DNA from: Trueperaceae bacterium
GTDB taxonomy: Bacteria; Deinococcota; Deinococci; Deinococcales; Trueperaceae
Reading direction: 5' to 3'
Assembly: GCA_965215565.1 (NCBI GenBank)
Contig: CBDCDZ010000004.1
Location: forward strand, 2,976,001-3,040,000
DNA length: 64,000 nt
A program made the position numbers and the translations under genes. The notes under the pieces were generated by a model. The model was not told the origin of the DNA, made no database searches, and saw only the letters and a program-made list of their open reading frames with translations. Shown one piece after another: positions 1 through 64,000 of the stretch (its first letter is position 1; each line of letters opens with the position of its first letter).

Positions 1-492
1 AGCGTCGGCATCGCCATGCTCGTGCAGCGGGCGGTCACGATGCGCGACGAAGGTAGCGGTATGGACGCCATTATGCGCGAGCTTGAACGCATCCGCGAGC
101 AGAGCCTCTTGCGCTTCACAGTAGGGAGTTTAGACTTTTTGCAGAAGAACGGGCGCATCGGCGGGGCGCAGGCGCTTTTGGGCGGGCTCCTCAAGATCAA
201 GCCGATTCTAGGACTCGTTGAGGGGCGCGTCGAACCCGTCGGGCGCGTGCGCGGCGAGAAGAAAGCGCGTTCGGAAATCGTCTCACAGACGCAAGAGTAC
301 GCGAGCAAAGAGGGTGGCACGCCGGTGGTTTACTTTCTGCATATCCAAGACCTGGAGGCGGCGGGTGAGTTGCAAAAGCAGCTAGAGGCGAGCGGGCTCG
401 AGTTTCGCAACGCGGGCACCCATGAGATCGGCGCGGTCATCGCCTCGCATGTAGGACCGGGGACGTACGGGGTCTATCTCTACACCGAATAA
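1..492 (+). CDS. DegV family fatty-acid-binding protein, 5' end outside the window
   Basis: C-terminal DegV motifs LDFLQKNGRIG, LKIKPIL and GAVIASHVGPG; the frame is open to the window edge. Confidence 0.9.
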   Translation, partial: SVGIAMLVQRAVTMRDEGSGMDAIMRELERIREQSLLRFTVGSLDFLQKNGRIGGAQALLGGLLKIKPILGLVEGRVEPVGRVRGEKKARSEIVSQTQEYASKEGGTPVVYFLHIQDLEAAGELQKQLEASGLEFRNAGTHEIGAVIASHVGPGTYGVYLYTE

Positions 493-495
493 ATC

Positions 496-532
496 AATGA
501 AAGAGCGGGCAGTCACTGCCCGCTCTTTCATT
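496..532. terminator. Bidirectional intrinsic terminator between convergent genes
   Basis: Perfect inverted repeat AATGAAAGAGCGGGCAGT-C-ACTGCCCGCTCTTTCATT. Confidence 0.85.
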
Positions 533-539
533 AAACTTT

Positions 540-1280
540 TTACGGCTTGAAGACGCTCTTGCCCTCTTTGAGCGTTACGGTGATAGTGCTGCCCGCTAAG
601 TCGGGGTCACTAGCCGTAGTGACCTCAAAGGTGACCGTCGCTGTATTAGGTGACGCTTCACCCTCGAGCCGGATAATTTCAATCGCTTTTTTCAGTTTTT
701 CGTCGGTCTCTTTTTTGACGCCTAGCTCGAGCAAGAGCGCTTTTGCCAACACCACACCGCTCGTCTCATCGTAGGTATAGTCGCAGGAGAGGTTTGTAGG
801 AGCGCAGTCTGCACCTTTATCGAAGATTAAGTTGCCGTCTAGCGTGCTCATCGTCTCTACGGTGCGCTCCGCTCCGCCTTCGCCGCCCTCGTCAGACAGG
901 GTGAGCGTTACTGTCATGTCTGTTACGGTGAACTCGCTAGGGTATCCCTCGGGACCAAGAGGCTTTGAGACTGTTGCTTTGGGGGCAAAGCCAATCTCTG
1001 ACTTGATGTAATCGCCTCCGAAGCCGTGCATATTAATATCCTGATCGTCAAAGGTAAACGTTGTCCCTTCCGCGCCCTCAGCCTGAACTGCTAAGTTCGC
1101 AGCGGCGTTTTCACTTAGCGCAATGCTGACCTTTTGGTTATCAATGCCGAAAGGGTCATTGATGGTTTGCTCGCCGATGATGTTGGAGATGAGCCCGCAG
1201 CCGCTTAGCGTGGCGGCGACAGTTAAGGCGGTTAAAGGTTGAATGATTTTAGCGTTCAAGGGAGTACCTCCAGAGGACAT
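540..1280 (-). CDS. Hypothetical lipoprotein
   Basis: Lipobox-like TLSGC after a hydrophobic stretch; the ATG at 1280 lies 7 nt after TACCGT. Confidence 0.7.
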   Translation of the reverse strand: MSSGGTPLNAKIIQPLTALTVAATLSGCGLISNIIGEQTINDPFGIDNQKVSIALSENAAANLAVQAEGAEGTTFTFDDQDINMHGFGGDYIKSEIGFAPKATVSKPLGPEGYPSEFTVTDMTVTLTLSDEGGEGGAERTVETMSTLDGNLIFDKGADCAPTNLSCDYTYDETSGVVLAKALLLELGVKKETDEKLKKAIEIIRLEGEASPNTATVTFEVTTASDPDLAGSTITVTLKEGKSVFKP

Positions 1281-1423
1281 TTCGCTCACGGTAGCACCCC
1301 CTTTTCATCCCACTTATGAAGTTTTTTAGCCGCTGTGAAGTCTTTCCTAACCGTTAGAGCGCCCTAGCGCCTCGAGCGACATTTGCACCTCTTAGACGCC
1401 CCTGTACTCCTTATGATGGCGAG

Positions 1424-2268
1424 ATGCTAGCCAAGGTCATCTCCGCCGCTGTATTAGGTGTAGACGCATTCGAAGTGCAGATTGAGGTGGACATCTCGGG
1501 CGGTCTGCCCTGCGTGATGGTGGTGGGCCTGCCCGACGCCGCCGTGCAGGAGTCGCGCGAGCGGGTGCGCTCGGCGATTCGCAACGCGGGCTTGCCCTTT
1601 CCGTCCAGCCGAATCGTCATCAACTTAGCTCCAGCCGACGTGCGCAAAGAGGGTCCAGCCTTTGACTTGCCCATCGCGCTCGCCGTTTTAGCGGCGCAAG
1701 GGGTCATCCCGCAGGAGCGTTTAGAGAGCACCGTCATCAGCGGTGAACTCGCGCTAGACGGCGCGATTCGCCCGCTCAAGGGAGCCATCAACATCAGCCT
1801 CTACGCGGCGCAAGCGAGCTTAGAGCGGGCTATCGTCCCGCCCGAAAACGCCGCTGAAGCCGCTGTCGTGAGTGACGTCGAAGTCTACGCGCCTAAAACC
1901 TTGTTAGAAGCCGTCGAGTTTTTTCAGGGGCGGAGCTTGCTCACACCCACCACGCCCAAAGAGGTCAGCAGCAGTGAGCAGCACCTCGACTTATACGATA
2001 TCAAAGGGCAAGCCGCCGCCAAGCGCGCCTTGGAGATTTCAGCGGCGGGCGCGCACAACCTCCTGATGAGTGGTCCGCCGGGCTCGGGCAAGACGATGTT
2101 GGCGCGGCGTCTGCCGGGTATCTTGCCCGCACTAACCAGAGATGAAGCCATCGAGGTCACGCGCATTCACTCGACAGCGGGAACGCTCAAAGAGCGTGGG
2201 CTCTTGACCAACCCCGTCTTTCGCGCGCCGCACCACACGATTTCGGATGCTGGACTTATCGGCGGCGG
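1424..2268 (+). pseudogene. comM: comM/yifB Mg-chelatase-like AAA+ ATPase, 5' part, interrupted by the transposon
   Basis: VGLPDAAVQESRERVR, INLAPADVRKEG, Walker A GPPGSGKT, FRAPHHTIS; similarity stops at LIGGG, and the ORF runs a few codons into the transposon end (stop at 2287). Confidence 0.95.
2264..2268 (+). repeat. 5-bp target-site duplication GGCGG, left copy
   Basis: Identical to 48608-48612; removing the element and one copy restores ATC GGC GGC GGC AAC ATT (IGGGNI) in frame. Confidence 0.95.
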
Positions 2269-2373
2269 TGTGAACCACCACAATTAACGATATTCTTTCA
2301 CTATTCCCGTTACTGCTTCCACAAACTCTGGTACTGACTGTAGTATACTCCTCAGGTGGCAGTACCACCAATT
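2269..2373 (+). repeat. Transposon end distal to tnsA, with putative TnsB-binding repeats
   Basis: Terminal inverted repeat plus ACAATTAACGATATTC, ACAAACTCTGGTACTG and an inverted CAGTACCACCAATT, all resembling the repeats at the other end. Confidence 0.7.
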
Positions 2374-4254
2374 AAGGCGATTAAGGAACTCAATAAGGAT
2401 AACGATTTTTTATGGCGTGCCCTCATGTTTGGCGAGGCGCATCTTAATTCAGGTCGGTCTACCGAGCCGCTCATCGACGTTTTCTTCGCGCCGTTAAAGG
2501 GAGAGCCCGAGCGACCGGATGAGGAAGGTTGTACGAACTATAAAGCCACGAGGTTAGTGCGCATTGGAGTAGGACAGCTCCCTCGTGTTCACGTCGGGTC
2601 CGTGTGGCGCGATGGCTTACTACGACCCCATCGGTCCCATAGATACTCGACGAAGCGCTTTAATGCACTCTCCATCGCACCGTGGACGACCTCTGTCATC
2701 CCCTTCGGTCAGAAACTAGGGCGATGGTGGAACACGTTCCATCTCGTTGCTGAAGACTATAAACAGAGCAAAGACTGGTCCAAACTATCCCAGACCAACT
2801 GCGTCGCCGTGTCGAGTCGGGGATGCGAACATAAGTTGATCATCCCGGTGGTTGAGCTGATCCGGTTTTATCATATCCAGACGAGCCGCCTCGCCGTGAT
2901 TGTCTTCACGCCCAATATCTATGACCTCAACGACATATGCAACCTGGAAAAAAGCAAGCCCGTCCGCAGGGAGGGTGACTCGGACGCGAACTACATTCAT
3001 ATGGTCCACCTCAGGCAACGGTTTTATAACGCTGACGCCTGGATCATCGCGAGATGGGTGTATTCGGAGTTTGCTAGGCGCAAAGCGCGGCAAATTCACA
3101 CCTCGCTTATGAAAGCCTCGAACGAAGGCCGTCCTACCTTTCCTGAGACTAGCTTTCCCTTCGTAGGTAAAACTGACCTCCGCGTCAGCGGTAGGTGGAT
3201 TAGAGGGGAAGACAGAGTATGGCGCTTTCTGGTCTACCGCATCCTTGAGTGCAGCGGTCCCTGGGAGTTTAGCGACCTCATGGTAGGGCGCGACAACGAC
3301 GGGCGTAGCGACGGGACTCCCGACGACGACAAACCCACAGCTTATCCTGGTGCACAAAAGACACCTCCCAACGAGGTCGACGAAGACGAAGGGGAAATCC
3401 GTAGCGACGAAGACCCCGACGCCAGCGTCGGTGACTTAGAGGTAGAGAGCGTCCTGAACAACTCGAGGTTCACGCCGTTCAAACACAAGGAACTTATCCG
3501 CGCGCCCAAGGAGCCAACGAAATACCGCAGCCGCAAACGTCCGATGCAGCCGGACGACAAACCTAATTGGAGCACAGGACCAGGAACATGGGGCGGAACG
3601 GAAACGAACCCGGTCGTGTTAGGTCCCGGAGGAGACGAAGTTTCTGAGGAGAAAGAAAAGAAAGAGACGGACGTCGAAGAGGGCAACGGTGCCGGTAAAA
3701 GCGAAAGGCAGAGCGTCCCGCCGTTGCCTGTGAGCTTTGAGACTATCGAGGGTGTTCTCAATATGCTAAGCGACAAAGCATACGGCGTTACGTTCAGCTT
3801 CATCGACCCGTATCGGCGCTCAAATCACCTGGACGCGGAAACGCCACAGGGAGAAACGGAGTCTAGTAATACCACCTTTTTCCCGACGGTAGCCGGTGGA
3901 AAAAAGCGCCGCTGGTCTTTCATCAAACGTAACCCAGACGAGATACGCGAAGCGCTTATCGTAAAACTTACGTTGGCAGAAAGGTCTTATTACCTCTTCG
4001 AGATGAGCCGCCGTCCTACAGAGGAAGGAAGGTACACGATGGCGCTTATCCGCAAAGGTGAGGGCGACGTTCTCGGAAGTTATACTCTGGATGCCATTCT
4101 GCAGACGTGCGTGCTAAACAGAGGGGGATGGCTCCAGGACAACGAATTGAGCGAACTGAGCCGACATTACCTGAAACACACCTCTAAGGACTATAAGCAA
4201 TACGCCGATAGGTTTTATAACCTCATGATCGATGAAAGCATGTGGATGGGGTAG
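2356..4254 (+). CDS. tnsE: TnsE-like target-selection protein
   Basis: Colinear resemblance, from memory, to Tn7 TnsE blocks: IIPVVELIRFY, LRVSGR, FLVYRI, an acidic linker, STGPGTWGG, YYLFEM, KH...YADR; TATACT lies 6 nt before the GTG start. Confidence 0.75.
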   Translation: MAVPPIKAIKELNKDNDFLWRALMFGEAHLNSGRSTEPLIDVFFAPLKGEPERPDEEGCTNYKATRLVRIGVGQLPRVHVGSVWRDGLLRPHRSHRYSTKRFNALSIAPWTTSVIPFGQKLGRWWNTFHLVAEDYKQSKDWSKLSQTNCVAVSSRGCEHKLIIPVVELIRFYHIQTSRLAVIVFTPNIYDLNDICNLEKSKPVRREGDSDANYIHMVHLRQRFYNADAWIIARWVYSEFARRKARQIHTSLMKASNEGRPTFPETSFPFVGKTDLRVSGRWIRGEDRVWRFLVYRILECSGPWEFSDLMVGRDNDGRSDGTPDDDKPTAYPGAQKTPPNEVDEDEGEIRSDEDPDASVGDLEVESVLNNSRFTPFKHKELIRAPKEPTKYRSRKRPMQPDDKPNWSTGPGTWGGTETNPVVLGPGGDEVSEEKEKKETDVEEGNGAGKSERQSVPPLPVSFETIEGVLNMLSDKAYGVTFSFIDPYRRSNHLDAETPQGETESSNTTFFPTVAGGKKRRWSFIKRNPDEIREALIVKLTLAERSYYLFEMSRRPTEEGRYTMALIRKGEGDVLGSYTLDAILQTCVLNRGGWLQDNELSELSRHYLKHTSKDYKQYADRFYNLMIDESMWMG

Positions 4255-4397
4255 CCCCAGACCGTTCGTTTGCTGCGAGATTACTCCGAAAGCTCCTCAG
4301 ACACTGTTAGTGTAGCCCTTGATCGTTCAGTGTGGAAGGGTTGCCCCCTCATATCGCTAACATACTACCCTTTAACTCATTCTCCCGCCAGACGGCT

Positions 4398-5588
4398 TTA
4401 CTCGTTCTCAAACGCAGTCACTTGAGCGTCTTCATCCGAGTCTATAAAGCGATTTGGGGAATCGAATAGAGCGAGATAAGGTGTGAACCGAAATCTTCGA
4501 TGACGTAAGTTCCCAGTAACTTCTTCTAGCACCCCGACTTTGATCAACTCGTTGATGGCTTTGCTAGCTGTGCCGTAGGAACAATCGAGGTAGTCCTGCG
4601 CAATCTGCACACTGATAATAGGCTGTTTGAAAAGTATGTCGAGCAGTCGTGAAGTATTCGCATTATCGCTTAGAACGAGGCGGAAGTCTTCTCTCATATT
4701 GAGTATCGCGCGAGCGGTCTCCGTAGCTTCTTTGCTTACCTCCTTGACTCCTGTGAGGAAGAACTTCAGCCATCCGTGCCAGTCACCGTCGTTACGGATC
4801 GCAGTGAGCCTATCGTAATACTGCGCCCTATGAGCTTTGAGATAATGGCTTAAATAGAGCAGCGGTTTGGCTAATACTTCTCTCTCGCAGAGAAGAAAAG
4901 TGATGAGCAGTCGTCCTACACGACCATTCCCGTCCGCGAAGGGGTGGATAGTTTCGAACTGCGCATGGGCGAGTCCGCATTTGATGAGTAGCGGAAAAGA
5001 GTCTTGACGATGGAGAAACTTCTCGAGATTGTCGAGAGCTTGATGCATTTCGTAGGGTGGAGGTGGAATAAAGTCCGCGCTGGCAAGACCAGCGCCCGGC
5101 GTCCCAATCCAATTTTGTGTTGTCCGGAATTCACCGGGCTGCTTGTTTCTACCCCTGACACCTGAGAGGAGCTTTTCGTGAATCTCTCTGATGAGACGGA
5201 GGCTTAAAGGAAGCTCTTCAAGGCGCTCCAATCCGTAGTTCATCGCGTTGATGTAATTCACGACCTCTTCCACATCCTGCGGATTTTCTGTCCCATCTTC
5301 ATCTACCTCGAAGCGTAGAACGTCTTCTAACGTGCTTTGTGTACCTTCGATCTGCGAACTCAGAACAGCTTCCTGACGCACATACATAGCAACAAACAAG
5401 TTGGGATTTGGCAGCGTCGAGGTTACGCCGTCAAGTCTAGCTAATGCTCTGTCCGCTAGTGAACTGAGTCGACCTATCTCGGAATCCAAATTTATTGCCA
5501 GATCAGGTGGAAGCGGATCAGGTATAAAAGCGGCATATCCAGTTGGTTGTTTCACATATCGCCCGGATTTTGAAATAAGGTTACTCAC
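4398..5588 (-). CDS. Fic family protein with N-terminal DUF4172-like region and C-terminal HTH
   Basis: Canonical Fic motif HPFADGNGRVGR; EAVLSSQIEG; TAAACT lies 6 nt before the GTG. Confidence 0.92.
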   Translation of the reverse strand: MSNLISKSGRYVKQPTGYAAFIPDPLPPDLAINLDSEIGRLSSLADRALARLDGVTSTLPNPNLFVAMYVRQEAVLSSQIEGTQSTLEDVLRFEVDEDGTENPQDVEEVVNYINAMNYGLERLEELPLSLRLIREIHEKLLSGVRGRNKQPGEFRTTQNWIGTPGAGLASADFIPPPPYEMHQALDNLEKFLHRQDSFPLLIKCGLAHAQFETIHPFADGNGRVGRLLITFLLCEREVLAKPLLYLSHYLKAHRAQYYDRLTAIRNDGDWHGWLKFFLTGVKEVSKEATETARAILNMREDFRLVLSDNANTSRLLDILFKQPIISVQIAQDYLDCSYGTASKAINELIKVGVLEEVTGNLRHRRFRFTPYLALFDSPNRFIDSDEDAQVTAFENE

Positions 5589-5697
5589 CTTTCCAGTTTA
5601 TCTCAACTTTTTGAAATAAGACATCTTTGACGTTTACCTTATTTCATATTTTCCTTCTTTTGTGAAATAAGTAAGACTTTTATAGGTGCTTATTTCA
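5571..5697. promoter_or_regulatory. Array of five TGAAATAAG sites in the divergent fic/xre promoter region
   Basis: Copies at 5571(+), 5612(+), 5638(-), 5663(+) and 5689(-). Confidence 0.7.
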
Positions 5698-5770
5698 CGA
5701 CAGTAAAATAATGTTCTGCTTGAATGGTATTTCTAATGATTATTATTATAATCAGTCTTACGATGAGACA

Positions 5771-6022
5771 GTGGGAACTAAGGACCACTTCACTCTCTAC
5801 GAACGAGCGTTCCTGCGGGCAGTAGGCGCACGCATTGAAATGCTCAGGCATCGACGCGGGCTGGGTTTGGAGGACGTCGCTGCCTATACGGTTCATTCAG
5901 CCGAATGGTTAAGCGGGCTCGAGGCAGGTACACAAGAGCCGAGACTCGACGACCTCTTCCAGATCGCCAAAGCTTTGGGCACCAATCCTGGCAGCTTGGT
6001 CAGTGTCGAAGTCAAGCTGTAG
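5771..6022 (+). CDS. XRE-family HTH regulator
   Basis: VGARIEMLR...LEAGTQEPRLDDLFQIAKALG; the GTG at 5771 is 6 nt after TACGAT. Confidence 0.8.
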   Translation: MGTKDHFTLYERAFLRAVGARIEMLRHRRGLGLEDVAAYTVHSAEWLSGLEAGTQEPRLDDLFQIAKALGTNPGSLVSVEVKL

Positions 6023-6074
6023 AACTCGGTCAGTTCTCATAGAAGGATAGAGCAACCCATGACACGATAGGGGC

Positions 6075-6326
6075 ATGTCGGAACGTGATTACCAACGTCG
6101 TATGGACCCGGAGTATGAGGCTTACCGCCGCAAGGTCGGGCAGAGGATCAAGGAACTGAGGGAGGACATGAATCTCAGCCAGGAGGCGTTCGGGGAAAGG
6201 GCCGGGCTCAACCGTACGCACGTGAGCTACCTGGAGGTTGCCCGGCAGGACCCGTCGCTTTTAACGCTTTTCAAGGTGGCGAAAGTGTTGGGGATGAGTG
6301 TGAGTGAGTTGCTCGAAGTGGACTAG
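6075..6326 (+). CDS. XRE-family HTH regulator (controller-protein-like)
   Basis: VGQRIKELREDMNLSQEAFGERAGLNRTHVSYLE...PSLLTLFKVAKVLG. Confidence 0.9.
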   Translation: MSERDYQRRMDPEYEAYRRKVGQRIKELREDMNLSQEAFGERAGLNRTHVSYLEVARQDPSLLTLFKVAKVLGMSVSELLEVD

Positions 6327-6352
6327 CGGCGAAGACGAAAGATTCACTGTCT

Positions 6353-7228
6353 GTGATTCAGTCGATAGGTAGACTAGGTGCCGCGAAAGATTTTTCAGCA
6401 CCACAGGACTTCGACATGATCATAGGCAAAGACTCCCCGTTTAGAAGAATTCCCCTCGAGCTTCATCGCAAGCAGAACATGTTCTTTGATGCCATTCGAG
6501 AAACTGTTGTCATAATCGATGTTAATTATCAAAGGCTGAGTAGAAATTTGTTTCACATGTCAGTCGAGCATGACCCAAGCGTACACGGTGGGTATGAGTT
6601 GGGTCTCTACCAAACCTCCACCGCCTTCTCGGACGCCTGGACCGTTATCGACTACACGAATCGCCTCAGAGGGTTGCTGGATAAGTTACCCGTGGCTAAG
6701 ATAAAGCGGTTCCCGCCCAAGCGTGTTTTCCTCGAAGAGACGGCGGACGTTAAACCGCTACGCAACGGTTTCCAACATCTCAACGAGCATATCAGCAAAG
6801 CTCCGGATGTCACGATGCCAGTATTGGGAGAGTTGAGCTGGTTTGCCCTTGCAGATGAAGAGGGTCGCTTCGGCTACTCATGCGTGATGCCCTCAGGTAT
6901 GCTTATTCCTAATCGCGGGTACTATCCGGTCAATCCTGCTGGCGCTACACTGAATGAGCGCGTCAATCTTGTCACGTTGCGGGTGGAAGACAAAGCGGTT
7001 TGTCTCAGCGATACAGTTGTTGCTGTAACTAAGCTCGTGCGGAGCTTCGAGGAACAGCTCGAGCGCCATCTCAACAAGCACTGGAGTAAAGATGAACCGG
7101 GCACATCCTTCGGCACGAATGTCATGGCGGGGATTCCTTTTGCTCGCGTAGATGAATCATGGCTTTTGCTCTTGCCACCAGAAGAGAAGGAAACTTACTC
7201 ACACTTTCCCTCTATACCCCCCGTGTAG
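6353..7228 (+). CDS. Hypothetical protein with a HEPN-like RxxxxH motif
   Basis: Helical N-terminal half ending in LRNGFQH. Confidence 0.5.
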   Translation: MIQSIGRLGAAKDFSAPQDFDMIIGKDSPFRRIPLELHRKQNMFFDAIRETVVIIDVNYQRLSRNLFHMSVEHDPSVHGGYELGLYQTSTAFSDAWTVIDYTNRLRGLLDKLPVAKIKRFPPKRVFLEETADVKPLRNGFQHLNEHISKAPDVTMPVLGELSWFALADEEGRFGYSCVMPSGMLIPNRGYYPVNPAGATLNERVNLVTLRVEDKAVCLSDTVVAVTKLVRSFEEQLERHLNKHWSKDEPGTSFGTNVMAGIPFARVDESWLLLLPPEEKETYSHFPSIPPV

Positions 7229-8670
7229 CTGTGACTATCCACCAGTACCCCTGAAGCGTCAAAGAGAGATGCTGTATCCCCACTGTTATTCCACACCGCT
7301 CCACCCGAGTTGGGCACGGTGATGATCTCCTCAGCACTCGCCTGGATACTTGGTAGCGCAAAGCTACGGCCACTTTCGTCCTCAATCGTCCACCCTGAGA
7401 AGTCTACAGACGCTAAAGCTTCAACTTGCACATACTCGTTGCCGTTGTCACTACCTGGCGGGTTGTAATATACGCAGACCACACGGGCTTGCCCGGTCGA
7501 CGGGGGTGGCGAGGACTCTGAAGGCGGCGCGGGTTGCACATCCGGCACGTCCTTCTCCGTCATCGCCTCATAGCTGCCATCGGCGAGGGCTGTGATAGTG
7601 ACCGCCCCATCTCGATCCGTCCGGTAGATGGTCGCCCCTACGCCCCTATAGAGGCTCAGTGCCTGCTCCGTAGGGTGTCCGTAAGGGTTATCTTCTCCAA
7701 CCCCTATTACGACTGTCTCCGGCTCCCAGGTCTGCACGCTCTCCAGGGTATCGCCGTTCTTTGACCCGTGGTGAGACGACTTATAGACCTCTACGCCACG
7801 CAGGTACTCAGGCGTATTCTCCAGCCACCACTCGAACTGCTCTCGCTCGGCGTCCCCTGTCAAGGCCGCTTCGAAGTCGCCGAAGTCGAGCACGACCCCT
7901 ATGCTGTTGCTGTTCCTCCCATAGCTCTCTATCAGCGGGGGCGGGATGATCTCTAGGCTCGCGTCACCTAAGCTGATGGTGCGACGGGTAGGCTCGAGCA
8001 CCTGGCTCTCTGCCTCTTCCACCGCCGCGAGCAGGTCGCGGTACACCCCGGTATCCGTACCCAAGCCGTTGTCCATGTAGAAGCGAGGTTTGTAGGCACG
8101 GATGACCGCGTCTAAGCCACCGATGTGGTCAGCATCGGGGTGGGAAGCGATGACGAGGTCGAGCGTTTTGATACCTAAGGCTTGGAGGTAGGGTAAAGCG
8201 TCGTCGTCCCAGCGCCCGCCGTCGTAGAGTACCGCCTGACCTTCTGTGCCAATCAGCAGGACACTGTCTCCTTGACCGACGTCTAGGAAGTGAATTTGAA
8301 TCTCTCCTACGGCTTCAGGTGCGTCGGGCTCCGGCTCGGTGATGGGATTGTTCTCCGGCGTAAACAGCGCACCAACGCTGAGGTCTTGATTCGCCTCTAG
8401 GGTGCAGCTCGAGCTCACCTGACCTTCACAGGCTCCACTCCAACTATTTATGGTATAGCCCGTATTGGGCACCGCCGTGAGTGTGACTGTGCTGACTTCG
8501 TCTAGCTCGAGCGTACAGCTACTGGGGCAGTCAAGGCTAGACTGAGCGGTGACGCGCCCATTGGCAGGTGGCTCGACGCTCAGCGTGTACGTCTCTGCCT
8601 CGGTCGTGGTGGGCTCTGCGCAGCCACTCAAGAAGAGAGAGCCGACCAGGAGCAACCATAGAGGTCTCAC
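7195..8670 (-). CDS. Lipoprotein: repeat domain + ComEC/Rec2-type metallo-beta-lactamase nuclease + lamin-tail domain
   Basis: Lipobox FLSGC; FLDVGQGD, SHPDADHIGG, LTGDAE, HHGS, NPYGHP, IYRTD; C-terminal NEYVQV...SGWTIED...VWNNSGD. Confidence 0.88.
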   Translation of the reverse strand: MRPLWLLLVGSLFLSGCAEPTTTEAETYTLSVEPPANGRVTAQSSLDCPSSCTLELDEVSTVTLTAVPNTGYTINSWSGACEGQVSSSCTLEANQDLSVGALFTPENNPITEPEPDAPEAVGEIQIHFLDVGQGDSVLLIGTEGQAVLYDGGRWDDDALPYLQALGIKTLDLVIASHPDADHIGGLDAVIRAYKPRFYMDNGLGTDTGVYRDLLAAVEEAESQVLEPTRRTISLGDASLEIIPPPLIESYGRNSNSIGVVLDFGDFEAALTGDAEREQFEWWLENTPEYLRGVEVYKSSHHGSKNGDTLESVQTWEPETVVIGVGEDNPYGHPTEQALSLYRGVGATIYRTDRDGAVTITALADGSYEAMTEKDVPDVQPAPPSESSPPPSTGQARVVCVYYNPPGSDNGNEYVQVEALASVDFSGWTIEDESGRSFALPSIQASAEEIITVPNSGGAVWNNSGDTASLFDASGVLVDSHSYTGGIEGKCE

Positions 8671-8930
8671 AGCTCGATATCGCCCTTTGGACCTTTAGGC
8701 AAGTGCTCACGGCGTTCTCTAGCTGTCTCTCGTCTTTTGGCTGTTTCAGTGGTGTCGACGGTGAAGCTCACGCGGCTTGCTTTACCCTTGGACACCGCAT
8801 CTACGTTGAGCCCGTCGCCCTCTCGAGCTTCTTCTGGCAGCCATTCGCGAGGTGCGTTGAAGAGTTCGCCGTCAGGTCTTTCTAAGACAGCCCAGCCGTT
8901 GTCTTCGAAGCGTTCGATGATGAAATGCAT
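8667..8930 (-). CDS. DUF3006-like protein, translationally coupled to the nuclease
   Basis: IIERFEDNGWAVLE...WLPEEAREGD; GTGA overlap with the next gene; TACACT lies 7 nt before the ATG. Confidence 0.8.
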   Translation of the reverse strand: MHFIIERFEDNGWAVLERPDGELFNAPREWLPEEAREGDGLNVDAVSKGKASRVSFTVDTTETAKRRETARERREHLPKGPKGDIEL

Positions 8931-9063
8931 AGGATTCAGTGTATATGCTTATTCCCCGACACTCAGGAAATTACTAACTTCGCTACTTCTTGTGACTCGG
9001 ATAAGGAAAGCATGTGTAATTGGGCTCTGGTGTGAAAATCTATATATCTCTAATTTTAGCTGA

Positions 9064-9315
9064 ATGCTTAAATGTTCAAACACTCATACTCCCCACATCA
9101 AATCTTGGCGGTGCTCTTTGCCTCTACCTCTGCAAGACGAAAAACTAGCACAAACCCATAAGCTCAAGCTCGCTCAGGGCTGGAAGCGCGTGGCAACTCT
9201 CCTTACTCCTGAGGAACATCGCAATCTCAAGCTGCGAGCAGTAGCAACCGGAGAGGACATGAGCGATATCTTGCGGGGCCTTGTGCTGCGGTATCTCGAG
9301 GAGAAGCCCTCGTGA
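9064..9315 (+). CDS. Small ribbon-helix-helix-like DNA-binding protein (start uncertain)
   Basis: KRVATLLTPEEHRNLKLRAVATGEDMSDILRGLVLRYL; its stop overlaps the helicase start. Confidence 0.6.
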   Translation: MLKCSNTHTPHIKSWRCSLPLPLQDEKLAQTHKLKLAQGWKRVATLLTPEEHRNLKLRAVATGEDMSDILRGLVLRYLEEKPS

Positions 9316-12254
9316 TTGGCGACATCGCGTCTTCTCTGTCTCAAGAAACGCTCGAAGTCCCCGTGCTTCCGAACGCACGGCAAACCAATTCCGCTCAAGA
9401 GCAAGCTGTCACCACCACTGAAGGACCGCTCCTTATCATCGCCGGACCCGGCTCGGGCAAGACGTTCACGCTCGTCGAACGCATCGTCCATCTGATTACG
9501 GAGAAGGGCGTCGCGCCAGAAGAACTCTTAGTCGTCACCTTCACAGACAAAGCCGCCGCCGAACTCACCACCCGCGTCTCGAACCGCCTCAGCGAGTGTG
9601 GCGTCAAGTTCAACCTTAACGAGATGTACCTAGGCACGTTTCACAGCCTCTGCCTGCGCTGGCTCGAGCGCTACCGCGAATTCACGCGCTTAAAGCGCTC
9701 CTTTACCCTCTTCGACGAGTTCGACCAGCAATACTTCCTCTACAGCAACCTTGCTGCATACGAAACGCTTCCCAACGCCGAGTTGCTCCTCGGCACGTCC
9801 AGACAGAGCCGTTGGTACAAAAGCCGCAACCTCTTAGGCTGGCTCAACACCGTGAGCGAGGAAGCGCTCGATGTCGCTGAGTTGCAGGCGGCACCCGAAG
9901 CTGAGGTGCGCGTCCTCGGTCAGGCGGCGGCGCTCTACTACCAGCAGCTCGAGGAAGCCAATGCGCTCGACTTCTCGACTATTCAGCGCGAGACACTCAA
10001 CCTCCTGCGCACCTATCCCGAGGTCCGAGGCGAAATCCAAGCTCAACTGCGCTACCTCATGGTGGACGAATATCAAGACACCAATACCATCCAAGAGGCG
10101 CTGCTCATGCTCCTGACCGGGGAGGAGGCGAACCTCTGTGTGGTCGGCGACGACGACCAGGGTCTGTACCGCTTCCGAGGCGCGACCATCCGCAACATCC
10201 TGGAGTTCCCGGAGCGCTTTCCCGACAAGAGATGCACCCAGATCAAGCTCGCCACCAACTACCGCTCGCCTCCTGAGGTCATCGACTTCTGTGGCGACTG
10301 GATGCGTGAGCAGGACTGGACCTACGGTGACCTTAGCTTTCGCTACCCTAAACGCACCCAAGCACGTGAGGGTACCTTCCCGGACACGCCGACGGTGGTG
10401 TCAGTCACCGCTGACCTGAAGCGCTGGCATCAGGAGGTCAAAGCCTTCCTGCACGCACTCCGTGACGAGGGACATCTCACCGACTGGAACCAGGTCGCCT
10501 TCTTGTTCCGCTCAGTTAAGAACAAGAAGGTTCGCGCTTTAGCCGACTACCTCGAAGCGGAAGGCATCCCCGTCCACGCGCCCCGCGCCAACCAGTTCTT
10601 TGACCGTGAAGAGATACGCCTCATGTTGGGTGCGCTGATGTTCCTCTTCCCCCAGTTCCCCCACGTCCGAGCGTGGCGCGACGACGTGCAGCTCGATATC
10701 TGGACCTACTACGACGAGCAGTGCGTGCGCCCCTTCGCGGCGGCGCTACGCCAGCCGGAGAATGCTGACTTACTCGCCTGGGCAAGAACCGTTGCCAAGC
10801 GTCACCTTCAGATGAACGAGAACGCCGACTACGGCTTCGCCGGGCTCTTCTACCAACTCCTGCGTTTCCCGCTCTTCAGCCGCTACTTGGACGAAGAGCT
10901 GCTCAAACGCGAAGGGGCGAGCGACACCCGCGCGATGCGCAACCTGGCGGTCTTTTCACAGCTCCTCAACAAGTTTGAGTACCTCCACCACCTCACCATC
11001 CTGACGAAAGACCACCTCGAGAGCAACCTGCGGACCCTCTTCAACCAGTTCCTGCGCTACCTCAAAGACGGCGGCATCGGTGAGTACGAGGGCGACGAGG
11101 CAAAAGCTCCTTCCGGCAGCGTCTCCTTCTTGACCATCCACCAGGCGAAAGGACTCGAGTTTCCGGTCGTCGTCGTTGGCTCGCTCGACGCTGTGCCGCG
11201 TAAGCAGTACAGCGACTTGGACGAGCGCTTAGAGCCCTATCTCTCGCGCCCCCCGTTTGAGCCGCTCCAATACACCAAGTTCTATGATTTCCGGCGGCTC
11301 TACTACACCGCCTTCTCGCGGGCACAAAATCTCCTCGCCCTCGCCTGCCCGATTAAGGTTGGGACCCATCCCTCCCCCTCGAAATACTTCCGAGACCAGG
11401 TCGAAGCGCTCCCAAGCTGGCGTGACACCTCGCTCGAGCACATTCCCTTAGAGACGATCCGAACAGCCAACCTCAAGCACGACTATTCGTTTACCTCGCA
11501 CCTCTCAATCTTCGAGACTTGCGCCGAGCAGTACCGCTTCTTCCGCGAACTCGCGTTCACGCCCGTGCGCACCAATCCCATCCTCTTCGGAACGCTCGTT
11601 CATCAGACCATCGAGGACATCCACAAGACGGTTTTGCGCGGCGAGGAGCAGAGGCTCAGCGAAACGCAGATTCAAGCTTGGTTCGACACGAACTACGCTT
11701 ACTTATCTAAGAAGGAGCGTGTCTACCTCACCTCGCTCATCAAAGGAATCGCGCTCGGTCATGTGATGCGCTACTACGACCGCTACCGGGGCGACTGGCA
11801 GCACGTGCGCGAGGCGGAGGTGGACGTGTCGCTCGTCAAGGACGACTACATCCTCTCGGGCACTATTGACCTCATCCAGGGTGAGAGAGACACGGTTGAG
11901 ATCGTGGATTTCAAGAGCGAGAAGAAGCCGGATGTGAACCACCCCGATGACCGTGACAAGATCGATCGCTACAGGCGGCAGCTTGACGTCTACGCTCACA
12001 TTGTCGAGGTGCGGACCGGGCTCGAGGTCAGTAAGACGCACCTCTACTACACGGGCGTCGAAAACGGCAACCCGCAGATCAGCTTTGACAAAAACACCAA
12101 ACGCCTAGAACGAACCGTAGAGCGCTTCGGCACGATTGTTCAGCGCATCGAAGACAAAGACTTTCGCATTCCCGAGCGCCCTATCAAGCAGTGCGGAGCG
12201 TGCGACATGCGCCACTACTGCGACGCCAAAAACTGGAGATTTTTAGATGATTGA
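9312..12254 (+). CDS. UvrD/PcrA-like SF1 helicase fused to a C-terminal PD-(D/E)XK nuclease with Fe-S-type cysteines
   Basis: AGPGSGKT, VDEYQD, VGDDDQ, NYRS, TIHQAKGLEF, YTAFSRA; C-terminal GTIDLI...IVDFKS...QLDVY, an upstream Cys and CGACDMRHYC. Confidence 0.9.
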   Translation: MIGDIASSLSQETLEVPVLPNARQTNSAQEQAVTTTEGPLLIIAGPGSGKTFTLVERIVHLITEKGVAPEELLVVTFTDKAAAELTTRVSNRLSECGVKFNLNEMYLGTFHSLCLRWLERYREFTRLKRSFTLFDEFDQQYFLYSNLAAYETLPNAELLLGTSRQSRWYKSRNLLGWLNTVSEEALDVAELQAAPEAEVRVLGQAAALYYQQLEEANALDFSTIQRETLNLLRTYPEVRGEIQAQLRYLMVDEYQDTNTIQEALLMLLTGEEANLCVVGDDDQGLYRFRGATIRNILEFPERFPDKRCTQIKLATNYRSPPEVIDFCGDWMREQDWTYGDLSFRYPKRTQAREGTFPDTPTVVSVTADLKRWHQEVKAFLHALRDEGHLTDWNQVAFLFRSVKNKKVRALADYLEAEGIPVHAPRANQFFDREEIRLMLGALMFLFPQFPHVRAWRDDVQLDIWTYYDEQCVRPFAAALRQPENADLLAWARTVAKRHLQMNENADYGFAGLFYQLLRFPLFSRYLDEELLKREGASDTRAMRNLAVFSQLLNKFEYLHHLTILTKDHLESNLRTLFNQFLRYLKDGGIGEYEGDEAKAPSGSVSFLTIHQAKGLEFPVVVVGSLDAVPRKQYSDLDERLEPYLSRPPFEPLQYTKFYDFRRLYYTAFSRAQNLLALACPIKVGTHPSPSKYFRDQVEALPSWRDTSLEHIPLETIRTANLKHDYSFTSHLSIFETCAEQYRFFRELAFTPVRTNPILFGTLVHQTIEDIHKTVLRGEEQRLSETQIQAWFDTNYAYLSKKERVYLTSLIKGIALGHVMRYYDRYRGDWQHVREAEVDVSLVKDDYILSGTIDLIQGERDTVEIVDFKSEKKPDVNHPDDRDKIDRYRRQLDVYAHIVEVRTGLEVSKTHLYYTGVENGNPQISFDKNTKRLERTVERFGTIVQRIEDKDFRIPERPIKQCGACDMRHYCDAKNWRFLDD

Positions 12255-14112
12255 GCAACCTTTGATTCAGAAATACGATGAGCGCGTGGAAGAGATGAAG
12301 TTTGAGCCCATCAAGGGCTATCCGATGCTGAACTGGCGAGGCAAACGACCTTTCACCAGCACCCAGTATTACCCGGCGCAGATCAAAGAGCGGCACGGGG
12401 AGCCGGTAGACGGTTGGATGAACAAGATTTACTGGGGCGACAATCTTCAGGTCATGAGTCACCTACTCAAGGAGTATCGAGGCAAAGTTCAACTTATTTA
12501 TATCGACCCTCCGTTTGATTCAAAGGCTGAATATAGAAAGGCAATATCGCTTTACAAAAAAGATATACGTAATGAGCTGACAGCGTTTGAGGAAAAACAA
12601 TATACAGATATATGGAGTAACGACGAGTATTTGCAGTTTATGTACGAACGTCTTGTTTTAGTTCGTGAATTGATGTCATCCACCGCAACTATATGGGTGC
12701 ACTGTGATTGGAGAAAGTCTGCAAGTCTTAAATTGATGCTTGACGAAGTTTTTGGCAAGTCACAATTTCGAGGACATGTAGTTTGGCGCAGTATGACATC
12801 GAGTGGCTTTAAAGGAAAAACTAGCTTAGGAAAAAGTCACGATGACCTTCTTTACTACTCTAAGAGCGAGTCAGCTTTTACGTACAATCCAGTTTTGATA
12901 CCCTATAGCAAAGAGTATTTAAGTGAGAGATTCAGTAAAATCGACGGAAATGGAAGACGCTTCAAAGATGAAAAAATAGGTACGGCGACTTCTGAAAAAA
13001 CTATAAAGCGTTTAGAAGAAGAAGATCGAATTTATATTACTTCAAATGGTACTAAGCGAGTTAAGCACTTTCTTGATGAAGCAGAGGGCTATCCAGCAGA
13101 TAATATCTGGACAGATATATCCGGTGAAAACTCGCAATCGAGTGAACAGACAGGCTATCCTACCCAGAAACCCGTCGCTCTATTAAAGAGAATAGTATCG
13201 ATGACGTCAAATCCAGGCGACATAGTCTTTGACTGTTTCATGGGCTCCGGTACAGCCCAAACTGTTGCTATGAAGTTGGGACGCCGTTTTTTAGGCGCGG
13301 ATATCAATCTAGGGGCTATTCAAACAACGACTAAGCGTCTTTTGAACGTAGCTGAATTGCTCGAGCCAGCCGAGCAACAATTTATAGCAGAGGAAACGGT
13401 CCCTTCTATCTACTACACTGGGTTCGAAGTTTATAACGTTAATCACTATGACGTGTTTCGTAATCCTCTAGAGGCGCGAGACCTTCTCCTCGAGGCGTTG
13501 GAGATCAATAAGCTCCCTCAGGGTCATCTCTTCGACGGCGAGAAAAACGGGCGCATGGTCAAACTTATGCCGGTCAACCGCATCGCCACCCGCGCCGACC
13601 TGACCGAGTTGATCAGCGGCTTCAACTATAAAGACCTTCAGAAGCGTCAAAATGAACACCCCACCAAGCCTGTCGAGAAGGTCACGCTCATTTGCATGGG
13701 TCATGAGCCCGACCTTGCTGCTCAGCTCAAAACTGAGATGCATCCCTTCGTCTTAGATGTCGAGGTCGTGGATGTGCTACGAGACAAGAAGGAGCTAACC
13801 TTCAAGCGCGATAGTGAAGCGAAGATCAATGTCGAGAACGGCACGCTTAGTATTGAGCGCTTTTACCCTATGAACCTCTTGCAGAAGCTCAGCTTAGAAA
13901 CTGAGAAGGTCGAGGACTGGCGCGAACTGGTCGAGTCGGTGATGATCGACTGGAACTACGACGGCGTGGTGCTCGAGCCCAAGACGGTGGACGTACCTGA
14001 TAAGAACGAGCTGGTAAGGGGTTTCTATCCCATCCCCGAGGACACTGGCACCATCCGTGTCAAGATCACCGACGTGCTCTCCGAGTCTTTAGAGGTGACC
14101 GTCAATGGCTAA
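12247..14112 (+). CDS. Type III-like amino-methyltransferase (Mod, beta class)
   Basis: WGDNL, IYIDPPF, YPTQKP, DCFMGSGT; overlaps both neighbours. Confidence 0.9.
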   Translation: MIEQPLIQKYDERVEEMKFEPIKGYPMLNWRGKRPFTSTQYYPAQIKERHGEPVDGWMNKIYWGDNLQVMSHLLKEYRGKVQLIYIDPPFDSKAEYRKAISLYKKDIRNELTAFEEKQYTDIWSNDEYLQFMYERLVLVRELMSSTATIWVHCDWRKSASLKLMLDEVFGKSQFRGHVVWRSMTSSGFKGKTSLGKSHDDLLYYSKSESAFTYNPVLIPYSKEYLSERFSKIDGNGRRFKDEKIGTATSEKTIKRLEEEDRIYITSNGTKRVKHFLDEAEGYPADNIWTDISGENSQSSEQTGYPTQKPVALLKRIVSMTSNPGDIVFDCFMGSGTAQTVAMKLGRRFLGADINLGAIQTTTKRLLNVAELLEPAEQQFIAEETVPSIYYTGFEVYNVNHYDVFRNPLEARDLLLEALEINKLPQGHLFDGEKNGRMVKLMPVNRIATRADLTELISGFNYKDLQKRQNEHPTKPVEKVTLICMGHEPDLAAQLKTEMHPFVLDVEVVDVLRDKKELTFKRDSEAKINVENGTLSIERFYPMNLLQKLSLETEKVEDWRELVESVMIDWNYDGVVLEPKTVDVPDKNELVRGFYPIPEDTGTIRVKITDVLSESLEVTVNG

Positions 14113-16684
14113 GGCGATGAACCTAGATTTCACCTTCTTTGCCGAGCTACACCGCTTCTACCAAGAGAAACGCGGCATGATCCGTAAGCATTACCGGGAC
14201 TTGACGAAGCGCTTTCTGGATTACAACGACCCCGAGAACGCGGGCGCGTTCTTGCGGACGCCCCAGTTCGAGGCGCTGGAGATGTACGTCTTCCTCAAGG
14301 AGTACCTAGACAACGCTAAGCTCCACGAGGTCTTCCGCGAGTGGGCGGAGTCCGAAGGTCGTTTCGAGGGACGCAGCCCCTACGTCCAGGGACTCTTTGA
14401 GGAGCGCGAAAGCTATGAGCCCGTCTTCAAGCAATTAGAAGACTTCGCCCGCAGCTACCCGAACTACATCTTCGCCCTGACGATGGGCACGGGTAAGACG
14501 ATCCTGATGGCAACGTGCATCTTCTATGAATTCCTGCTCGCCAACAAGTTCCCTAAAGACCCTCGCTACTGCCACAATGCACTGGTATTCGCGCCCGACA
14601 AAACAGTTCTCGGCTCGCTGCGCGAGATTCAGACCTTCGACATGAGCAAAGTCGTGCCGAGCGAGTACCAAGCGTTCCTCGCCTCGCACATCCAGTTCCA
14701 CTACTTAGACGAGGCGGGCACGAGCCTCAACACCCTGGACGGCTCGCGCTTCAACCTAATCGTCTCGAACACGCAGAAGATCATCCTAAAGCGCCAGACG
14801 AAGGAGAAAGGCGGGGCGGACAAGCTTTTCGAGAGCGGCCCAAGCACTTACGAACGCGGCGGGGTGTGGGACGGTCTGAGCGACCTCTACGACTTCTCCC
14901 AGGATGACACCGCGCTGACCTCCAATCAGCGATTCGAGAAGTTGCGCCGCTTGCCACAACTCGGCGTCTACATCGACGAGGCGCACCACGCCTTTGGCAA
15001 CGACCTTGCCAAGGACATGGGTCTCAAGAAGACCAAGACGAGCCTGCGCACGACGGTGGACGAACTCGCCGCTAACTTAGAAGCAAAAGGGTCTTTCGTC
15101 GTCGCCTGCTACAACTTCACCGGCACCCCATACGTCGGCTCGCAGGTGCTGCCCGAGGTGGTCTACGCCTACGGGCTCAACGAGGCGATTCGGCGCAGTT
15201 ATCTCAAGCAAGTGGCGATCAGCGGCTATAGCAACACCAAGAGCGAGGAATTTGTGCAGCTTGCAGTGGACGACTTCGTTAAACGGACCCAGGGGCTCGA
15301 GCCCGAGGGGATGCGCCCCAAGCTCGCCTTCTTCGCTGCCACCATCGACGAACTGACCCAGGACCTCCGCCCGGCGGTGGAAGAAGCTATCGCTAAGCAC
15401 GGCTTCGACCCGAGCACCATCCTCGTCAATGTGGGTGACCCGAAGAAGACCAGCAATGACGACCTGCGCGAGTTCAACCGGCTCGACACGCCCGCCTCGA
15501 CCAAGCAGTTCATCCTGCTCGTCAACAAGGGGCGCGAGGGCTGGAACTGCCGTTCGCTCTTCGGCGTCGCGCTCTTCCGCAAGCCGAAGTCTAAAATCTT
15601 TGTCCTCCAGGCGACCATGCGCTGCCTGCGCAGCATTGGCGAGGTGCAGCACACCGGGCACGTCTACCTCAGCGAGGAGAACTACCAGATTCTGGAGGAC
15701 GAGTTGCAGCAGAACTTCAGGGTCAGCGTCCAAGAGGTTCAGAAGGCGGGCAAAAGCAAGGTGCGCGTGCCCGTCAAGGTGATGCCGCCGCCCGTCAAGC
15801 TCAAGCTCAAGCGGGTGCGCAGGCTCTTCACCATGCGCGACAAGACGCTTTCCGAAGGGATCGACTTCGAACTTCACAAAGCGGACCGCGACAAGTACCG
15901 GCTCATCCGCTCACAGCAGCAGGGGCTCACGCCGGGCGACAAGGGCGTGCAAAAGGAGGACCTATCCCACCTACGGACGCAGTGTACCTTCACCGCGCTG
16001 ACGCTCGTCGCCGAGGTCGCCAAGTACCTTAACCGCTCACCTATCGAACTCGAGGAGCTGCTGGCGTCATCACGTGAAGGTATGACGACGCTACTCAAAG
16101 CCGTCAACGAGTTCAACGAGCTTCTCTACGATTGGGTGATTCCTCGCCTCTTCGGGGAACTCTACGACGTGCGCACCTATACTGATGATGAGCCTTACGA
16201 GGTCGAACTCATCAAGCTGCCGCCCGCACCTAGAGACCACTACCTCGTGTCGGCGGACGAGGAGCTGGTCGCGCTTCGCAGCGATGTCGGTCCTGAGCAG
16301 GCCGAGAAGAGCTTTCACCTGGACACCTACTGTTTTGACTCCAAACCCGAGCGAGACCTCTTCTGGCAGCTCCTCAACAGTGGCAAGATCAAGAAGCTCT
16401 ACTTCACGGGGATGCTGACCCACGGGCAGACCGACTTCTTCGTGCAGTACATTGATCCTGACTCACACGCCATCCGCTCCTATTACCCCGACTTCCTCGT
16501 TCAGAAAGAGGACGGCACGTATGTCATCGTCGAAGTCAAAGGCGATAACAAAATCGACGATCCCGTCGTTTTGGCTAAGCAGCGTTTTGCCGAGCAGATG
16601 GCGGAGGCGAGCGGGATGACCTATCGGATGGTCAAGGGGAGCGACAGTGCATCAGAGGTCGGCTTATCGCAGACGCTCAACTAA
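14105..16684 (+). CDS. Type III restriction enzyme Res-like subunit (SF2 helicase + PD-(D/E)XK nuclease)
   Basis: MGTGKT, IDEAHH, TGTP, REGW, QATMRCLR; C-terminal YYPDFLV...IVEVKG. Confidence 0.88.
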   Translation: MAKAMNLDFTFFAELHRFYQEKRGMIRKHYRDLTKRFLDYNDPENAGAFLRTPQFEALEMYVFLKEYLDNAKLHEVFREWAESEGRFEGRSPYVQGLFEERESYEPVFKQLEDFARSYPNYIFALTMGTGKTILMATCIFYEFLLANKFPKDPRYCHNALVFAPDKTVLGSLREIQTFDMSKVVPSEYQAFLASHIQFHYLDEAGTSLNTLDGSRFNLIVSNTQKIILKRQTKEKGGADKLFESGPSTYERGGVWDGLSDLYDFSQDDTALTSNQRFEKLRRLPQLGVYIDEAHHAFGNDLAKDMGLKKTKTSLRTTVDELAANLEAKGSFVVACYNFTGTPYVGSQVLPEVVYAYGLNEAIRRSYLKQVAISGYSNTKSEEFVQLAVDDFVKRTQGLEPEGMRPKLAFFAATIDELTQDLRPAVEEAIAKHGFDPSTILVNVGDPKKTSNDDLREFNRLDTPASTKQFILLVNKGREGWNCRSLFGVALFRKPKSKIFVLQATMRCLRSIGEVQHTGHVYLSEENYQILEDELQQNFRVSVQEVQKAGKSKVRVPVKVMPPPVKLKLKRVRRLFTMRDKTLSEGIDFELHKADRDKYRLIRSQQQGLTPGDKGVQKEDLSHLRTQCTFTALTLVAEVAKYLNRSPIELEELLASSREGMTTLLKAVNEFNELLYDWVIPRLFGELYDVRTYTDDEPYEVELIKLPPAPRDHYLVSADEELVALRSDVGPEQAEKSFHLDTYCFDSKPERDLFWQLLNSGKIKKLYFTGMLTHGQTDFFVQYIDPDSHAIRSYYPDFLVQKEDGTYVIVEVKGDNKIDDPVVLAKQRFAEQMAEASGMTYRMVKGSDSASEVGLSQTLN

Positions 16685-16749
16685 GAAGGACTAAGATTAC
16701 AAGAGCAGAATGGACCATCGACGCTACATTGACGAGATAAGCTAACACC

Positions 16750-18225
16750 ATGAGCGTACAGGTCTACTTCTCTGACTATTTTCAGATCGACCCTGAGGTC
16801 ATAGAAGAATACGGCGCTTTAGACGTTTCACTCATCAACGACCTCCCCCTGTTCATCGATCCGTTCCTCTTGTTCGAGAGTGAAAAGAAAGAATATAAAG
16901 AGCTCCATCAGGAGCTGATTGACTACGTCATCTTTCTCAAAGACGCTGCGCTCAGCGGACCACTGGCAGAAGCCAGATTCAGGTCATGGTTTTACTTCCC
17001 CGAAGTCAAACAAAATTGGCTTGGGTTTAGCAAAAAGGGTAACCAGGGTGCAGGGCTCGGGAAAGATTTTGCGGAAGCGTTAAGTCGAAATCTAAGGGAT
17101 AGGTTTAGCGACTTTGGAGAGGAATCCGTTTCGCAAAGTCCCCACCTCGAGAAGCTCTGCCTCGTCAAAGAAGGGGTCGGGCGCGACAACATCAGCGACC
17201 TTACGGCTAACATCATTAAGCGCTATCTCTTGGAGTATACGCAGACGTTCGCACAACAGCACCTGCGGTCTGACCAGCGCCGCGCGTTTCCTGTGGATAG
17301 GGTGTCTTTTGACTACAACTTGAAGCGTTGGAAACGCGGGCGCTTCGAACTCCCAGTTTTCAACCGCGACTTCGTCCTGCTCACGCCTCGCGATATTCTG
17401 ACGAAAGAAGACACGTGGATTAACCGCACCGACTTGGGTGAATCGTTCGTAGAGATCGCCACCTCACTTCCTAATCCTCAGCTACGACAAGAGCTGAGCG
17501 ACATGCTTATCCAGGCGCTCAGGGCGAACCAAACTGTTTCTAAACGCGATGTGCAAGAGATGGCTACAGACCTAACCCTAAAGTACCCTGAGATTCTCGA
17601 TCACTTCATTCGATGGAAAGAGGAGCACGGGGAGAAGGCGAAGGCGATCAGTGCTGAGCGCGTCGGTGAGGTCGAGGACGTGTTCATTCGTGCAGTCAAA
17701 GGCTTCGTCGAACAGTTAGATAGCGCTACCGAGTTTTACCAAACTAGCGACGCGACCTTCGGTGAAGCGCTGAGAAAAGCACATTTCCTGAAAGACGTGA
17801 TTGAGAACAAAGACGGCTACCGCCTCTTCTACCAAGGTAACAAGCCCATCACAAGAGAGAGCGACCTACAGATTCTCTTTCGCCTCACTTGGGAGGGAAC
17901 CTCCTCCGACGTGAACCGGGAGGTGAACAACGGTCGTGGACCTGCTGATTTCACGGTTTCACGCGGCAGCCGCGATAAAACTGTTGTGGAGTTCAAGCTC
18001 GCCTCCAACAACAAACTGAAACAAAACCTTCAGAACCAGACGAAGATTTACGAACGGGCGAGCAACGCGAAACGCAGTGTCAAGGTGATCGTTTATTTCA
18101 ACAGAGCTGATCTGGCTAAAGTGCAGCGCGTCCTTGAGGACTTGAAGATGGTTGGTGATGAAGGCGTCGTGCTTATTGATGCAACAAGCGATAAACCTTC
18201 CGCTTCGAAAGCAAAGGAGTCGTGA
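16750..18225 (+). CDS. Hypothetical protein with a C-terminal PD-(D/E)XK-like nuclease domain
   Basis: DLPLFIDPFL; ESDLQ...REVNNGRGPADF...VVEFK; TAAGCT lies 6 nt before the ATG. Confidence 0.6.
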   Translation: MSVQVYFSDYFQIDPEVIEEYGALDVSLINDLPLFIDPFLLFESEKKEYKELHQELIDYVIFLKDAALSGPLAEARFRSWFYFPEVKQNWLGFSKKGNQGAGLGKDFAEALSRNLRDRFSDFGEESVSQSPHLEKLCLVKEGVGRDNISDLTANIIKRYLLEYTQTFAQQHLRSDQRRAFPVDRVSFDYNLKRWKRGRFELPVFNRDFVLLTPRDILTKEDTWINRTDLGESFVEIATSLPNPQLRQELSDMLIQALRANQTVSKRDVQEMATDLTLKYPEILDHFIRWKEEHGEKAKAISAERVGEVEDVFIRAVKGFVEQLDSATEFYQTSDATFGEALRKAHFLKDVIENKDGYRLFYQGNKPITRESDLQILFRLTWEGTSSDVNREVNNGRGPADFTVSRGSRDKTVVEFKLASNNKLKQNLQNQTKIYERASNAKRSVKVIVYFNRADLAKVQRVLEDLKMVGDEGVVLIDATSDKPSASKAKES

Positions 18226-18351
18226 AGCTGTGCTCGCACAGCTTCACCTAAGGGGGTGATTCTTCATGTCGCACCTCTATTTGGGTTACATAATACCCCA
18301 ATTTACCCTTTTCGGTTGACGCTTTCTCAAAAAAGTCCTATTATCTAATGT

Positions 18352-19110
18352 ATGAGTGAAAAAGCTACACCTGCTGACTTTCGTAACGCATTTTTTCGTC
18401 GCTACTCTCCAATATGTGCTTCACAAATTGTGAGAGTTCTCGATTACAGTGCTTCGAGAGCTCGTGCACTCTGTGAAACAGAATATCCAACTGGGAACTA
18501 TGGGGTAGCCCAGGGCATAAACCGTTGGCAGCTTGTTGATGAACATCTCCGCAGACAAGCGTTACTTGATGGTGATGTAATTGTAGAGACAAGAGATTTT
18601 GGAGAAGCTAAACTCCTTGATGGTGAAGAAAAGATCAATAGCTTTGTGCTACTCCGATCCAATGAAGTTGGATTAGTTCTTTGCAAAGTAAGACGCAACT
18701 CACCAATGCCAAGCGCATCTTTAGTTCGTAACTACATGACCGCTCTAGGGTTTGCTTCAGAACCTCTATTTCCTATCCCGTACTACCTAGAAGCTAGGTA
18801 CGGAGATAGTATACCTAAGCATGATCTTAAAGCGTTGTTCATAGGCAGATACTGGCTTGACGAAGAAGACGAGGCTCAAGCAACTATTGAGAAGGCCGAT
18901 ATCGTTGTTCTAACTCATGATGGCAAGAGTATATTTGGTCATGTGTGTACTGATCTATATTCTTATGCTGATACAGCTTCAGTTGATACCATGTACGTGC
19001 ATGGTGAAGAGTTGCCTATAGCATTCAGAATTCCTGAACGCGCTCCTGAGACAGAAACAGAAATCCTTCCCATCAATCTGCGTAGCGATGACAATAAGGG
19101 TAAAAATTGA
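18352..19110 (+). CDS. Hypothetical protein, candidate toxin of a RosmerTA-like pair
   Basis: AT-rich ORF directly upstream of, and abutting, an XRE-M78 peptidase gene. Confidence 0.5.
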   Translation: MSEKATPADFRNAFFRRYSPICASQIVRVLDYSASRARALCETEYPTGNYGVAQGINRWQLVDEHLRRQALLDGDVIVETRDFGEAKLLDGEEKINSFVLLRSNEVGLVLCKVRRNSPMPSASLVRNYMTALGFASEPLFPIPYYLEARYGDSIPKHDLKALFIGRYWLDEEDEAQATIEKADIVVLTHDGKSIFGHVCTDLYSYADTASVDTMYVHGEELPIAFRIPERAPETETEILPINLRSDDNKGKN

Positions 19111-20275
19111 TATGAGCACAGTTATCGAAACAGTCCAGTTCTCTGGCACACGTCTAACAGAAGCACGAGAAGCTATGGGGCTGTATGTAAATAACCTAGC
19201 GGAACTAATAGGTGTGACACGATCTATGGTGTCTGCTTATGAAAGTGGTAAGAAGAAGCCAAGTGAACAAACCTTTGCTCGCATCTGTACTGTTCTCAAC
19301 CAACCTCCAAGATTTTTCTACTATCCTAATCGAGAATTTGAATTTAAGCATGGAGCCGTACACTATAGAGATTTAGTAAAGAACTCTTTGTACTCCCGCG
19401 CTCAAGCCGGTGTGCGACTAAAGTGGTTGATGGAATATTTTTCCATTTTAGAATGCGAGCTAAACTTACCGCTGCTCAACATTCCAGATTTTGAACCGCC
19501 TAGTGACCCGGCGCTTATCACTGATAGTTTCATTGAATGTATTGCCATTGAAACTAGAAAATTTTGGAAATTGGGCGATGCTCCTATTCCGAACTTAGTG
19601 GATACTTTGGAAAGAAATGGTGTAGTTATAGGTCAGATTTGCCTAGATCTACCTGACTTAGATGGCCTCTCTTTCTGGAGCAACACTAGACAACGGCCGT
19701 TTATACTTCTTAACGCGGACAAGGCAACCTGTGTTCGCTCGAGATTCGACTTAGCGCATGAATTGGGCCACATGCTTCTGCATAAAAATATAACGGACGG
19801 AATTGATAAGAAATCACCTATATATCGACGTGCAGAAGAGCAAGCGCATTTATTTGCATCTGCTCTTTTACTACCACGTAGCTCTTGGGTTAGAGACATT
19901 AGAAATCCTAGCAAAGTCACCTTAGGCACATTCAAAACGCTTAAACCGAAGTGGAAAACGTCAATTAAGGCTCAGATAATGCGTTTATTCAAACTGAACT
20001 TGATAGACAAGGACAAGAAGGAGAGCTTGTACAAGCAGTATGGATCTAAACCTTGGGCAAGGAAGGAACCATTTGATGACTTATGGGTACTTGAAAAGCC
20101 CAAACTTTTCATGCAAGCGACCAAAATGCTGGCAGAGCATGGCTTCGGTGCAGATTTTATTGTACAAATGTTTCCGCTGAGGTCAGAGAATTTAAGCGAA
20201 ATCACAGGCTTACCAAAGACGTTTTTCGACAATAGCAACTTACCTATGCAGCTAAACAGCGCTCATGCAAACTAA
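19088..20275 (+). CDS. XRE HTH + ImmA/IrrE (M78) zinc metallopeptidase
   Basis: N-terminal HTH (RLTEAREAMGL...VSAYESG); RFDLAHELGH; EEQAHLFASALLLP; alternative start at 19112. Confidence 0.9.
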   Translation: MTIRVKIDMSTVIETVQFSGTRLTEAREAMGLYVNNLAELIGVTRSMVSAYESGKKKPSEQTFARICTVLNQPPRFFYYPNREFEFKHGAVHYRDLVKNSLYSRAQAGVRLKWLMEYFSILECELNLPLLNIPDFEPPSDPALITDSFIECIAIETRKFWKLGDAPIPNLVDTLERNGVVIGQICLDLPDLDGLSFWSNTRQRPFILLNADKATCVRSRFDLAHELGHMLLHKNITDGIDKKSPIYRRAEEQAHLFASALLLPRSSWVRDIRNPSKVTLGTFKTLKPKWKTSIKAQIMRLFKLNLIDKDKKESLYKQYGSKPWARKEPFDDLWVLEKPKLFMQATKMLAEHGFGADFIVQMFPLRSENLSEITGLPKTFFDNSNLPMQLNSAHAN

Positions 20276-20536
20276 ACGCCCCTTTTGTTGTAAGAATATT
20301 CGATTGTCAGGCTTCTGTCACTGCCTCTAAACGCCCAATATGGTCAGCGTCTGGATGAGACGCGATAACGAGGTCTACTTGTTCGACACCGACGCTGCGC
20401 AGATACTCAAGCACTTGGTCGTCTCATCCACCGTTCCTCTTATGATTGCCATACCTATAAGCTAAAGAAACCTGTCTTACAGAACGCTGGCTTGAGACCT
20501 ACTCTTTGCAGCCAGCGTAGTAGTGGCTGACCCCGG

Positions 20537-20836
20537 CTACTCCATCTCGGACTTGAACACCCTCCGACTATCCCGCTCTAGCGACCGCGTTAGCTCCTCT
20601 TCGGTAGGCGTACCCATCAACTCCTCTACAGGCGTCTCCAGGACCGCAGCCAGTTTGAGCAGCGTGTCCAAGGTCGGGTTGAACTTGCTCCGTCCCCCCT
20701 CGAACTCCTGATAGCGCCTCAAGGACATCTCGGAACGCTCAGCTACGTCATCTTGGCGCAGCCTGCGTTTCAGCCGTATCTGCCTAAGCCGCCAGCGAAT
20801 AACCCGTTTGTAAGCGTCGTTGTCATCGTCGGGCAT
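20537..20836 (-). CDS. XRE-family HTH regulator
   Basis: RLRQIRLKRRLRQDDVAERSEMSLRRYQEFEGG...NPTLDTLLKLAAVL. Confidence 0.85.
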   Translation of the reverse strand: MPDDDNDAYKRVIRWRLRQIRLKRRLRQDDVAERSEMSLRRYQEFEGGRSKFNPTLDTLLKLAAVLETPVEELMGTPTEEELTRSLERDSRRVFKSEME

Positions 20837-20926
20837 CCGCCCATCATGGCGAGCCCTCCTCCATCTTTGGACGCCCTTATAGTGCGTGTTGTAGAGTAGG
20901 GCAGGTCATAACACATGGGAGGTTTT

Positions 20927-21412
20927 ATGACACGACCTATTCAGTTTTTGGTTTTGTTCATGTTGCTCGTCGGCTGCGCCCCGGTACTCGAGGCTTTGGA
21001 GGGAGAAAGCCAGAGCCAAGCCGAGGTTCTCTGGACCGCCCAAGTCAGCCGCGTCGAGCGTTACGCCGGGCAGTACCAGGGCGAGCAAGGCAGCGCTACC
21101 GTACAGGACGGGCGGGTGCTGGAGCTTGAACTCTCTAACCGGGCCTTTGGTGGCAGTGCTCGCTTTAGCGACAGCAGCCTAGACAGCCCACCTATGCGCA
21201 TCTCTTACAGCGGCGGGGGCTTCTTCGAGGGTCAGGCTACAGCGACCTTCGAGGGTGCAGGCTTCTCGAACTACGTCTTCTTCATAGGAGAGGGGGAGAC
21301 GAACCTAACGGTGGAGAACGGGTTCGTTACGGGTTCCTTGCGCTTCACCGGGTCAGACGATATAGGTCAGGTCATGGATGTCGTAGTCAAGAACATCCGG
21401 GTGCCTTACTGA
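20927..21412 (+). CDS. Hypothetical lipoprotein
   Basis: GGAGG ribosome-binding site; lipobox LLVGC. Confidence 0.7.
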   Translation: MTRPIQFLVLFMLLVGCAPVLEALEGESQSQAEVLWTAQVSRVERYAGQYQGEQGSATVQDGRVLELELSNRAFGGSARFSDSSLDSPPMRISYSGGGFFEGQATATFEGAGFSNYVFFIGEGETNLTVENGFVTGSLRFTGSDDIGQVMDVVVKNIRVPY

Positions 21413-21483
21413 AGGACGAGAGAAGACAATCTTTCGAGGTCTTTAGGGAACGACAAAACCATTCACCTGTCATGGGAGGACAT

Positions 21484-22176
21484 GTGACCCGACACTCATA
21501 TCTACCGCTGTTTTTTGCGCTCGCTTTATGCTTACTTTTATCTTTTGCCTCTGCCCAACTCGAGCTCACCACCCGTCTCACCCCGTGGCCCCCCGAGGGC
21601 TGGCCCTCGGACGCTGAGGGAGAAGTTCACGCCGTCGCCGTAGCGGACGTCACCGTGGAGGACTACAGCGAGGAGAACCTCACGACTGTGTTCTCCTTCC
21701 CTATAAGCGAAACGGGCGAGGTCACCTACCGCTTGCCTGAAGAGTTACCGAGGAGTGCCAGGCGCTTCTACCAAGACGCGAGCTTGGACGACTTCCAACT
21801 CTGTCCTGAGGTCGCCCCCTCCTTGTCACCGCCGGGTGCCCAGATGGTTTTACTCAAACTCGCCCTCTACGCCGATGGGCAGTTCTGGGGCATTGTAGAC
21901 CTCACTGCCGAGCAGGGCGGTCTCTTCGATTACGAGTTGCGCACTCTACTCGGGCTTCTCTACGCACCTGAGCCCTTTCGGGTGGCGGGCAGCGGCTACT
22001 GTTCAGGCGAGGGGTCGCAGGTGACGACCGACCTGGACTTACAAGCGGGGCTCAATTTACTCGAGGTCTCGGGCTCGGCTAGTTTAGCAGGTGGGGAGAT
22101 GCTTCTCACGACGACTGAAACGTTGGACCTGCCGCAGACGCCAATAGGCATCGGGGTCAGTGGCGGTGCGCCCTAG
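21484..22176 (+). CDS. Hypothetical secreted protein
   Basis: Signal peptide ending ASA-Q; GGAGG before the GTG. Confidence 0.65.
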   Translation: MTRHSYLPLFFALALCLLLSFASAQLELTTRLTPWPPEGWPSDAEGEVHAVAVADVTVEDYSEENLTTVFSFPISETGEVTYRLPEELPRSARRFYQDASLDDFQLCPEVAPSLSPPGAQMVLLKLALYADGQFWGIVDLTAEQGGLFDYELRTLLGLLYAPEPFRVAGSGYCSGEGSQVTTDLDLQAGLNLLEVSGSASLAGGEMLLTTTETLDLPQTPIGIGVSGGAP

Positions 22177-22201
22177 CGCCGCACGCCGAGGGGAAAAGCC
22201 T

Positions 22202-22750
22202 ATGTCGAGTCAGCTTCAGAATCACTTGAGCATCTATGCTGCTTCGGGGCGCGTGAAGGACAATGTCGCTGAACGGTTGAGCAAGCTCGACTTCGACGTG
22301 CCCGTAAGTCTCATCCTCGATGATCGCCCCGGCTACGCTCTGACGGTCTTGAGTGCGCTTGAGCGACCTCAGCCCGTCTTACTCATCACCGCTAACCGTT
22401 CACTGCACTACCTGTTGGACCTACTCGAGTATGAGCCGCAGGGATTGTTGGTTGCATCCACCCTGCCACCCGCTCGAGCCCTAGCTTTCTACCTCTCAAG
22501 GGTTGCTGTCGGCGAGCACTTCTACGAGGGTCCCACACCCAGCAAAACGTCTTTGACGCCGAGAGAACGCGAGGTGCTGCGCCGCACGGTGTACGGGGAG
22601 AGCGTCGACGCTTTAGCCCAATCACTCGGCATCATCCCCTACACGGCAGGAGAGCATCTGCGGCATATCAGGGAGAAGCTCGGGGTCGAGCGCAACGTGG
22701 AACTCGTGCTGGCTTACTTCGCCGGGGACACGGCGCACCTCGCAGTATGA
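22202..22750 (+). CDS. LuxR-type HTH regulator with a degenerate receiver-like N-terminus
   Basis: SLTPREREVL...LAQSLGI...HLRHIREKLGV. Confidence 0.8.
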   Translation: MSSQLQNHLSIYAASGRVKDNVAERLSKLDFDVPVSLILDDRPGYALTVLSALERPQPVLLITANRSLHYLLDLLEYEPQGLLVASTLPPARALAFYLSRVAVGEHFYEGPTPSKTSLTPREREVLRRTVYGESVDALAQSLGIIPYTAGEHLRHIREKLGVERNVELVLAYFAGDTAHLAV

Positions 22751-23061
22751 GCGAGGCGACCCGTAGGAGAAACAAGGCGAATGCACGCGAGTACCGCCTG
22801 GACGAGTTGGAGGACGACTACGACCTTTTGGAGAAGCAGGTCTACCGCATGGCTTGGCGGCAAGAGGAGATCAAGCAGGAACTCAAAGACGCGAGAAAAG
22901 AGACGAAACAGCACTTCGATAACTTAGGTGACCTCCTGCACAGCCGCTTCTTCTGGCTGATGTTCGCGGTTTTAGCAGGACTCTGTGTTCTCGCTGTCTT
23001 AGTCGTCGACTTCCGCATGGACCTAGCACAGGTCTTAGAGACCGTGCTGGACTCGCTATAG
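22747..23061 (+). CDS. Small coiled-coil protein with a C-terminal membrane anchor
   Basis: Charged heptad region followed by FFWLMFAVLAGLCVLAVLVV; ATGA overlap with the LuxR gene. Confidence 0.6.
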   Translation: MSEATRRRNKANAREYRLDELEDDYDLLEKQVYRMAWRQEEIKQELKDARKETKQHFDNLGDLLHSRFFWLMFAVLAGLCVLAVLVVDFRMDLAQVLETVLDSL

Positions 23062-23109
23062 CTCTAAAGATGCAGGAAATACACCTATACGGATATAAGA
23101 GAGGAAACC

Positions 23110-24276
23110 ATGATGAAACACAAACACTCGAGTCAACGTCTCGCCCCGACAAATAGGACGCCCAGATTCTCAGAAGGGAGCAAAAAGCCCTTCGCCTCTT
23201 TGGTAAGCCTTCTACTCCTGAGCTTGCTACTTCTAGCCTGTAGCGACACCGCGACCACGCCGACCGAACCACCCACTCAACCTGAGCCGGTCGTTCCTCC
23301 GGGCACCCCTGTAGGCAACTTACAGCTCACGGTAGAAGGTCTACCTGATGGCGCAGACGCCCGCGTCCTGATCGTTGGACCAGAAGACTACAGCGCGACG
23401 GTAACAGGGTCGCAAACCCTGCAGAACCTAAGAACCGGTTCTTACATTCTCGAGGTCGAGAGCATCGAATATAGAGACGCAACGTATAGCGGCGCGTTCG
23501 CGGGGAGCAACCAAACGGAAGTAACGGTGGATGTTACCGAGGACGACACCTCGACTGTAGAGGTGACCTACACCTCAGTCGGCTCGGTCGAAGAGGGCGA
23601 GATAGCCCCAGGTACAGCCAGAGAAGGACTCGTCGCCGAGAACGCCTTCGACGACTACAGCTTCCAGGGCACAGCCAACGTCCCCTTGACCTTCGACTTC
23701 ACGGGGACAGGTGAAGAAAATAGAGGGCAGTACAGCGTTGGTATCTTCGCCGCCGATAATTTAGAAGAGGCCCTCTACAGCAGCTACCGGCTCGGCACCT
23801 ACGGTCGCGCGCCGCTCATCGGCTTCGCCCCTACAGAGGACGGGCAGTATGTGCTGCGCATCCGGGGCGAGGGGGAGGTCGTGGACTACCAGGTCAGGGC
23901 GCAGTACCTGAGCGGACCGCCGGAAGAGAGACAGACGCCTACAGTCATCAACTACGGTGACACCGCCGAGGGTGCGGTTACCTCGGGCTCTTATGACGAG
24001 TACCGCTTCACCGGGACGTTCAACGAGACTATTCTCCTGAGCTTTAGTTACGATGGCGAGGACAGCCGCTACACTGGCAACTGCCGCGTCGAGTTCTACC
24101 GGGTAGGTCAGGAGGAGCCTATAGAGACTTCCCCCTTATATAGCTCCTTCGGCACGCCGCCCGAAATTGACTTCACGCCGCAGGAAGATGGGGACTATCT
24201 CATCAGAGTTGTAGGGGCAGGAAGTCAAGGTAGGAGCTTGGTGAGATATAGCTTTGGGTTAGACCGGTTGGAGTGA
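23110..24276 (+). CDS. Lipoprotein with beta-sandwich and two PPC-like repeats
   Basis: Lipobox LLLAC; duplicated DxYxFxGT...PxEDGxYxxR units. Confidence 0.7.
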   Translation: MMKHKHSSQRLAPTNRTPRFSEGSKKPFASLVSLLLLSLLLLACSDTATTPTEPPTQPEPVVPPGTPVGNLQLTVEGLPDGADARVLIVGPEDYSATVTGSQTLQNLRTGSYILEVESIEYRDATYSGAFAGSNQTEVTVDVTEDDTSTVEVTYTSVGSVEEGEIAPGTAREGLVAENAFDDYSFQGTANVPLTFDFTGTGEENRGQYSVGIFAADNLEEALYSSYRLGTYGRAPLIGFAPTEDGQYVLRIRGEGEVVDYQVRAQYLSGPPEERQTPTVINYGDTAEGAVTSGSYDEYRFTGTFNETILLSFSYDGEDSRYTGNCRVEFYRVGQEEPIETSPLYSSFGTPPEIDFTPQEDGDYLIRVVGAGSQGRSLVRYSFGLDRLE

Positions 24277-24292
24277 GGTGAGCGTCTGAGAG

Positions 24293-24327
24293 TTTTATGC
24301 GACAAACGCGCGCAACTCACGCATAAG
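24293..24327. repeat. TTTTATGCG-N18-CGCATAAG dyad, copy 1
   Basis: Same arms and same 18-nt spacer length as 43302-43336. Confidence 0.6.
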
Positions 24328-24660
24328 ACTATTCGCCGTTACCGCAACCGACATCCTATGAGAACCAACCCTAGATTTCCTCAAAGTGAGTTCTCAAATC
24401 GGCAAGTAAGCCCTCATCTTAGCTCCCAAACTCTTACACGTTTCTTACTTCAGCCCGCTTGCTCATGCTTACTTTTTCACTCTCCGTGGTGTGAAGAAAC
24501 CGCGCTATAGCCGTCGAAAGTCGACATAGCTTCATTTGTAAACCAAGGTTGAACGAGGGTAAATATTCGTGCACCCGTAGATGTACGAGATGCACCGCTA
24601 AAAGTCACTCATGTCTCTATCATGTTCAAGCTGCCCATAGTGGGCCCTTAGAGATAGGAC

Positions 24661-27600
24661 ATGACTATGACTAGAGCTACCCTGCACCCCCGTATGAATC
24701 GCCGCCTCGCCCTCTTCCTCGCCTGGCTATTCCTTTTCAATACTCTCTTCCCGACCGGCTTCGCAGCGGCGCAAATACTGCTCACGGCGAAGCCAGGTCT
24801 GGGCGTCTCGCGTGTACCTCTAAGCGCGATGGCGTTCGACGCGCCCGGCTTCGGCGACCTTGCCGAGGCGATCAACTTAGCGAACGGCAACGTTTACGTC
24901 GCCGTCGACGCTCTCTCGAATAACACGCAGCAGAAGGACACCAGCGACACCATTGGCAAAAGCGGGTGGAACTTTACGCCACGTTTGGAGCTTGAAGAGT
25001 TTCGCGAGAACACACCGAGCAACCTGAATAGACTGACCCTGACGAGCGGCGACGGCAGCATCTCATCCTTTGAGCGCGTTCTGCCGAGCGCGTGTAGCGG
25101 CAGCTATCCAAAGTTCAACTTCAATGATGCGCCGAGCTGGATCAAGCGTTATGACAGCAGCGCACTTCGCTGCAGCCGCAAATTCTATCGCCTCGAGACG
25201 AAACCCGGGCTCAGCTTCGCGGCGAGCTACATCGTGCTCAAGCCTGGCACGGACAGCATTGCGCACTTCTACGCAGCAGACGGCAGCCGCACGACTTTTC
25301 ACAAGGACGGGCGTTTCGCCGACTACACGCAGACGCCCCACCAGCAATACGAAGGCGCAACGCAAAACGACCCCGAGGGAACGAGCGCAGCGAGCCCTAA
25401 AACGGAATTCAAGTACAGGACTTGTATCTCTTGCAACGACGCCTATTACGGGCGGATCGCTTCAGTCACCGACGCCCACGGACGGGTCACAAAGTACGAG
25501 TGGGGAGTCAGACATAGAGCCCACGTGTTGACGGACGTGCATTATCTGCTAAGCGACGGAACGAGCACCTCTAGTGCTGCTCGCTCCATCAGCCTCGAGT
25601 ACACCGGCGAGGTGCCAGGGCAGGTGCTGGTCTCATCGGTCACCTACACGACTTACGACGGTCAAGACGGCGATAATGAGGTCAGCCGAACGATTAGATT
25701 TACCTACCATCCTGACGGCTTCCTCAAGACGACAGTGCGCCCAACTGCTGGCGGTGACCTCACGACCGAGTATGGCTACGACGCCTACTACCGAGTTCGG
25801 TGGGTCGAGCAAACGGGTCAGCCACGGCAAGAATACGACTACTCAGGGACCTCCGAAGATTATGGTGGCACGCTTGTTAAGGTCACTCAAGGAGAAGGTG
25901 AAGGGGCAAAGTACAGCGAGTACCACTTCGACGAAGCGAACAAGTTGCGCAAAAAGTTTGTTAAAGACAGCACCTCGAACGAAGGGGTTGAGAAAGGTGT
26001 CTCGCAGGACGGCACCATCCAAGGTCTCGCGTGGCGCTACGCTTACTATGACAGCGGTAACGTGGGACTCATTGAGGAACCCTCGGGCAAGGTCACTCAC
26101 CTCATCTACGACGAGCGCGGCAACCTGACCCACGAGGCAGTCTACTCGGACCGTAACTACTTTGACCAAGTCTACCGTAAACCTGCTGCCCTCACTATTG
26201 AGCGGACGGGCAACACCTACGGTACGAGGGATGAGTTCTCGCTCACTGTCAAGGTGGAGCGCGACGAACTCGAGAAGGGCATCACCTGGTACCTGGTCAT
26301 GGACAAGAATGGGGGAGAGAAGGAGTACCTACTCGACAGGACGCGGAGCATCTGGTCGGGTAACGAATGGAGCGGAGGTCTCATCCCTGTGGATTCCGAG
26401 GTCACCGAGCGCGGCGATGACTACTACAAAGTTCAAGCTACGTTTAAGATGACTAAATACGGCAGCTCTTTTTACCGCGTTCCAAGACCGGTAAAGCTGC
26501 GCGCGCGGAGCAACCTCGACCCAAGCGAAGCAGCCACTGTGACGCTCACCTACTCACCGCGCATCCGTGAGATCGACCTCACACCAAAGACGAACTTCTT
26601 GATCGTCGCGCCGGATTGCGTCCGCCCACGTAGCGATGTATATTCGAACCCTGAATATCAAACGTGGAGGAATGGCAGGAAGACAACAGTGTCCACATGC
26701 AGCTCGAGCTATTCCATCGTCAAGAGTGTCGACGTCGACGTAGAGAGCTGGGTGAGCAACCCTTCAGCCTACAAGGATGTCACCTATTCCATAACAAAGT
26801 ATTCGTACAAGGGCGTTTCTGGCGTTTCTGCCCCGACGATTGATGCGAAAACCGGCAAGCTCAGTATACCGTGGCACCAGAAGCTTTCGGACCGCGCTAG
26901 CGGAAACACGCCCGATTCCATAACAATCGTGGCAAAGAGCAAGACGGAGACCTGGAAAAAGTCACAAGAGGTAACCATCAACCTCGGCTTTTTCGGCATC
27001 CGCCAGGCGACGCAGGGTAGAGGTCAATGGGACGTGCCAAATCCCAATGACTTAAACTATAAGCGCCAGTATCAGTTCGCGGTTGAGCTTTACAACAGCC
27101 CCTACAAGTACTTGCGGGTCGATTGGTACAGCCCAGTTACTTCGGAGTATGCGGTCAGAGGGTTTGACCACTACGGCGAGAAGCTTCCAGCAGGCTGCTT
27201 CGCCATGAAAAATGCCGGGTTTCTTTGGGAGGCAAAGACCGTTCAGCTCAAGGCGTGGGTCGACCATCCCAAATTCGAGGATGTCTCGGTCAGCGGCAAT
27301 ATCAGAACGATGGCACGCTTTTGGGGCATCGGTGGGGCGGGCAGTGAGACCTGCGGCGGCTACAAGACGGGCAACGGTATTGCGAATAATAGCAGCCTCA
27401 GCCCACAGTCGTACGTAAAACCTATCGCTCCTGAGACATACGACACAATTGAATTTAACGCCGATATCAGCCCAGACTACTTCCGCAGCGAGGAGCTGCG
27501 CCTCTCACCCGAGCCGCGCCCCAACGAGGAGTACAGGACCAGCTACCGCTACGACGGCGACAACCGGCTAGAAGAAGCTACTACGCACGCGCCGGTGGGT

Positions 27601-30600
27601 CTCAACGATGGCTATCTCAGTCACACCTATGAGGACGTGACCGAAGGTGTGAGCTACACCGACTACAGCGTCACTATCGCCGGGCAGACCTTCAAGGCAA
27701 TCCAGAAGGCCGAGCATAGTACTACAGTCGGCAGTACCCAAAAGCGCACGCGTGAGGACGTCTACGCCACTAATGGCTTGCTGCAAAGCAGCACCCTCAA
27801 GTGGGACGGTGAGTGGCGCAAGACCGCCTACACCTACTACGCTTCAGGCGCGCTTGCCCAGCTCGTGCGTCCGAGCAGTGACGGAACAGCCACGCTGTCT
27901 GTTACTCAATATAGCGATCAAGTCAAGAAGGTCGTGACGACGAGTAGCGTGAAGCCGCTCCATAGCGAGTCGGCGGATGAGATCGAGCAGACGTTCGTTT
28001 ATGACCGGCTCGGGCACATCGCCGCCGAGACACTCTCAGGCGTGGTGAGTGAGGTCGACCCCCTGACTTTCGCCGAGCACGCTACCGAGCGCGCCTTTAA
28101 CGGCTTCGGTCAACCTGTTTGGGAGCGGGTCCGCTTAGGCGACGCAGTCGCCAGCGAGCGGGGCTTTGCTTACCACGCTTCGGGCGAACTCCAGAGCGAG
28201 TGGGCAGGCACAAAGCAGAACCTCAGCCTGTATGAGTATCACGCTGATCAGAGCAGCGTAGGACTTTTGAAAGCAATCAAGCGCGGGGTCGCTAGCGTGA
28301 ACGGTGCCCTTACCACCATTCGTCAAGAAGTCGCCTACGGCTACGACGGCTTTCACCGCCTCGCATCTGAGACAAGTAAGGTGGGCGACGAGACCCACAC
28401 CACGAGCTTTGCGTATGACACGCTCGACCGCGTGACCCAGACAACGCTGCCCGACGGCGCAGTGGTCAAAACCTCCTACGACGTTCATGGCGAGGTGGCG
28501 ACGCTCGACGAGCCCTACGTCTTACGCAGCTTCGAGCGCAACGTGATGGGCTACCTCGAGAAGGAGAGCGTCGACGCTAAAGATGGTGAACGCAACGACT
28601 ACATAGTCGAGTACGGTCATGACGCCCTCGGTCGCGTGATCCACATGCTGCCAAGTATCACCGACATCAACCCGAGCGCCAGCGACCGCGCCACGCTCTT
28701 CCGCTACGACAGCGAGGGCAACCTGCGCTGCGAGATCGGTCCGGCGCTGCGCACCGCATCCCACAAACACGCCCTCACCGACGATCGGCGCACCGGTGTG
28801 ACATACACCTACGACGACCTGGGCCGCAAGGTCGAGCAGCGCCAGATGCTCTACGGCGGCGCAGCTAAGGACGGCGGCTGTAACCTAGCCGCCGGGAACC
28901 AAGCAGGTAGCAATCTAGAGCGCGACACCGCGAAGACTACTTACCGCTACGACGGCCTCGGTAACGTAGAGCTTATCGTGGACGCCGAGGGCTACCGCAC
29001 TGAGTCTGCCTACGACGCCGCAGGTCAGGTCTTCCTGTCACGCCGACAGGTCGAGAAAAATAACGATCAATACGCTGAGGTCTGGACTGCCTTCGACGGT
29101 GCTGGCCGACCCATCAAGGTAAAAGACCCCTTGGGCTACACCCGCGAGAGCCATTATGACTCACTCGGCAACGTGCTCGAGGAGGTCAACGAGGCAGGCC
29201 ACCTGGTCAAGCGCTACACCTATACGGCAGACGGACTCCTAGAGACTATCGAAGAGCCCCAGATGACGGACGGCACGCGCGACGACACTCTCTCAATGGT
29301 CGCGACCCAGGTCAACGTCTACGGCCAGCAGCACATGCATCCGACCGCGGTTTACCGCGCCTCGATGGATAAAACCCCGAGTAAGGGCGCGTCGGGTGCG
29401 AGTGGCGGTGTCAGGACGAGCTACGTCTACGACTGGGCTGGTCGCGTGACCGAGACGACTTTGCCAGACGGCGCGACCATCACCCAGAACTACGACCTGC
29501 TCGGCAACGTCACCGAGCTGACGAGCGCCGACGGGTTCACCACCAACTACACCTACGACTACGCGGGTCGCTTGCTGAGCGAGACCAAGCACGCCCGTGA
29601 GGGTAACGCGACGGACGAGGCAGCGGGCCTCGGCGGCGGGCTCACCTCGACTTACACCTACGACACCTTCGGCAACCTCGTCGAAGAGGAGGTGCGGGGG
29701 CTCACCACGACCTACGTCTACAACAGCTTAGGTGAAGTGATAGCCGAATCACGCCCGATGCACGGCGGAGAAAGCGATCTCTACAAGCGCTACGCCTACC
29801 GCTTGGACGGCGCGAAGACCGCTGCCACGAGTTATACTTACGCCGACGACGGGTCGCTCAAAGCGGCTCAGCGCTTCGCCTTGGATAACGGTGTAGGCGG
29901 TCTCACTGCGGGCAGCATCGAGACCTACGGGTTGGACAAGCTAGGCCGCGTGGTAAGCGAACGTACCGAGGGGGTGCGGTCCGAGACTGCCGACGAGGAT
30001 GAGAACGCACCCGACTTCAGTCTCACCGGTAGCGTGCTAGAAAAGCTCGTCACCTACGAGCGCAACGGCTTGGGTCTAGCAACTGCGCGCACCTTGAGCA
30101 ACCAGTCCGCCGCCGATGTCTACGCAGGGTTGCGCGACCCCGAGACGGGCCGCTTCCTCACAATGAGTGGGGGTAGACCGATCGTGGGCTACACCACGCG
30201 CTACGACTACAGCCTGCGCGGGGAGTTGCTCGAGCGGGTCGACGAGATTGCGAACGTCGACGCGGTAGGCAACCCCAGCGGAGGCGTGGAGCAAGCCAAC
30301 CGCTTCACCTACACCTACACATTGACCGGCAAGCAGAAGACCGCCTATCGCGACCTCAGCGTGCGCGTGCTGCGCCTGCAGGGGGAGGACCAGAACTTCG
30401 CGCCGGAGTCCGTTCTGCTAGCCGCGACCCAGGGCACAATTACAAGCAGCTACAACGAGCGCGACCTGCTCAGGCACACCGTGGTCGAGGATCGGGCTAT
30501 AGACGGCAAGGACACGCTCGAGACCACCCCACTCAAGCAGAGCACGACCTATTCCTATTACAAAGACGGCAGTAAGCGCGAGGTCAAGGTCGGCGAGGAC

Positions 30601-33600
30601 ACAGTCACCTATCAGTACGACACGCGCAACCGCGTCGTTTTGGTAAAGGATTCTAACGGAACGACTGCGCCCAGCCGAGCTGGTCACGACGACGCTTCGT
30701 CACAGCGGGTCTTCAAGGGGTCCGGGGCGGCCGAGATAGCGACGGAGTACAATGGCGACGTCGTGACCGAAACAGTCACATGGGATAGCTGCACCTACAC
30801 AGAGACGACTACTTATGCGCTAGAAACCTTCAAGCACATTGAAGAGACGGTCAACACGTGTAATCCGGACAAACCGGAGACTTCCGAAGCGGCAACCTCT
30901 AGCTCGACGACGGTCTATACGCCGGCGGGTCTTGTCGACAAGGTTTACGGTGAGGACAAGTACTACATCAAGCTTCCCTCCAGCGCGACAACCGACTACC
31001 TCTTAGTAACCAACGACTATCAAAACCCGCCCGAAAAGAACCACATGTCGTTGAGTTATAACACCTTCGGCGATGTGGTTGAGCAGGAGCAAGCATCCAC
31101 GTTTTCCCATCCGCCCTACGCTATAGAGTACGAGGTCGACATTCCTTACTATGACGCTGACTGCGATGAAGAAGAGGAAAAGAAGGAAGAGCCCGACTAC
31201 TCTAAGTGCTGGAAGGAACAGTCGGAAACGAGAACGCAGACCATTTCCAATTCAGGCGAAGACAACGTCCGCACAGAGACGTTCGCCTACACAGAAAACG
31301 GCTTTCTACTGTCCGAAGTGGTCGCCAACTCGAACGGTGGTAAGAGTTATACCGAAGGGGAGAAGGAGGTTCACTATAGGCTCGACGCAGTGGGCAACCG
31401 CATCGGAGTGCGCGGCGGTCCCTATGACGGCTACATCAAACGCTACAACGCCGACGGGCAGGTTGCCATGTTCTACCTCTACCAAGACGGCAAGGACGTG
31501 CCCTATAGCAAACGGGGTCAGGGAGCATACAGCGATTTCATCTACGACCCTGCCGGTGAACTGGTTCTCAGCGCAAGCTCGACCATTCATCAGCAAGCGC
31601 AAACGCTATATAACGATCGTCTTAGACGCGACTACAGCAGTACATACACCTCAGAGGGCGACGTGCAACTTCTCCGCAAGCGCTGGGGTTCACAAAAAAT
31701 ATCCAATTTGAACGACGAGGGTTGGGCAGACGAGCGCGAAGTGCGCTGGGACCACACCTTCAGCTTGGCAGATGGCATGTATAGCCAGACCAGATGGAAC
31801 GCCGCCGAACTCTTCGAAGTCACCGCGCCGAGCACGCCGCTAGCCGCACCAACTTCGAGCATCTCCGACCGCTTGGGCGTTGCGCCCGCCGAGGTCGCCG
31901 CGCCGAGTACGGAGTTACCAGACCTCGACACCGGCGACGTGTTAGCGCCGGTGGAAGAAGACGTTCCGACAGACGACGGTACAGTCGTCAACACACAAGC
32001 GTCATCCTGGACGAGCGACTCACTGCCAGCTCTCGCCCCGCTCGAGCGATCAAGTCAGCCAGCACAACCGCAGCAGTGGAGTGACGCGGCGCTACCTGAG
32101 GGAGAAGTCAGCGCGGTGGCAGAGCCAGACGCAGCCACCTCGACGCCAGCGGCGCAGAGCGAACCGCAAGCGCCGAGCAGCGCGTTGCCCGAGGTCCTCA
32201 ACACGACGGACGCCCTCGATATCGTCGCGCCGAGCAGCCTGATCGCCCCTCTTCCGCCCGTTGGCGACGCCACCGAGGTGCTGCCCCCAGGTAGCGCTGC
32301 GCCGCCAAGTGTAGGCGCAGGTCCGAGCGACGGCCCACTCGATATTGTGCCGCCCGCTGAGATTCAGCCCCCCACGGTTCCCATTATCGGCACGACGCCC
32401 GACGCGATCACCGCAGTTGCGCCGCCACCCGACTGGCGCGAGGACACGCCGTTCGTGGAGGCGTTCGGCAGCGGCTCGTCAGGAAGCCGCATCTGTAAGA
32501 CGGTGCGCGGGGTAAGAGTATGCGGCTCAGTCAAAAACGTCAACCGTGTGGCTGCAAGGATAAAGGCGAGCGCGAACGCCTCGACTGGTGGTAGACAAGT
32601 TGAGTTAGAAGTCAGCGTGGAAGCACTTGAGTCCGCCTTGAACTATACAGCCGATCTTACAGAGCAGAAGCTCGGGAAAACCGCAGCGGATCAGCTTAGG
32701 GAGATGTTCGGCGAACTAAGTAAGGGTGTTAGGGAAGGTAGCTTTGGAGAGATCAACTACGCAGACCTTTATAACCTCTCAGTAAACATTGCGACCGGTA
32801 TTGATGTCGGCAATATCTTGGCAGGTGACATCTCCGACGCATACGAGTTCTATATAACACGTGTGCCCACTAGCGGTGAAACCTTTGAGCCTATTAACTT
32901 CGGGTTTTTACGCGACCGAATGGCTGATGGGATGTATGTGAATGACTCTCGAGCCATTATCGGCTCAATGGAGATGCTTGATGCACGCGCTCAAGGCTAT
33001 GCTAACAGCATAGAGATGTGGTCAGACGAGGTTTCTGGTGACCGGCACCTGTTCTCTAACTTGGCTTTAATTGCCCCCTTCATACTGGACCTCCTGCCAA
33101 CAAGGTGGCTCAAAGGTTCACGAGCTGGGCGTGGAGGAAGGGCGCTTTCAGCGACTAGAGCTGGAAAATTGTCTGGTCTCGATGCTCAAACGCTCAATGC
33201 AAGGTTTAATCGGGGCAGGCCCTCAATACGATCTCGTATAGCTTACGGTTGTCCTAACAGCTTCTCCGCCGACACCCCCGTCGCCACCCCCTACGGTCTA
33301 ATCGCCATCGCCACCCTCGTCAAAGAGAAGATTCAGGAAATCTTCGGCTACAACGAAGAAACAGGTGAAGTCGATGTTTTCACCGTCACGCACTACCACG
33401 TCCACGACGACCCCGTCACTTATGACATCGTGGTTGACGATGATGTGACCGACAACATCCCCGGTGAACTCGTCGAGACTACCCCAGAACACCCCTTCTA
33501 CGTCTTAGGACAGTGGATTGACGCCGAAGACCTAGAAGTGGGAATGCCCCTAAGCACCTATGAGGGAACAGACCTCGTGCATAGCGGCACGGTCACCTCA

Positions 33601-34050
33601 ATCGAGCGCATCGAACAGACGCAGACGATGTACAACTTGACTGTTGATACTGCCCACACCTTCTTTGTGGGGGAGGGGCAGTGGTTGGTGCATAATTGCG
33701 GAGATTTAATATCACCACAGCGCCAGAATCACATTCTTAATGGTGATAGTACGGGTGGAGGACATCTATGGCCCGGTCAACCAGGTCATACACCATTTCC
33801 TCAGAGCTGGTCAGGCGACGATATTCTAGACAATCTCGCCGATATTGCAACCGATCCAAACACGCAATGGTATAGACAGGTTGGCGTAGACCCAATCTGG
33901 ACTAATAAAGGCGATCCCAGGAGATGGACTGCTTGGGAAACAAGAAATGGAGTAAGAGTCAAGATTGTATATGAGCCCGGTACAGGTGAAATCATTACTG
34001 GATTTCCTGATTCTAGACCTATCCCCAATGGATTGATCCAAGTACCCTAA
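24661..34050 (+). CDS. YD/Rhs-repeat polymorphic toxin: signal peptide, YD repeats, Pro/Ala-rich linker, pretoxin HINT, C-terminal EndoU-type nuclease
   Basis: MNRRLALFLAWLFLF signal; many YDxxGR/YDxxGN repeats; HINT SFSADTPV...TTPEHPFY...MYNLTVDTAHTFFV...VHN (33259-33696); tip with HILNGD..GGGH..TPFPQSWS..IITGFP. Confidence 0.92.
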   Translation: MTMTRATLHPRMNRRLALFLAWLFLFNTLFPTGFAAAQILLTAKPGLGVSRVPLSAMAFDAPGFGDLAEAINLANGNVYVAVDALSNNTQQKDTSDTIGKSGWNFTPRLELEEFRENTPSNLNRLTLTSGDGSISSFERVLPSACSGSYPKFNFNDAPSWIKRYDSSALRCSRKFYRLETKPGLSFAASYIVLKPGTDSIAHFYAADGSRTTFHKDGRFADYTQTPHQQYEGATQNDPEGTSAASPKTEFKYRTCISCNDAYYGRIASVTDAHGRVTKYEWGVRHRAHVLTDVHYLLSDGTSTSSAARSISLEYTGEVPGQVLVSSVTYTTYDGQDGDNEVSRTIRFTYHPDGFLKTTVRPTAGGDLTTEYGYDAYYRVRWVEQTGQPRQEYDYSGTSEDYGGTLVKVTQGEGEGAKYSEYHFDEANKLRKKFVKDSTSNEGVEKGVSQDGTIQGLAWRYAYYDSGNVGLIEEPSGKVTHLIYDERGNLTHEAVYSDRNYFDQVYRKPAALTIERTGNTYGTRDEFSLTVKVERDELEKGITWYLVMDKNGGEKEYLLDRTRSIWSGNEWSGGLIPVDSEVTERGDDYYKVQATFKMTKYGSSFYRVPRPVKLRARSNLDPSEAATVTLTYSPRIREIDLTPKTNFLIVAPDCVRPRSDVYSNPEYQTWRNGRKTTVSTCSSSYSIVKSVDVDVESWVSNPSAYKDVTYSITKYSYKGVSGVSAPTIDAKTGKLSIPWHQKLSDRASGNTPDSITIVAKSKTETWKKSQEVTINLGFFGIRQATQGRGQWDVPNPNDLNYKRQYQFAVELYNSPYKYLRVDWYSPVTSEYAVRGFDHYGEKLPAGCFAMKNAGFLWEAKTVQLKAWVDHPKFEDVSVSGNIRTMARFWGIGGAGSETCGGYKTGNGIANNSSLSPQSYVKPIAPETYDTIEFNADISPDYFRSEELRLSPEPRPNEEYRTSYRYDGDNRLEEATTHAPVGLNDGYLSHTYEDVTEGVSYTDYSVTIAGQTFKAIQKAEHSTTVGSTQKRTREDVYATNGLLQSSTLKWDGEWRKTAYTYYASGALAQLVRPSSDGTATLSVTQYSDQVKKVVTTSSVKPLHSESADEIEQTFVYDRLGHIAAETLSGVVSEVDPLTFAEHATERAFNGFGQPVWERVRLGDAVASERGFAYHASGELQSEWAGTKQNLSLYEYHADQSSVGLLKAIKRGVASVNGALTTIRQEVAYGYDGFHRLASETSKVGDETHTTSFAYDTLDRVTQTTLPDGAVVKTSYDVHGEVATLDEPYVLRSFERNVMGYLEKESVDAKDGERNDYIVEYGHDALGRVIHMLPSITDINPSASDRATLFRYDSEGNLRCEIGPALRTASHKHALTDDRRTGVTYTYDDLGRKVEQRQMLYGGAAKDGGCNLAAGNQAGSNLERDTAKTTYRYDGLGNVELIVDAEGYRTESAYDAAGQVFLSRRQVEKNNDQYAEVWTAFDGAGRPIKVKDPLGYTRESHYDSLGNVLEEVNEAGHLVKRYTYTADGLLETIEEPQMTDGTRDDTLSMVATQVNVYGQQHMHPTAVYRASMDKTPSKGASGASGGVRTSYVYDWAGRVTETTLPDGATITQNYDLLGNVTELTSADGFTTNYTYDYAGRLLSETKHAREGNATDEAAGLGGGLTSTYTYDTFGNLVEEEVRGLTTTYVYNSLGEVIAESRPMHGGESDLYKRYAYRLDGAKTAATSYTYADDGSLKAAQRFALDNGVGGLTAGSIETYGLDKLGRVVSERTEGVRSETADEDENAPDFSLTGSVLEKLVTYERNGLGLATARTLSNQSAADVYAGLRDPETGRFLTMSGGRPIVGYTTRYDYSLRGELLERVDEIANVDAVGNPSGGVEQANRFTYTYTLTGKQKTAYRDLSVRVLRLQGEDQNFAPESVLLAATQGTITSSYNERDLLRHTVVEDRAIDGKDTLETTPLKQSTTYSYYKDGSKREVKVGEDTVTYQYDTRNRVVLVKDSNGTTAPSRAGHDDASSQRVFKGSGAAEIATEYNGDVVTETVTWDSCTYTETTTYALETFKHIEETVNTCNPDKPETSEAATSSSTTVYTPAGLVDKVYGEDKYYIKLPSSATTDYLLVTNDYQNPPEKNHMSLSYNTFGDVVEQEQASTFSHPPYAIEYEVDIPYYDADCDEEEEKKEEPDYSKCWKEQSETRTQTISNSGEDNVRTETFAYTENGFLLSEVVANSNGGKSYTEGEKEVHYRLDAVGNRIGVRGGPYDGYIKRYNADGQVAMFYLYQDGKDVPYSKRGQGAYSDFIYDPAGELVLSASSTIHQQAQTLYNDRLRRDYSSTYTSEGDVQLLRKRWGSQKISNLNDEGWADEREVRWDHTFSLADGMYSQTRWNAAELFEVTAPSTPLAAPTSSISDRLGVAPAEVAAPSTELPDLDTGDVLAPVEEDVPTDDGTVVNTQASSWTSDSLPALAPLERSSQPAQPQQWSDAALPEGEVSAVAEPDAATSTPAAQSEPQAPSSALPEVLNTTDALDIVAPSSLIAPLPPVGDATEVLPPGSAAPPSVGAGPSDGPLDIVPPAEIQPPTVPIIGTTPDAITAVAPPPDWREDTPFVEAFGSGSSGSRICKTVRGVRVCGSVKNVNRVAARIKASANASTGGRQVELEVSVEALESALNYTADLTEQKLGKTAADQLREMFGELSKGVREGSFGEINYADLYNLSVNIATGIDVGNILAGDISDAYEFYITRVPTSGETFEPINFGFLRDRMADGMYVNDSRAIIGSMEMLDARAQGYANSIEMWSDEVSGDRHLFSNLALIAPFILDLLPTRWLKGSRAGRGGRALSATRAGKLSGLDAQTLNARFNRGRPSIRSRIAYGCPNSFSADTPVATPYGLIAIATLVKEKIQEIFGYNEETGEVDVFTVTHYHVHDDPVTYDIVVDDDVTDNIPGELVETTPEHPFYVLGQWIDAEDLEVGMPLSTYEGTDLVHSGTVTSIERIEQTQTMYNLTVDTAHTFFVGEGQWLVHNCGDLISPQRQNHILNGDSTGGGHLWPGQPGHTPFPQSWSGDDILDNLADIATDPNTQWYRQVGVDPIWTNKGDPRRWTAWETRNGVRVKIVYEPGTGEIITGFPDSRPIPNGLIQVP

Positions 34051-34071
34051 TGTACAAAGGTGGTGAGCTAA

Positions 34072-34356
34072 GTGAACATAGCTGCTGAACTTGCGAAAAC
34101 TGCTGAGTCGTTCCGAACTCGTTTTAATGAAGTAGTGGTTTTTAGAGAGGTAGGGTTTGATGTAGTCTCTTTCATTAAAGACTATATTGACCATCGTGAG
34201 TACGGGCTTGCATTTGAAACTCTCTGTCAAAACTTGCTCGAGTACGACATCGCATTATCCGAAGAGGAGTACGTTAGGTTAGAACATCTTGGAAACGAGC
34301 TGTATCCTGAAAGTGATCACGATTGGTATCGCCTAAAGGAGTTGATAGCGTACTAA
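34072..34356 (+). CDS. Cognate immunity protein (MafI-like)
   Basis: Small AT-rich ORF right after the toxin; DYIDHREYGLAFETLCQNLLEYDIALS. Confidence 0.8.
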   Translation: MNIAAELAKTAESFRTRFNEVVVFREVGFDVVSFIKDYIDHREYGLAFETLCQNLLEYDIALSEEEYVRLEHLGNELYPESDHDWYRLKELIAY

Positions 34357-34383
34357 AGTCTCACCAGTAAAGTAACCATACCC

Positions 34384-34424
34384 CACCATCGCAAGAGAAC
34401 GATATTCTCTTGCGATGGTGTGTT
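34384..34424 (+). terminator. Intrinsic terminator of the toxin-immunity pair; its U-tract is split by IS3
   Basis: 16-bp perfect stem CACCATCGCAAGAGAA / TTCTCTTGCGATGGTG. Confidence 0.75.
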
Positions 34425-34454
34425 TGATACTCCCCCGATTTCACGGAGACATAG

Positions 34455-35324
34455 TTAAGCAGCTTGAGCGAAGTGTACCCTCTCGAAATCATTAGGCGAA
34501 AGGTAGCCCAACGACGAATGTTTGCGCTTGGAGTTATAGAAGCCCTCCAAATAGCTGAAGATGCTGGTTCTGGCTTGCTGGCGGGTCTGGTAGACGTTGT
34601 TTTCAACCTCCTCGGTTTTGAGCGTGGCGAAGAATGATTCAACAACGGCATTATCGTAAGCATTGCCTTTACTCGACATGCTTTGGCTGATGCCTTTGGT
34701 GTTTAGCTCGGCTCTAAAGGCGTTGCTAGCATACTGAGCCCCTTGATCGGAATGATGCAGTAGTCCTGCTAGGGTGGAGCGCTGCCGCGTTGCCATTTCC
34801 AAGGCTGAGCGCGTCAAATCATCAGTCAGCCTCTTAGAGAACGCCCAGCCGATGACTTTGCGACTGAACAAGTCGAGCGTTACAGCAAGATAGAGCCAAC
34901 CTTCAGCGGTGGCAATGTAGGTGATGTCCGAGGCCCACAGCGCGTCAGGCGTAGCAACATCGAAGTTCTGCTTGACGAGATTCTCTGCTTTAGGGCGCTG
35001 ATGGTTCGAGTCCGTTGTGGTCTTATACTTCCGCTTTGTTTTACCTCTTAGACCCGCTGCTCGCATCAAACGCGCGACGCGCTTACGCCCGATGTTATAC
35101 CCAGCATCTTTGAGGTCTCGATAAATGCGCGGCGAGCCATAGGTGCAACGACTTCCACAATGGAACTTAATGATTTCCTTTGAGAGGGTTTTGTCCTCCT
35201 TGGCTCGCCTGCTCTGAGGGCGTTTCAGCCAATCATAAAAACCACTTACTGATACAGCTAACACCTCAGCCATCAGGCTGACCGCCCACCGACCTCGGTG
35301 TTCCTTCATAAAGGTGTACCTCAC
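34455..35324 (-). CDS. IS3 transposase OrfB (DDE)
   Basis: YGSPRI, WASDITYI, HHSDQGAQY, DNAVVESFF. Confidence 0.95.
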   Translation of the reverse strand: MRYTFMKEHRGRWAVSLMAEVLAVSVSGFYDWLKRPQSRRAKEDKTLSKEIIKFHCGSRCTYGSPRIYRDLKDAGYNIGRKRVARLMRAAGLRGKTKRKYKTTTDSNHQRPKAENLVKQNFDVATPDALWASDITYIATAEGWLYLAVTLDLFSRKVIGWAFSKRLTDDLTRSALEMATRQRSTLAGLLHHSDQGAQYASNAFRAELNTKGISQSMSSKGNAYDNAVVESFFATLKTEEVENNVYQTRQQARTSIFSYLEGFYNSKRKHSSLGYLSPNDFERVHFAQAA

Positions 35325-35617
35325 GTGCTTTCCTTGGCGAAGAACCCAACTGCCTTTTTTAGAATGTCACGCTCCTGCTTGACCCGCTCGAGTTCCTTCT
35401 TCAAGCGCAAATTCTCCTGCTGGTCGGCGGTTAGCGCAACCTTGCCGTTGCCCGGAAAGGCTAGCTCACTACGCTCTTGCGCCTGTCTGCGCCATTTGTA
35501 GAGGCTATGGTCACTTACTCCTAGCTCTTCGGCTATCTGAACGACGCTCACACCCGGCTGCTGGCTCAGCCTCACCGCTTCTCGTTTGAACTCTGCTGTA
35601 TACGTTCTTCTCGTCAT
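35321..35617 (-). CDS. IS3 transposase OrfA
   Basis: YTAEFKREAV HTH, ERDILKKA; A6G slippery site near 35354-35360 for a -1 frameshift. Confidence 0.95.
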   Translation of the reverse strand: MTRRTYTAEFKREAVRLSQQPGVSVVQIAEELGVSDHSLYKWRRQAQERSELAFPGNGKVALTADQQENLRLKKELERVKQERDILKKAVGFFAKEST

Positions 35618-35740
35618 GTCGCCTCCATTCTATTAGAGGCTTAACTGAGTCTCCGTTTTAGCGGGGCAATATCAGTTTTCTACGTCCATCTTTACGAATC
35701 AGATTTGTAAACTGACTTCGCCGACGACTAGTCGTGTCAA

Positions 35741-36367
35741 CTCATCAAAACCACCCCAGAGCACCCCTTCTACGTCCTAGGCGATTGGGTTGATGCAGAA
35801 GACCTAGAAGTTGGAATGCCCCTAAGCACCTACGAGGGCGAGAACCTCATCCATAGCGGCACGGTCACCTCTATCAAGCGCGTCGAAGAGACCCAGACGA
35901 TGTATAACCTGACGGTTGATACTGCTCATACCTTCTTCGTGGGTGAGGGTGAGTGGTTGGTGCATAATACGGGTGCGTGTAGCATCAATGTCGGGCACAT
36001 CTTTCATGGCGAGATAAACAGGCGTGGTAGAGCTGTTGGATTTCACCATGAAGGCTCGATAGGACATGAGGGATTTGCCAGAGTCGTAGGTAGAGGAACT
36101 GAGGATGTTCATGGGGTTTATAACGCAGTTGTAGAGGTCTTAGACCCCGTTAGTAATCAGTGGGTCCGCAAGAAGGTTCCTAACCATACGATGTTCCCAA
36201 GGGATTGGTCACGCTCTCAGGTACTAGAAGAGATTCGTGGAGCGTTCTCAAATGCTACATTCAACGGGAACAGTTGGACGGGTACCTCCCCAAGCAATGT
36301 GCCTATTGGAGGTTTTCTTGATCACAATGGAAACATTAACACGGCGTTTCCGATCTATACGCCGTAA
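35741..36367 (+). pseudogene. Orphan toxin cassette: partial HINT + second EndoU-type tip
   Basis: 35741-35968 is colinear with 33469-33696; the tip after VHN contains HIFHGEI..GFHH..TMFPRDWS..INTAFP. Confidence 0.88.
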
Positions 36368-36386
36368 CGTTCAAAGGAGTTAAGTC

Positions 36387-36734
36387 ATGGAAGCACAGGT
36401 GCGTATGTTTAGGGATGAAAGTGGGCTACCCAGAGCAAGGGCAGCCCACCCATTAGAAGCTTTGGCGAGCTTTTTGGAGTTTGATCTACAGGGAAGAAAA
36501 GAGGCTTCAACTGACCTTCTCAGTATCATTACGGAGGTTGAAACTCAAGAAATCTCAGAATGGGAGGGTACTGGAAATGCTCATACCCTCACACTGACCT
36601 TTGATAAAGCTCATATATACAATGAGTTTGCTATACCAATCTCTGAATGCGAACTTCCTCTTGCAGACTTTAGAGATGTTGTTGAGCGCTGGCTCGAGTT
36701 CTTGACTTATCAACGAAACGTTATGAAACCATAG
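36387..36734 (+). CDS. Immunity protein of the orphan EndoU tip
   Basis: AAGGAG ribosome-binding site, small ORF right after the tip; WEGTGNAHTL..LADFRDVVERW (YacL-like). Confidence 0.75.
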   Translation: MEAQVRMFRDESGLPRARAAHPLEALASFLEFDLQGRKEASTDLLSIITEVETQEISEWEGTGNAHTLTLTFDKAHIYNEFAIPISECELPLADFRDVVERWLEFLTYQRNVMKP

Positions 36735-36769
36735 GTCTTTGGTAAATGCCAGCTTGAGCAGCCGCCACC

Positions 36770-37125
36770 TGCAACAGCTTCTCCGCCGACACCCCCGTCG
36801 CCACCCCCGCAGGCGCAGTCGCCATCAGTACGTTCGTTGGTCAAGAGGGCACGGAAGTCACAACGTACAACGAGAAAACAGGGCAAGTCGAACCCAACAT
36901 CATCACCGAAGTTCACGTTCACGACGACCCCATTACGATAGTCCTCACCGTTGACTTTGACCTTACCGACGACCAGCCAGGCGAACTCATCGAAACGACG
37001 CCAGAACACCCCTTCTATGTCTTAGGTAAGTGGGTTGATGCAGAAGACCTAGAAGTCGGAATACCTCTGAGCACCTTCGGAAACACGAATCTCGTTCATG
37101 GCAGGGCAGTCACAAATGTCGATCG
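36770..37125 (+). pseudogene. Third HINT fragment, with no start codon and no toxin tip
   Basis: Reads CNSFSADTPVATP...LIETTPEHPFYVLGKWVDAEDLEVG; a TGA lies just upstream in frame and similarity is lost before the C-terminal HN. Confidence 0.85.
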
Positions 37126-37227
37126 CTGCGTATCGAGTACTCCTCAAAAGGCTTTTCTCACATCTCTAGTCTCATGCGAGTTTTTCACCTCAAAAACGCT
37201 GTCTAATCCCTAGAGTAGAGAGCGGCT

Positions 37228-38160
37228 ATGAACCTCTCACGCTTTTTTCACACCTCATACCGTCGTCCCCTCCGTCTTCTACTTCCGCTTCTGCTCTGTA
37301 GCAGCGTCGCCTCCGCCCAACTCTTCCGCGAGACCGTCGATGCAGCGACCTTCGAGTTACAAGGACCGGTGCGCAAAGTCGAGCGTACCGTTACACTATT
37401 TGAAGGTGACGTTTCCACCCCGCTGCCCCACCTCGACACGATGACCTTCAATAAGAAGGGCTTTTTGAAAGAAGCCCTTAGCCGCGACACGGAGAGTGAC
37501 CGCGTAACCGAGCACATCGTCTACGACCACAACGGCTCAGGTAAGCTCCGCACGGTCGAGACGTACCAGCAGGAGCAACTTCTGCGCCGCGACGAGTCCC
37601 GATATCGAGGGCGGAACTGGCGGGCGACTTTCTACTACGACGCCGAAGAGCAACTCGAGGCGGTTGCCACCGTCAGGGGCTACCGCAAGGAAGTACCCGG
37701 GGGAGTGCCCCACCGGACCTACACCTTCGACGAGGCAATGCGCCCCTTAGTCGAGCGCACCTACTTCCCCGATGAGGATGAGCCCGTACGTACGGTTCGC
37801 TATACCTACGAGGACGGTCGGCTAACCAAGGCCGTCGAGCGCGGACCCGAGGGTGAGTTGCTCTCGCGCGAAGTCTACATCTACGACGAGTCAGGTCGAG
37901 TCGAAGTCAAACGCTTCTACGACGCCACCGACAGCGAGCGCACCCGCACCCGCTACCGCTACGACGAGCACGGCAACGTCGTCAACGAACGCACGGTCGA
38001 CGGTGAAGATACGCTGGTTGCTTTGCTCCGCTACCGCTATACCTACGACGAACAGGGCAACTGGCTGACCAAAACGACTCTCTTCCGCGACAGCGAAGAG
38101 GCCGAGTTCGAGCAGCAGAGCCTCGAGACCCGCACCATCAAGTACCACCGGGAGGGCTGA
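37228..38160 (+). CDS. Secreted short YD-repeat protein
   Basis: Signal peptide ending ASA-Q; LQGPVRKV; YDESGR, YDEHGN, YDEQGNW repeats. Confidence 0.8.
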   Translation: MNLSRFFHTSYRRPLRLLLPLLLCSSVASAQLFRETVDAATFELQGPVRKVERTVTLFEGDVSTPLPHLDTMTFNKKGFLKEALSRDTESDRVTEHIVYDHNGSGKLRTVETYQQEQLLRRDESRYRGRNWRATFYYDAEEQLEAVATVRGYRKEVPGGVPHRTYTFDEAMRPLVERTYFPDEDEPVRTVRYTYEDGRLTKAVERGPEGELLSREVYIYDESGRVEVKRFYDATDSERTRTRYRYDEHGNVVNERTVDGEDTLVALLRYRYTYDEQGNWLTKTTLFRDSEEAEFEQQSLETRTIKYHREG

Positions 38161-38161
38161 G

Positions 38162-39295
38162 ATGACCGCTAAACTCGGTATCTTAGGCGGTATCAGTCTC
38201 GCCCTGCTCGCGCTGAGCGCCTGTAGCAGCGGCGACGGCACGCCCCCCTCGCTCGCCATCTTGTCCCCCGCAGCAGGTTCCCCCGTCTCGGGTACGACAA
38301 CCGTACAGGTCTCCACACCGGAGAACGCCAACGTCGAGCGCGTCACCCTCTATGCACGCGGCGCAGGCAGCGAGCGGCGTGGTCGTCCGGTCGGCTCCGC
38401 CGTGCAGGGTCCCCCCTTCGTCGTCTCCTGGAACACCACCGACGTGCCCAACCAGGCTGAGTTGGAGCTTCTAGCAGTCGGTCGCGACAGCGACGGCGAC
38501 GACGGCGAGTCCGACCCCGTCAAGGTGCGTGTGCAGAACGGCGGCGCGCCCAGCTTGCAACTCCTCACCGCGTTCACCATCGCGCCCGAGCCGGAGGCGG
38601 GTTTCAACGTGCAGACCCTATCGGGTCTAGTCAACGCTGCCGAGGTGCAGCCCCCTGCGGGCTTCGTCGCGCCGAGCCCTCTCCCTGACTCGGCTTTGGC
38701 GACTATGCAGACGGAGGGAGTGCGTGACTACGTGCTCGAGTGGCAGTGGGAGCCCTACCCCAGCGCTGAGAGCTACCGCATCATGCGTAGCGACGACGAT
38801 CTGGTCGGTCCCTATGAGGAAGACCGCTGGCAGAGCGCCGGGGCGGGCACGGGCGCGCAGAAGTTCTCGAAGACGATGGACGGGGCGAAAGCGGGCGACC
38901 GCTTCTACGGCGCGGTGAGAGCCGAGACGGAGGGTCAGATCACGGGCTACTCGAACGCCGACAGCGCCACCTTTTTGCCGCCGCAAGGGACGACCGCACC
39001 CGACGACGGTGCTCGCGTCGACAACGGTCGTCCTGTCCTGAGTTGGCCCGCCACCCCCGGCGCGGATGGCTACCTCTACTATCTCTACGACCGCGACCCC
39101 TGGGCCGAAGGCGCGACGCTCCTGTGGAGCAACTTCCCTCAGAGCGACGCAGGTCGCAGCGCCAGCTATCCCGGAAGCCGTGACGCCCTGCCGAGCGGCA
39201 CCTATAGCTGGTGGGTTGCGGGCATCTCCTTCGACGCGAACGGCAAAGCGGACGGCTTCACCTTCAGCGAGCCCCGGAGCTTCCAGGTCCCCTGA
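38162..39295 (+). CDS. Lipoprotein with Ig-like and FN3-like domains
   Basis: Lipobox LSAC; ILSPAAGSPVSG...VSWNTT; LEWQW, LSWPATPGADGY. Confidence 0.75.
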   Translation: MTAKLGILGGISLALLALSACSSGDGTPPSLAILSPAAGSPVSGTTTVQVSTPENANVERVTLYARGAGSERRGRPVGSAVQGPPFVVSWNTTDVPNQAELELLAVGRDSDGDDGESDPVKVRVQNGGAPSLQLLTAFTIAPEPEAGFNVQTLSGLVNAAEVQPPAGFVAPSPLPDSALATMQTEGVRDYVLEWQWEPYPSAESYRIMRSDDDLVGPYEEDRWQSAGAGTGAQKFSKTMDGAKAGDRFYGAVRAETEGQITGYSNADSATFLPPQGTTAPDDGARVDNGRPVLSWPATPGADGYLYYLYDRDPWAEGATLLWSNFPQSDAGRSASYPGSRDALPSGTYSWWVAGISFDANGKADGFTFSEPRSFQVP

Positions 39296-39298
39296 GTC

Positions 39299-39329
39299 AA
39301 AAAGCTCACCCCCCAGGGGCGAGCTTTTT
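39299..39329 (+). terminator. Intrinsic terminator
   Basis: AAAAAGCTC...GAGCTTTTT hairpin right after the stop codon. Confidence 0.7.
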
Positions 39330-39370
39330 CCCTTCCTAAAGGTTTCAAACCCTCTACAGTAGCCCTTGCG

Positions 39371-41407
39371 ATGCGCCCTTCTCTGCCTCCCTTACGCGCC
39401 CTCTGCGCTCTCGCTCTACTCCTCTTGAACGCCTGCGGTGGGGGCGAGTCACCCTACACGCTGACCGCCGTGCTACCCTCGCCGGTGACACCCGGTGAAA
39501 CAGCCGTCGTGTACGGCACACTCCCTCAAGATACAACCCTCTCACTCGACGAGACCTTGGTGCTCGGCACGCTGGTGCCCGGCGGTTTAGAGTTCACCGT
39601 ACCCGAAGCGGCGATAGCCGGGAGCCAGGTCCTCTCGGCTCGTATCGGCGGTCAAACGCTCTCCGGTGCCCTGCAAGTCGTGCCGCGCCTCGACACGGCG
39701 ACGTTGGCGGGGAACACCCTTACGGTACACGGTGCGGGCTGGCCTCTCGAAACATCGGCAGAAACGCCGGTCACGCTCGAGGTGGTAGGCAAAGCGCTTA
39801 CCCCTACGCTGAGCGCCGGGCAGCTTCAAGCCACTTTGCCCGACCTGACGCGCTACGGCTCCCTTTCGGTACGAGTCAAGGTCAACGACCAGGTGAGTAA
39901 CGCGCTGAACGTGGTGCGCGAGGCGGGTGCGGTTCAGGGTAAAGTGGTGTTCCCGGCGGAATCTGATGCAGCCCGCATACCAGCGTCACTAGAGGTTCAA
40001 GCAACAGACACCTCTAATTTCAGCGCCTTGCTCGTCTTCGCGGACGAAGCAGAACTCGAAGACCTCGAACTCGAGGGGCTAGAGCATATAGAGTCTCTCC
40101 CCGCCCTCGGCGTCACTCGGCTGAGCTTCGCCACCCGCGCCCAGGCTCGAGCAGCCTATCTATCCCTCAAAGCAGCAGGATTCGGTCTCGAGTACGACCT
40201 CCCCATTCGCACCGACGGCTTTGCAAGCTTGCAAGCGGATGTTCCCGATGAACCTGGCACGGGTCAGTGGCATCTGCCTCTACTCGGTCTCGAGCCCGCT
40301 TGGGAAGCCACGAAGGGCGGAGGTGTCGTCGTCGCGGTTGTCGATACCGGCGTCCAGCTCGATCACCCCGATTTAGTCGCAAACCTCCTACCCGGTTACG
40401 ACTTCGTGGACGGCAACGACCAGCCTTACGACCTCGCTGGACACGGCACGCATGTGGCGGGGCTTGTCGCCGCGAACGGGCAGGTCCTAGGAACCGCGCC
40501 TGAAGCTAAGCTTCTACCCATCCGCTCCCTCGAGGGCACCGCAGGCGGCAGCGCCTTCACCGTAGCGCAGGGCATCTTGTGGGCTGCAGGGCTAGGTGAG
40601 ATGGAGAACCCCAATCCCGCCGACGTCATCAACCTCTCCTTGGGCACGAGCGGCTATTCGGCCACGTTAGCGGGCGCGGTGACTGCGGCGCAGGCGACGG
40701 GTGTCGTGGTGGTAGCCGCTACGGGAAACAGCAGCGGTCCCTTGGCTTACCCTGCCGCCCTACCCGGCGTTCTCTCAGTGACCGCTTTAGCCGGACCCGA
40801 CATCGCGTATCAGCCCTGGTACGCCAACAAAGGAACCGGCGTGTGGGTTACAGGCTACGGTGGCGACACCACCCAGGACCAAGACAGAGACGGCTTTGAC
40901 GACGGCATCCTCTCAGCGGATTTGGGAGGCTACGCCCGGCGTATGGGCACCTCGATGGCTGCGCCGCAGGTCGCTGGCTTAGCCGCACTCGCGCTGGCTT
41001 CGGGGACGCCTGCTGAACTGGTACGGGATACGTTAGGTCACACCGCCACCGATCTCGGCGTGATGGGCTACGACGCCTCGTTCGGCTACGGTTTGGCGAC
41101 GGGGAGAACGGCTGGTCCAAGTACCCCTCGCAGCTACGTATTGGCGCTCGCCGAAAACGAAGTTGTGGGTTGGTCCTTGGTGCAAGCTGACGGGTCATAT
41201 CGACTCGACAATCTCCCTGTAGATCGTTCACTCGCCCTCGTCGCTGCCAGCGACGAGGATGGCGACACCGTCCTCGGCGAGTCTGGTGAGTTGCTCTCGG
41301 TCCCTGTTCCCTTTACACCCACGCCTGGCGACGTGCTCGAAGCGCGCGACCTCACCCTCACCCTCTCTGAGGGTTCCACATCCTATTCTTTGGAGGCTAC
41401 CCCCTAA
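39371..41407 (+). CDS. S8 subtilase lipoprotein with N-terminal IPT/Ig-like domains
   Basis: Lipobox LNAC; catalytic triad VVDTG, HGTHVAG, GTSMAAP. Confidence 0.92.
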   Translation: MRPSLPPLRALCALALLLLNACGGGESPYTLTAVLPSPVTPGETAVVYGTLPQDTTLSLDETLVLGTLVPGGLEFTVPEAAIAGSQVLSARIGGQTLSGALQVVPRLDTATLAGNTLTVHGAGWPLETSAETPVTLEVVGKALTPTLSAGQLQATLPDLTRYGSLSVRVKVNDQVSNALNVVREAGAVQGKVVFPAESDAARIPASLEVQATDTSNFSALLVFADEAELEDLELEGLEHIESLPALGVTRLSFATRAQARAAYLSLKAAGFGLEYDLPIRTDGFASLQADVPDEPGTGQWHLPLLGLEPAWEATKGGGVVVAVVDTGVQLDHPDLVANLLPGYDFVDGNDQPYDLAGHGTHVAGLVAANGQVLGTAPEAKLLPIRSLEGTAGGSAFTVAQGILWAAGLGEMENPNPADVINLSLGTSGYSATLAGAVTAAQATGVVVVAATGNSSGPLAYPAALPGVLSVTALAGPDIAYQPWYANKGTGVWVTGYGGDTTQDQDRDGFDDGILSADLGGYARRMGTSMAAPQVAGLAALALASGTPAELVRDTLGHTATDLGVMGYDASFGYGLATGRTAGPSTPRSYVLALAENEVVGWSLVQADGSYRLDNLPVDRSLALVAASDEDGDTVLGESGELLSVPVPFTPTPGDVLEARDLTLTLSEGSTSYSLEATP

Positions 41408-42765
41408 TGCCACGTTCGTCACTTCTACGCTTTAGGCGCTCTCTGCGCTCGAGTCTCTATTTGCTCACACTCCTGTTCGCTGCTACAACGTTCGCCCAGG
41501 TCAACTTGAGCGCCACCTATAGTGGCGACGTGGTGACCTTTGTAGGCGACCACAATATCCGCTACTTGGCAGACTACGCCACGAACACATTGGTATTGCC
41601 CGGCTCAGTGCTGAGCGACAAAGAGACCAAGTTTCCTGCGGGCTACGCGGTCACTTTAGAAGATGACCAAGTCAGAGTCGAAGTAGGTCAACCTTTTCGC
41701 GTTACCCTCTCCAGCAACGAGCGTGTCCTGACGCTCGTGCGCGGTGAGACGCTGGGTGCAGTGCCCGAGCGGATCGCAGGTGACGACCGCGCCCCAGTAA
41801 TGTACCGCTTAGCTAACGCTGAGCCGAGCCAAGTCGCCTCGCACCTCAGGAGCTTGTACGACTTACCCGTCGAGGTGGACCAGCGCCAACGCGCTCTCTT
41901 AGTGCGGGTCAATCCGCAGGACCGGACGCTCGTCGATGAGATCGTTACCGCTTTAGACGAAGCCCGTCCCCAAGTCATGTTCGAAGCCGAGATCGTCGAG
42001 GTCAACCAGTCGGTCACGCAGAGCTTGGGCATCAACTACGACTCGCTCTTCTCCTTTACCCTGACCGAGGGGGAAGTGCCTTCGGTCTTCGGTGCGGGTC
42101 CCTTCTCGCGCAACGGTATGTCGCTGACGCTTGGGTTGAACCTGCTCAAGACGAACGGAGCCGCTAACGTACTCGCGCGACCCAGGGTCACGACCTTAGA
42201 CGGCGTCCAAGCGCAGATCAACGCCACCCAATCGTTTCCAGTCGTCGTCTCCAGTTCGAACGGTCAGGAGAGCGTGCAGAACATCACTACGGGTATCCAG
42301 CTCTCGATGACGCCTAAGATCAGCCCGGACGGACAGGTGGAAGCCGAGTTGTCCATCTCAGTCTCGACACCGACAGGCATTACCTCGCAGAAGGTTCCTA
42401 CGTTTAGCAGCCGAGAAGCCTCCACTACAGTCAGAGTCGCCAACGGCGAGCCCATCGCCATCGGCGGGTTGTACGAGAAGCGTACCCTTAAAGGGGTGTC
42501 GAAAGTCCCTATCTTAGGGGACATTCCCATCCTCGGCGCACTCTTCACCTCCACCTCGACCGAGGAGCGCGAAACCGACCTGGTGATCGTGGTTACGCCG
42601 CGCATCGTAGATATGCCCAACGTGCGCGCGGTGCGCTCGGACGTAGCGCCGGTGGTCGTCGAGACGCCCGCAGAAGAAGAGACGCTCGAGACAGCGGCGG
42701 ACGAGGCGAGCACGAGCTTGGTAAATCCACTGCCACAAGTGGAAGAACCCGGCGAGCTACCTTGA
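41407..42765 (+). CDS. Secretin (GspD/PilQ family outer-membrane channel)
   Basis: Signal peptide; N3-like YRLANAEP..VDQRQRALLV; QVMFEAEIVEV, LARPRVTTLDG, TGIQLSMTPKI, KVPILGDIPILGALF, DLVIVVTPRIV; TAATG coupling to the subtilase. Confidence 0.92.
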   Translation: MPRSSLLRFRRSLRSSLYLLTLLFAATTFAQVNLSATYSGDVVTFVGDHNIRYLADYATNTLVLPGSVLSDKETKFPAGYAVTLEDDQVRVEVGQPFRVTLSSNERVLTLVRGETLGAVPERIAGDDRAPVMYRLANAEPSQVASHLRSLYDLPVEVDQRQRALLVRVNPQDRTLVDEIVTALDEARPQVMFEAEIVEVNQSVTQSLGINYDSLFSFTLTEGEVPSVFGAGPFSRNGMSLTLGLNLLKTNGAANVLARPRVTTLDGVQAQINATQSFPVVVSSSNGQESVQNITTGIQLSMTPKISPDGQVEAELSISVSTPTGITSQKVPTFSSREASTTVRVANGEPIAIGGLYEKRTLKGVSKVPILGDIPILGALFTSTSTEERETDLVIVVTPRIVDMPNVRAVRSDVAPVVVETPAEEETLETAADEASTSLVNPLPQVEEPGELP

Positions 42766-42823
42766 GCCCTTCGATGTGAAGAATTGAGCGTAGCACAACG
42801 AGGGGGAGTCGATAGACTGACGC

Positions 42824-43270
42824 ATGATTCGTCTGTGCTTAGTTTTTCTGCTCCTTCTTCTTGTCGCCTGTACACCAGCGACGGAGCCTGCACCCGAGCC
42901 GCCAGTGAGCACGAGTGATCCCGAGGTCTATAAGCGACTCATCGCGCCCTTTGAGGCTGACCTCGAGCGCTTAGGCGTCACCCTCACCGGCTACCAGACC
43001 TACCGCTACGAAGGCAATAACCCGAACGGCTTCATCACGGCTATCAACACCTTCTACCGCGCGTACCCCGGCTTCTGCCCCCTAGTCGACGCCTTCTACG
43101 CTGCGCCTAACAGCGCGCAGTTTATGACCGTGGCGAGTAACAACGGGACGCAAGTTCGCGTCTTCTTATATGACCAGTCGCGCCGACCGCGTTTGACGTA
43201 CGCTTACGTCGAAGGGGTGAGTCAGCAGCTCTTACCGGCGGTGGTTTGTGAGACGGTGACGGGGGACTAG
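42824..43270 (+). CDS. Small lipoprotein downstream of the secretin (pilotin candidate)
   Basis: Lipobox LLVAC; position only. Confidence 0.6.
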   Translation: MIRLCLVFLLLLLVACTPATEPAPEPPVSTSDPEVYKRLIAPFEADLERLGVTLTGYQTYRYEGNNPNGFITAINTFYRAYPGFCPLVDAFYAAPNSAQFMTVASNNGTQVRVFLYDQSRRPRLTYAYVEGVSQQLLPAVVCETVTGD

Positions 43271-43301
43271 GGGCGGGCTCAGTCCTATTTTTTGGCAAGA
43301 C

Positions 43302-43336
43302 TTTTATGCGGCAGAACGGGCCAACAGCCGCATAAG
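43302..43336. repeat. TTTTATGCG-N18-CGCATAAG dyad, copy 2
   Basis: Matches 24293-24327; lies between convergent genes. Confidence 0.6.
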
Positions 43337-43344
43337 CTCTGAGT

Positions 43345-44964
43345 CTATTCCTGGTAGAAGTTGCCAGCGATGTTCGCGTCGGTAACTTCTACCCATCCCT
43401 CTTTCACTGCCTCTATCCCCATGAGCTTCTCCGGCTCTCTGCTGACAACCATCAGCACCGCGTCCTCTTCGACGAGCCATTCTTCGAGTTTACTGAAGTT
43501 ACGCCGCACCGTCCGCGAATCGTATTTACCGTACCCGCAAAGCAAATAGCGCTTCTTGCCTTCAGGTGAACGCAAGCTGATAAGGAATCGCCCTTCCTTC
43601 TTCAAATACGTCCAGCCTTGCGCCTCGAGCTTCTCCCTCACTCTGCGTCTCATCACCTGCCCAGCAGCAGTATTGGGCGTCAGAGGAGGACATTGGCATA
43701 CGCCGAGCGCCCTTCTACCTCGTGAGCCAATCGAGACTAACGTGCCCAAAGGACTGTCCAACGTCGTGAGGTAGCGTTGGTTGAGCAAATACTCGGAGTC
43801 GACCACTCGTGTGCAAACAACCTCTATACGATCTGCGCCATGCTCCAACAAATCTTGCAGGCAGGCTTTGTCTTGCCCGGTCAAGTCACCGTAAGCATTG
43901 GGCGGTTTGTGTTCTTTCTCAAATCGGAGTCTTGCCTCATGCGCTTCGTCTACGGCAGTTTCTAGCCAGAGAGGAACCTCGCCCATATCGCCTAACAAAT
44001 ACGACGGAGCCATCTCAGTCTGCGCATAAGCCTGGATAAAGCGCTCGGACCAATCTCCGAACAGCCACGCTGCCATCCTCAAAAGCTGATGACGGTTGAT
44101 AAAGGGCTGGTATTCGAAATCGTTCGGCGTGTCCGCGAGGTCAAAGGCCATATCAGGTATGCCCACACGCTCGGCGACATGAGCGCCGAACGGTCCTGTA
44201 TGGCGCGTACCAGTGAGGGCGGTAAGGAGAGGGCGCAACCCGTCGAAATACGCCAGGCTCGAGTGTACGGACTCATGCGCCTTGCCGTGACTCGGAAGCG
44301 TTGTGTAGCCGGTCTCGAGAGCGTTCAGCAACTTCGCCTGAAACGTTCTGATGTCAGGGTCAGCTACCTTCAACCTCGAGGGGTCGTTCCCGCTCAAATC
44401 TTTGCCGCACCGATGACACACGTTGATAGGAACATCGGAAGGCTCGGTTTTGTTCGTATGCACACCCATATCGACTTTGTGAGGCGCGACGGGCGCTTTG
44501 CAGTTCGGGCAGCGGTCGAGGAGCAACGTCCCGTGTTCGGGGCAAACCGTCACAAAAGCAAGTCGCCACAACCGCCGGAAGTAGGGCGGGTCCTGCGCTA
44601 AGCATAGGGGACAATACTGCAAGCCGTAGCGTTTTCGGGAACGATGATAGACACCTGCGTGCAGTATCCAGCGGTTGTTGCTGTTGGGACTGTGTTTGGC
44701 GTAGAGCTTGCCTGCGTAGGGCCATAAGGTGGTGTGGTAGAGGCTCGAGACGTGCTGACCGGACTGGAAAGCTAAGGGCAAGAGTAGCTTCAGCGGAGCC
44801 GACTTGTCCACATCGCGGTTCCACACCTGGTGGTCGGGGACGGTGAGCTTGGTGAAGCTATGGAGCTTCTGCAAGTTCTCCTTGGCGAAGCGGATGAGCC
44901 AGCTACTGAGCAGTTCGTCGGGTAGGGGGTGTGGGTGAACTGGCCAGACGTTACCCGAGATCAT
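43345..44964 (-). CDS. tniQ: TniQ/TnsD-family target selector with a long C-terminal extension
   Basis: PHPLPDELLSSWLIR, QYCPLCL, WRLAFVTVCPEH, CPNC, CHRCG; overlaps the tnsC stop. Confidence 0.92.
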   Translation of the reverse strand: MISGNVWPVHPHPLPDELLSSWLIRFAKENLQKLHSFTKLTVPDHQVWNRDVDKSAPLKLLLPLAFQSGQHVSSLYHTTLWPYAGKLYAKHSPNSNNRWILHAGVYHRSRKRYGLQYCPLCLAQDPPYFRRLWRLAFVTVCPEHGTLLLDRCPNCKAPVAPHKVDMGVHTNKTEPSDVPINVCHRCGKDLSGNDPSRLKVADPDIRTFQAKLLNALETGYTTLPSHGKAHESVHSSLAYFDGLRPLLTALTGTRHTGPFGAHVAERVGIPDMAFDLADTPNDFEYQPFINRHQLLRMAAWLFGDWSERFIQAYAQTEMAPSYLLGDMGEVPLWLETAVDEAHEARLRFEKEHKPPNAYGDLTGQDKACLQDLLEHGADRIEVVCTRVVDSEYLLNQRYLTTLDSPLGTLVSIGSRGRRALGVCQCPPLTPNTAAGQVMRRRVREKLEAQGWTYLKKEGRFLISLRSPEGKKRYLLCGYGKYDSRTVRRNFSKLEEWLVEEDAVLMVVSREPEKLMGIEAVKEGWVEVTDANIAGNFYQE

Positions 44965-45889
44965 TGAACAGGAGTTCAGCCTCTTTGCGCCGCTCCGAAG
45001 GCAAGACCCAGTCGATCCCCTTCAGGGCATTCTCGTCGATGAACTCCGTTCCCTGCCGTATCGCATAGACCGCCGCTTCGTTCAAGATGGTCGAGAGTTC
45101 GCCGATATGCCCCTCGGACATGTCGTGCAGCTTGACGCCGAGCTTAGCGAGGTTCGAAGGGCGCTTCAGGGGAATGAGCTTCTCAAAGCTCATCAACAGC
45201 TTCGCGAACCCTTCGTCCTTTTTCCACAGCGGGAGCGGGGCGGGCTTGAAGCGGTTGGCGAGCTGCGGGTCGATCTGAAGGGCGCGTAACGCATCCTTCG
45301 TCCCTACCCCGACGATAGGAATTCGCAATTCGTTTCCTAAGTATTTGATGGCTTGCAAGACCCGTCGCTGCTGCCGCGCCGTACCGGAGAGGACGTGATG
45401 GAGTTCGTCGATGATCAGCACCTTCGTCTCGATACGCTGCAAGAGTCCCATCGCCTGGTGCTGCTTGCGGCTAGCTTTATCGGTCTCTTTGAAAGGCGCG
45501 AAGAGCTTCTTGAGAAGTTCCTCGTATAGCCGCCCTTCGTCCGCCTCGGGCGGTGCTTGAAAGAGCACCACCGGGATGTGTATGGACTCGCCACTCAGGT
45601 TATCGTCCGCCGGATTATCGGCTAAAAACTTCCTGACCAACTCGGTCTTGCCGTTGTTCGTCGGACCGACGATCAGCAGATTGGGCATCCGGTTCGTCTT
45701 GGGATGAGTGATGAGGTCTTGTAGCTGATCGCGGATTTTGTTGGTGCGGGTGTAGCCGATCCAGCGCGGACTTTTGATATGGAGGATGCGGTCCTCTTCG
45801 GTGTCGCCCAATACTTCCCGCGCCCTCGGGGTCAGATGCGCGTAGGGCTCGAGCGTTTCGCTCGGGCGGGGACGCTGTAACGTGCTCAT
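44951..45889 (-). CDS. tnsC: TnsC/TniB AAA+ ATPase
   Basis: RWIGY, GPTNNGKT, LIIDELHH, QLANRF. Confidence 0.93.
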   Translation of the reverse strand: MSTLQRPRPSETLEPYAHLTPRAREVLGDTEEDRILHIKSPRWIGYTRTNKIRDQLQDLITHPKTNRMPNLLIVGPTNNGKTELVRKFLADNPADDNLSGESIHIPVVLFQAPPEADEGRLYEELLKKLFAPFKETDKASRKQHQAMGLLQRIETKVLIIDELHHVLSGTARQQRRVLQAIKYLGNELRIPIVGVGTKDALRALQIDPQLANRFKPAPLPLWKKDEGFAKLLMSFEKLIPLKRPSNLAKLGVKLHDMSEGHIGELSTILNEAAVYAIRQGTEFIDENALKGIDWVLPSERRKEAELLFNDLG

Positions 45890-47788
45890 TTAGCTCTCCT
45901 GCAATTCGTCGAAGGGCGTGATGCTCGAGAGATCGAACGGGAAAGCCTGCTCCTGCGCGTCGTCTCGGCGCTCGGGCGGCGGCTTCCCGGCGGGTTTAGA
46001 GGGTTTCGTAGCCTTAGCGTGCTCCGTGCGGCGCTGCACGTTCCGGCGGGCGCTCCGGGTCTTCCTGGCGGCTTCTTCCTCGATTTCGCGCATTCGAGCC
46101 ATAGCCGCGAAGAGGTCGTCCTCGTTGATCTTCTCCGCACCCTGCTTCTTGAGGTGGCGGACGACTTTGCGCATCTCCCAGAGGCTCGCAGGGGGGCGGA
46201 TTACGTTCGCATAAGGGATTTCGTAGTACCTGTCCAGTTCGGGGTCCAGGAAGTAGATGCGGCTCATATCTCTAGGGTCGTAGCGGATGATGAACTTGCG
46301 CTTCTCGTTCTTATGCTTCGGGTTCGGCGCGTGTATCCAGCGCCTCAACACGTCGCTGTAGTAGTCCACATAGTAGTAGCGGACGCCGTAGTTCTGCACC
46401 GTCGTCCGGTCGTAGAAGGGCATTAGGTCGAGCCGCAACCGCTCTTCGTCCAAAACGAAGGCCGGCAGCCCGCGCCCCGGCTGCTCGTCGTTGCCGAGGA
46501 TGGCTTCTTCGTAGCGTACCAACGGGCTCGTGAAGATTTCGCTGTGGACGCGGTTATGGTACTTGACCAAGAGTTGGGCGAGCCAAGTTTCGAACTCCGA
46601 CAGGGTCATGACGGCGCTCCCGGCGGAGTCGTAGTCGCGCTTCTCCTGAACGTTGTGGAAGGTGGTGCCGGGGAGCTTATGAATATCCGCCGCGAAGGTG
46701 TCCATGAGCCGCTCGATGTGACCGCCGAACTCAGCTTTCCCTTTAGGGCGGAAGTCACTCTCGATGTCGTACTCCTTGCAAGCCCGGCGGAGCATCTTGC
46801 CTCTGAACTCCTTAGCGGTGTCCGCGTGGACTGCCTCCGGCAACCCCCAGCACGGCCAGGAAGCCTCGACGCCGTACTGCGCCAGCCACCGCTCCTTAGG
46901 CAAGATAGCGCGGGTCAAGCAGGAACCGACAGCGAAGGCGTTGGGGCTGTCGAAGGAGATATAGAAGCCCAAGCACATGCGGCTGTAGACGTCGATGGCG
47001 AGGGTGATCCAGGGTCGTCCGATGGCGATGCGATAGACGTCGTCTACGAGCTCCAGGTCTACCTTAGTGTGGTCTATCTGCACGGTCTGCAAGGGAAAGT
47101 TACCATCGGGAAAGGAGCCCGTTTTGGGATCGTACTTCTGTTCGGCGGCGCGTTTGCCGTGACGCTTACTGAGCCGCTTCTTCTCCTCGATGGCGGCGAT
47201 TCGCCGCCGGATTGTCGAGTCTCCCGGTGGTGTCAGTTTGGGTGTGGCGTTACGGCATTTGAGAAGGACGTCGTCGATAGTGTCTTGAACCGAGCGTCGT
47301 TGAGGCGTGAGGTAGCGCTCATTGATGGCTTCCTCGATAATCGCTTCGAGCGCCGGGTCGAGCCGCTTGCCGGACTTGCCCGGCTTGTTAGGGATGAGAT
47401 CAGTGACGCGCCCACCCCCTTCGTAGCGTTTGAGCCAGCGGTAGAGGGTGTTGGTACTCACACCGACCTTCTTCGCTCTCTGGGCGACGTCGGCACGGGT
47501 ACGGCGGCGGTCTTTGATAGCGAGCAGCGGGCGGATAGCTTTGTAGCGTTCGGCTCCGATGTTCCACTCGGCATCGGGTGTGGCGACGAGATCGTAGCCG
47601 ACCCCTTTGCCTTCTTCGGAGACGGGGGGCAGGTCCGGCTTGAGGGTGTGAACGTTCAGGCGTTTGAGTTCTCCGGAAGTCTCCTCGCGACCCAGGACGG
47701 TTTGCATGTCGAGGACGTGGGTGATGATGTAGTGCTTGCCCGCGTAGGTGACGGGGTTGCCGATGGCGGGCTCGACGGATATGGACAT
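45890..47788 (-). CDS. tnsB: TnsB/TniA DDE transposase
   Basis: HTH TLYRWLKRY, VQIDHT, IDVYSR, HADTAKEF, GHIERL, RYDPRDMS; AGGAG before the ATG at 47788. Confidence 0.95.
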   Translation of the reverse strand: MSISVEPAIGNPVTYAGKHYIITHVLDMQTVLGREETSGELKRLNVHTLKPDLPPVSEEGKGVGYDLVATPDAEWNIGAERYKAIRPLLAIKDRRRTRADVAQRAKKVGVSTNTLYRWLKRYEGGGRVTDLIPNKPGKSGKRLDPALEAIIEEAINERYLTPQRRSVQDTIDDVLLKCRNATPKLTPPGDSTIRRRIAAIEEKKRLSKRHGKRAAEQKYDPKTGSFPDGNFPLQTVQIDHTKVDLELVDDVYRIAIGRPWITLAIDVYSRMCLGFYISFDSPNAFAVGSCLTRAILPKERWLAQYGVEASWPCWGLPEAVHADTAKEFRGKMLRRACKEYDIESDFRPKGKAEFGGHIERLMDTFAADIHKLPGTTFHNVQEKRDYDSAGSAVMTLSEFETWLAQLLVKYHNRVHSEIFTSPLVRYEEAILGNDEQPGRGLPAFVLDEERLRLDLMPFYDRTTVQNYGVRYYYVDYYSDVLRRWIHAPNPKHKNEKRKFIIRYDPRDMSRIYFLDPELDRYYEIPYANVIRPPASLWEMRKVVRHLKKQGAEKINEDDLFAAMARMREIEEEAARKTRSARRNVQRRTEHAKATKPSKPAGKPPPERRDDAQEQAFPFDLSSITPFDELQES

Positions 47789-47796
47789 TGTGTCTC

Positions 47797-48474
47797 CTAG
47801 TCTAAGTCTAAACTCCAGAGTTCGCTGGTCATCGTCAGGGGAACGTTGAGGTCCGCGCCTATCCATTTGCGCGAGACCAAGTTCCAGACGACGGGCAGGA
47901 GCTTGGCTTGATTGGTGCGGTCCGAGTAGATCGCGCTGAGCAGGTCGGCAGGCGTGGTGGTTTGCAAGATGGCGAGGGTGTCGATGACGAGGGGGATGTG
48001 AGGGTCGTCTTCCATGCTGCGGTAGCGCTGCAAGAACTTGGCGTTGTCCAAGTAGGGCGTGCGGATTTCCCGCTCGGTCAAGATACAGAACCTCCAGCCC
48101 TCTTCACGGGCGTGGGTCTGCGCCGCCCTGAATTTCGGTTTGAATTCGCACCACTTCTTCCGCAGAATCTCGCGCGGTTTGACCTCGCAGAGCAGCGTCG
48201 GCATCTCTTTGGCGGGGGTGATGTCGTTGCGGTAGCGCACGAGCACGTCGGGCGTGTAGGTACGCTCCTTGCCGTTTTCGTCCGTATATTCCAGGACCAT
48301 CGGCTGAACAAAGAACGCCGCCACGTTGAGGTCGAAGCGGAGGATGCGGAGGAAATCGCGCTCCAACGCCGACTCGAACTCCGCCATGTCCTGACCCTCT
48401 TTGGCAGGCGTCGCGCCCGTCAAGCTCAACCAGGTAGGCTTGATTTTACGAACCGGCTTGAACTCATCCGCCAT
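47797..48474 (-). CDS. tnsA: TnsA endonuclease
   Basis: FESALERDF, QP, YTPDVLV, CEVKP, LTEREIR. Confidence 0.93.
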   Translation of the reverse strand: MADEFKPVRKIKPTWLSLTGATPAKEGQDMAEFESALERDFLRILRFDLNVAAFFVQPMVLEYTDENGKERTYTPDVLVRYRNDITPAKEMPTLLCEVKPREILRKKWCEFKPKFRAAQTHAREEGWRFCILTEREIRTPYLDNAKFLQRYRSMEDDPHIPLVIDTLAILQTTTPADLLSAIYSDRTNQAKLLPVVWNLVSRKWIGADLNVPLTMTSELWSLDLD

Positions 48475-48483
48475 ATACACAAC

Positions 48484-48607
48484 CAGTACCAACAATTACA
48501 GTCATATCGTCAACCAGTCCCAGTAATCGAGAAAAGCAGTCACACGGATTGTGACCGAATACCCCTATTATGATCCTTATTAGTACCATTGATTGTGGTG
48601 GTTGTCA
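48484..48607 (-). repeat. tnsA-proximal transposon end with 4-5 putative TnsB-binding repeats
   Basis: CAGTACCAACAATT (48484), CAGTCCCAGTAATC (48515), CAGTCACACGGATT (48537), a weaker copy near 48557, TAGTACCATTGATT (48581), then ...GTGGTTGTCA. Confidence 0.75.
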
Positions 48608-49258
48608 GGCGGCAACATTCCACGACCCGGCGAGGTCAGCTTGGCGCACCGAGGCGTCCTCTTCTTAGATGAGTTTCCCGAGTTTAGCCGCCAAGCCTTA
48701 GAGGTCTTGCGGCAGCCGATGGAGGACGGCGTCGTGACGATCAGCCGCGCGAGGGCGGCGCTGACCTTCCCCGCGCGCTTCACGCTCGTCGCCTCGCAAA
48801 ATCCATGTCCATGCGGTCACTACGGCGATACAGGCAAAGAATGCTCCTGCACGCCCGTCATGCGGAACCGCTACCGCGAACGCATCAGCGGACCGCTCTT
48901 AGACAGGCTCGACTTGCGCATCCAAGTCCCGCGCCTCAGCGCCGACGACCTCATGAACGCCTCGCCAGGCGAGCCGAGCGAAGGGGTGCGCGCGCGCGTC
49001 TTAGCGGCGCGAACGCTCGCACTGAAGCGTCAAGGTGTGCCGAACGCGGAGTTGAGCGGTCAGGCGTTACGAAGGCATACGGCGCTCAAAGATGGACCGG
49101 AAGCCTTTGCGAAGAGCGTCATCCGGCAGCTTTCGCTCTCCGGGCGCGGCTATGACAGGCTCTTGCGCGTGGCGCGAACCGTGGCGGACTTGGCGCAAGC
49201 CGAGGGCGTGAGCGAAGCCCACCTCGCTGAAGCGGTGAGCTACCGGGGCGACTTGTAA
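48608..49258 (+). pseudogene. comM: comM/yifB 3' part (begins with the right TSD copy GGCGG)
   Basis: [55 protein letters not shown]. Confidence 0.95.
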
Positions 49259-49431
49259 CTCTCGTCTCTGCTTGTGTCCTCTGCCTCCTCTAACTCCTCC
49301 GGCGGCTCCTCGCCGCCGTGATAGAGGAACGACGCGATGTAGCCGACAAAGGCTCCTAGCGCGGCGATACCGATATAGAGCAGCGCGTAGAGAAAAATTT
49401 GATACGCACCTCTGGCGAGCGTGTCTTCCAT
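49240..49431 (-). CDS. Small membrane protein
   Basis: One hydrophobic segment; TACACT lies 7 nt before the ATG. Confidence 0.55.
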
Positions 49432-49686
49432 CCCTCCCAGTGTAAACCCCACTTCCTGTTTCTTGTGATACATTGGGTAGAACTTTGTATTTTGAGAAGG
49501 TTTTTCAAAATGACTGAAGTTGTAAGCGCAGGTATGATCTTTTGTATGTGCTGAGCGGTCCTCTACCATAGATGAGGGCGTCCATGCCCCCGCTGCTGCG
49601 CAGAAACTTCGTGAACCGAGCGGAGTGAGACGGACTTCGGTTGAGCGAAGCTATACGAAGTAACCTGCTATCTCGAGGAGGGTAAC

Positions 49687-50793
49687 GTGCCGAGAACATT
49701 GGTGCCAGACGGGGCAGCGAGACGCAAGCGCTTCCGCAGAGGGAGCACATTTGTACTATTTTTCGTAGGACTCGCGGCGCTTCTAAGCGGCTGCGAACTC
49801 AGTAGCCCGCAGTCCATTATGGAGACCGCCGGGCCTGTCGCGAGAAGTCAGTTGGAGCTGTTCAAATTCACCTTCTGGCTCGCGACGGGCGTGTTCGGGG
49901 TGGTCACAGCGGCGCTCATCTACGCGGTGTGGCAGTATCGCCGCCGCGACAATCAGGAGGACCTCCCACCGCAGGTTCACGGCGTCATGAGTTTAGAGAT
50001 CGCTTGGACGCTCGCGCCTGCTATCGTCCTCGTTATTTTAGGCGTCCCGACCGTCAACCTTATCTTCCAGAACCAGAGCCATATCGGCGAAGCAAATGCC
50101 GCCGACGACGACCTCGTCGTCAACGTCATCGGCTATCAGTGGTGGTGGGAGTTCGAGTACCCCGAACTTGGTATTACCACCGCGAACGAGCTGCATATCC
50201 CAACCGGGCGGCGCGTCGTCCTAAACCTCAACTCGGGAGACGTGCTCCACTCCTTCTGGGTGCCGAAGCTCGCCGGCAAGCGCGACCTCATTCCGAACCA
50301 GGACAATCAACTATGGCTCCAGGCGGACGAGCCCGGCATGTACTACGGGCAGTGCGCCGAACTCTGCTTGACCGCGCACGCTTATATGCGCTTCCGGGTC
50401 ATCGCTAGCGACGAACAGGGGTTCGACACGTGGGTAGCTGCGTTCAACGAAGATACGCAGCAGGTCTCGAGCCAGGCTCAACCCTTCGCCGAAGGAGAGG
50501 CACTCTTCAAGACAAAAGGGTGCGCGAACTGCCACGCGGTGAGCGGCTACGCCATGGGGCAGGGCGCGCCCGATCTGACGAATTTCGGCATGAGACACAC
50601 CATCGCGGCGGGCGTAATAGATAACACGCCGGAGAATTTAGCGGCGTGGCTGGCTGACCCGCAAGCGATCAAGCCGGGCAACTACATGCCGACTTTATGG
50701 GCGGCGGACGACCCCGAACGGGACACGCAGATCGCCGCAATCGTGGCGTATTTAGAGAGCTTAGGCAGCGAAACGCCCCTAGCGAGGAGATAA
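49687..50793 (+). CDS. coxB: Cytochrome c oxidase subunit II with fused cytochrome c (caa3-type)
   Basis: Lipobox LSGC, YQWWW, DVLHSF, CuA motif CAELCLTAHAYM, heme motif CANCH. Confidence 0.95.
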   Translation: MPRTLVPDGAARRKRFRRGSTFVLFFVGLAALLSGCELSSPQSIMETAGPVARSQLELFKFTFWLATGVFGVVTAALIYAVWQYRRRDNQEDLPPQVHGVMSLEIAWTLAPAIVLVILGVPTVNLIFQNQSHIGEANAADDDLVVNVIGYQWWWEFEYPELGITTANELHIPTGRRVVLNLNSGDVLHSFWVPKLAGKRDLIPNQDNQLWLQADEPGMYYGQCAELCLTAHAYMRFRVIASDEQGFDTWVAAFNEDTQQVSSQAQPFAEGEALFKTKGCANCHAVSGYAMGQGAPDLTNFGMRHTIAAGVIDNTPENLAAWLADPQAIKPGNYMPTLWAADDPERDTQIAAIVAYLESLGSETPLARR

Positions 50794-50794
50794 A

Positions 50795-52756
50795 ATGGCC
50801 GTAAGACAACCCCAGAGACCCATAGACTCTCCCCGGACCAAGGGGCTCTTAAAGCGCCCGAATTCGGACACGGGCATCGCCAGTTGGCTCACCACGGTAG
50901 ACCATAAGCGTTTAGGCATCCTCTACTTCGTCACGACGTTCGGCTTCTTTCTGCTCGGCAGCGTCGAAGCCTTTCTGATTCGCCTGCAGCTCGCCGCGCC
51001 GAATCAGCAGATCATCGGACCCGATCTGTATAACCAAATCTTCACCATGCACGGGCTCACCATGATCTTCTTGGCGGTGATGCCACTGGGTACAGCGTTT
51101 GCCAACTACTTCGTGCCGCTGATGATCGGGGCGCGTGACCTGGCGTTTCCGCGTCTCAACGCCTTTGGCTACTGGGCTTATCTGGCGGGCGGGCTGATTC
51201 TGTACTCGAGCTTTCTCTTAGGCGGCGCACCCGACGCGGGCTGGTTCGCCTACGCGCCGATGACCCAAACGGCGTACACGCCGGGCACCGGCATCGACTT
51301 CTACCTGATAGGTCTACTCATCAGCGGTATCGGCACGCTCGTCACCGCGATGAACCTCATTGTCACGATTCTCAACATGCGCGCTCCTGGCATGACCATG
51401 ATGCGGATGCCGCTCTTTCCCTGGATGATGCTCGTGACCGCTTTCTTGGTCATCTTCGCCTTCCCGCCGCTGACCATCGCGCTCGTGCAGGTCTTCATGG
51501 ACCGCAGCTTCGGCACGCTCTTTTTCAACCCTGAGGGCGGCGGAATGCCGATTCTATGGCAGCACCTCTTCTGGGTCTTCGGCCACCCAGAGGTCTACAT
51601 CGTCATCTTGCCCGCATTCGGCGTCATCAGCGAGGTCATCCCGACCTTCTCGCGCAAGCCGCTTTTCGGCTACCCAATGGTGGTTTTGGCGGGCATCTTC
51701 ATCGGCTTCATGGGCTTCGCGGTGTGGAGCCACCACATGTTCACGACAGGGCTTGGTGCGGTGGCGGCGTCTGCGTTTGCCATTACGAGCTTCGTTATCG
51801 CCGTACCGACGGGCATCAAAATCTTTAACTGGATCGCGACGATGTGGCTCGGACACATCCGCTTTACCACCGCGATGCTCTTCGCCATCGCCTTTATCTT
51901 CACCTTCACGCTGGGCGGCATCACGGGCATCATGGTGGCGGTGCCCTCCTTCGACGCGCAGGCGCAAGACTCCTACTTCGTCGTGGCGCACTTTCACTAC
52001 GTGATGGGGGGCGGGGCGCTTCTCTCGTTCTTCGCTGGGATTTACTACTGGTTCCCCAAGATGACGGGTAAACTGCTCAACGAAACCGTGGGCAAGTGGG
52101 TTTTCGGGCTCACGGTGGGCGGCTTTCACCTCGTGTTCTTCCCGCAACACTTCTTGGGGCTCATGGGAATGCCGCGCCGCATCCAGACCTACGACGCGGA
52201 TTTGGGTTGGAACCTCTACAACCTCATCTCGACCTCGGGCGTGTTCATCCTTGGCGCGGGCGTCTTGCTGTTTCTTTATAGCCTCTTGCGCGACTACCGC
52301 TACGGCGAAGAAGCGGGCGACGACCCCTGGGACGGACGGACGCTCGAGTGGAGCATCTCCTCCCCGCCTCCCCATTTCGACTTTGCCGAATTGCCTGTCG
52401 TCGAGGACCGCGACCCGGTCTGGCTCGCCAAGCACCCAGAACTCTTAGAGAGCCGCGACGACGTTTCTGAAAGCGCTGATGAAGACGAAGCTGCCACGAC
52501 ATTGCCCCCGAGCGACGAGGGTATTCATATTCCCGGGCAGTCCTGGTATCCCTTCATCATGTCCGTCGGGCTCTTTATCGGCGGCTTCGGCGCGATCTAC
52601 CACAACTGGGTACTCGGTATATTCAGCTTAGTTATTGTCACGCTCAGCACCTACGCTTGGGCGTTCGAGGGGCTCGGCGGTCATCACGTCCACCCCACCG
52701 AGAGCGATTTGCGCGACAGCGGGATCAGCAGATTGCGGGAGGATCACGCACAATGA
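50795..52756 (+). CDS. coxA: Cytochrome c oxidase subunit I (A-type)
   Basis: DHKRLG, TMHG, GHPEVY, WSHH, AHFHY, GMPRR. Confidence 0.97.
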   Translation: MAVRQPQRPIDSPRTKGLLKRPNSDTGIASWLTTVDHKRLGILYFVTTFGFFLLGSVEAFLIRLQLAAPNQQIIGPDLYNQIFTMHGLTMIFLAVMPLGTAFANYFVPLMIGARDLAFPRLNAFGYWAYLAGGLILYSSFLLGGAPDAGWFAYAPMTQTAYTPGTGIDFYLIGLLISGIGTLVTAMNLIVTILNMRAPGMTMMRMPLFPWMMLVTAFLVIFAFPPLTIALVQVFMDRSFGTLFFNPEGGGMPILWQHLFWVFGHPEVYIVILPAFGVISEVIPTFSRKPLFGYPMVVLAGIFIGFMGFAVWSHHMFTTGLGAVAASAFAITSFVIAVPTGIKIFNWIATMWLGHIRFTTAMLFAIAFIFTFTLGGITGIMVAVPSFDAQAQDSYFVVAHFHYVMGGGALLSFFAGIYYWFPKMTGKLLNETVGKWVFGLTVGGFHLVFFPQHFLGLMGMPRRIQTYDADLGWNLYNLISTSGVFILGAGVLLFLYSLLRDYRYGEEAGDDPWDGRTLEWSISSPPPHFDFAELPVVEDRDPVWLAKHPELLESRDDVSESADEDEAATTLPPSDEGIHIPGQSWYPFIMSVGLFIGGFGAIYHNWVLGIFSLVIVTLSTYAWAFEGLGGHHVHPTESDLRDSGISRLREDHAQ

Positions 52757-53379
52757 CCTCTTCTTCTCACAGCGCGCCGCAAACCTCTACCGCCAACGTC
52801 GAGCACGGCGAATACCGCAGCACCAAGCTCGCCGACCGCAAGCTCATGATGTGGATTTTCTTAGCGTCGGACTGCATGTTCTTCGGCGCGCTCATCGGCA
52901 CCTACATCGTCTACAACGGGCGCAGTTTAGAGGGACCCTATCCGACGGATGTGTTCGATATTCCTCTCACAACGGTTAGCACCTTCGTTCTCCTGATGAG
53001 TTCGTTTTTGATGGTGCTGGCGCTGCACGCTCTACGTGAAAACGACATCCCCAAGTTTCGCCTTTGGACGCTGGGCGTATGCGTGTTCGGTTCCATCTTC
53101 TTAGGCTTTCAGGTCTTCGAGTTTCGCCACTTCGTCCACGAGGGTTTGACGTTGCAGCAAAACCTTTTCGGGACGACCTTCTTTACCCTCACCGGCACGC
53201 ACGGAATTCACGTCACGATCGGGGTGCTCTGGCTCCTGTCCATCCTCGTCGCGTCGTATATCCGCCCTGTCAGCAGCAAAGATGCGCTCAGCTTGGAGAT
53301 TGCGGGGCTGTACTGGCACTTCGTTGACATCGTCTGGATCGTTATCTTTACGGTGGTTTACCTGATCGAGTTTCTCTAA
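52753..53379 (+). CDS. coxC: Cytochrome c oxidase subunit III
   Basis: MWIFLASD, LTGTHGIHV, LYWHFVDIVW; ATGA overlap with coxA. Confidence 0.95.
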   Translation: MTSSSHSAPQTSTANVEHGEYRSTKLADRKLMMWIFLASDCMFFGALIGTYIVYNGRSLEGPYPTDVFDIPLTTVSTFVLLMSSFLMVLALHALRENDIPKFRLWTLGVCVFGSIFLGFQVFEFRHFVHEGLTLQQNLFGTTFFTLTGTHGIHVTIGVLWLLSILVASYIRPVSSKDALSLEIAGLYWHFVDIVWIVIFTVVYLIEFL

Positions 53380-53519
53380 GTTGTCCAGAGTTGACGTTGC
53401 GAAGGATTAGAGCGAAAGGCTAAAGGTTGAATAGCTTCGTCAACTCGTTTGAACTAAAACATCCGACTAGAATAGAAGTAAAATTTCCCACTCTTCCACA
53501 CGCTTGAAAGGTTTTTAAG

Positions 53520-55262
53520 TTGAGTCAAGAACCCAATAGTCACCAAGGGCACGAGGGCGGCTCGAGCGTCCGTACTTACGTCATCATCGCGCTTATCTTA
53601 GCGGCGATCACCTACATCGAATTTGCGCTCATCGAGTATGAGTTTGCCTTCCTAGACCGCACCACGACGCTCGTTACTTTAGTCGTGCTCTCAGTCCTCA
53701 AGTTCGTCCTGGTGGTAATGTTTTTCATGCACTTAAAGGACGACGACAATATTCTCACAGGTTTTTTCAGTTCCGGCATGGTCATCGCGGTGGGGACGCT
53801 CGTGGCGCTCTCCTTGCTCTTTACCGTGCGGAGCCTCTCGTACGCGCAGACGCCGCAAGAGGAGCAAGCCGAACTCGTGCAAGCGATTGGCGACGGCGAG
53901 CACGTCTATCAAGAGAACTGCATTAGCTGTCACCAAGCGAACGGGCACGGCGTCGTAGGCGCAGTTCCGCCGCACATCGGTCACACGCCCTATCTTGCGC
54001 AAGCGACAGGCGAAGGTGTTGGTGGGCGCGAGTACATGATCAACGTCGTGTTGCACGGCTTAGAAGGTCAGATCGTCGCGCGGGGAGAACAGTACGACGG
54101 CATCATGCCGCCCTACGACCACCTAAGCGACGAAGAAATTTCAGAAGTTTTGAACTACAGCGTCAACGCTTGGGGCAATCAGACGATCTTGCCGGAGAAC
54201 TTCCAGTTCTTCACTCCCGAAGAGGTCGCTGAGGTGCGCAGTGCGAACAGCGAACTCAGCTCTTTTGACGTCTACAAACTGCGTAGCGCGCTCGACATTC
54301 CCGAAGGACCGGAGCCGTTGACCAGAGCAAGAGACCTCGCCACCTACTTCAACACGCCACCGCCCAAAACGCTCGACGTGCGCCAAATTAACATCGATCC
54401 TGGCAGCTATATTGATTACACACGCGAAAGCGAGCCAGAGATGGCGGATGAGGACAGTAGCGGCGAAGGTCCAGATGACGTGATGGGCGAAATAGGCGAC
54501 GATGTGGGTAGCCCCGAGGCGGACACGGTCCAGGGTATCCGCGACGAAGACCAGGACCCGCTCTACGAGGGCGAAACTGGTACGGGCGAGGTCGTGGACG
54601 GCGCGGCGCTTAATAATCCGCCAGAGCTGCCCGCCGAAACCGTTGCGCCTAACATCTTATTGGAGCCCGCCCAAAACAATACCAACATCAACTTGGAGAG
54701 CCCCTTCGCCGCTGACGGTAGTCTCAGACAAGGGGGCGAGCAGCAACAAAACCAGCAGGATCAACAGCAAAACCAGCAACAGGACCAGCCGCAAGGAGGT
54801 CAAGACCCGCAGCAAGCGCAAGGTGGTGGACAGGAGACGCAAGCTGCGCAAACCTCATTCGATTGGCAACAACTCGGTGAGCAAGCCTACTCGAACTGCA
54901 CGAGTTGTCACCAAGCCGACGGTCAGGGTATCGTGGGTGCGTTCCCGCCGCTTGCAGGGCATTTGCCCTCGGTCTACAACGTCGACGGCGGCCGCGAGTA
55001 CATCATCAACGTGCTCCTCTACGGTTTGCAGGGCGAAATTCAGATTGACGGGCAGAGCTATAACGGTGTTATGACCGCCTGGGGGCAGCTCAGCAACGAG
55101 GAGATCGCCGCTGTGATCAACCACGAGTTGACCACGTGGGGCAACGAGTCGGCGCTGCAAAACTTTCAGCCGATTCAGCCGGACGAAGTCGAGGCGCTAC
55201 GCGGACAGGGCCTAAGCGCAACTGACGTTTACAACATTCGCCAAGGGCTGAACCTCCAGTAA
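53520..55262 (+). CDS. Cytochrome c oxidase subunit IV fused to two c-type cytochrome domains
   Basis: KFVLVVMFFMHLK; CISCH and CTSCH in two similar c552-like domains; acidic/Gln-rich linker. Confidence 0.85.
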   Translation: MSQEPNSHQGHEGGSSVRTYVIIALILAAITYIEFALIEYEFAFLDRTTTLVTLVVLSVLKFVLVVMFFMHLKDDDNILTGFFSSGMVIAVGTLVALSLLFTVRSLSYAQTPQEEQAELVQAIGDGEHVYQENCISCHQANGHGVVGAVPPHIGHTPYLAQATGEGVGGREYMINVVLHGLEGQIVARGEQYDGIMPPYDHLSDEEISEVLNYSVNAWGNQTILPENFQFFTPEEVAEVRSANSELSSFDVYKLRSALDIPEGPEPLTRARDLATYFNTPPPKTLDVRQINIDPGSYIDYTRESEPEMADEDSSGEGPDDVMGEIGDDVGSPEADTVQGIRDEDQDPLYEGETGTGEVVDGAALNNPPELPAETVAPNILLEPAQNNTNINLESPFAADGSLRQGGEQQQNQQDQQQNQQQDQPQGGQDPQQAQGGGQETQAAQTSFDWQQLGEQAYSNCTSCHQADGQGIVGAFPPLAGHLPSVYNVDGGREYIINVLLYGLQGEIQIDGQSYNGVMTAWGQLSNEEIAAVINHELTTWGNESALQNFQPIQPDEVEALRGQGLSATDVYNIRQGLNLQ

Positions 55263-55264
55263 CT

Positions 55265-56059
55265 ATGCCCTGGCTGCTCGACCCGGCGCTACTCGGCACG
55301 CTCCTAACCGCAGGGCTTTTGTACGGTCTTGCGGTGGGTCCTTTACGTTACCGTTTAGCGCCCGGAGCGGCTTTTCCGGGGCGACAAGCGGCGCTTTTTT
55401 ACGGCGCGCTCGTCTTAACCTACCTCGCGGAGGGTTCGCCGCTCCACACGCTCGCGGAGTCCTACCTCTTTAGCGCGCACATGTTTCAACATCTCCTCTT
55501 GAGCTATCTCATCCCGCCGCTCCTCATCTGGGGTACGCCCGACTGGTTGCTCAGGCACCTCTTGCTGAACCACTGGGTCAGACCCGCCGCTGAGTTTTTC
55601 ACCCAGCCCATCGTCGCCTTTGTGACGTTCAGCCTCTTCTTCTCACTCTGGCACCTGCCGCCTTTTTACGAAGGGGCGCTACAAAACGCAGGGTTGCACC
55701 ATCTCGAGCACGTCCTCTTCCTGCTCTCTTCTATCCTCTTGTGGTGGCCCCTCATGAGCCCACTCAAGGAACTCCCGCGCCTTCCCTACGGCGGACAGCT
55801 CGTCTACCTCTTCGTCTTACCGATTGCGCAGGTTTTAGCGTTCGGCGCGATCACCTTTGCCGACTCAGTGCTCTATCCAACCTACGCCGCCGCGCCAAGG
55901 ATTTGGCTCGACCCGCTCGCGGACCAAGCCCTGGGCGGCGCGGTCATGAAGGTCAGCAGCTTGTTCGCCTTCGGCATCCCCTTCGTCGTGATCTTCTTCC
56001 GCTGGTACCAAGAGGAGAATCCTTCGGCGCGTCGCAGGGAGCCGCGTAAAGTTTCCTAG
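55265..56059 (+). CDS. ctaG: caa3-type oxidase assembly factor (CtaG family)
   Basis: LFSAHMFQH, WHLP, HHLEH, DQALGG. Confidence 0.88.
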   Translation: MPWLLDPALLGTLLTAGLLYGLAVGPLRYRLAPGAAFPGRQAALFYGALVLTYLAEGSPLHTLAESYLFSAHMFQHLLLSYLIPPLLIWGTPDWLLRHLLLNHWVRPAAEFFTQPIVAFVTFSLFFSLWHLPPFYEGALQNAGLHHLEHVLFLLSSILLWWPLMSPLKELPRLPYGGQLVYLFVLPIAQVLAFGAITFADSVLYPTYAAAPRIWLDPLADQALGGAVMKVSSLFAFGIPFVVIFFRWYQEENPSARRREPRKVS

Positions 56060-56063
56060 TTCA

Positions 56064-56156
56064 GTAGTGGCTCTGTCTGGAATGACGTTGATGTCGTAGC
56101 AAGGGGTTGAAACCCCTTGCTTTATCACACAGCGACATTCGACTTAAAACCACTAC
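56064..56156. repeat. REP-like nested hairpin after the oxidase operon
   Basis: GTAG-CAAGGGG-TTGAAA-CCCCTTG core inside imperfect outer arms GTAGTGG...CCACTAC. Confidence 0.5.
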
Positions 56157-56226
56157 CCTTAGTTCTTCTCGTTTCGGCTGCGCCTTACGGTTCACATGGT
56201 CTCACTCTGTGCGTTATCCTCTCCTT

Positions 56227-56853
56227 ATGTCAACTAACATCACCGCCATCGCCTTTGACTGGGGCGGTATCTTTACCCAAGGCACCTTCGACAGCAGCGC
56301 CGTCGCGAACCTCGCTAAAGTTACCGGAACTTCCGAGGAGAGAATCGCTGAGACCTACTACCCTTTAATGGAGCACTTCGAAGTGGGCGCGTTCGACTTT
56401 CCGGAGTTTCATAGACGCTTCGCCGAAGGGACGAGCTTAGCGCTCAATGAAAATACCTTCCGCAAAACGTTCTTGGGCTCGGTGCGTGAACGCTCCACAA
56501 TGTTCGACGTATTGAATGCGGTTCCACGGGACTACACCGTCGGGATGCTCTCCAACAACGTCCCTGTTCTTTGCGACACGGTGCGAGACGACCCGCGCAT
56601 GGACCGCTTCAAGCACTTCGTCTTCTCCAACGAAATCGGTGTGAGGAAGCCCGACGCGGCGGCGTTCGCTAAGCTGAGCGAGGCGCTGGGTCATCCGCCC
56701 GAGCAAACCGTCTTCATCGACGACAACGAGGCGAACATCGCCGCGTGTAACGAGTTGGGCTATCAGGGCATCTTGCTCGACAGCTTTGAGAATTTCGCGG
56801 CGCGTTTTCAGGAGCGTTTACCCGACATTTCTCTACCTGACTCCGTCAAGTGA
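56227..56853 (+). CDS. HAD-superfamily phosphatase
   Basis: AFDWGG, LSNN, RKPD, FIDD; the ATG at 56227 is 6 nt after TATCCT. Confidence 0.9.
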   Translation: MSTNITAIAFDWGGIFTQGTFDSSAVANLAKVTGTSEERIAETYYPLMEHFEVGAFDFPEFHRRFAEGTSLALNENTFRKTFLGSVRERSTMFDVLNAVPRDYTVGMLSNNVPVLCDTVRDDPRMDRFKHFVFSNEIGVRKPDAAAFAKLSEALGHPPEQTVFIDDNEANIAACNELGYQGILLDSFENFAARFQERLPDISLPDSVK

Positions 56854-57203
56854 GCGAAGAGGAGCGCGCCAAAGAATACTCTGAAGCGCGCGCCGTCAAG
56901 CTCTTGCAGGGCTACATTTGGTATCCCCGAGGGGAAGAGGTCGAGCTGAGCGACTATCTCCCTGAGCGCTTAGGCGACGTGCACCTCTTGTGGGACGAGG
57001 TGCGCCCGCCCTTCACGTTTTTTGACGACGGCACGCTCGCCGCAACGCAGCACATCGTTCAGTTCACGGTGTTCAAAGAGGTGGAGAGCGGCGAAGACCC
57101 GCAGCGGCTGGTGCCCTGGCTCGCGGAGACGTTGCAGGAGAGACTCAACGCGACGCCGCCTTCGGTGGGGTGGCAGGTGTTCGAGGATTTGCGAGAGGTG
57201 TAG
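56850..57203 (+). CDS. DUF3208-like protein
   Basis: VKLLQGYIW, PPFTFFDDGT, TPPSVGWQVFEDLR. Confidence 0.7.
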   Translation: MSEEERAKEYSEARAVKLLQGYIWYPRGEEVELSDYLPERLGDVHLLWDEVRPPFTFFDDGTLAATQHIVQFTVFKEVESGEDPQRLVPWLAETLQERLNATPPSVGWQVFEDLREV

Positions 57204-57252
57204 CAGGCGTCCCCTGCTGGTGATAACCTCTTCGGGCGACGCGGATCAGACG

Positions 57253-57657
57253 CTACGTCTTCACCCGGCTCGCGCGGCGCGCTTCACGCTCGAGTCCCAT
57301 CTCGGCGTACGCCCGGTAGAGGTTCCGCGTTCTGAGAAGACCGTAAGCCCACTGCGCAACGTAGAGAAGCCAAAAACCGACGCTCGTGTAGCGCCGAAAC
57401 TGCTCGGTGTGGACGGCTTCATGTGCCAAGAGTTGTGGGCTTCGATACCCCTTCACAATCAAGATCGTTTCGCCCCAGGTCTGCGCAACGGCTTTGAAGC
57501 CAAACGCGGGGAGCGCGTCCACCTCATAGATGCGTTCATCTGGTTGGGCTCGCAAGAGGTAAGCGAAGGCGCGCCCGGTGAGCGTCGCCAGAAAGGGGCG
57601 TGAGGCAAGCTTCTCGAGCCCGCCCGCGAGTCCGAAGAGGAAAAGTGTCCAGAGCAT
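57253..57657 (-). CDS. Small HExxH-motif protein
   Basis: AQTWG, LLAHEAVHTEQF, LEREAR. Confidence 0.6.
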   Translation of the reverse strand: MLWTLFLFGLAGGLEKLASRPFLATLTGRAFAYLLRAQPDERIYEVDALPAFGFKAVAQTWGETILIVKGYRSPQLLAHEAVHTEQFRRYTSVGFWLLYVAQWAYGLLRTRNLYRAYAEMGLEREARRASRVKT

Positions 57658-57867
57658 GATGAGGAAAGTTTAGCCCAAAGGCTCGGGTTCGATATGGTTT
57701 CCACTTGACGCTGAACCCGTATATAGCAGGTATCAAAATCTGTCTCGCAAAGCTCGGAGCTGGTTTGAGCCAATCTCACACGATAGAACAACGACTAGCA
57801 CGCACATTATCGGATAATATCTGCGCTATTTCAGTCCAATACTTCTGATAACCGCTATAGTACCTCT

Positions 57868-58785
57868 ATGGCAAAACGCATCTTAGTTATCGGCAGCCTC
57901 AACATGGACCTGGTACTCAACGTAGCGCACCACCCGGAGCCGGGCGACACGGTTTTAGGGGGCGACTTGCAGACCTTTCCGGGCGGCAAGGGGGCAAATC
58001 AGGCGGTTGCCGCTGCCAGGGCGGGCGGCGACACAGGCGGAAACGTCGCGATGTTGGGGTTCGTCGGGACGGACAGCTACGGGAGCACGCTTCTAGAGAG
58101 CCTAGCTAAAGCTGGCGTAGACGCTAAAGCAATCCAGCAAATTTCAGGACCGAGTGGTGTGGCGCTCATCGCTATTGACGGAGCGGGCGAGAACACCATC
58201 ATTGTGAGCCCCGGCGCGAATGGCAAGCTGACACCTGACCCTATCTCCGAGGACCTCTTTGACGGGGCGGCGCTCGTGCTGATGCAGCTCGAGATTCCCT
58301 TAGAGACTGTTCGAGAGGTCGCGGCGCAGGCGCAGACGAGAGGTGTCGCGGTTATGTTCAACGCCGCGCCCGTCCAAGACTTGCCCGCCGACCTCTTATC
58401 CAACCTCACCTACCTCGTGCTCAACGAGGGCGAGGCGGCGTTCCTGAGCGGTCAAGGCGTAACGGACGAGGCGTCGGCGCGAGAAGCAGCCAAGAAGTTG
58501 CGCTCGGACGGCGTGAACGCGGTCGTCATCACATTAGGCGCGCAGGGCGTCGTCTGGTCAGCGGCTGAGAGCGAGGGGCACCTGCCAGCGCACGACGTCG
58601 AAGTGATCGATACGACCGCATCGGGCGACGCCTTTTGCGGCGCGCTCGCCGTGCGTTTAGCGGCTGATTACAGCTTAGAGGACGCGCTGCGCTTTGCGAA
58701 CGCGGCGGGCGCGCTCGCGGCCACGAAGAAGGGCGCGCAGCCGAGCTTGCCGAGCGCGAGTGAGATAGAGAGGTTGATGAAATAG
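57868..58785 (+). CDS. rbsK: Ribokinase
   Basis: GSLNMDL, PGGKGANQA, NE, DTTASGDAF, GAQPS; TATAGT lies 6 nt before the ATG. Confidence 0.92.
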   Translation: MAKRILVIGSLNMDLVLNVAHHPEPGDTVLGGDLQTFPGGKGANQAVAAARAGGDTGGNVAMLGFVGTDSYGSTLLESLAKAGVDAKAIQQISGPSGVALIAIDGAGENTIIVSPGANGKLTPDPISEDLFDGAALVLMQLEIPLETVREVAAQAQTRGVAVMFNAAPVQDLPADLLSNLTYLVLNEGEAAFLSGQGVTDEASAREAAKKLRSDGVNAVVITLGAQGVVWSAAESEGHLPAHDVEVIDTTASGDAFCGALAVRLAADYSLEDALRFANAAGALAATKKGAQPSLPSASEIERLMK

Positions 58786-59675
58786 TGAATAGGAAGAGCC
58801 GGAGAGGAGCTTATCTTTAGAGGATCGACTCACCGCCGGGAGTGCGTTTCGGCTGGGGCGCAGGGTCACTCACCTTCTACGTCTTGAAGATGTTATACGG
58901 ATTCTAGTTAATTACTGCATAAACTCCGACACTGCGTGCTTCGCTATCGGCGGAGTTGGTTCCGCAATCACCGGAACCCGTAGTTTTTTCAACTCGCTGA
59001 AGAGTCCTCAACTGCCAGCGGGAGCGAACTAGCCCCAAAGGCTAGCGATAGTACGGGCAAAGCCCGCCCCGTTGGGGCTAGTACGGAGCGGTCCACGCGA
59101 CGCGGGCTTTGCCCGTTCTAGGGTCCACGTGACTGCGTATCACGCCGTTATAAAAGCTCGTTGCTTCCATCTGAAGATGCAACGGCAGGGCGACCTGCCC
59201 GTAACGCTACCTCCAGTTGAGGACTCCTTGCTCGAGTTGATTCTTTTAGGAAGTGACTGGAAACGGTATCAATCATAAGCGCCAACCCACACCTCAGCAA
59301 AGGCGATCGGCTCATAGCTACAAAAGAGATTGCGACCCAAACTCAGTTATTTAGTTGCGCCCGCTAGTCCTAGGAGAAATGCAAAGCGCGGCTAATATAT
59401 CTTTGGTGAAGGTGTCCGAATAACAGCGTAGATGCTCAACGGTGCTGCAGCGCTATCTGCGAGGTCGGTCCACCTTACGCGACTTCACAAAGCCCCCTTA
59501 GCAAGGGACCAAGTCGCGCGCCAGTTCAACTTGTTGTACCGACCCACCTCGCAGTGTTCACGTCCCACTGCGCATTTTGATGCGGCGCGTTATAGAGATG
59601 AGGGTTTGTGCACAGAGCTATACTCGAGTCCGTGAATCTTCCCCTTTTGAGCCCTCAGTGAAGGAGCGAAATCGC

Positions 59676-60902
59676 ATGTATTTCTCATACCGTAGGTTTA
59701 TCCCTCTTTTAATATCTTTAGCGGCCTGTAGCGCGCCAGCTCCAACTGCCATCGACCCTGTCTCCGAGAGTAAGAGACCGCCGGCTGCAGCGTACTACGA
59801 GATTACGCAAGGAGCGCGCGGCGCAGTTACGCTCGACCTACCCGCGCCGACAGGAAAGGCTCGGGGCGCACACGGCAACCGCTTCGGCTGCGCAGTGTCG
59901 CATTTCTCCTACGATGACCCGATTATCTTCCCGGGCCAGCCAGGCAAGGCTCACTTACATCAGTTCACGGGCAACACGACGGCAGATGCGTTTTCAACGG
60001 CTGAAAGCCTGGACTCAGCGACGCGGTCCTCATGCCAAAGCGGGATCAACAACCGCTCCTCCTACTGGTCCCCTGCTTTCTTCAACGAAGAGGGTGAAGC
60101 CGTGCTACCAGAACTCAACGTTTTCTACTACAAAACGTTCTTACACGGAAAGACACCCAAGATCATCCAACCCGGTTTGATTCGCCCTATTCCCAATGGT
60201 TTTCGGATGCTAGCGCGCACCGACACAAAAAACGCTACGCCTAACGCCTTTTCCGTCTTCGAAAAAAAGGACTGGTCGGCTGAAGGGAAGAGCGTCACCG
60301 GCGCTAAGATTTCTTTTCCGCCATGTATTGCGCTCGGTGAGCAGGGCGAGCCTGTGCTGGACTACCGTGATATGCCCGCCGCGCTCGGCGAGCAGGTCAA
60401 CAGTCACGTCGCGTACCCTGACGGTTCAGCGCCAGACGCGCAAGCGAATGGCTGTCCAGCGAGCCATCCCTACCGCATTCCGACGCTTGTGCTGCTAATG
60501 TACTACGACATCCCCTTTGATAGCGGGTGGTACTTAGCCTCAGATGACAAGGCCCGCGTACAGTTGCCCAAATCCGACCCGAACCATCTGCCCAGCGGAC
60601 ATTCCCTCCACGCAGATTACTTCGCGATGTGGGACGAGACAACGATGGACCGCATCGTGGAGTGCAACCGCATCGGCGAAAGCTGCCGTTTTGAGGGCTA
60701 TCCTGAAGAGATGCTCTATAACAGTGAAGGGGTCAAAGTTTATAGTCATCCGAATACGCTCCTACCCGAGACTGACCGCACGCCTTTCGGTGACACGCTG
60801 CCGCAGACTCGCGGTGGGATGCACATGACAGACCACAGTGGCGCGCAACATGGGGTGAGTCATGACAAGATGGGGCACGCCAGGAGCAGCCCCGGTGAAT
60901 AG
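59676..60902 (+). CDS. DUF1996-family lipoprotein
   Basis: Lipobox LAAC; DDPIIFPG..HLHQFTGN, NRSSYWSP, CPASHP, LHADYF; AAGGAG upstream. Confidence 0.85.
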   Translation: MYFSYRRFIPLLISLAACSAPAPTAIDPVSESKRPPAAAYYEITQGARGAVTLDLPAPTGKARGAHGNRFGCAVSHFSYDDPIIFPGQPGKAHLHQFTGNTTADAFSTAESLDSATRSSCQSGINNRSSYWSPAFFNEEGEAVLPELNVFYYKTFLHGKTPKIIQPGLIRPIPNGFRMLARTDTKNATPNAFSVFEKKDWSAEGKSVTGAKISFPPCIALGEQGEPVLDYRDMPAALGEQVNSHVAYPDGSAPDAQANGCPASHPYRIPTLVLLMYYDIPFDSGWYLASDDKARVQLPKSDPNHLPSGHSLHADYFAMWDETTMDRIVECNRIGESCRFEGYPEEMLYNSEGVKVYSHPNTLLPETDRTPFGDTLPQTRGGMHMTDHSGAQHGVSHDKMGHARSSPGE

Positions 60903-61144
60903 ACCCAAGTAAAGGTCTGGGAAAGAACCTCAGGTGGAAGGGGCAGCGCCCGGCACAGTGTGTGCCGCTGCCGCCCAAGTTTTCTCGCTGTTTGTCGCAA
61001 GCAGCGGAGAATTATACCAAAGTAACTTAAGGGTGTCACAGTGTGATACCCTTAAACGCTCTGTGAGCGTAACTTCGAACGCCCACACATTATGACACCC
61101 CCTTTTCAGTCCGGTATTAGACCCTAAGAGATTGAACCGAAGTG

Positions 61145-61381
61145 TCAATTCCTCGTAGGAAAGCTAAAGACCGACGCCGCACCACGTGATACTACGGCTC
61201 CCGGATGCTCCGGCACGCTGTAGCCCGCTTTATCTTGCGCCCTTGAGCCTTTTAATTCGGTTTTAATTTGACGTGGAATGAACAGATTGTAAAGCGGCGC
61301 AAGTTCATCCATATAACCTAAAAAGTCGATACAGATGCACACCGATGTATCAAGAATCAGCTCTTTTTGCGTCTCTGGCAT
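61145..61381 (-). pseudogene. Truncated PIN-domain toxin (DUF3368-like)
   Basis: LILDTS...LFIPRQIKTEL, then similarity is lost. Confidence 0.55.
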
Positions 61382-61385
61382 GAGA

Positions 61386-61613
61386 TTAACTACACGCAAG
61401 CTGCTCCTCCGATAGATTCAAGTAAGGCACGCCGCGCTCCCCCGACCACTGCACTGTTTCGAGGCGCAACAGTCCCAGTATTTCTTGCACGTCGCTCGTC
61501 CACAACTTGCCGGACTTAGCTAATTTGACAACGTAAGGCTCGAGCAGCTCCTGCTCAGGGTCGTCGCCTAGATGCTCTGCAATTCTATCAGGAATAGTGA
61601 TCTGTAAGCTCAT
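61386..61613 (-). CDS. UPF0175-like antitoxin, possibly decaying
   Basis: MSLQITIPD...ERGVPYLNLSEEQL; GGAGG ribosome-binding site; upstream of the PIN fragment. Confidence 0.6.
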   Translation of the reverse strand: MSLQITIPDRIAEHLGDDPEQELLEPYVVKLAKSGKLWTSDVQEILGLLRLETVQWSGERGVPYLNLSEEQLACS

Positions 61614-61853
61614 TGTTTCCTCCAAAACTGCCACCACCGTCCGGGTGAGCGGGCGGGGGTTAGCGCTTCAATTTGTTCGTGTAGCACGTCGTTTTTCTCT
61701 TCCATTTGGGTGAGAGCGCCCACCTGAGCGAGCACCTGGGCGCTCACGCGCTCGGCACCTCGGGTGACGGCGTTAAGCGCCACCTCTAAAGACGCTGCGC
61801 CCTGCTCTCTGAGAAGCTTCGCGGTCTCGAGGCGCTCGAGCACTTCTTTAGTG

Positions 61854-62777
61854 GGTAGTGGTTCAATCTCGAATGCTTTCCAGATTGTAACGGACGAGGA
61901 AACGGTGTAAGCAGGTGAGGTGCATGTGCTCAGGCTTGGAGAAAGCTAACGTCTTGCGCACGAAGCAAGCAAGACGTTGCCTGAGTGTGTTGTTGAAGTG
62001 CTCAACGTGGGAAGTGAGACCTGTAGCTTTACTGACAGCTTGGTGGTGTCCGTCTGGTACTACAGCTCTGATAGGCTTTTCCTACGGAAAACTGCGTAAC
62101 CCAGAAGCGCTATAGCAGAGCCCTTGCTTGTAGTGTTCAGGAATTCCTTACAGAGCTGTTTACAGGTGGCTGCGCTGCGCCCACCTATGACGCAAGCAAC
62201 CACTTGGCGAGTCTGCTTGCATAAAGCGATCCATAGATTAAGCGCATAGCGCGTTGCATCTGCGATGCTCACCTATACCCAGCGTTTCTTCGTTTTCTTC
62301 TGCACAAACGAGTGCAACTCATCAAGCTCTAGCTCCACGCGCTGAGGAACATCGAACCGGACGAGGGTGTCTTTCAGTGCGGGGGCTAGGTTAGAGCAAA
62401 GCTCAAAGGCTCTTAGCCTTCACCTGTGTTTTCTTTGTTTTTTTGAGCTAGCGACTCACCGTGCTACGCGCCACCCCGAAGGTGCGCTCCAATCCTCTGA
62501 GGCTTGAACGCTCCTCATAGGCGCTTAAAGTCTCCTCTTTACGCGGCTCAGTATACCCATTCAGACTCGGCTCCTCGTCGTTCATCCCCGCTGACTCTGC
62601 TTCTCGTAATCTTTACAGCGTTCTGCTTGCCATTCGGCGCTACGTCGTTCTTGTTGCGCAGCCCTCCGCAGGAGACGATGCTCTCGCTGCTACAGTGGTA
62701 AGAAGTGTGGACTTGAGTAGGGCCTAACGGACAAACAAGGTAGAGATAGCAGGTATCATCTGGTTTGAAACACTCTC
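61854..62777 (-). mobile_element. Degenerate IS1-family element
   Basis: Frameshifted fragments SLRGLERTFGVARSTV, ELDELHSFV, HVEHFNNTLRQRL..RKTLAFSK; imperfect IRs GGTAGTGGTTCAA / TTGAAACACTCTC. Confidence 0.75.
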
Positions 62778-62899
62778 ACTTCTGAGAACATCATGCAGCA
62801 CGCACATTTTGAAATGAGGTTCCGTTACAGAAGCTGTGAAATCTTTGGCGTTGCCAAAACTTCCGTCTGCTTGCAGCAGCTTTCTGAAAGCGGCACTTT

Positions 62900-63077
62900 G
62901 TCTCAGTATCTTGTGGAACTGCTAGGAGTAACGAGTTCTGAAGGGAGTTGCTCGTATAATGAGGTCACGCTAAATGTCTGGCTGAAGCGCTACGAAGAGG
63001 GTGGCGTTGAAGGGCTCAAGCTGCTTTCAGGGCGAGGGCGTAAGCCGATACTTGAGGAAGAGAGAAAGTGCGAGTAG
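62900..63077 (+). pseudogene. IS630-like transposase HTH remnant
   Basis: TLNVWLKRYEEGGVEGL..GRGRKPIL. Confidence 0.6.
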
Positions 63078-63267
63078 TCATACGAGGTTGCACGGCTTAG
63101 TTTGCAAACTTAAGCCGTGCCTGTCACGGATGGGACGTAAACTCGGCCTAGACCTGCTAGCCAAAACTGAGTCGTTGAAAAGCTCTATGCACGAAGTAAA
63201 GTCGCTCTGCTCCCGCTGGGCGAAGCAACGCACTCAGTTAGGTTAAATAAACTGTGCAATTTCGTAC

Positions 63268-63306
63268 AATCAATCGGAAACCGTACTATACGGTTTCCGA
63301 TTGATT
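63268..63306. terminator. Perfect 18-bp hairpin, probable terminator
   Basis: AATCAATCGGAAACCGTA-CTA-TACGGTTTCCGATTGATT, downstream of the MHYT gene. Confidence 0.65.
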
Positions 63307-63434
63307 CTCTGTCGTAGGAATTGCGCTGCTCCGCCTAGCGGTAGCGCACCACATGATGATAACTTCGTACACCCTTTCTATTCGCATCCGCTCAGGTTCA
63401 TTCGCTTATGCGAGCGACTTAACCTGAAACCGCC

Positions 63435-64000
63435 TTAGAAGGTCTCCTCGGCGAATTCGAATTCGTCCTCGAGGGTCAGCCCGCGCCCTGCCATCGTAGT
63501 GACGAGCGCTACGCCGACGATGACGAAGGTTACCGCGCTGACGATGACCGCGAGCAGCATGGGGTCCATACCTTGCGCCGCCATCATCATGTTGCCCGTG
63601 GGCGTATACTGCGCGGCAAACATCCCCGTGTAGTGCATTCCGCAGACCGCAACGCCCATCACGAGCGCGGCGGCCCCTTTGGCGAGGTCAACCGTTCCGC
63701 GTCCGAAGCGCGCCTCGGTCTCCTCCAAGTTGAGGTAGTAAAAGAGCATCATCGCGGCGATAGAAGCAACTACAGCGATCACGATAGAGACGGCGAAGAG
63801 CGTCATGTCGTAAGAAATGTCGGCGGGCATACGCATGGCGGCCATACCCGTGTAGTGCATCGCCGCGACGCCCGCGCCCATGATGACGCCCGCACCTAAA
63901 AGGCGAACGACGCCCAAGCTTTCACCGCTGATCGTGTAAAACGCGATGCCCGAGGCGATGAACGCGGCAACGACAGAGAGCGCTGTAAGCGTGAGGTCAT
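63435..64000 (-). CDS. MHYT-domain membrane sensor with no output domain, 5' end outside the window
   Basis: Two MHYTGM motifs; the frame continues to the window edge. Confidence 0.88.
   Translation of the reverse strand, partial: DLTLTALSVVAAFIASGIAFYTISGESLGVVRLLGAGVIMGAGVAAMHYTGMAAMRMPADISYDMTLFAVSIVIAVVASIAAMMLFYYLNLEETEARFGRGTVDLAKGAAALVMGVAVCGMHYTGMFAAQYTPTGNMMMAAQGMDPMLLAVIVSAVTFVIVGVALVTTMAGRGLTLEDEFEFAEETF

Follow-up and report, generated by a model that had tools for sequence, protein, structure and literature searches.

The passage of giant Sec-exported YD-repeat toxins through the diderm outer membrane is for the most part a matter of assumption and not of knowledge, and this question is raised by a locus where the gene of such a toxin is followed by genes of a lone secretin, a subtilase and lipoproteins. 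The locus lies in the window (the whole 64,000-nucleotide stretch of DNA that was analysed) of a diderm member of Deinococcota, whose close named homologues are from Deinococcus and Deinococcales. The preliminary description of this window proposed a minimal or host-borrowing secretin route for an Rhs toxin, with protease maturation and mobilisation by a Tn7-like element.

All ORFs that it listed were found at their coordinates on the + strand. The giant YD-repeat polymorphic toxin of 3129 amino acids (24661..34050, +), identified from profile matches and sequence features, is followed by its cognate MafI-family immunity gene (34072..34356, +; NF033691, 55 bits with a cut-off of 31; GC 0.42). 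Further downstream there is an orphan cassette with the C-terminal half of HINT and a second EndoU toxin (35736..36367, +, with the ORF of HINT half and EndoU at 35816-36367), identified by profiles and by 84.5% DNA identity of its HINT half to the main HINT, then the likely immunity gene of the orphan toxin (UPF0231-like, 36387..36734, +; profile, position, GC 0.44), and a third, decayed HINT remnant (36773..37076, +; 72.5% identity). The immunity and orphan cassettes were thus described correctly, while the IS3-family insertion among them (34425..35674, -; two ORFs, terminal TG..CA, GTT duplication), which is outside the system, had been overlooked. The short secreted YD protein (37228..38160, +; assigned by profile) was counted with the module at that time, but it was seen at no other fetched module locus, and we regard it as accessory.

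The conserved module begins with an Ig/FN3-like (Big_7/FN3-like) lipoprotein (38162..39295, +), followed by an S8 subtilase lipoprotein (39371..41407, +), the secretin (41407..42765, +) and a small alpha/beta lipoprotein of 148 amino acids (42824..43270, +). The stop codon of S8 overlaps the secretin start (TAATG), i.e., the two genes are translationally coupled. Export signals on the toxin and the downstream genes were judged by eye, and the lipobox Cys is kept in the homologues of the three lipoproteins (20/20 Ig, 20/21 S8, 17/17 small lipoprotein). As previously described, no PAAR, VgrG, TpsB, pilin, pilus ATPase or platform gene was found with Pfam among the 49 ORFs of the window. The gap that separates the Ig gene from S8 contains a weak A/T-flanked hairpin (39303-39331; z = -1.86, with 13/200 shuffles folding equally well), which might, on this weak evidence, tune stoichiometry; the promoter and terminator scan gave no signal exceeding shuffles.

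From N- to C-terminus, the toxin consists of a signal peptide (the single hydrophobic 19-mer above 1.5 starts at residue 16), a family-specific N-terminal region, YD repeats, a Pro/Ser/Thr-rich linker (~2400-2620), a helical pre-toxin region, PT-HINT (2875-3012) and bacterial EndoU (3035-3118), where RHS repeats, PT-HINT and EndoU are Pfam matches. The N-terminus of toxins of this family has a hydrophobic leader and a conserved motif, and the C-terminal end a low-complexity linker, a helical region (PT-TG matches in 3/19 toxins, one below the cut-off), an optional HINT (present in 12/19, absent in 7/19) and diverse tips, with C-terminal matches among the 19 toxins, some of them weak, to EndoU, CdiA_C, ART-HYD1, WHH and Ntox44. 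With a conserved N-terminus, a variable C-terminal toxin, an adjacent immunity gene and orphan cassettes, this is a polymorphic toxin, predicted to be antibacterial. Its N-terminal region matches only 84 clusters among 1.84 billion representatives. Another family member in the same genome (G000:C4:429341-440563), with no module nearby, is broken by an insertion of roughly 7 kb, which carries a transposase-like ORF.

The designation as an Rhs toxin can be kept only in part. The YD/RHS repeats of canonical Rhs are present, whereas the Rhs-associated core TIGR03696 was found in 0/15 family members (control protein P0199 was positive) and the RxYxPxxGxF motif is missing from 19/19 toxins; judged by its sequence, the toxin is therefore not a canonical Rhs, as the autoprotease core (DPxG aspartyl autoprotease) is missing. 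Toxins without this core, and in 7/19 cases also without HINT, suit an external S8 protease. Features of Rhs toxins exported by T6SS were likewise not found, as there is no PAAR domain among the window ORFs and no TssC/VipB in the host genome, which is 99.99% complete (the E. coli control was positive).

The module secretin was found in 28 of 364 Deinococcota genomes (the unpublished genome G033 in this set is a background row only), in 31 copies, and neighbourhoods were examined for all 30 copies other than that of the window, with frameshifted genes included in the counts. Adjacent to the secretin are the Ig lipoprotein at 23/31 copies, S8 at 24/31 and the small lipoprotein at 18/31, in the usual operon order of Ig/FN3 lipoprotein, S8 lipoprotease, secretin and small lipoprotein, so the synteny is conserved, with no module gene besides the secretin being universal. 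A toxin-family gene is present within 15 kb of the secretin at 23/31 copies, and this adjacency spans divergent, convergent and tandem layouts and three families (f1-f3), with toxin identity of about 25-37%. Among the eight copies with no toxin nearby, three are at contig borders (G238, G239, G273), and at two (G221:C53, and G272, which has assembly gaps) HINT-toxin cassettes adjoin the secretin. What look like Ig-secretin and S8-HINT fusions in G272 were discounted, since they span runs of N. Truly without an adjacent toxin are G056, G243 and the fragment in G132; no toxin was found in the latter two, while G056 keeps an intact secretin and small lipoprotein, with the toxin being a distant truncated remnant. 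In G056 (L010:13405-18792), the secretin and small lipoprotein stand back-to-back with a repeat-rich lipoprotein of 1015 amino acids in place of the toxin, possibly an alternative substrate or a leftover.

The arrangement is also present on two named plasmids, D. wulumuqiensis pDrdI and D. gobiensis P6, and one complete module copy is on a 53-kb Deinococcus gobiensis plasmid (in view of their overlap with the genome set, pDrdI, P6 and loci L015-L018 were counted only once). Of 80 metagenome loci, four are in the secretin clade, one with toxin, Ig and S8, two with a partial secretin and the small lipoprotein, and one of 3.4 kb with the secretin alone; none of the module genes was found at the 76 distant metagenome secretin loci.

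The toxin family was detected in 23/364 genomes with the core query and in 26/364 with an N-terminal query, which was added because the core query missed plain toxin loci in G101 and G224, giving 28 in union, with G249 retained (E 3.8e-6, probably a generic YD protein). Secretin and toxin are present together in 23 genomes vs. 2.2 expected by chance, with 5 secretin-only, 5 toxin-only and 331 with neither, and these counts are descriptive, since the genomes are related and a p-value overstates. The tie of the secretin cluster to the toxin is thus strongly supported by synteny and co-occurrence, and across the 364 genomes the cluster does not commonly stand without such toxin genes. The assemblies of the toxin-only genomes have 170-820 contigs, and one of these genomes counts through a weak generic match; toxin with no module secretin detected was recorded in four fragmented assemblies (G223, G227, G232, G270), and three toxin-only genomes that were checked have only one secretin each. 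Several genomes carry extra toxin copies distant from the module. Full-length Ig lipoprotein matches (E below 1e-120) are confined to module genomes, with partial or weaker ones in six others, while the small lipoprotein has three matches beyond the 28 genomes, of which that in G102 adjoins a secretin fragment among HINT cassettes. In secretin and toxin trees of 20 pairs, several clades are common to both, and each tree pairs the two G219 modules across species; congruence is modest (Spearman rho 0.26, a value reached by 90/2000 permutations), with G143b discordant. Module and toxin are inherited together across Deinococcales.

Concerning the secretin itself, the family comprises 116 proteins at E below 1e-72 among the matches listed, followed by a drop to 4e-43. 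PF00263 and PF03958 were found in 104/104 family members, and the module secretin scores below every NCBIfam subtype cut-off. In a tree of 58 sequences, which contained no labelled GspD or PilQ references, the 22 family members fall in a single clade (support 0.997), separate from Deinococcota housekeeping secretins, and the module secretin shares only 27-28% identity with the host housekeeping secretin, lying outside its clade. In the predicted model (pLDDT 88) there is one beta-domain (30-117), N3, the barrel and a low-complexity tail, with no N0-N2 and no S domain. The beta-domain resembles AMIN of AmiC (Z 8.9, rmsd 3.0, 86 aligned) and of PilQ (Z 8.5), and the atlas lead is AMIN (0.82), giving a predicted order of AMIN, N3 and secretin barrel. 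A search of 29 regions (760 kb) around module loci and of the Tn7-like element, with eight host Pil proteins and a pilin motif, gave no host-type PilB/T/C/M/N/O homologue and no pilin, although very divergent versions could escape it.

As for the partners, the S8 triad (D325/H358/S528) is invariant in 21/21 aligned homologues. IPT/TIG-like domains follow the lipid anchor of S8 (PF01833 matched in 8/20 members), together with a probable prodomain, and no sequence match of the S8 N-terminus to the chains of PDB 8co1 was found. Complex prediction for the S8 IPT/TIG region with two copies of secretin residues 125-405 gave a score of 0.00, which was weighed neither way. The small lipoprotein has two further invariant Cys besides the lipobox, and a pilotin-like role is possible. 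Its model (pLDDT 90) has no clear fold match, as the top one was PA1624 (Z 6.4, rmsd 3.5, 99 aligned), no Foldseek hit had E below 0.001, and the best atlas score (0.89) was for unnamed clusters. A distant Ig-lipoprotein and S8 pair from another family of the class was observed at L189 (G363:C43), in a 57% complete genome, with no secretin on its 5-kb contig.

The copy in the window is carried by a Tn7-like element of 46,339 bp (2269..48607; tnsA, tnsB, tnsC and tniQ at 43345-48495), with TG..CA ends and a 5-bp duplication (GGCGG), which splits comM. Mobilisation by such an element was therefore rightly noted for this copy; it is not the general vehicle, since other copies are on plasmids and chromosomes. 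In the same genome, a sister Tn7-like element has both flanking gene sets in common with it, with toxin and module jointly missing, which implies that they entered as one block. That element (G000:C4:3,670,000-3,713,500; TnsB 52% and TniQ 58% identical) ends beside a gene that we take, from a motif, to be comEC, cut at the start of its metallo-beta-lactamase domain, and both elements may disable competence genes. A near precedent is Tn6022, which targets comM (PMC10293859). At the left end of the element in the window, an ORF of 632 amino acids (2356-4254) that is matched by neither Pfam nor NCBIfam could be the selector of the comM target (a TnsF-like role). Other cargo includes a UvrD-PD-(D/E)XK protein, a type III restriction-modification pair and an HTH-IrrE-type peptidase gene (9312-20275), and a block at 20537-24276 (HTH, two secreted proteins, a LuxR-type gene, a 104-aa gene and a PPC-domain lipoprotein), complete or partial copies of which are present at two to three further genome sites near tns-like genes.

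To explain these observations, we propose that the module is the toxin's own outer-membrane exit, and that S8 makes the cut that canonical Rhs proteins make themselves, which we consider probable. Sec would carry the toxin into the periplasm, from which it would pass the outer membrane through the short secretin, whose AMIN domain is predicted to tether this pore to peptidoglycan. Passage would most likely be by threading, with folding on the outside, and not by the push of a pilus. Pore assembly or guidance of the substrate may fall to the Ig and small lipoproteins, while S8, anchored by its lipid, would take over from the missing Rhs autoprotease and cleave the toxin, with the Pro/Ser/Thr linker as the probable site. 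HINT cleavage occurs at Asn, and once the toxin has reached the target cell, HINT would free EndoU at N3012, with MafI presumably protecting the producer. Two-step export via an outer-membrane channel with no inner-membrane motor is known from curli (CsgG/E/F) and two-partner secretion; these channels are unrelated to the module secretin, and the analogy is only mechanistic. Counting against an exit of the toxin's own are the variable presence of the other module genes, the secretins with no toxin beside them, the toxin genes away from a module secretin and the modest congruence of the trees. In addition, no energy source is evident for opening the secretin gate, and a housekeeping secretin, also present in 6/6 module genomes checked, could serve toxin export instead.

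Known secretins work with a motor, and N0 is the docking site for PilP/GspC of the inner-membrane platform. The module secretin could be a substrate-specific outer ring on the type IV pilus or T2SS motor of the host, with a T2SS-like push of the folded toxin, perhaps as a mixed ring with the host secretin or via a lipoprotein bridge, which makes it a sub-case of the export reading that differs only by its energy source. The host genome separately encodes a pilMNOP-Q operon, four PilB/PilT-family ATPases and PilC (names assigned partly from sequence and order), and Bcn-A relies on the T2SS of its host (PMC7259588). However, a predicted secretin with only AMIN and N3 before the barrel, and with low identity to the host secretin in a different clade, makes docking onto the pilus motor less likely, hence our leaning to threading with folding outside; we hold the use of a host motor to be unlikely, and of the two routes in the preliminary description the host-borrowing one is weakened.

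It is also conceivable that the secretin displays or anchors S8 and the Ig lipoproteins at the surface, where they would breach the S-layer of a rival or activate the toxin, with the toxin itself leaving via the housekeeping secretin, vesicles or lysis. The coupling of S8 to the secretin fits this, as does the IPT/TIG fold of the S8 N-terminus (8/20 members), which is that of DR_1364, the belt of a D. radiodurans secretin (PMC10828601), and a folded shell of 300 kDa would be a tight fit for the pore. Against it, G117, G241 and G056 retain the secretin with no adjacent S8, and the toxin family seldom occurs without the module secretin, so we find this display role rather doubtful, somewhat more so than a borrowed motor. 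That module and toxin are independent cargo, merely sharing common mobile islands, is very improbable. Many copies are indeed on plasmids or near transposases, several are decaying, and the G056 secretin adjoins a different large lipoprotein; yet the adjacency holds in three orientations and across three families with divergent toxins, the two trees have clades in common, and the sister element lacks toxin and module together between common flanks. Adjacency and co-occurrence counts largely refute it, and an exit dedicated to the toxin remains our preferred explanation.

With regard to known systems, the Sec/T2SS Rhs toxins described by Zhang et al. 2012 (PMC3482391) and Bcn-A (PMC7259588) have in common with the present family the signal-peptide route, YD repeats, HINT, variable nuclease tips, immunity genes and orphan cassettes. 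The activity of the Rhs-like Bcn-A of Xanthomonas perforans requires the secretin XpsD and uses the full host T2SS (PMC7259588), whereas the present toxin travels with a separate secretin clade and lipoproteins. Table 1 of Zhang et al. 2012 gives no signature neighbourhood genes for Sec/T2SS toxins, and the word Deinococcus does not occur in the examined part of its text (PMC3482391). WapA of Bacillus and Streptococcus is likewise a Sec-exported YD toxin of about 300 kDa, but it belongs to monoderm hosts and self-cleaves at DPxG core motifs (PMC12704120), unlike the present family, which is without the DPxG core and has an outer membrane to pass.

S8 proteases are found alongside several secretion routes (PMC9424270). 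In S8-PTS (Li, Tan, Zhang 2022, PMC9424270) and with mycosins, an S8 gene is coupled to toxin-immunity pairs, with processing proposed, and at module loci S8 with an intact triad is also linked to a toxin-immunity pair. However, S8-PTS as described there is Gram-positive, with BetaH toxins and no secretin among its three components, while the present S8 is a lipoprotein with IPT/TIG and the toxin is a YD-repeat protein with a different N-terminus in a diderm host. The DR_0774 secretin complex of Deinococcus radiodurans (PMC10828601, PDB 8co1) is likewise without an S domain and has an IPT/TIG lipoprotein partner, which belts this housekeeping secretin, and we treat this as a lead only. DR_0774 is a long secretin with N0-N3 plus a flange, unlike the short, AMIN-led, accessory secretin of the module, which is 19-24% identical to it in structural alignments.

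No description of the module was found in the open-access literature searched (subscription papers and supplements were outside its scope), and the toxin-linked secretin module is real, conserved and apparently undescribed. It names a specific pore, a protease and lipoproteins for the export of giant YD toxins, and since a complete copy is on the 53-kb D. gobiensis plasmid, the question is testable in a harmless and tractable genus. The module is a variant of a polymorphic toxin system, and it would be a new secretion-system class if motor-free. That a stand-alone secretin with lipoproteins and a subtilase forms such a class, exporting toxins of 250-400 kDa with no ATPase, pilus or inner-membrane platform, we advance only tentatively. 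We know of no secretin-based protein export without an inner-membrane engine so far, and if no host motor is needed, this would, to our knowledge, be the first. The module would also point to an interbacterial weapon in this phylum, for which none is described in the literature searched.
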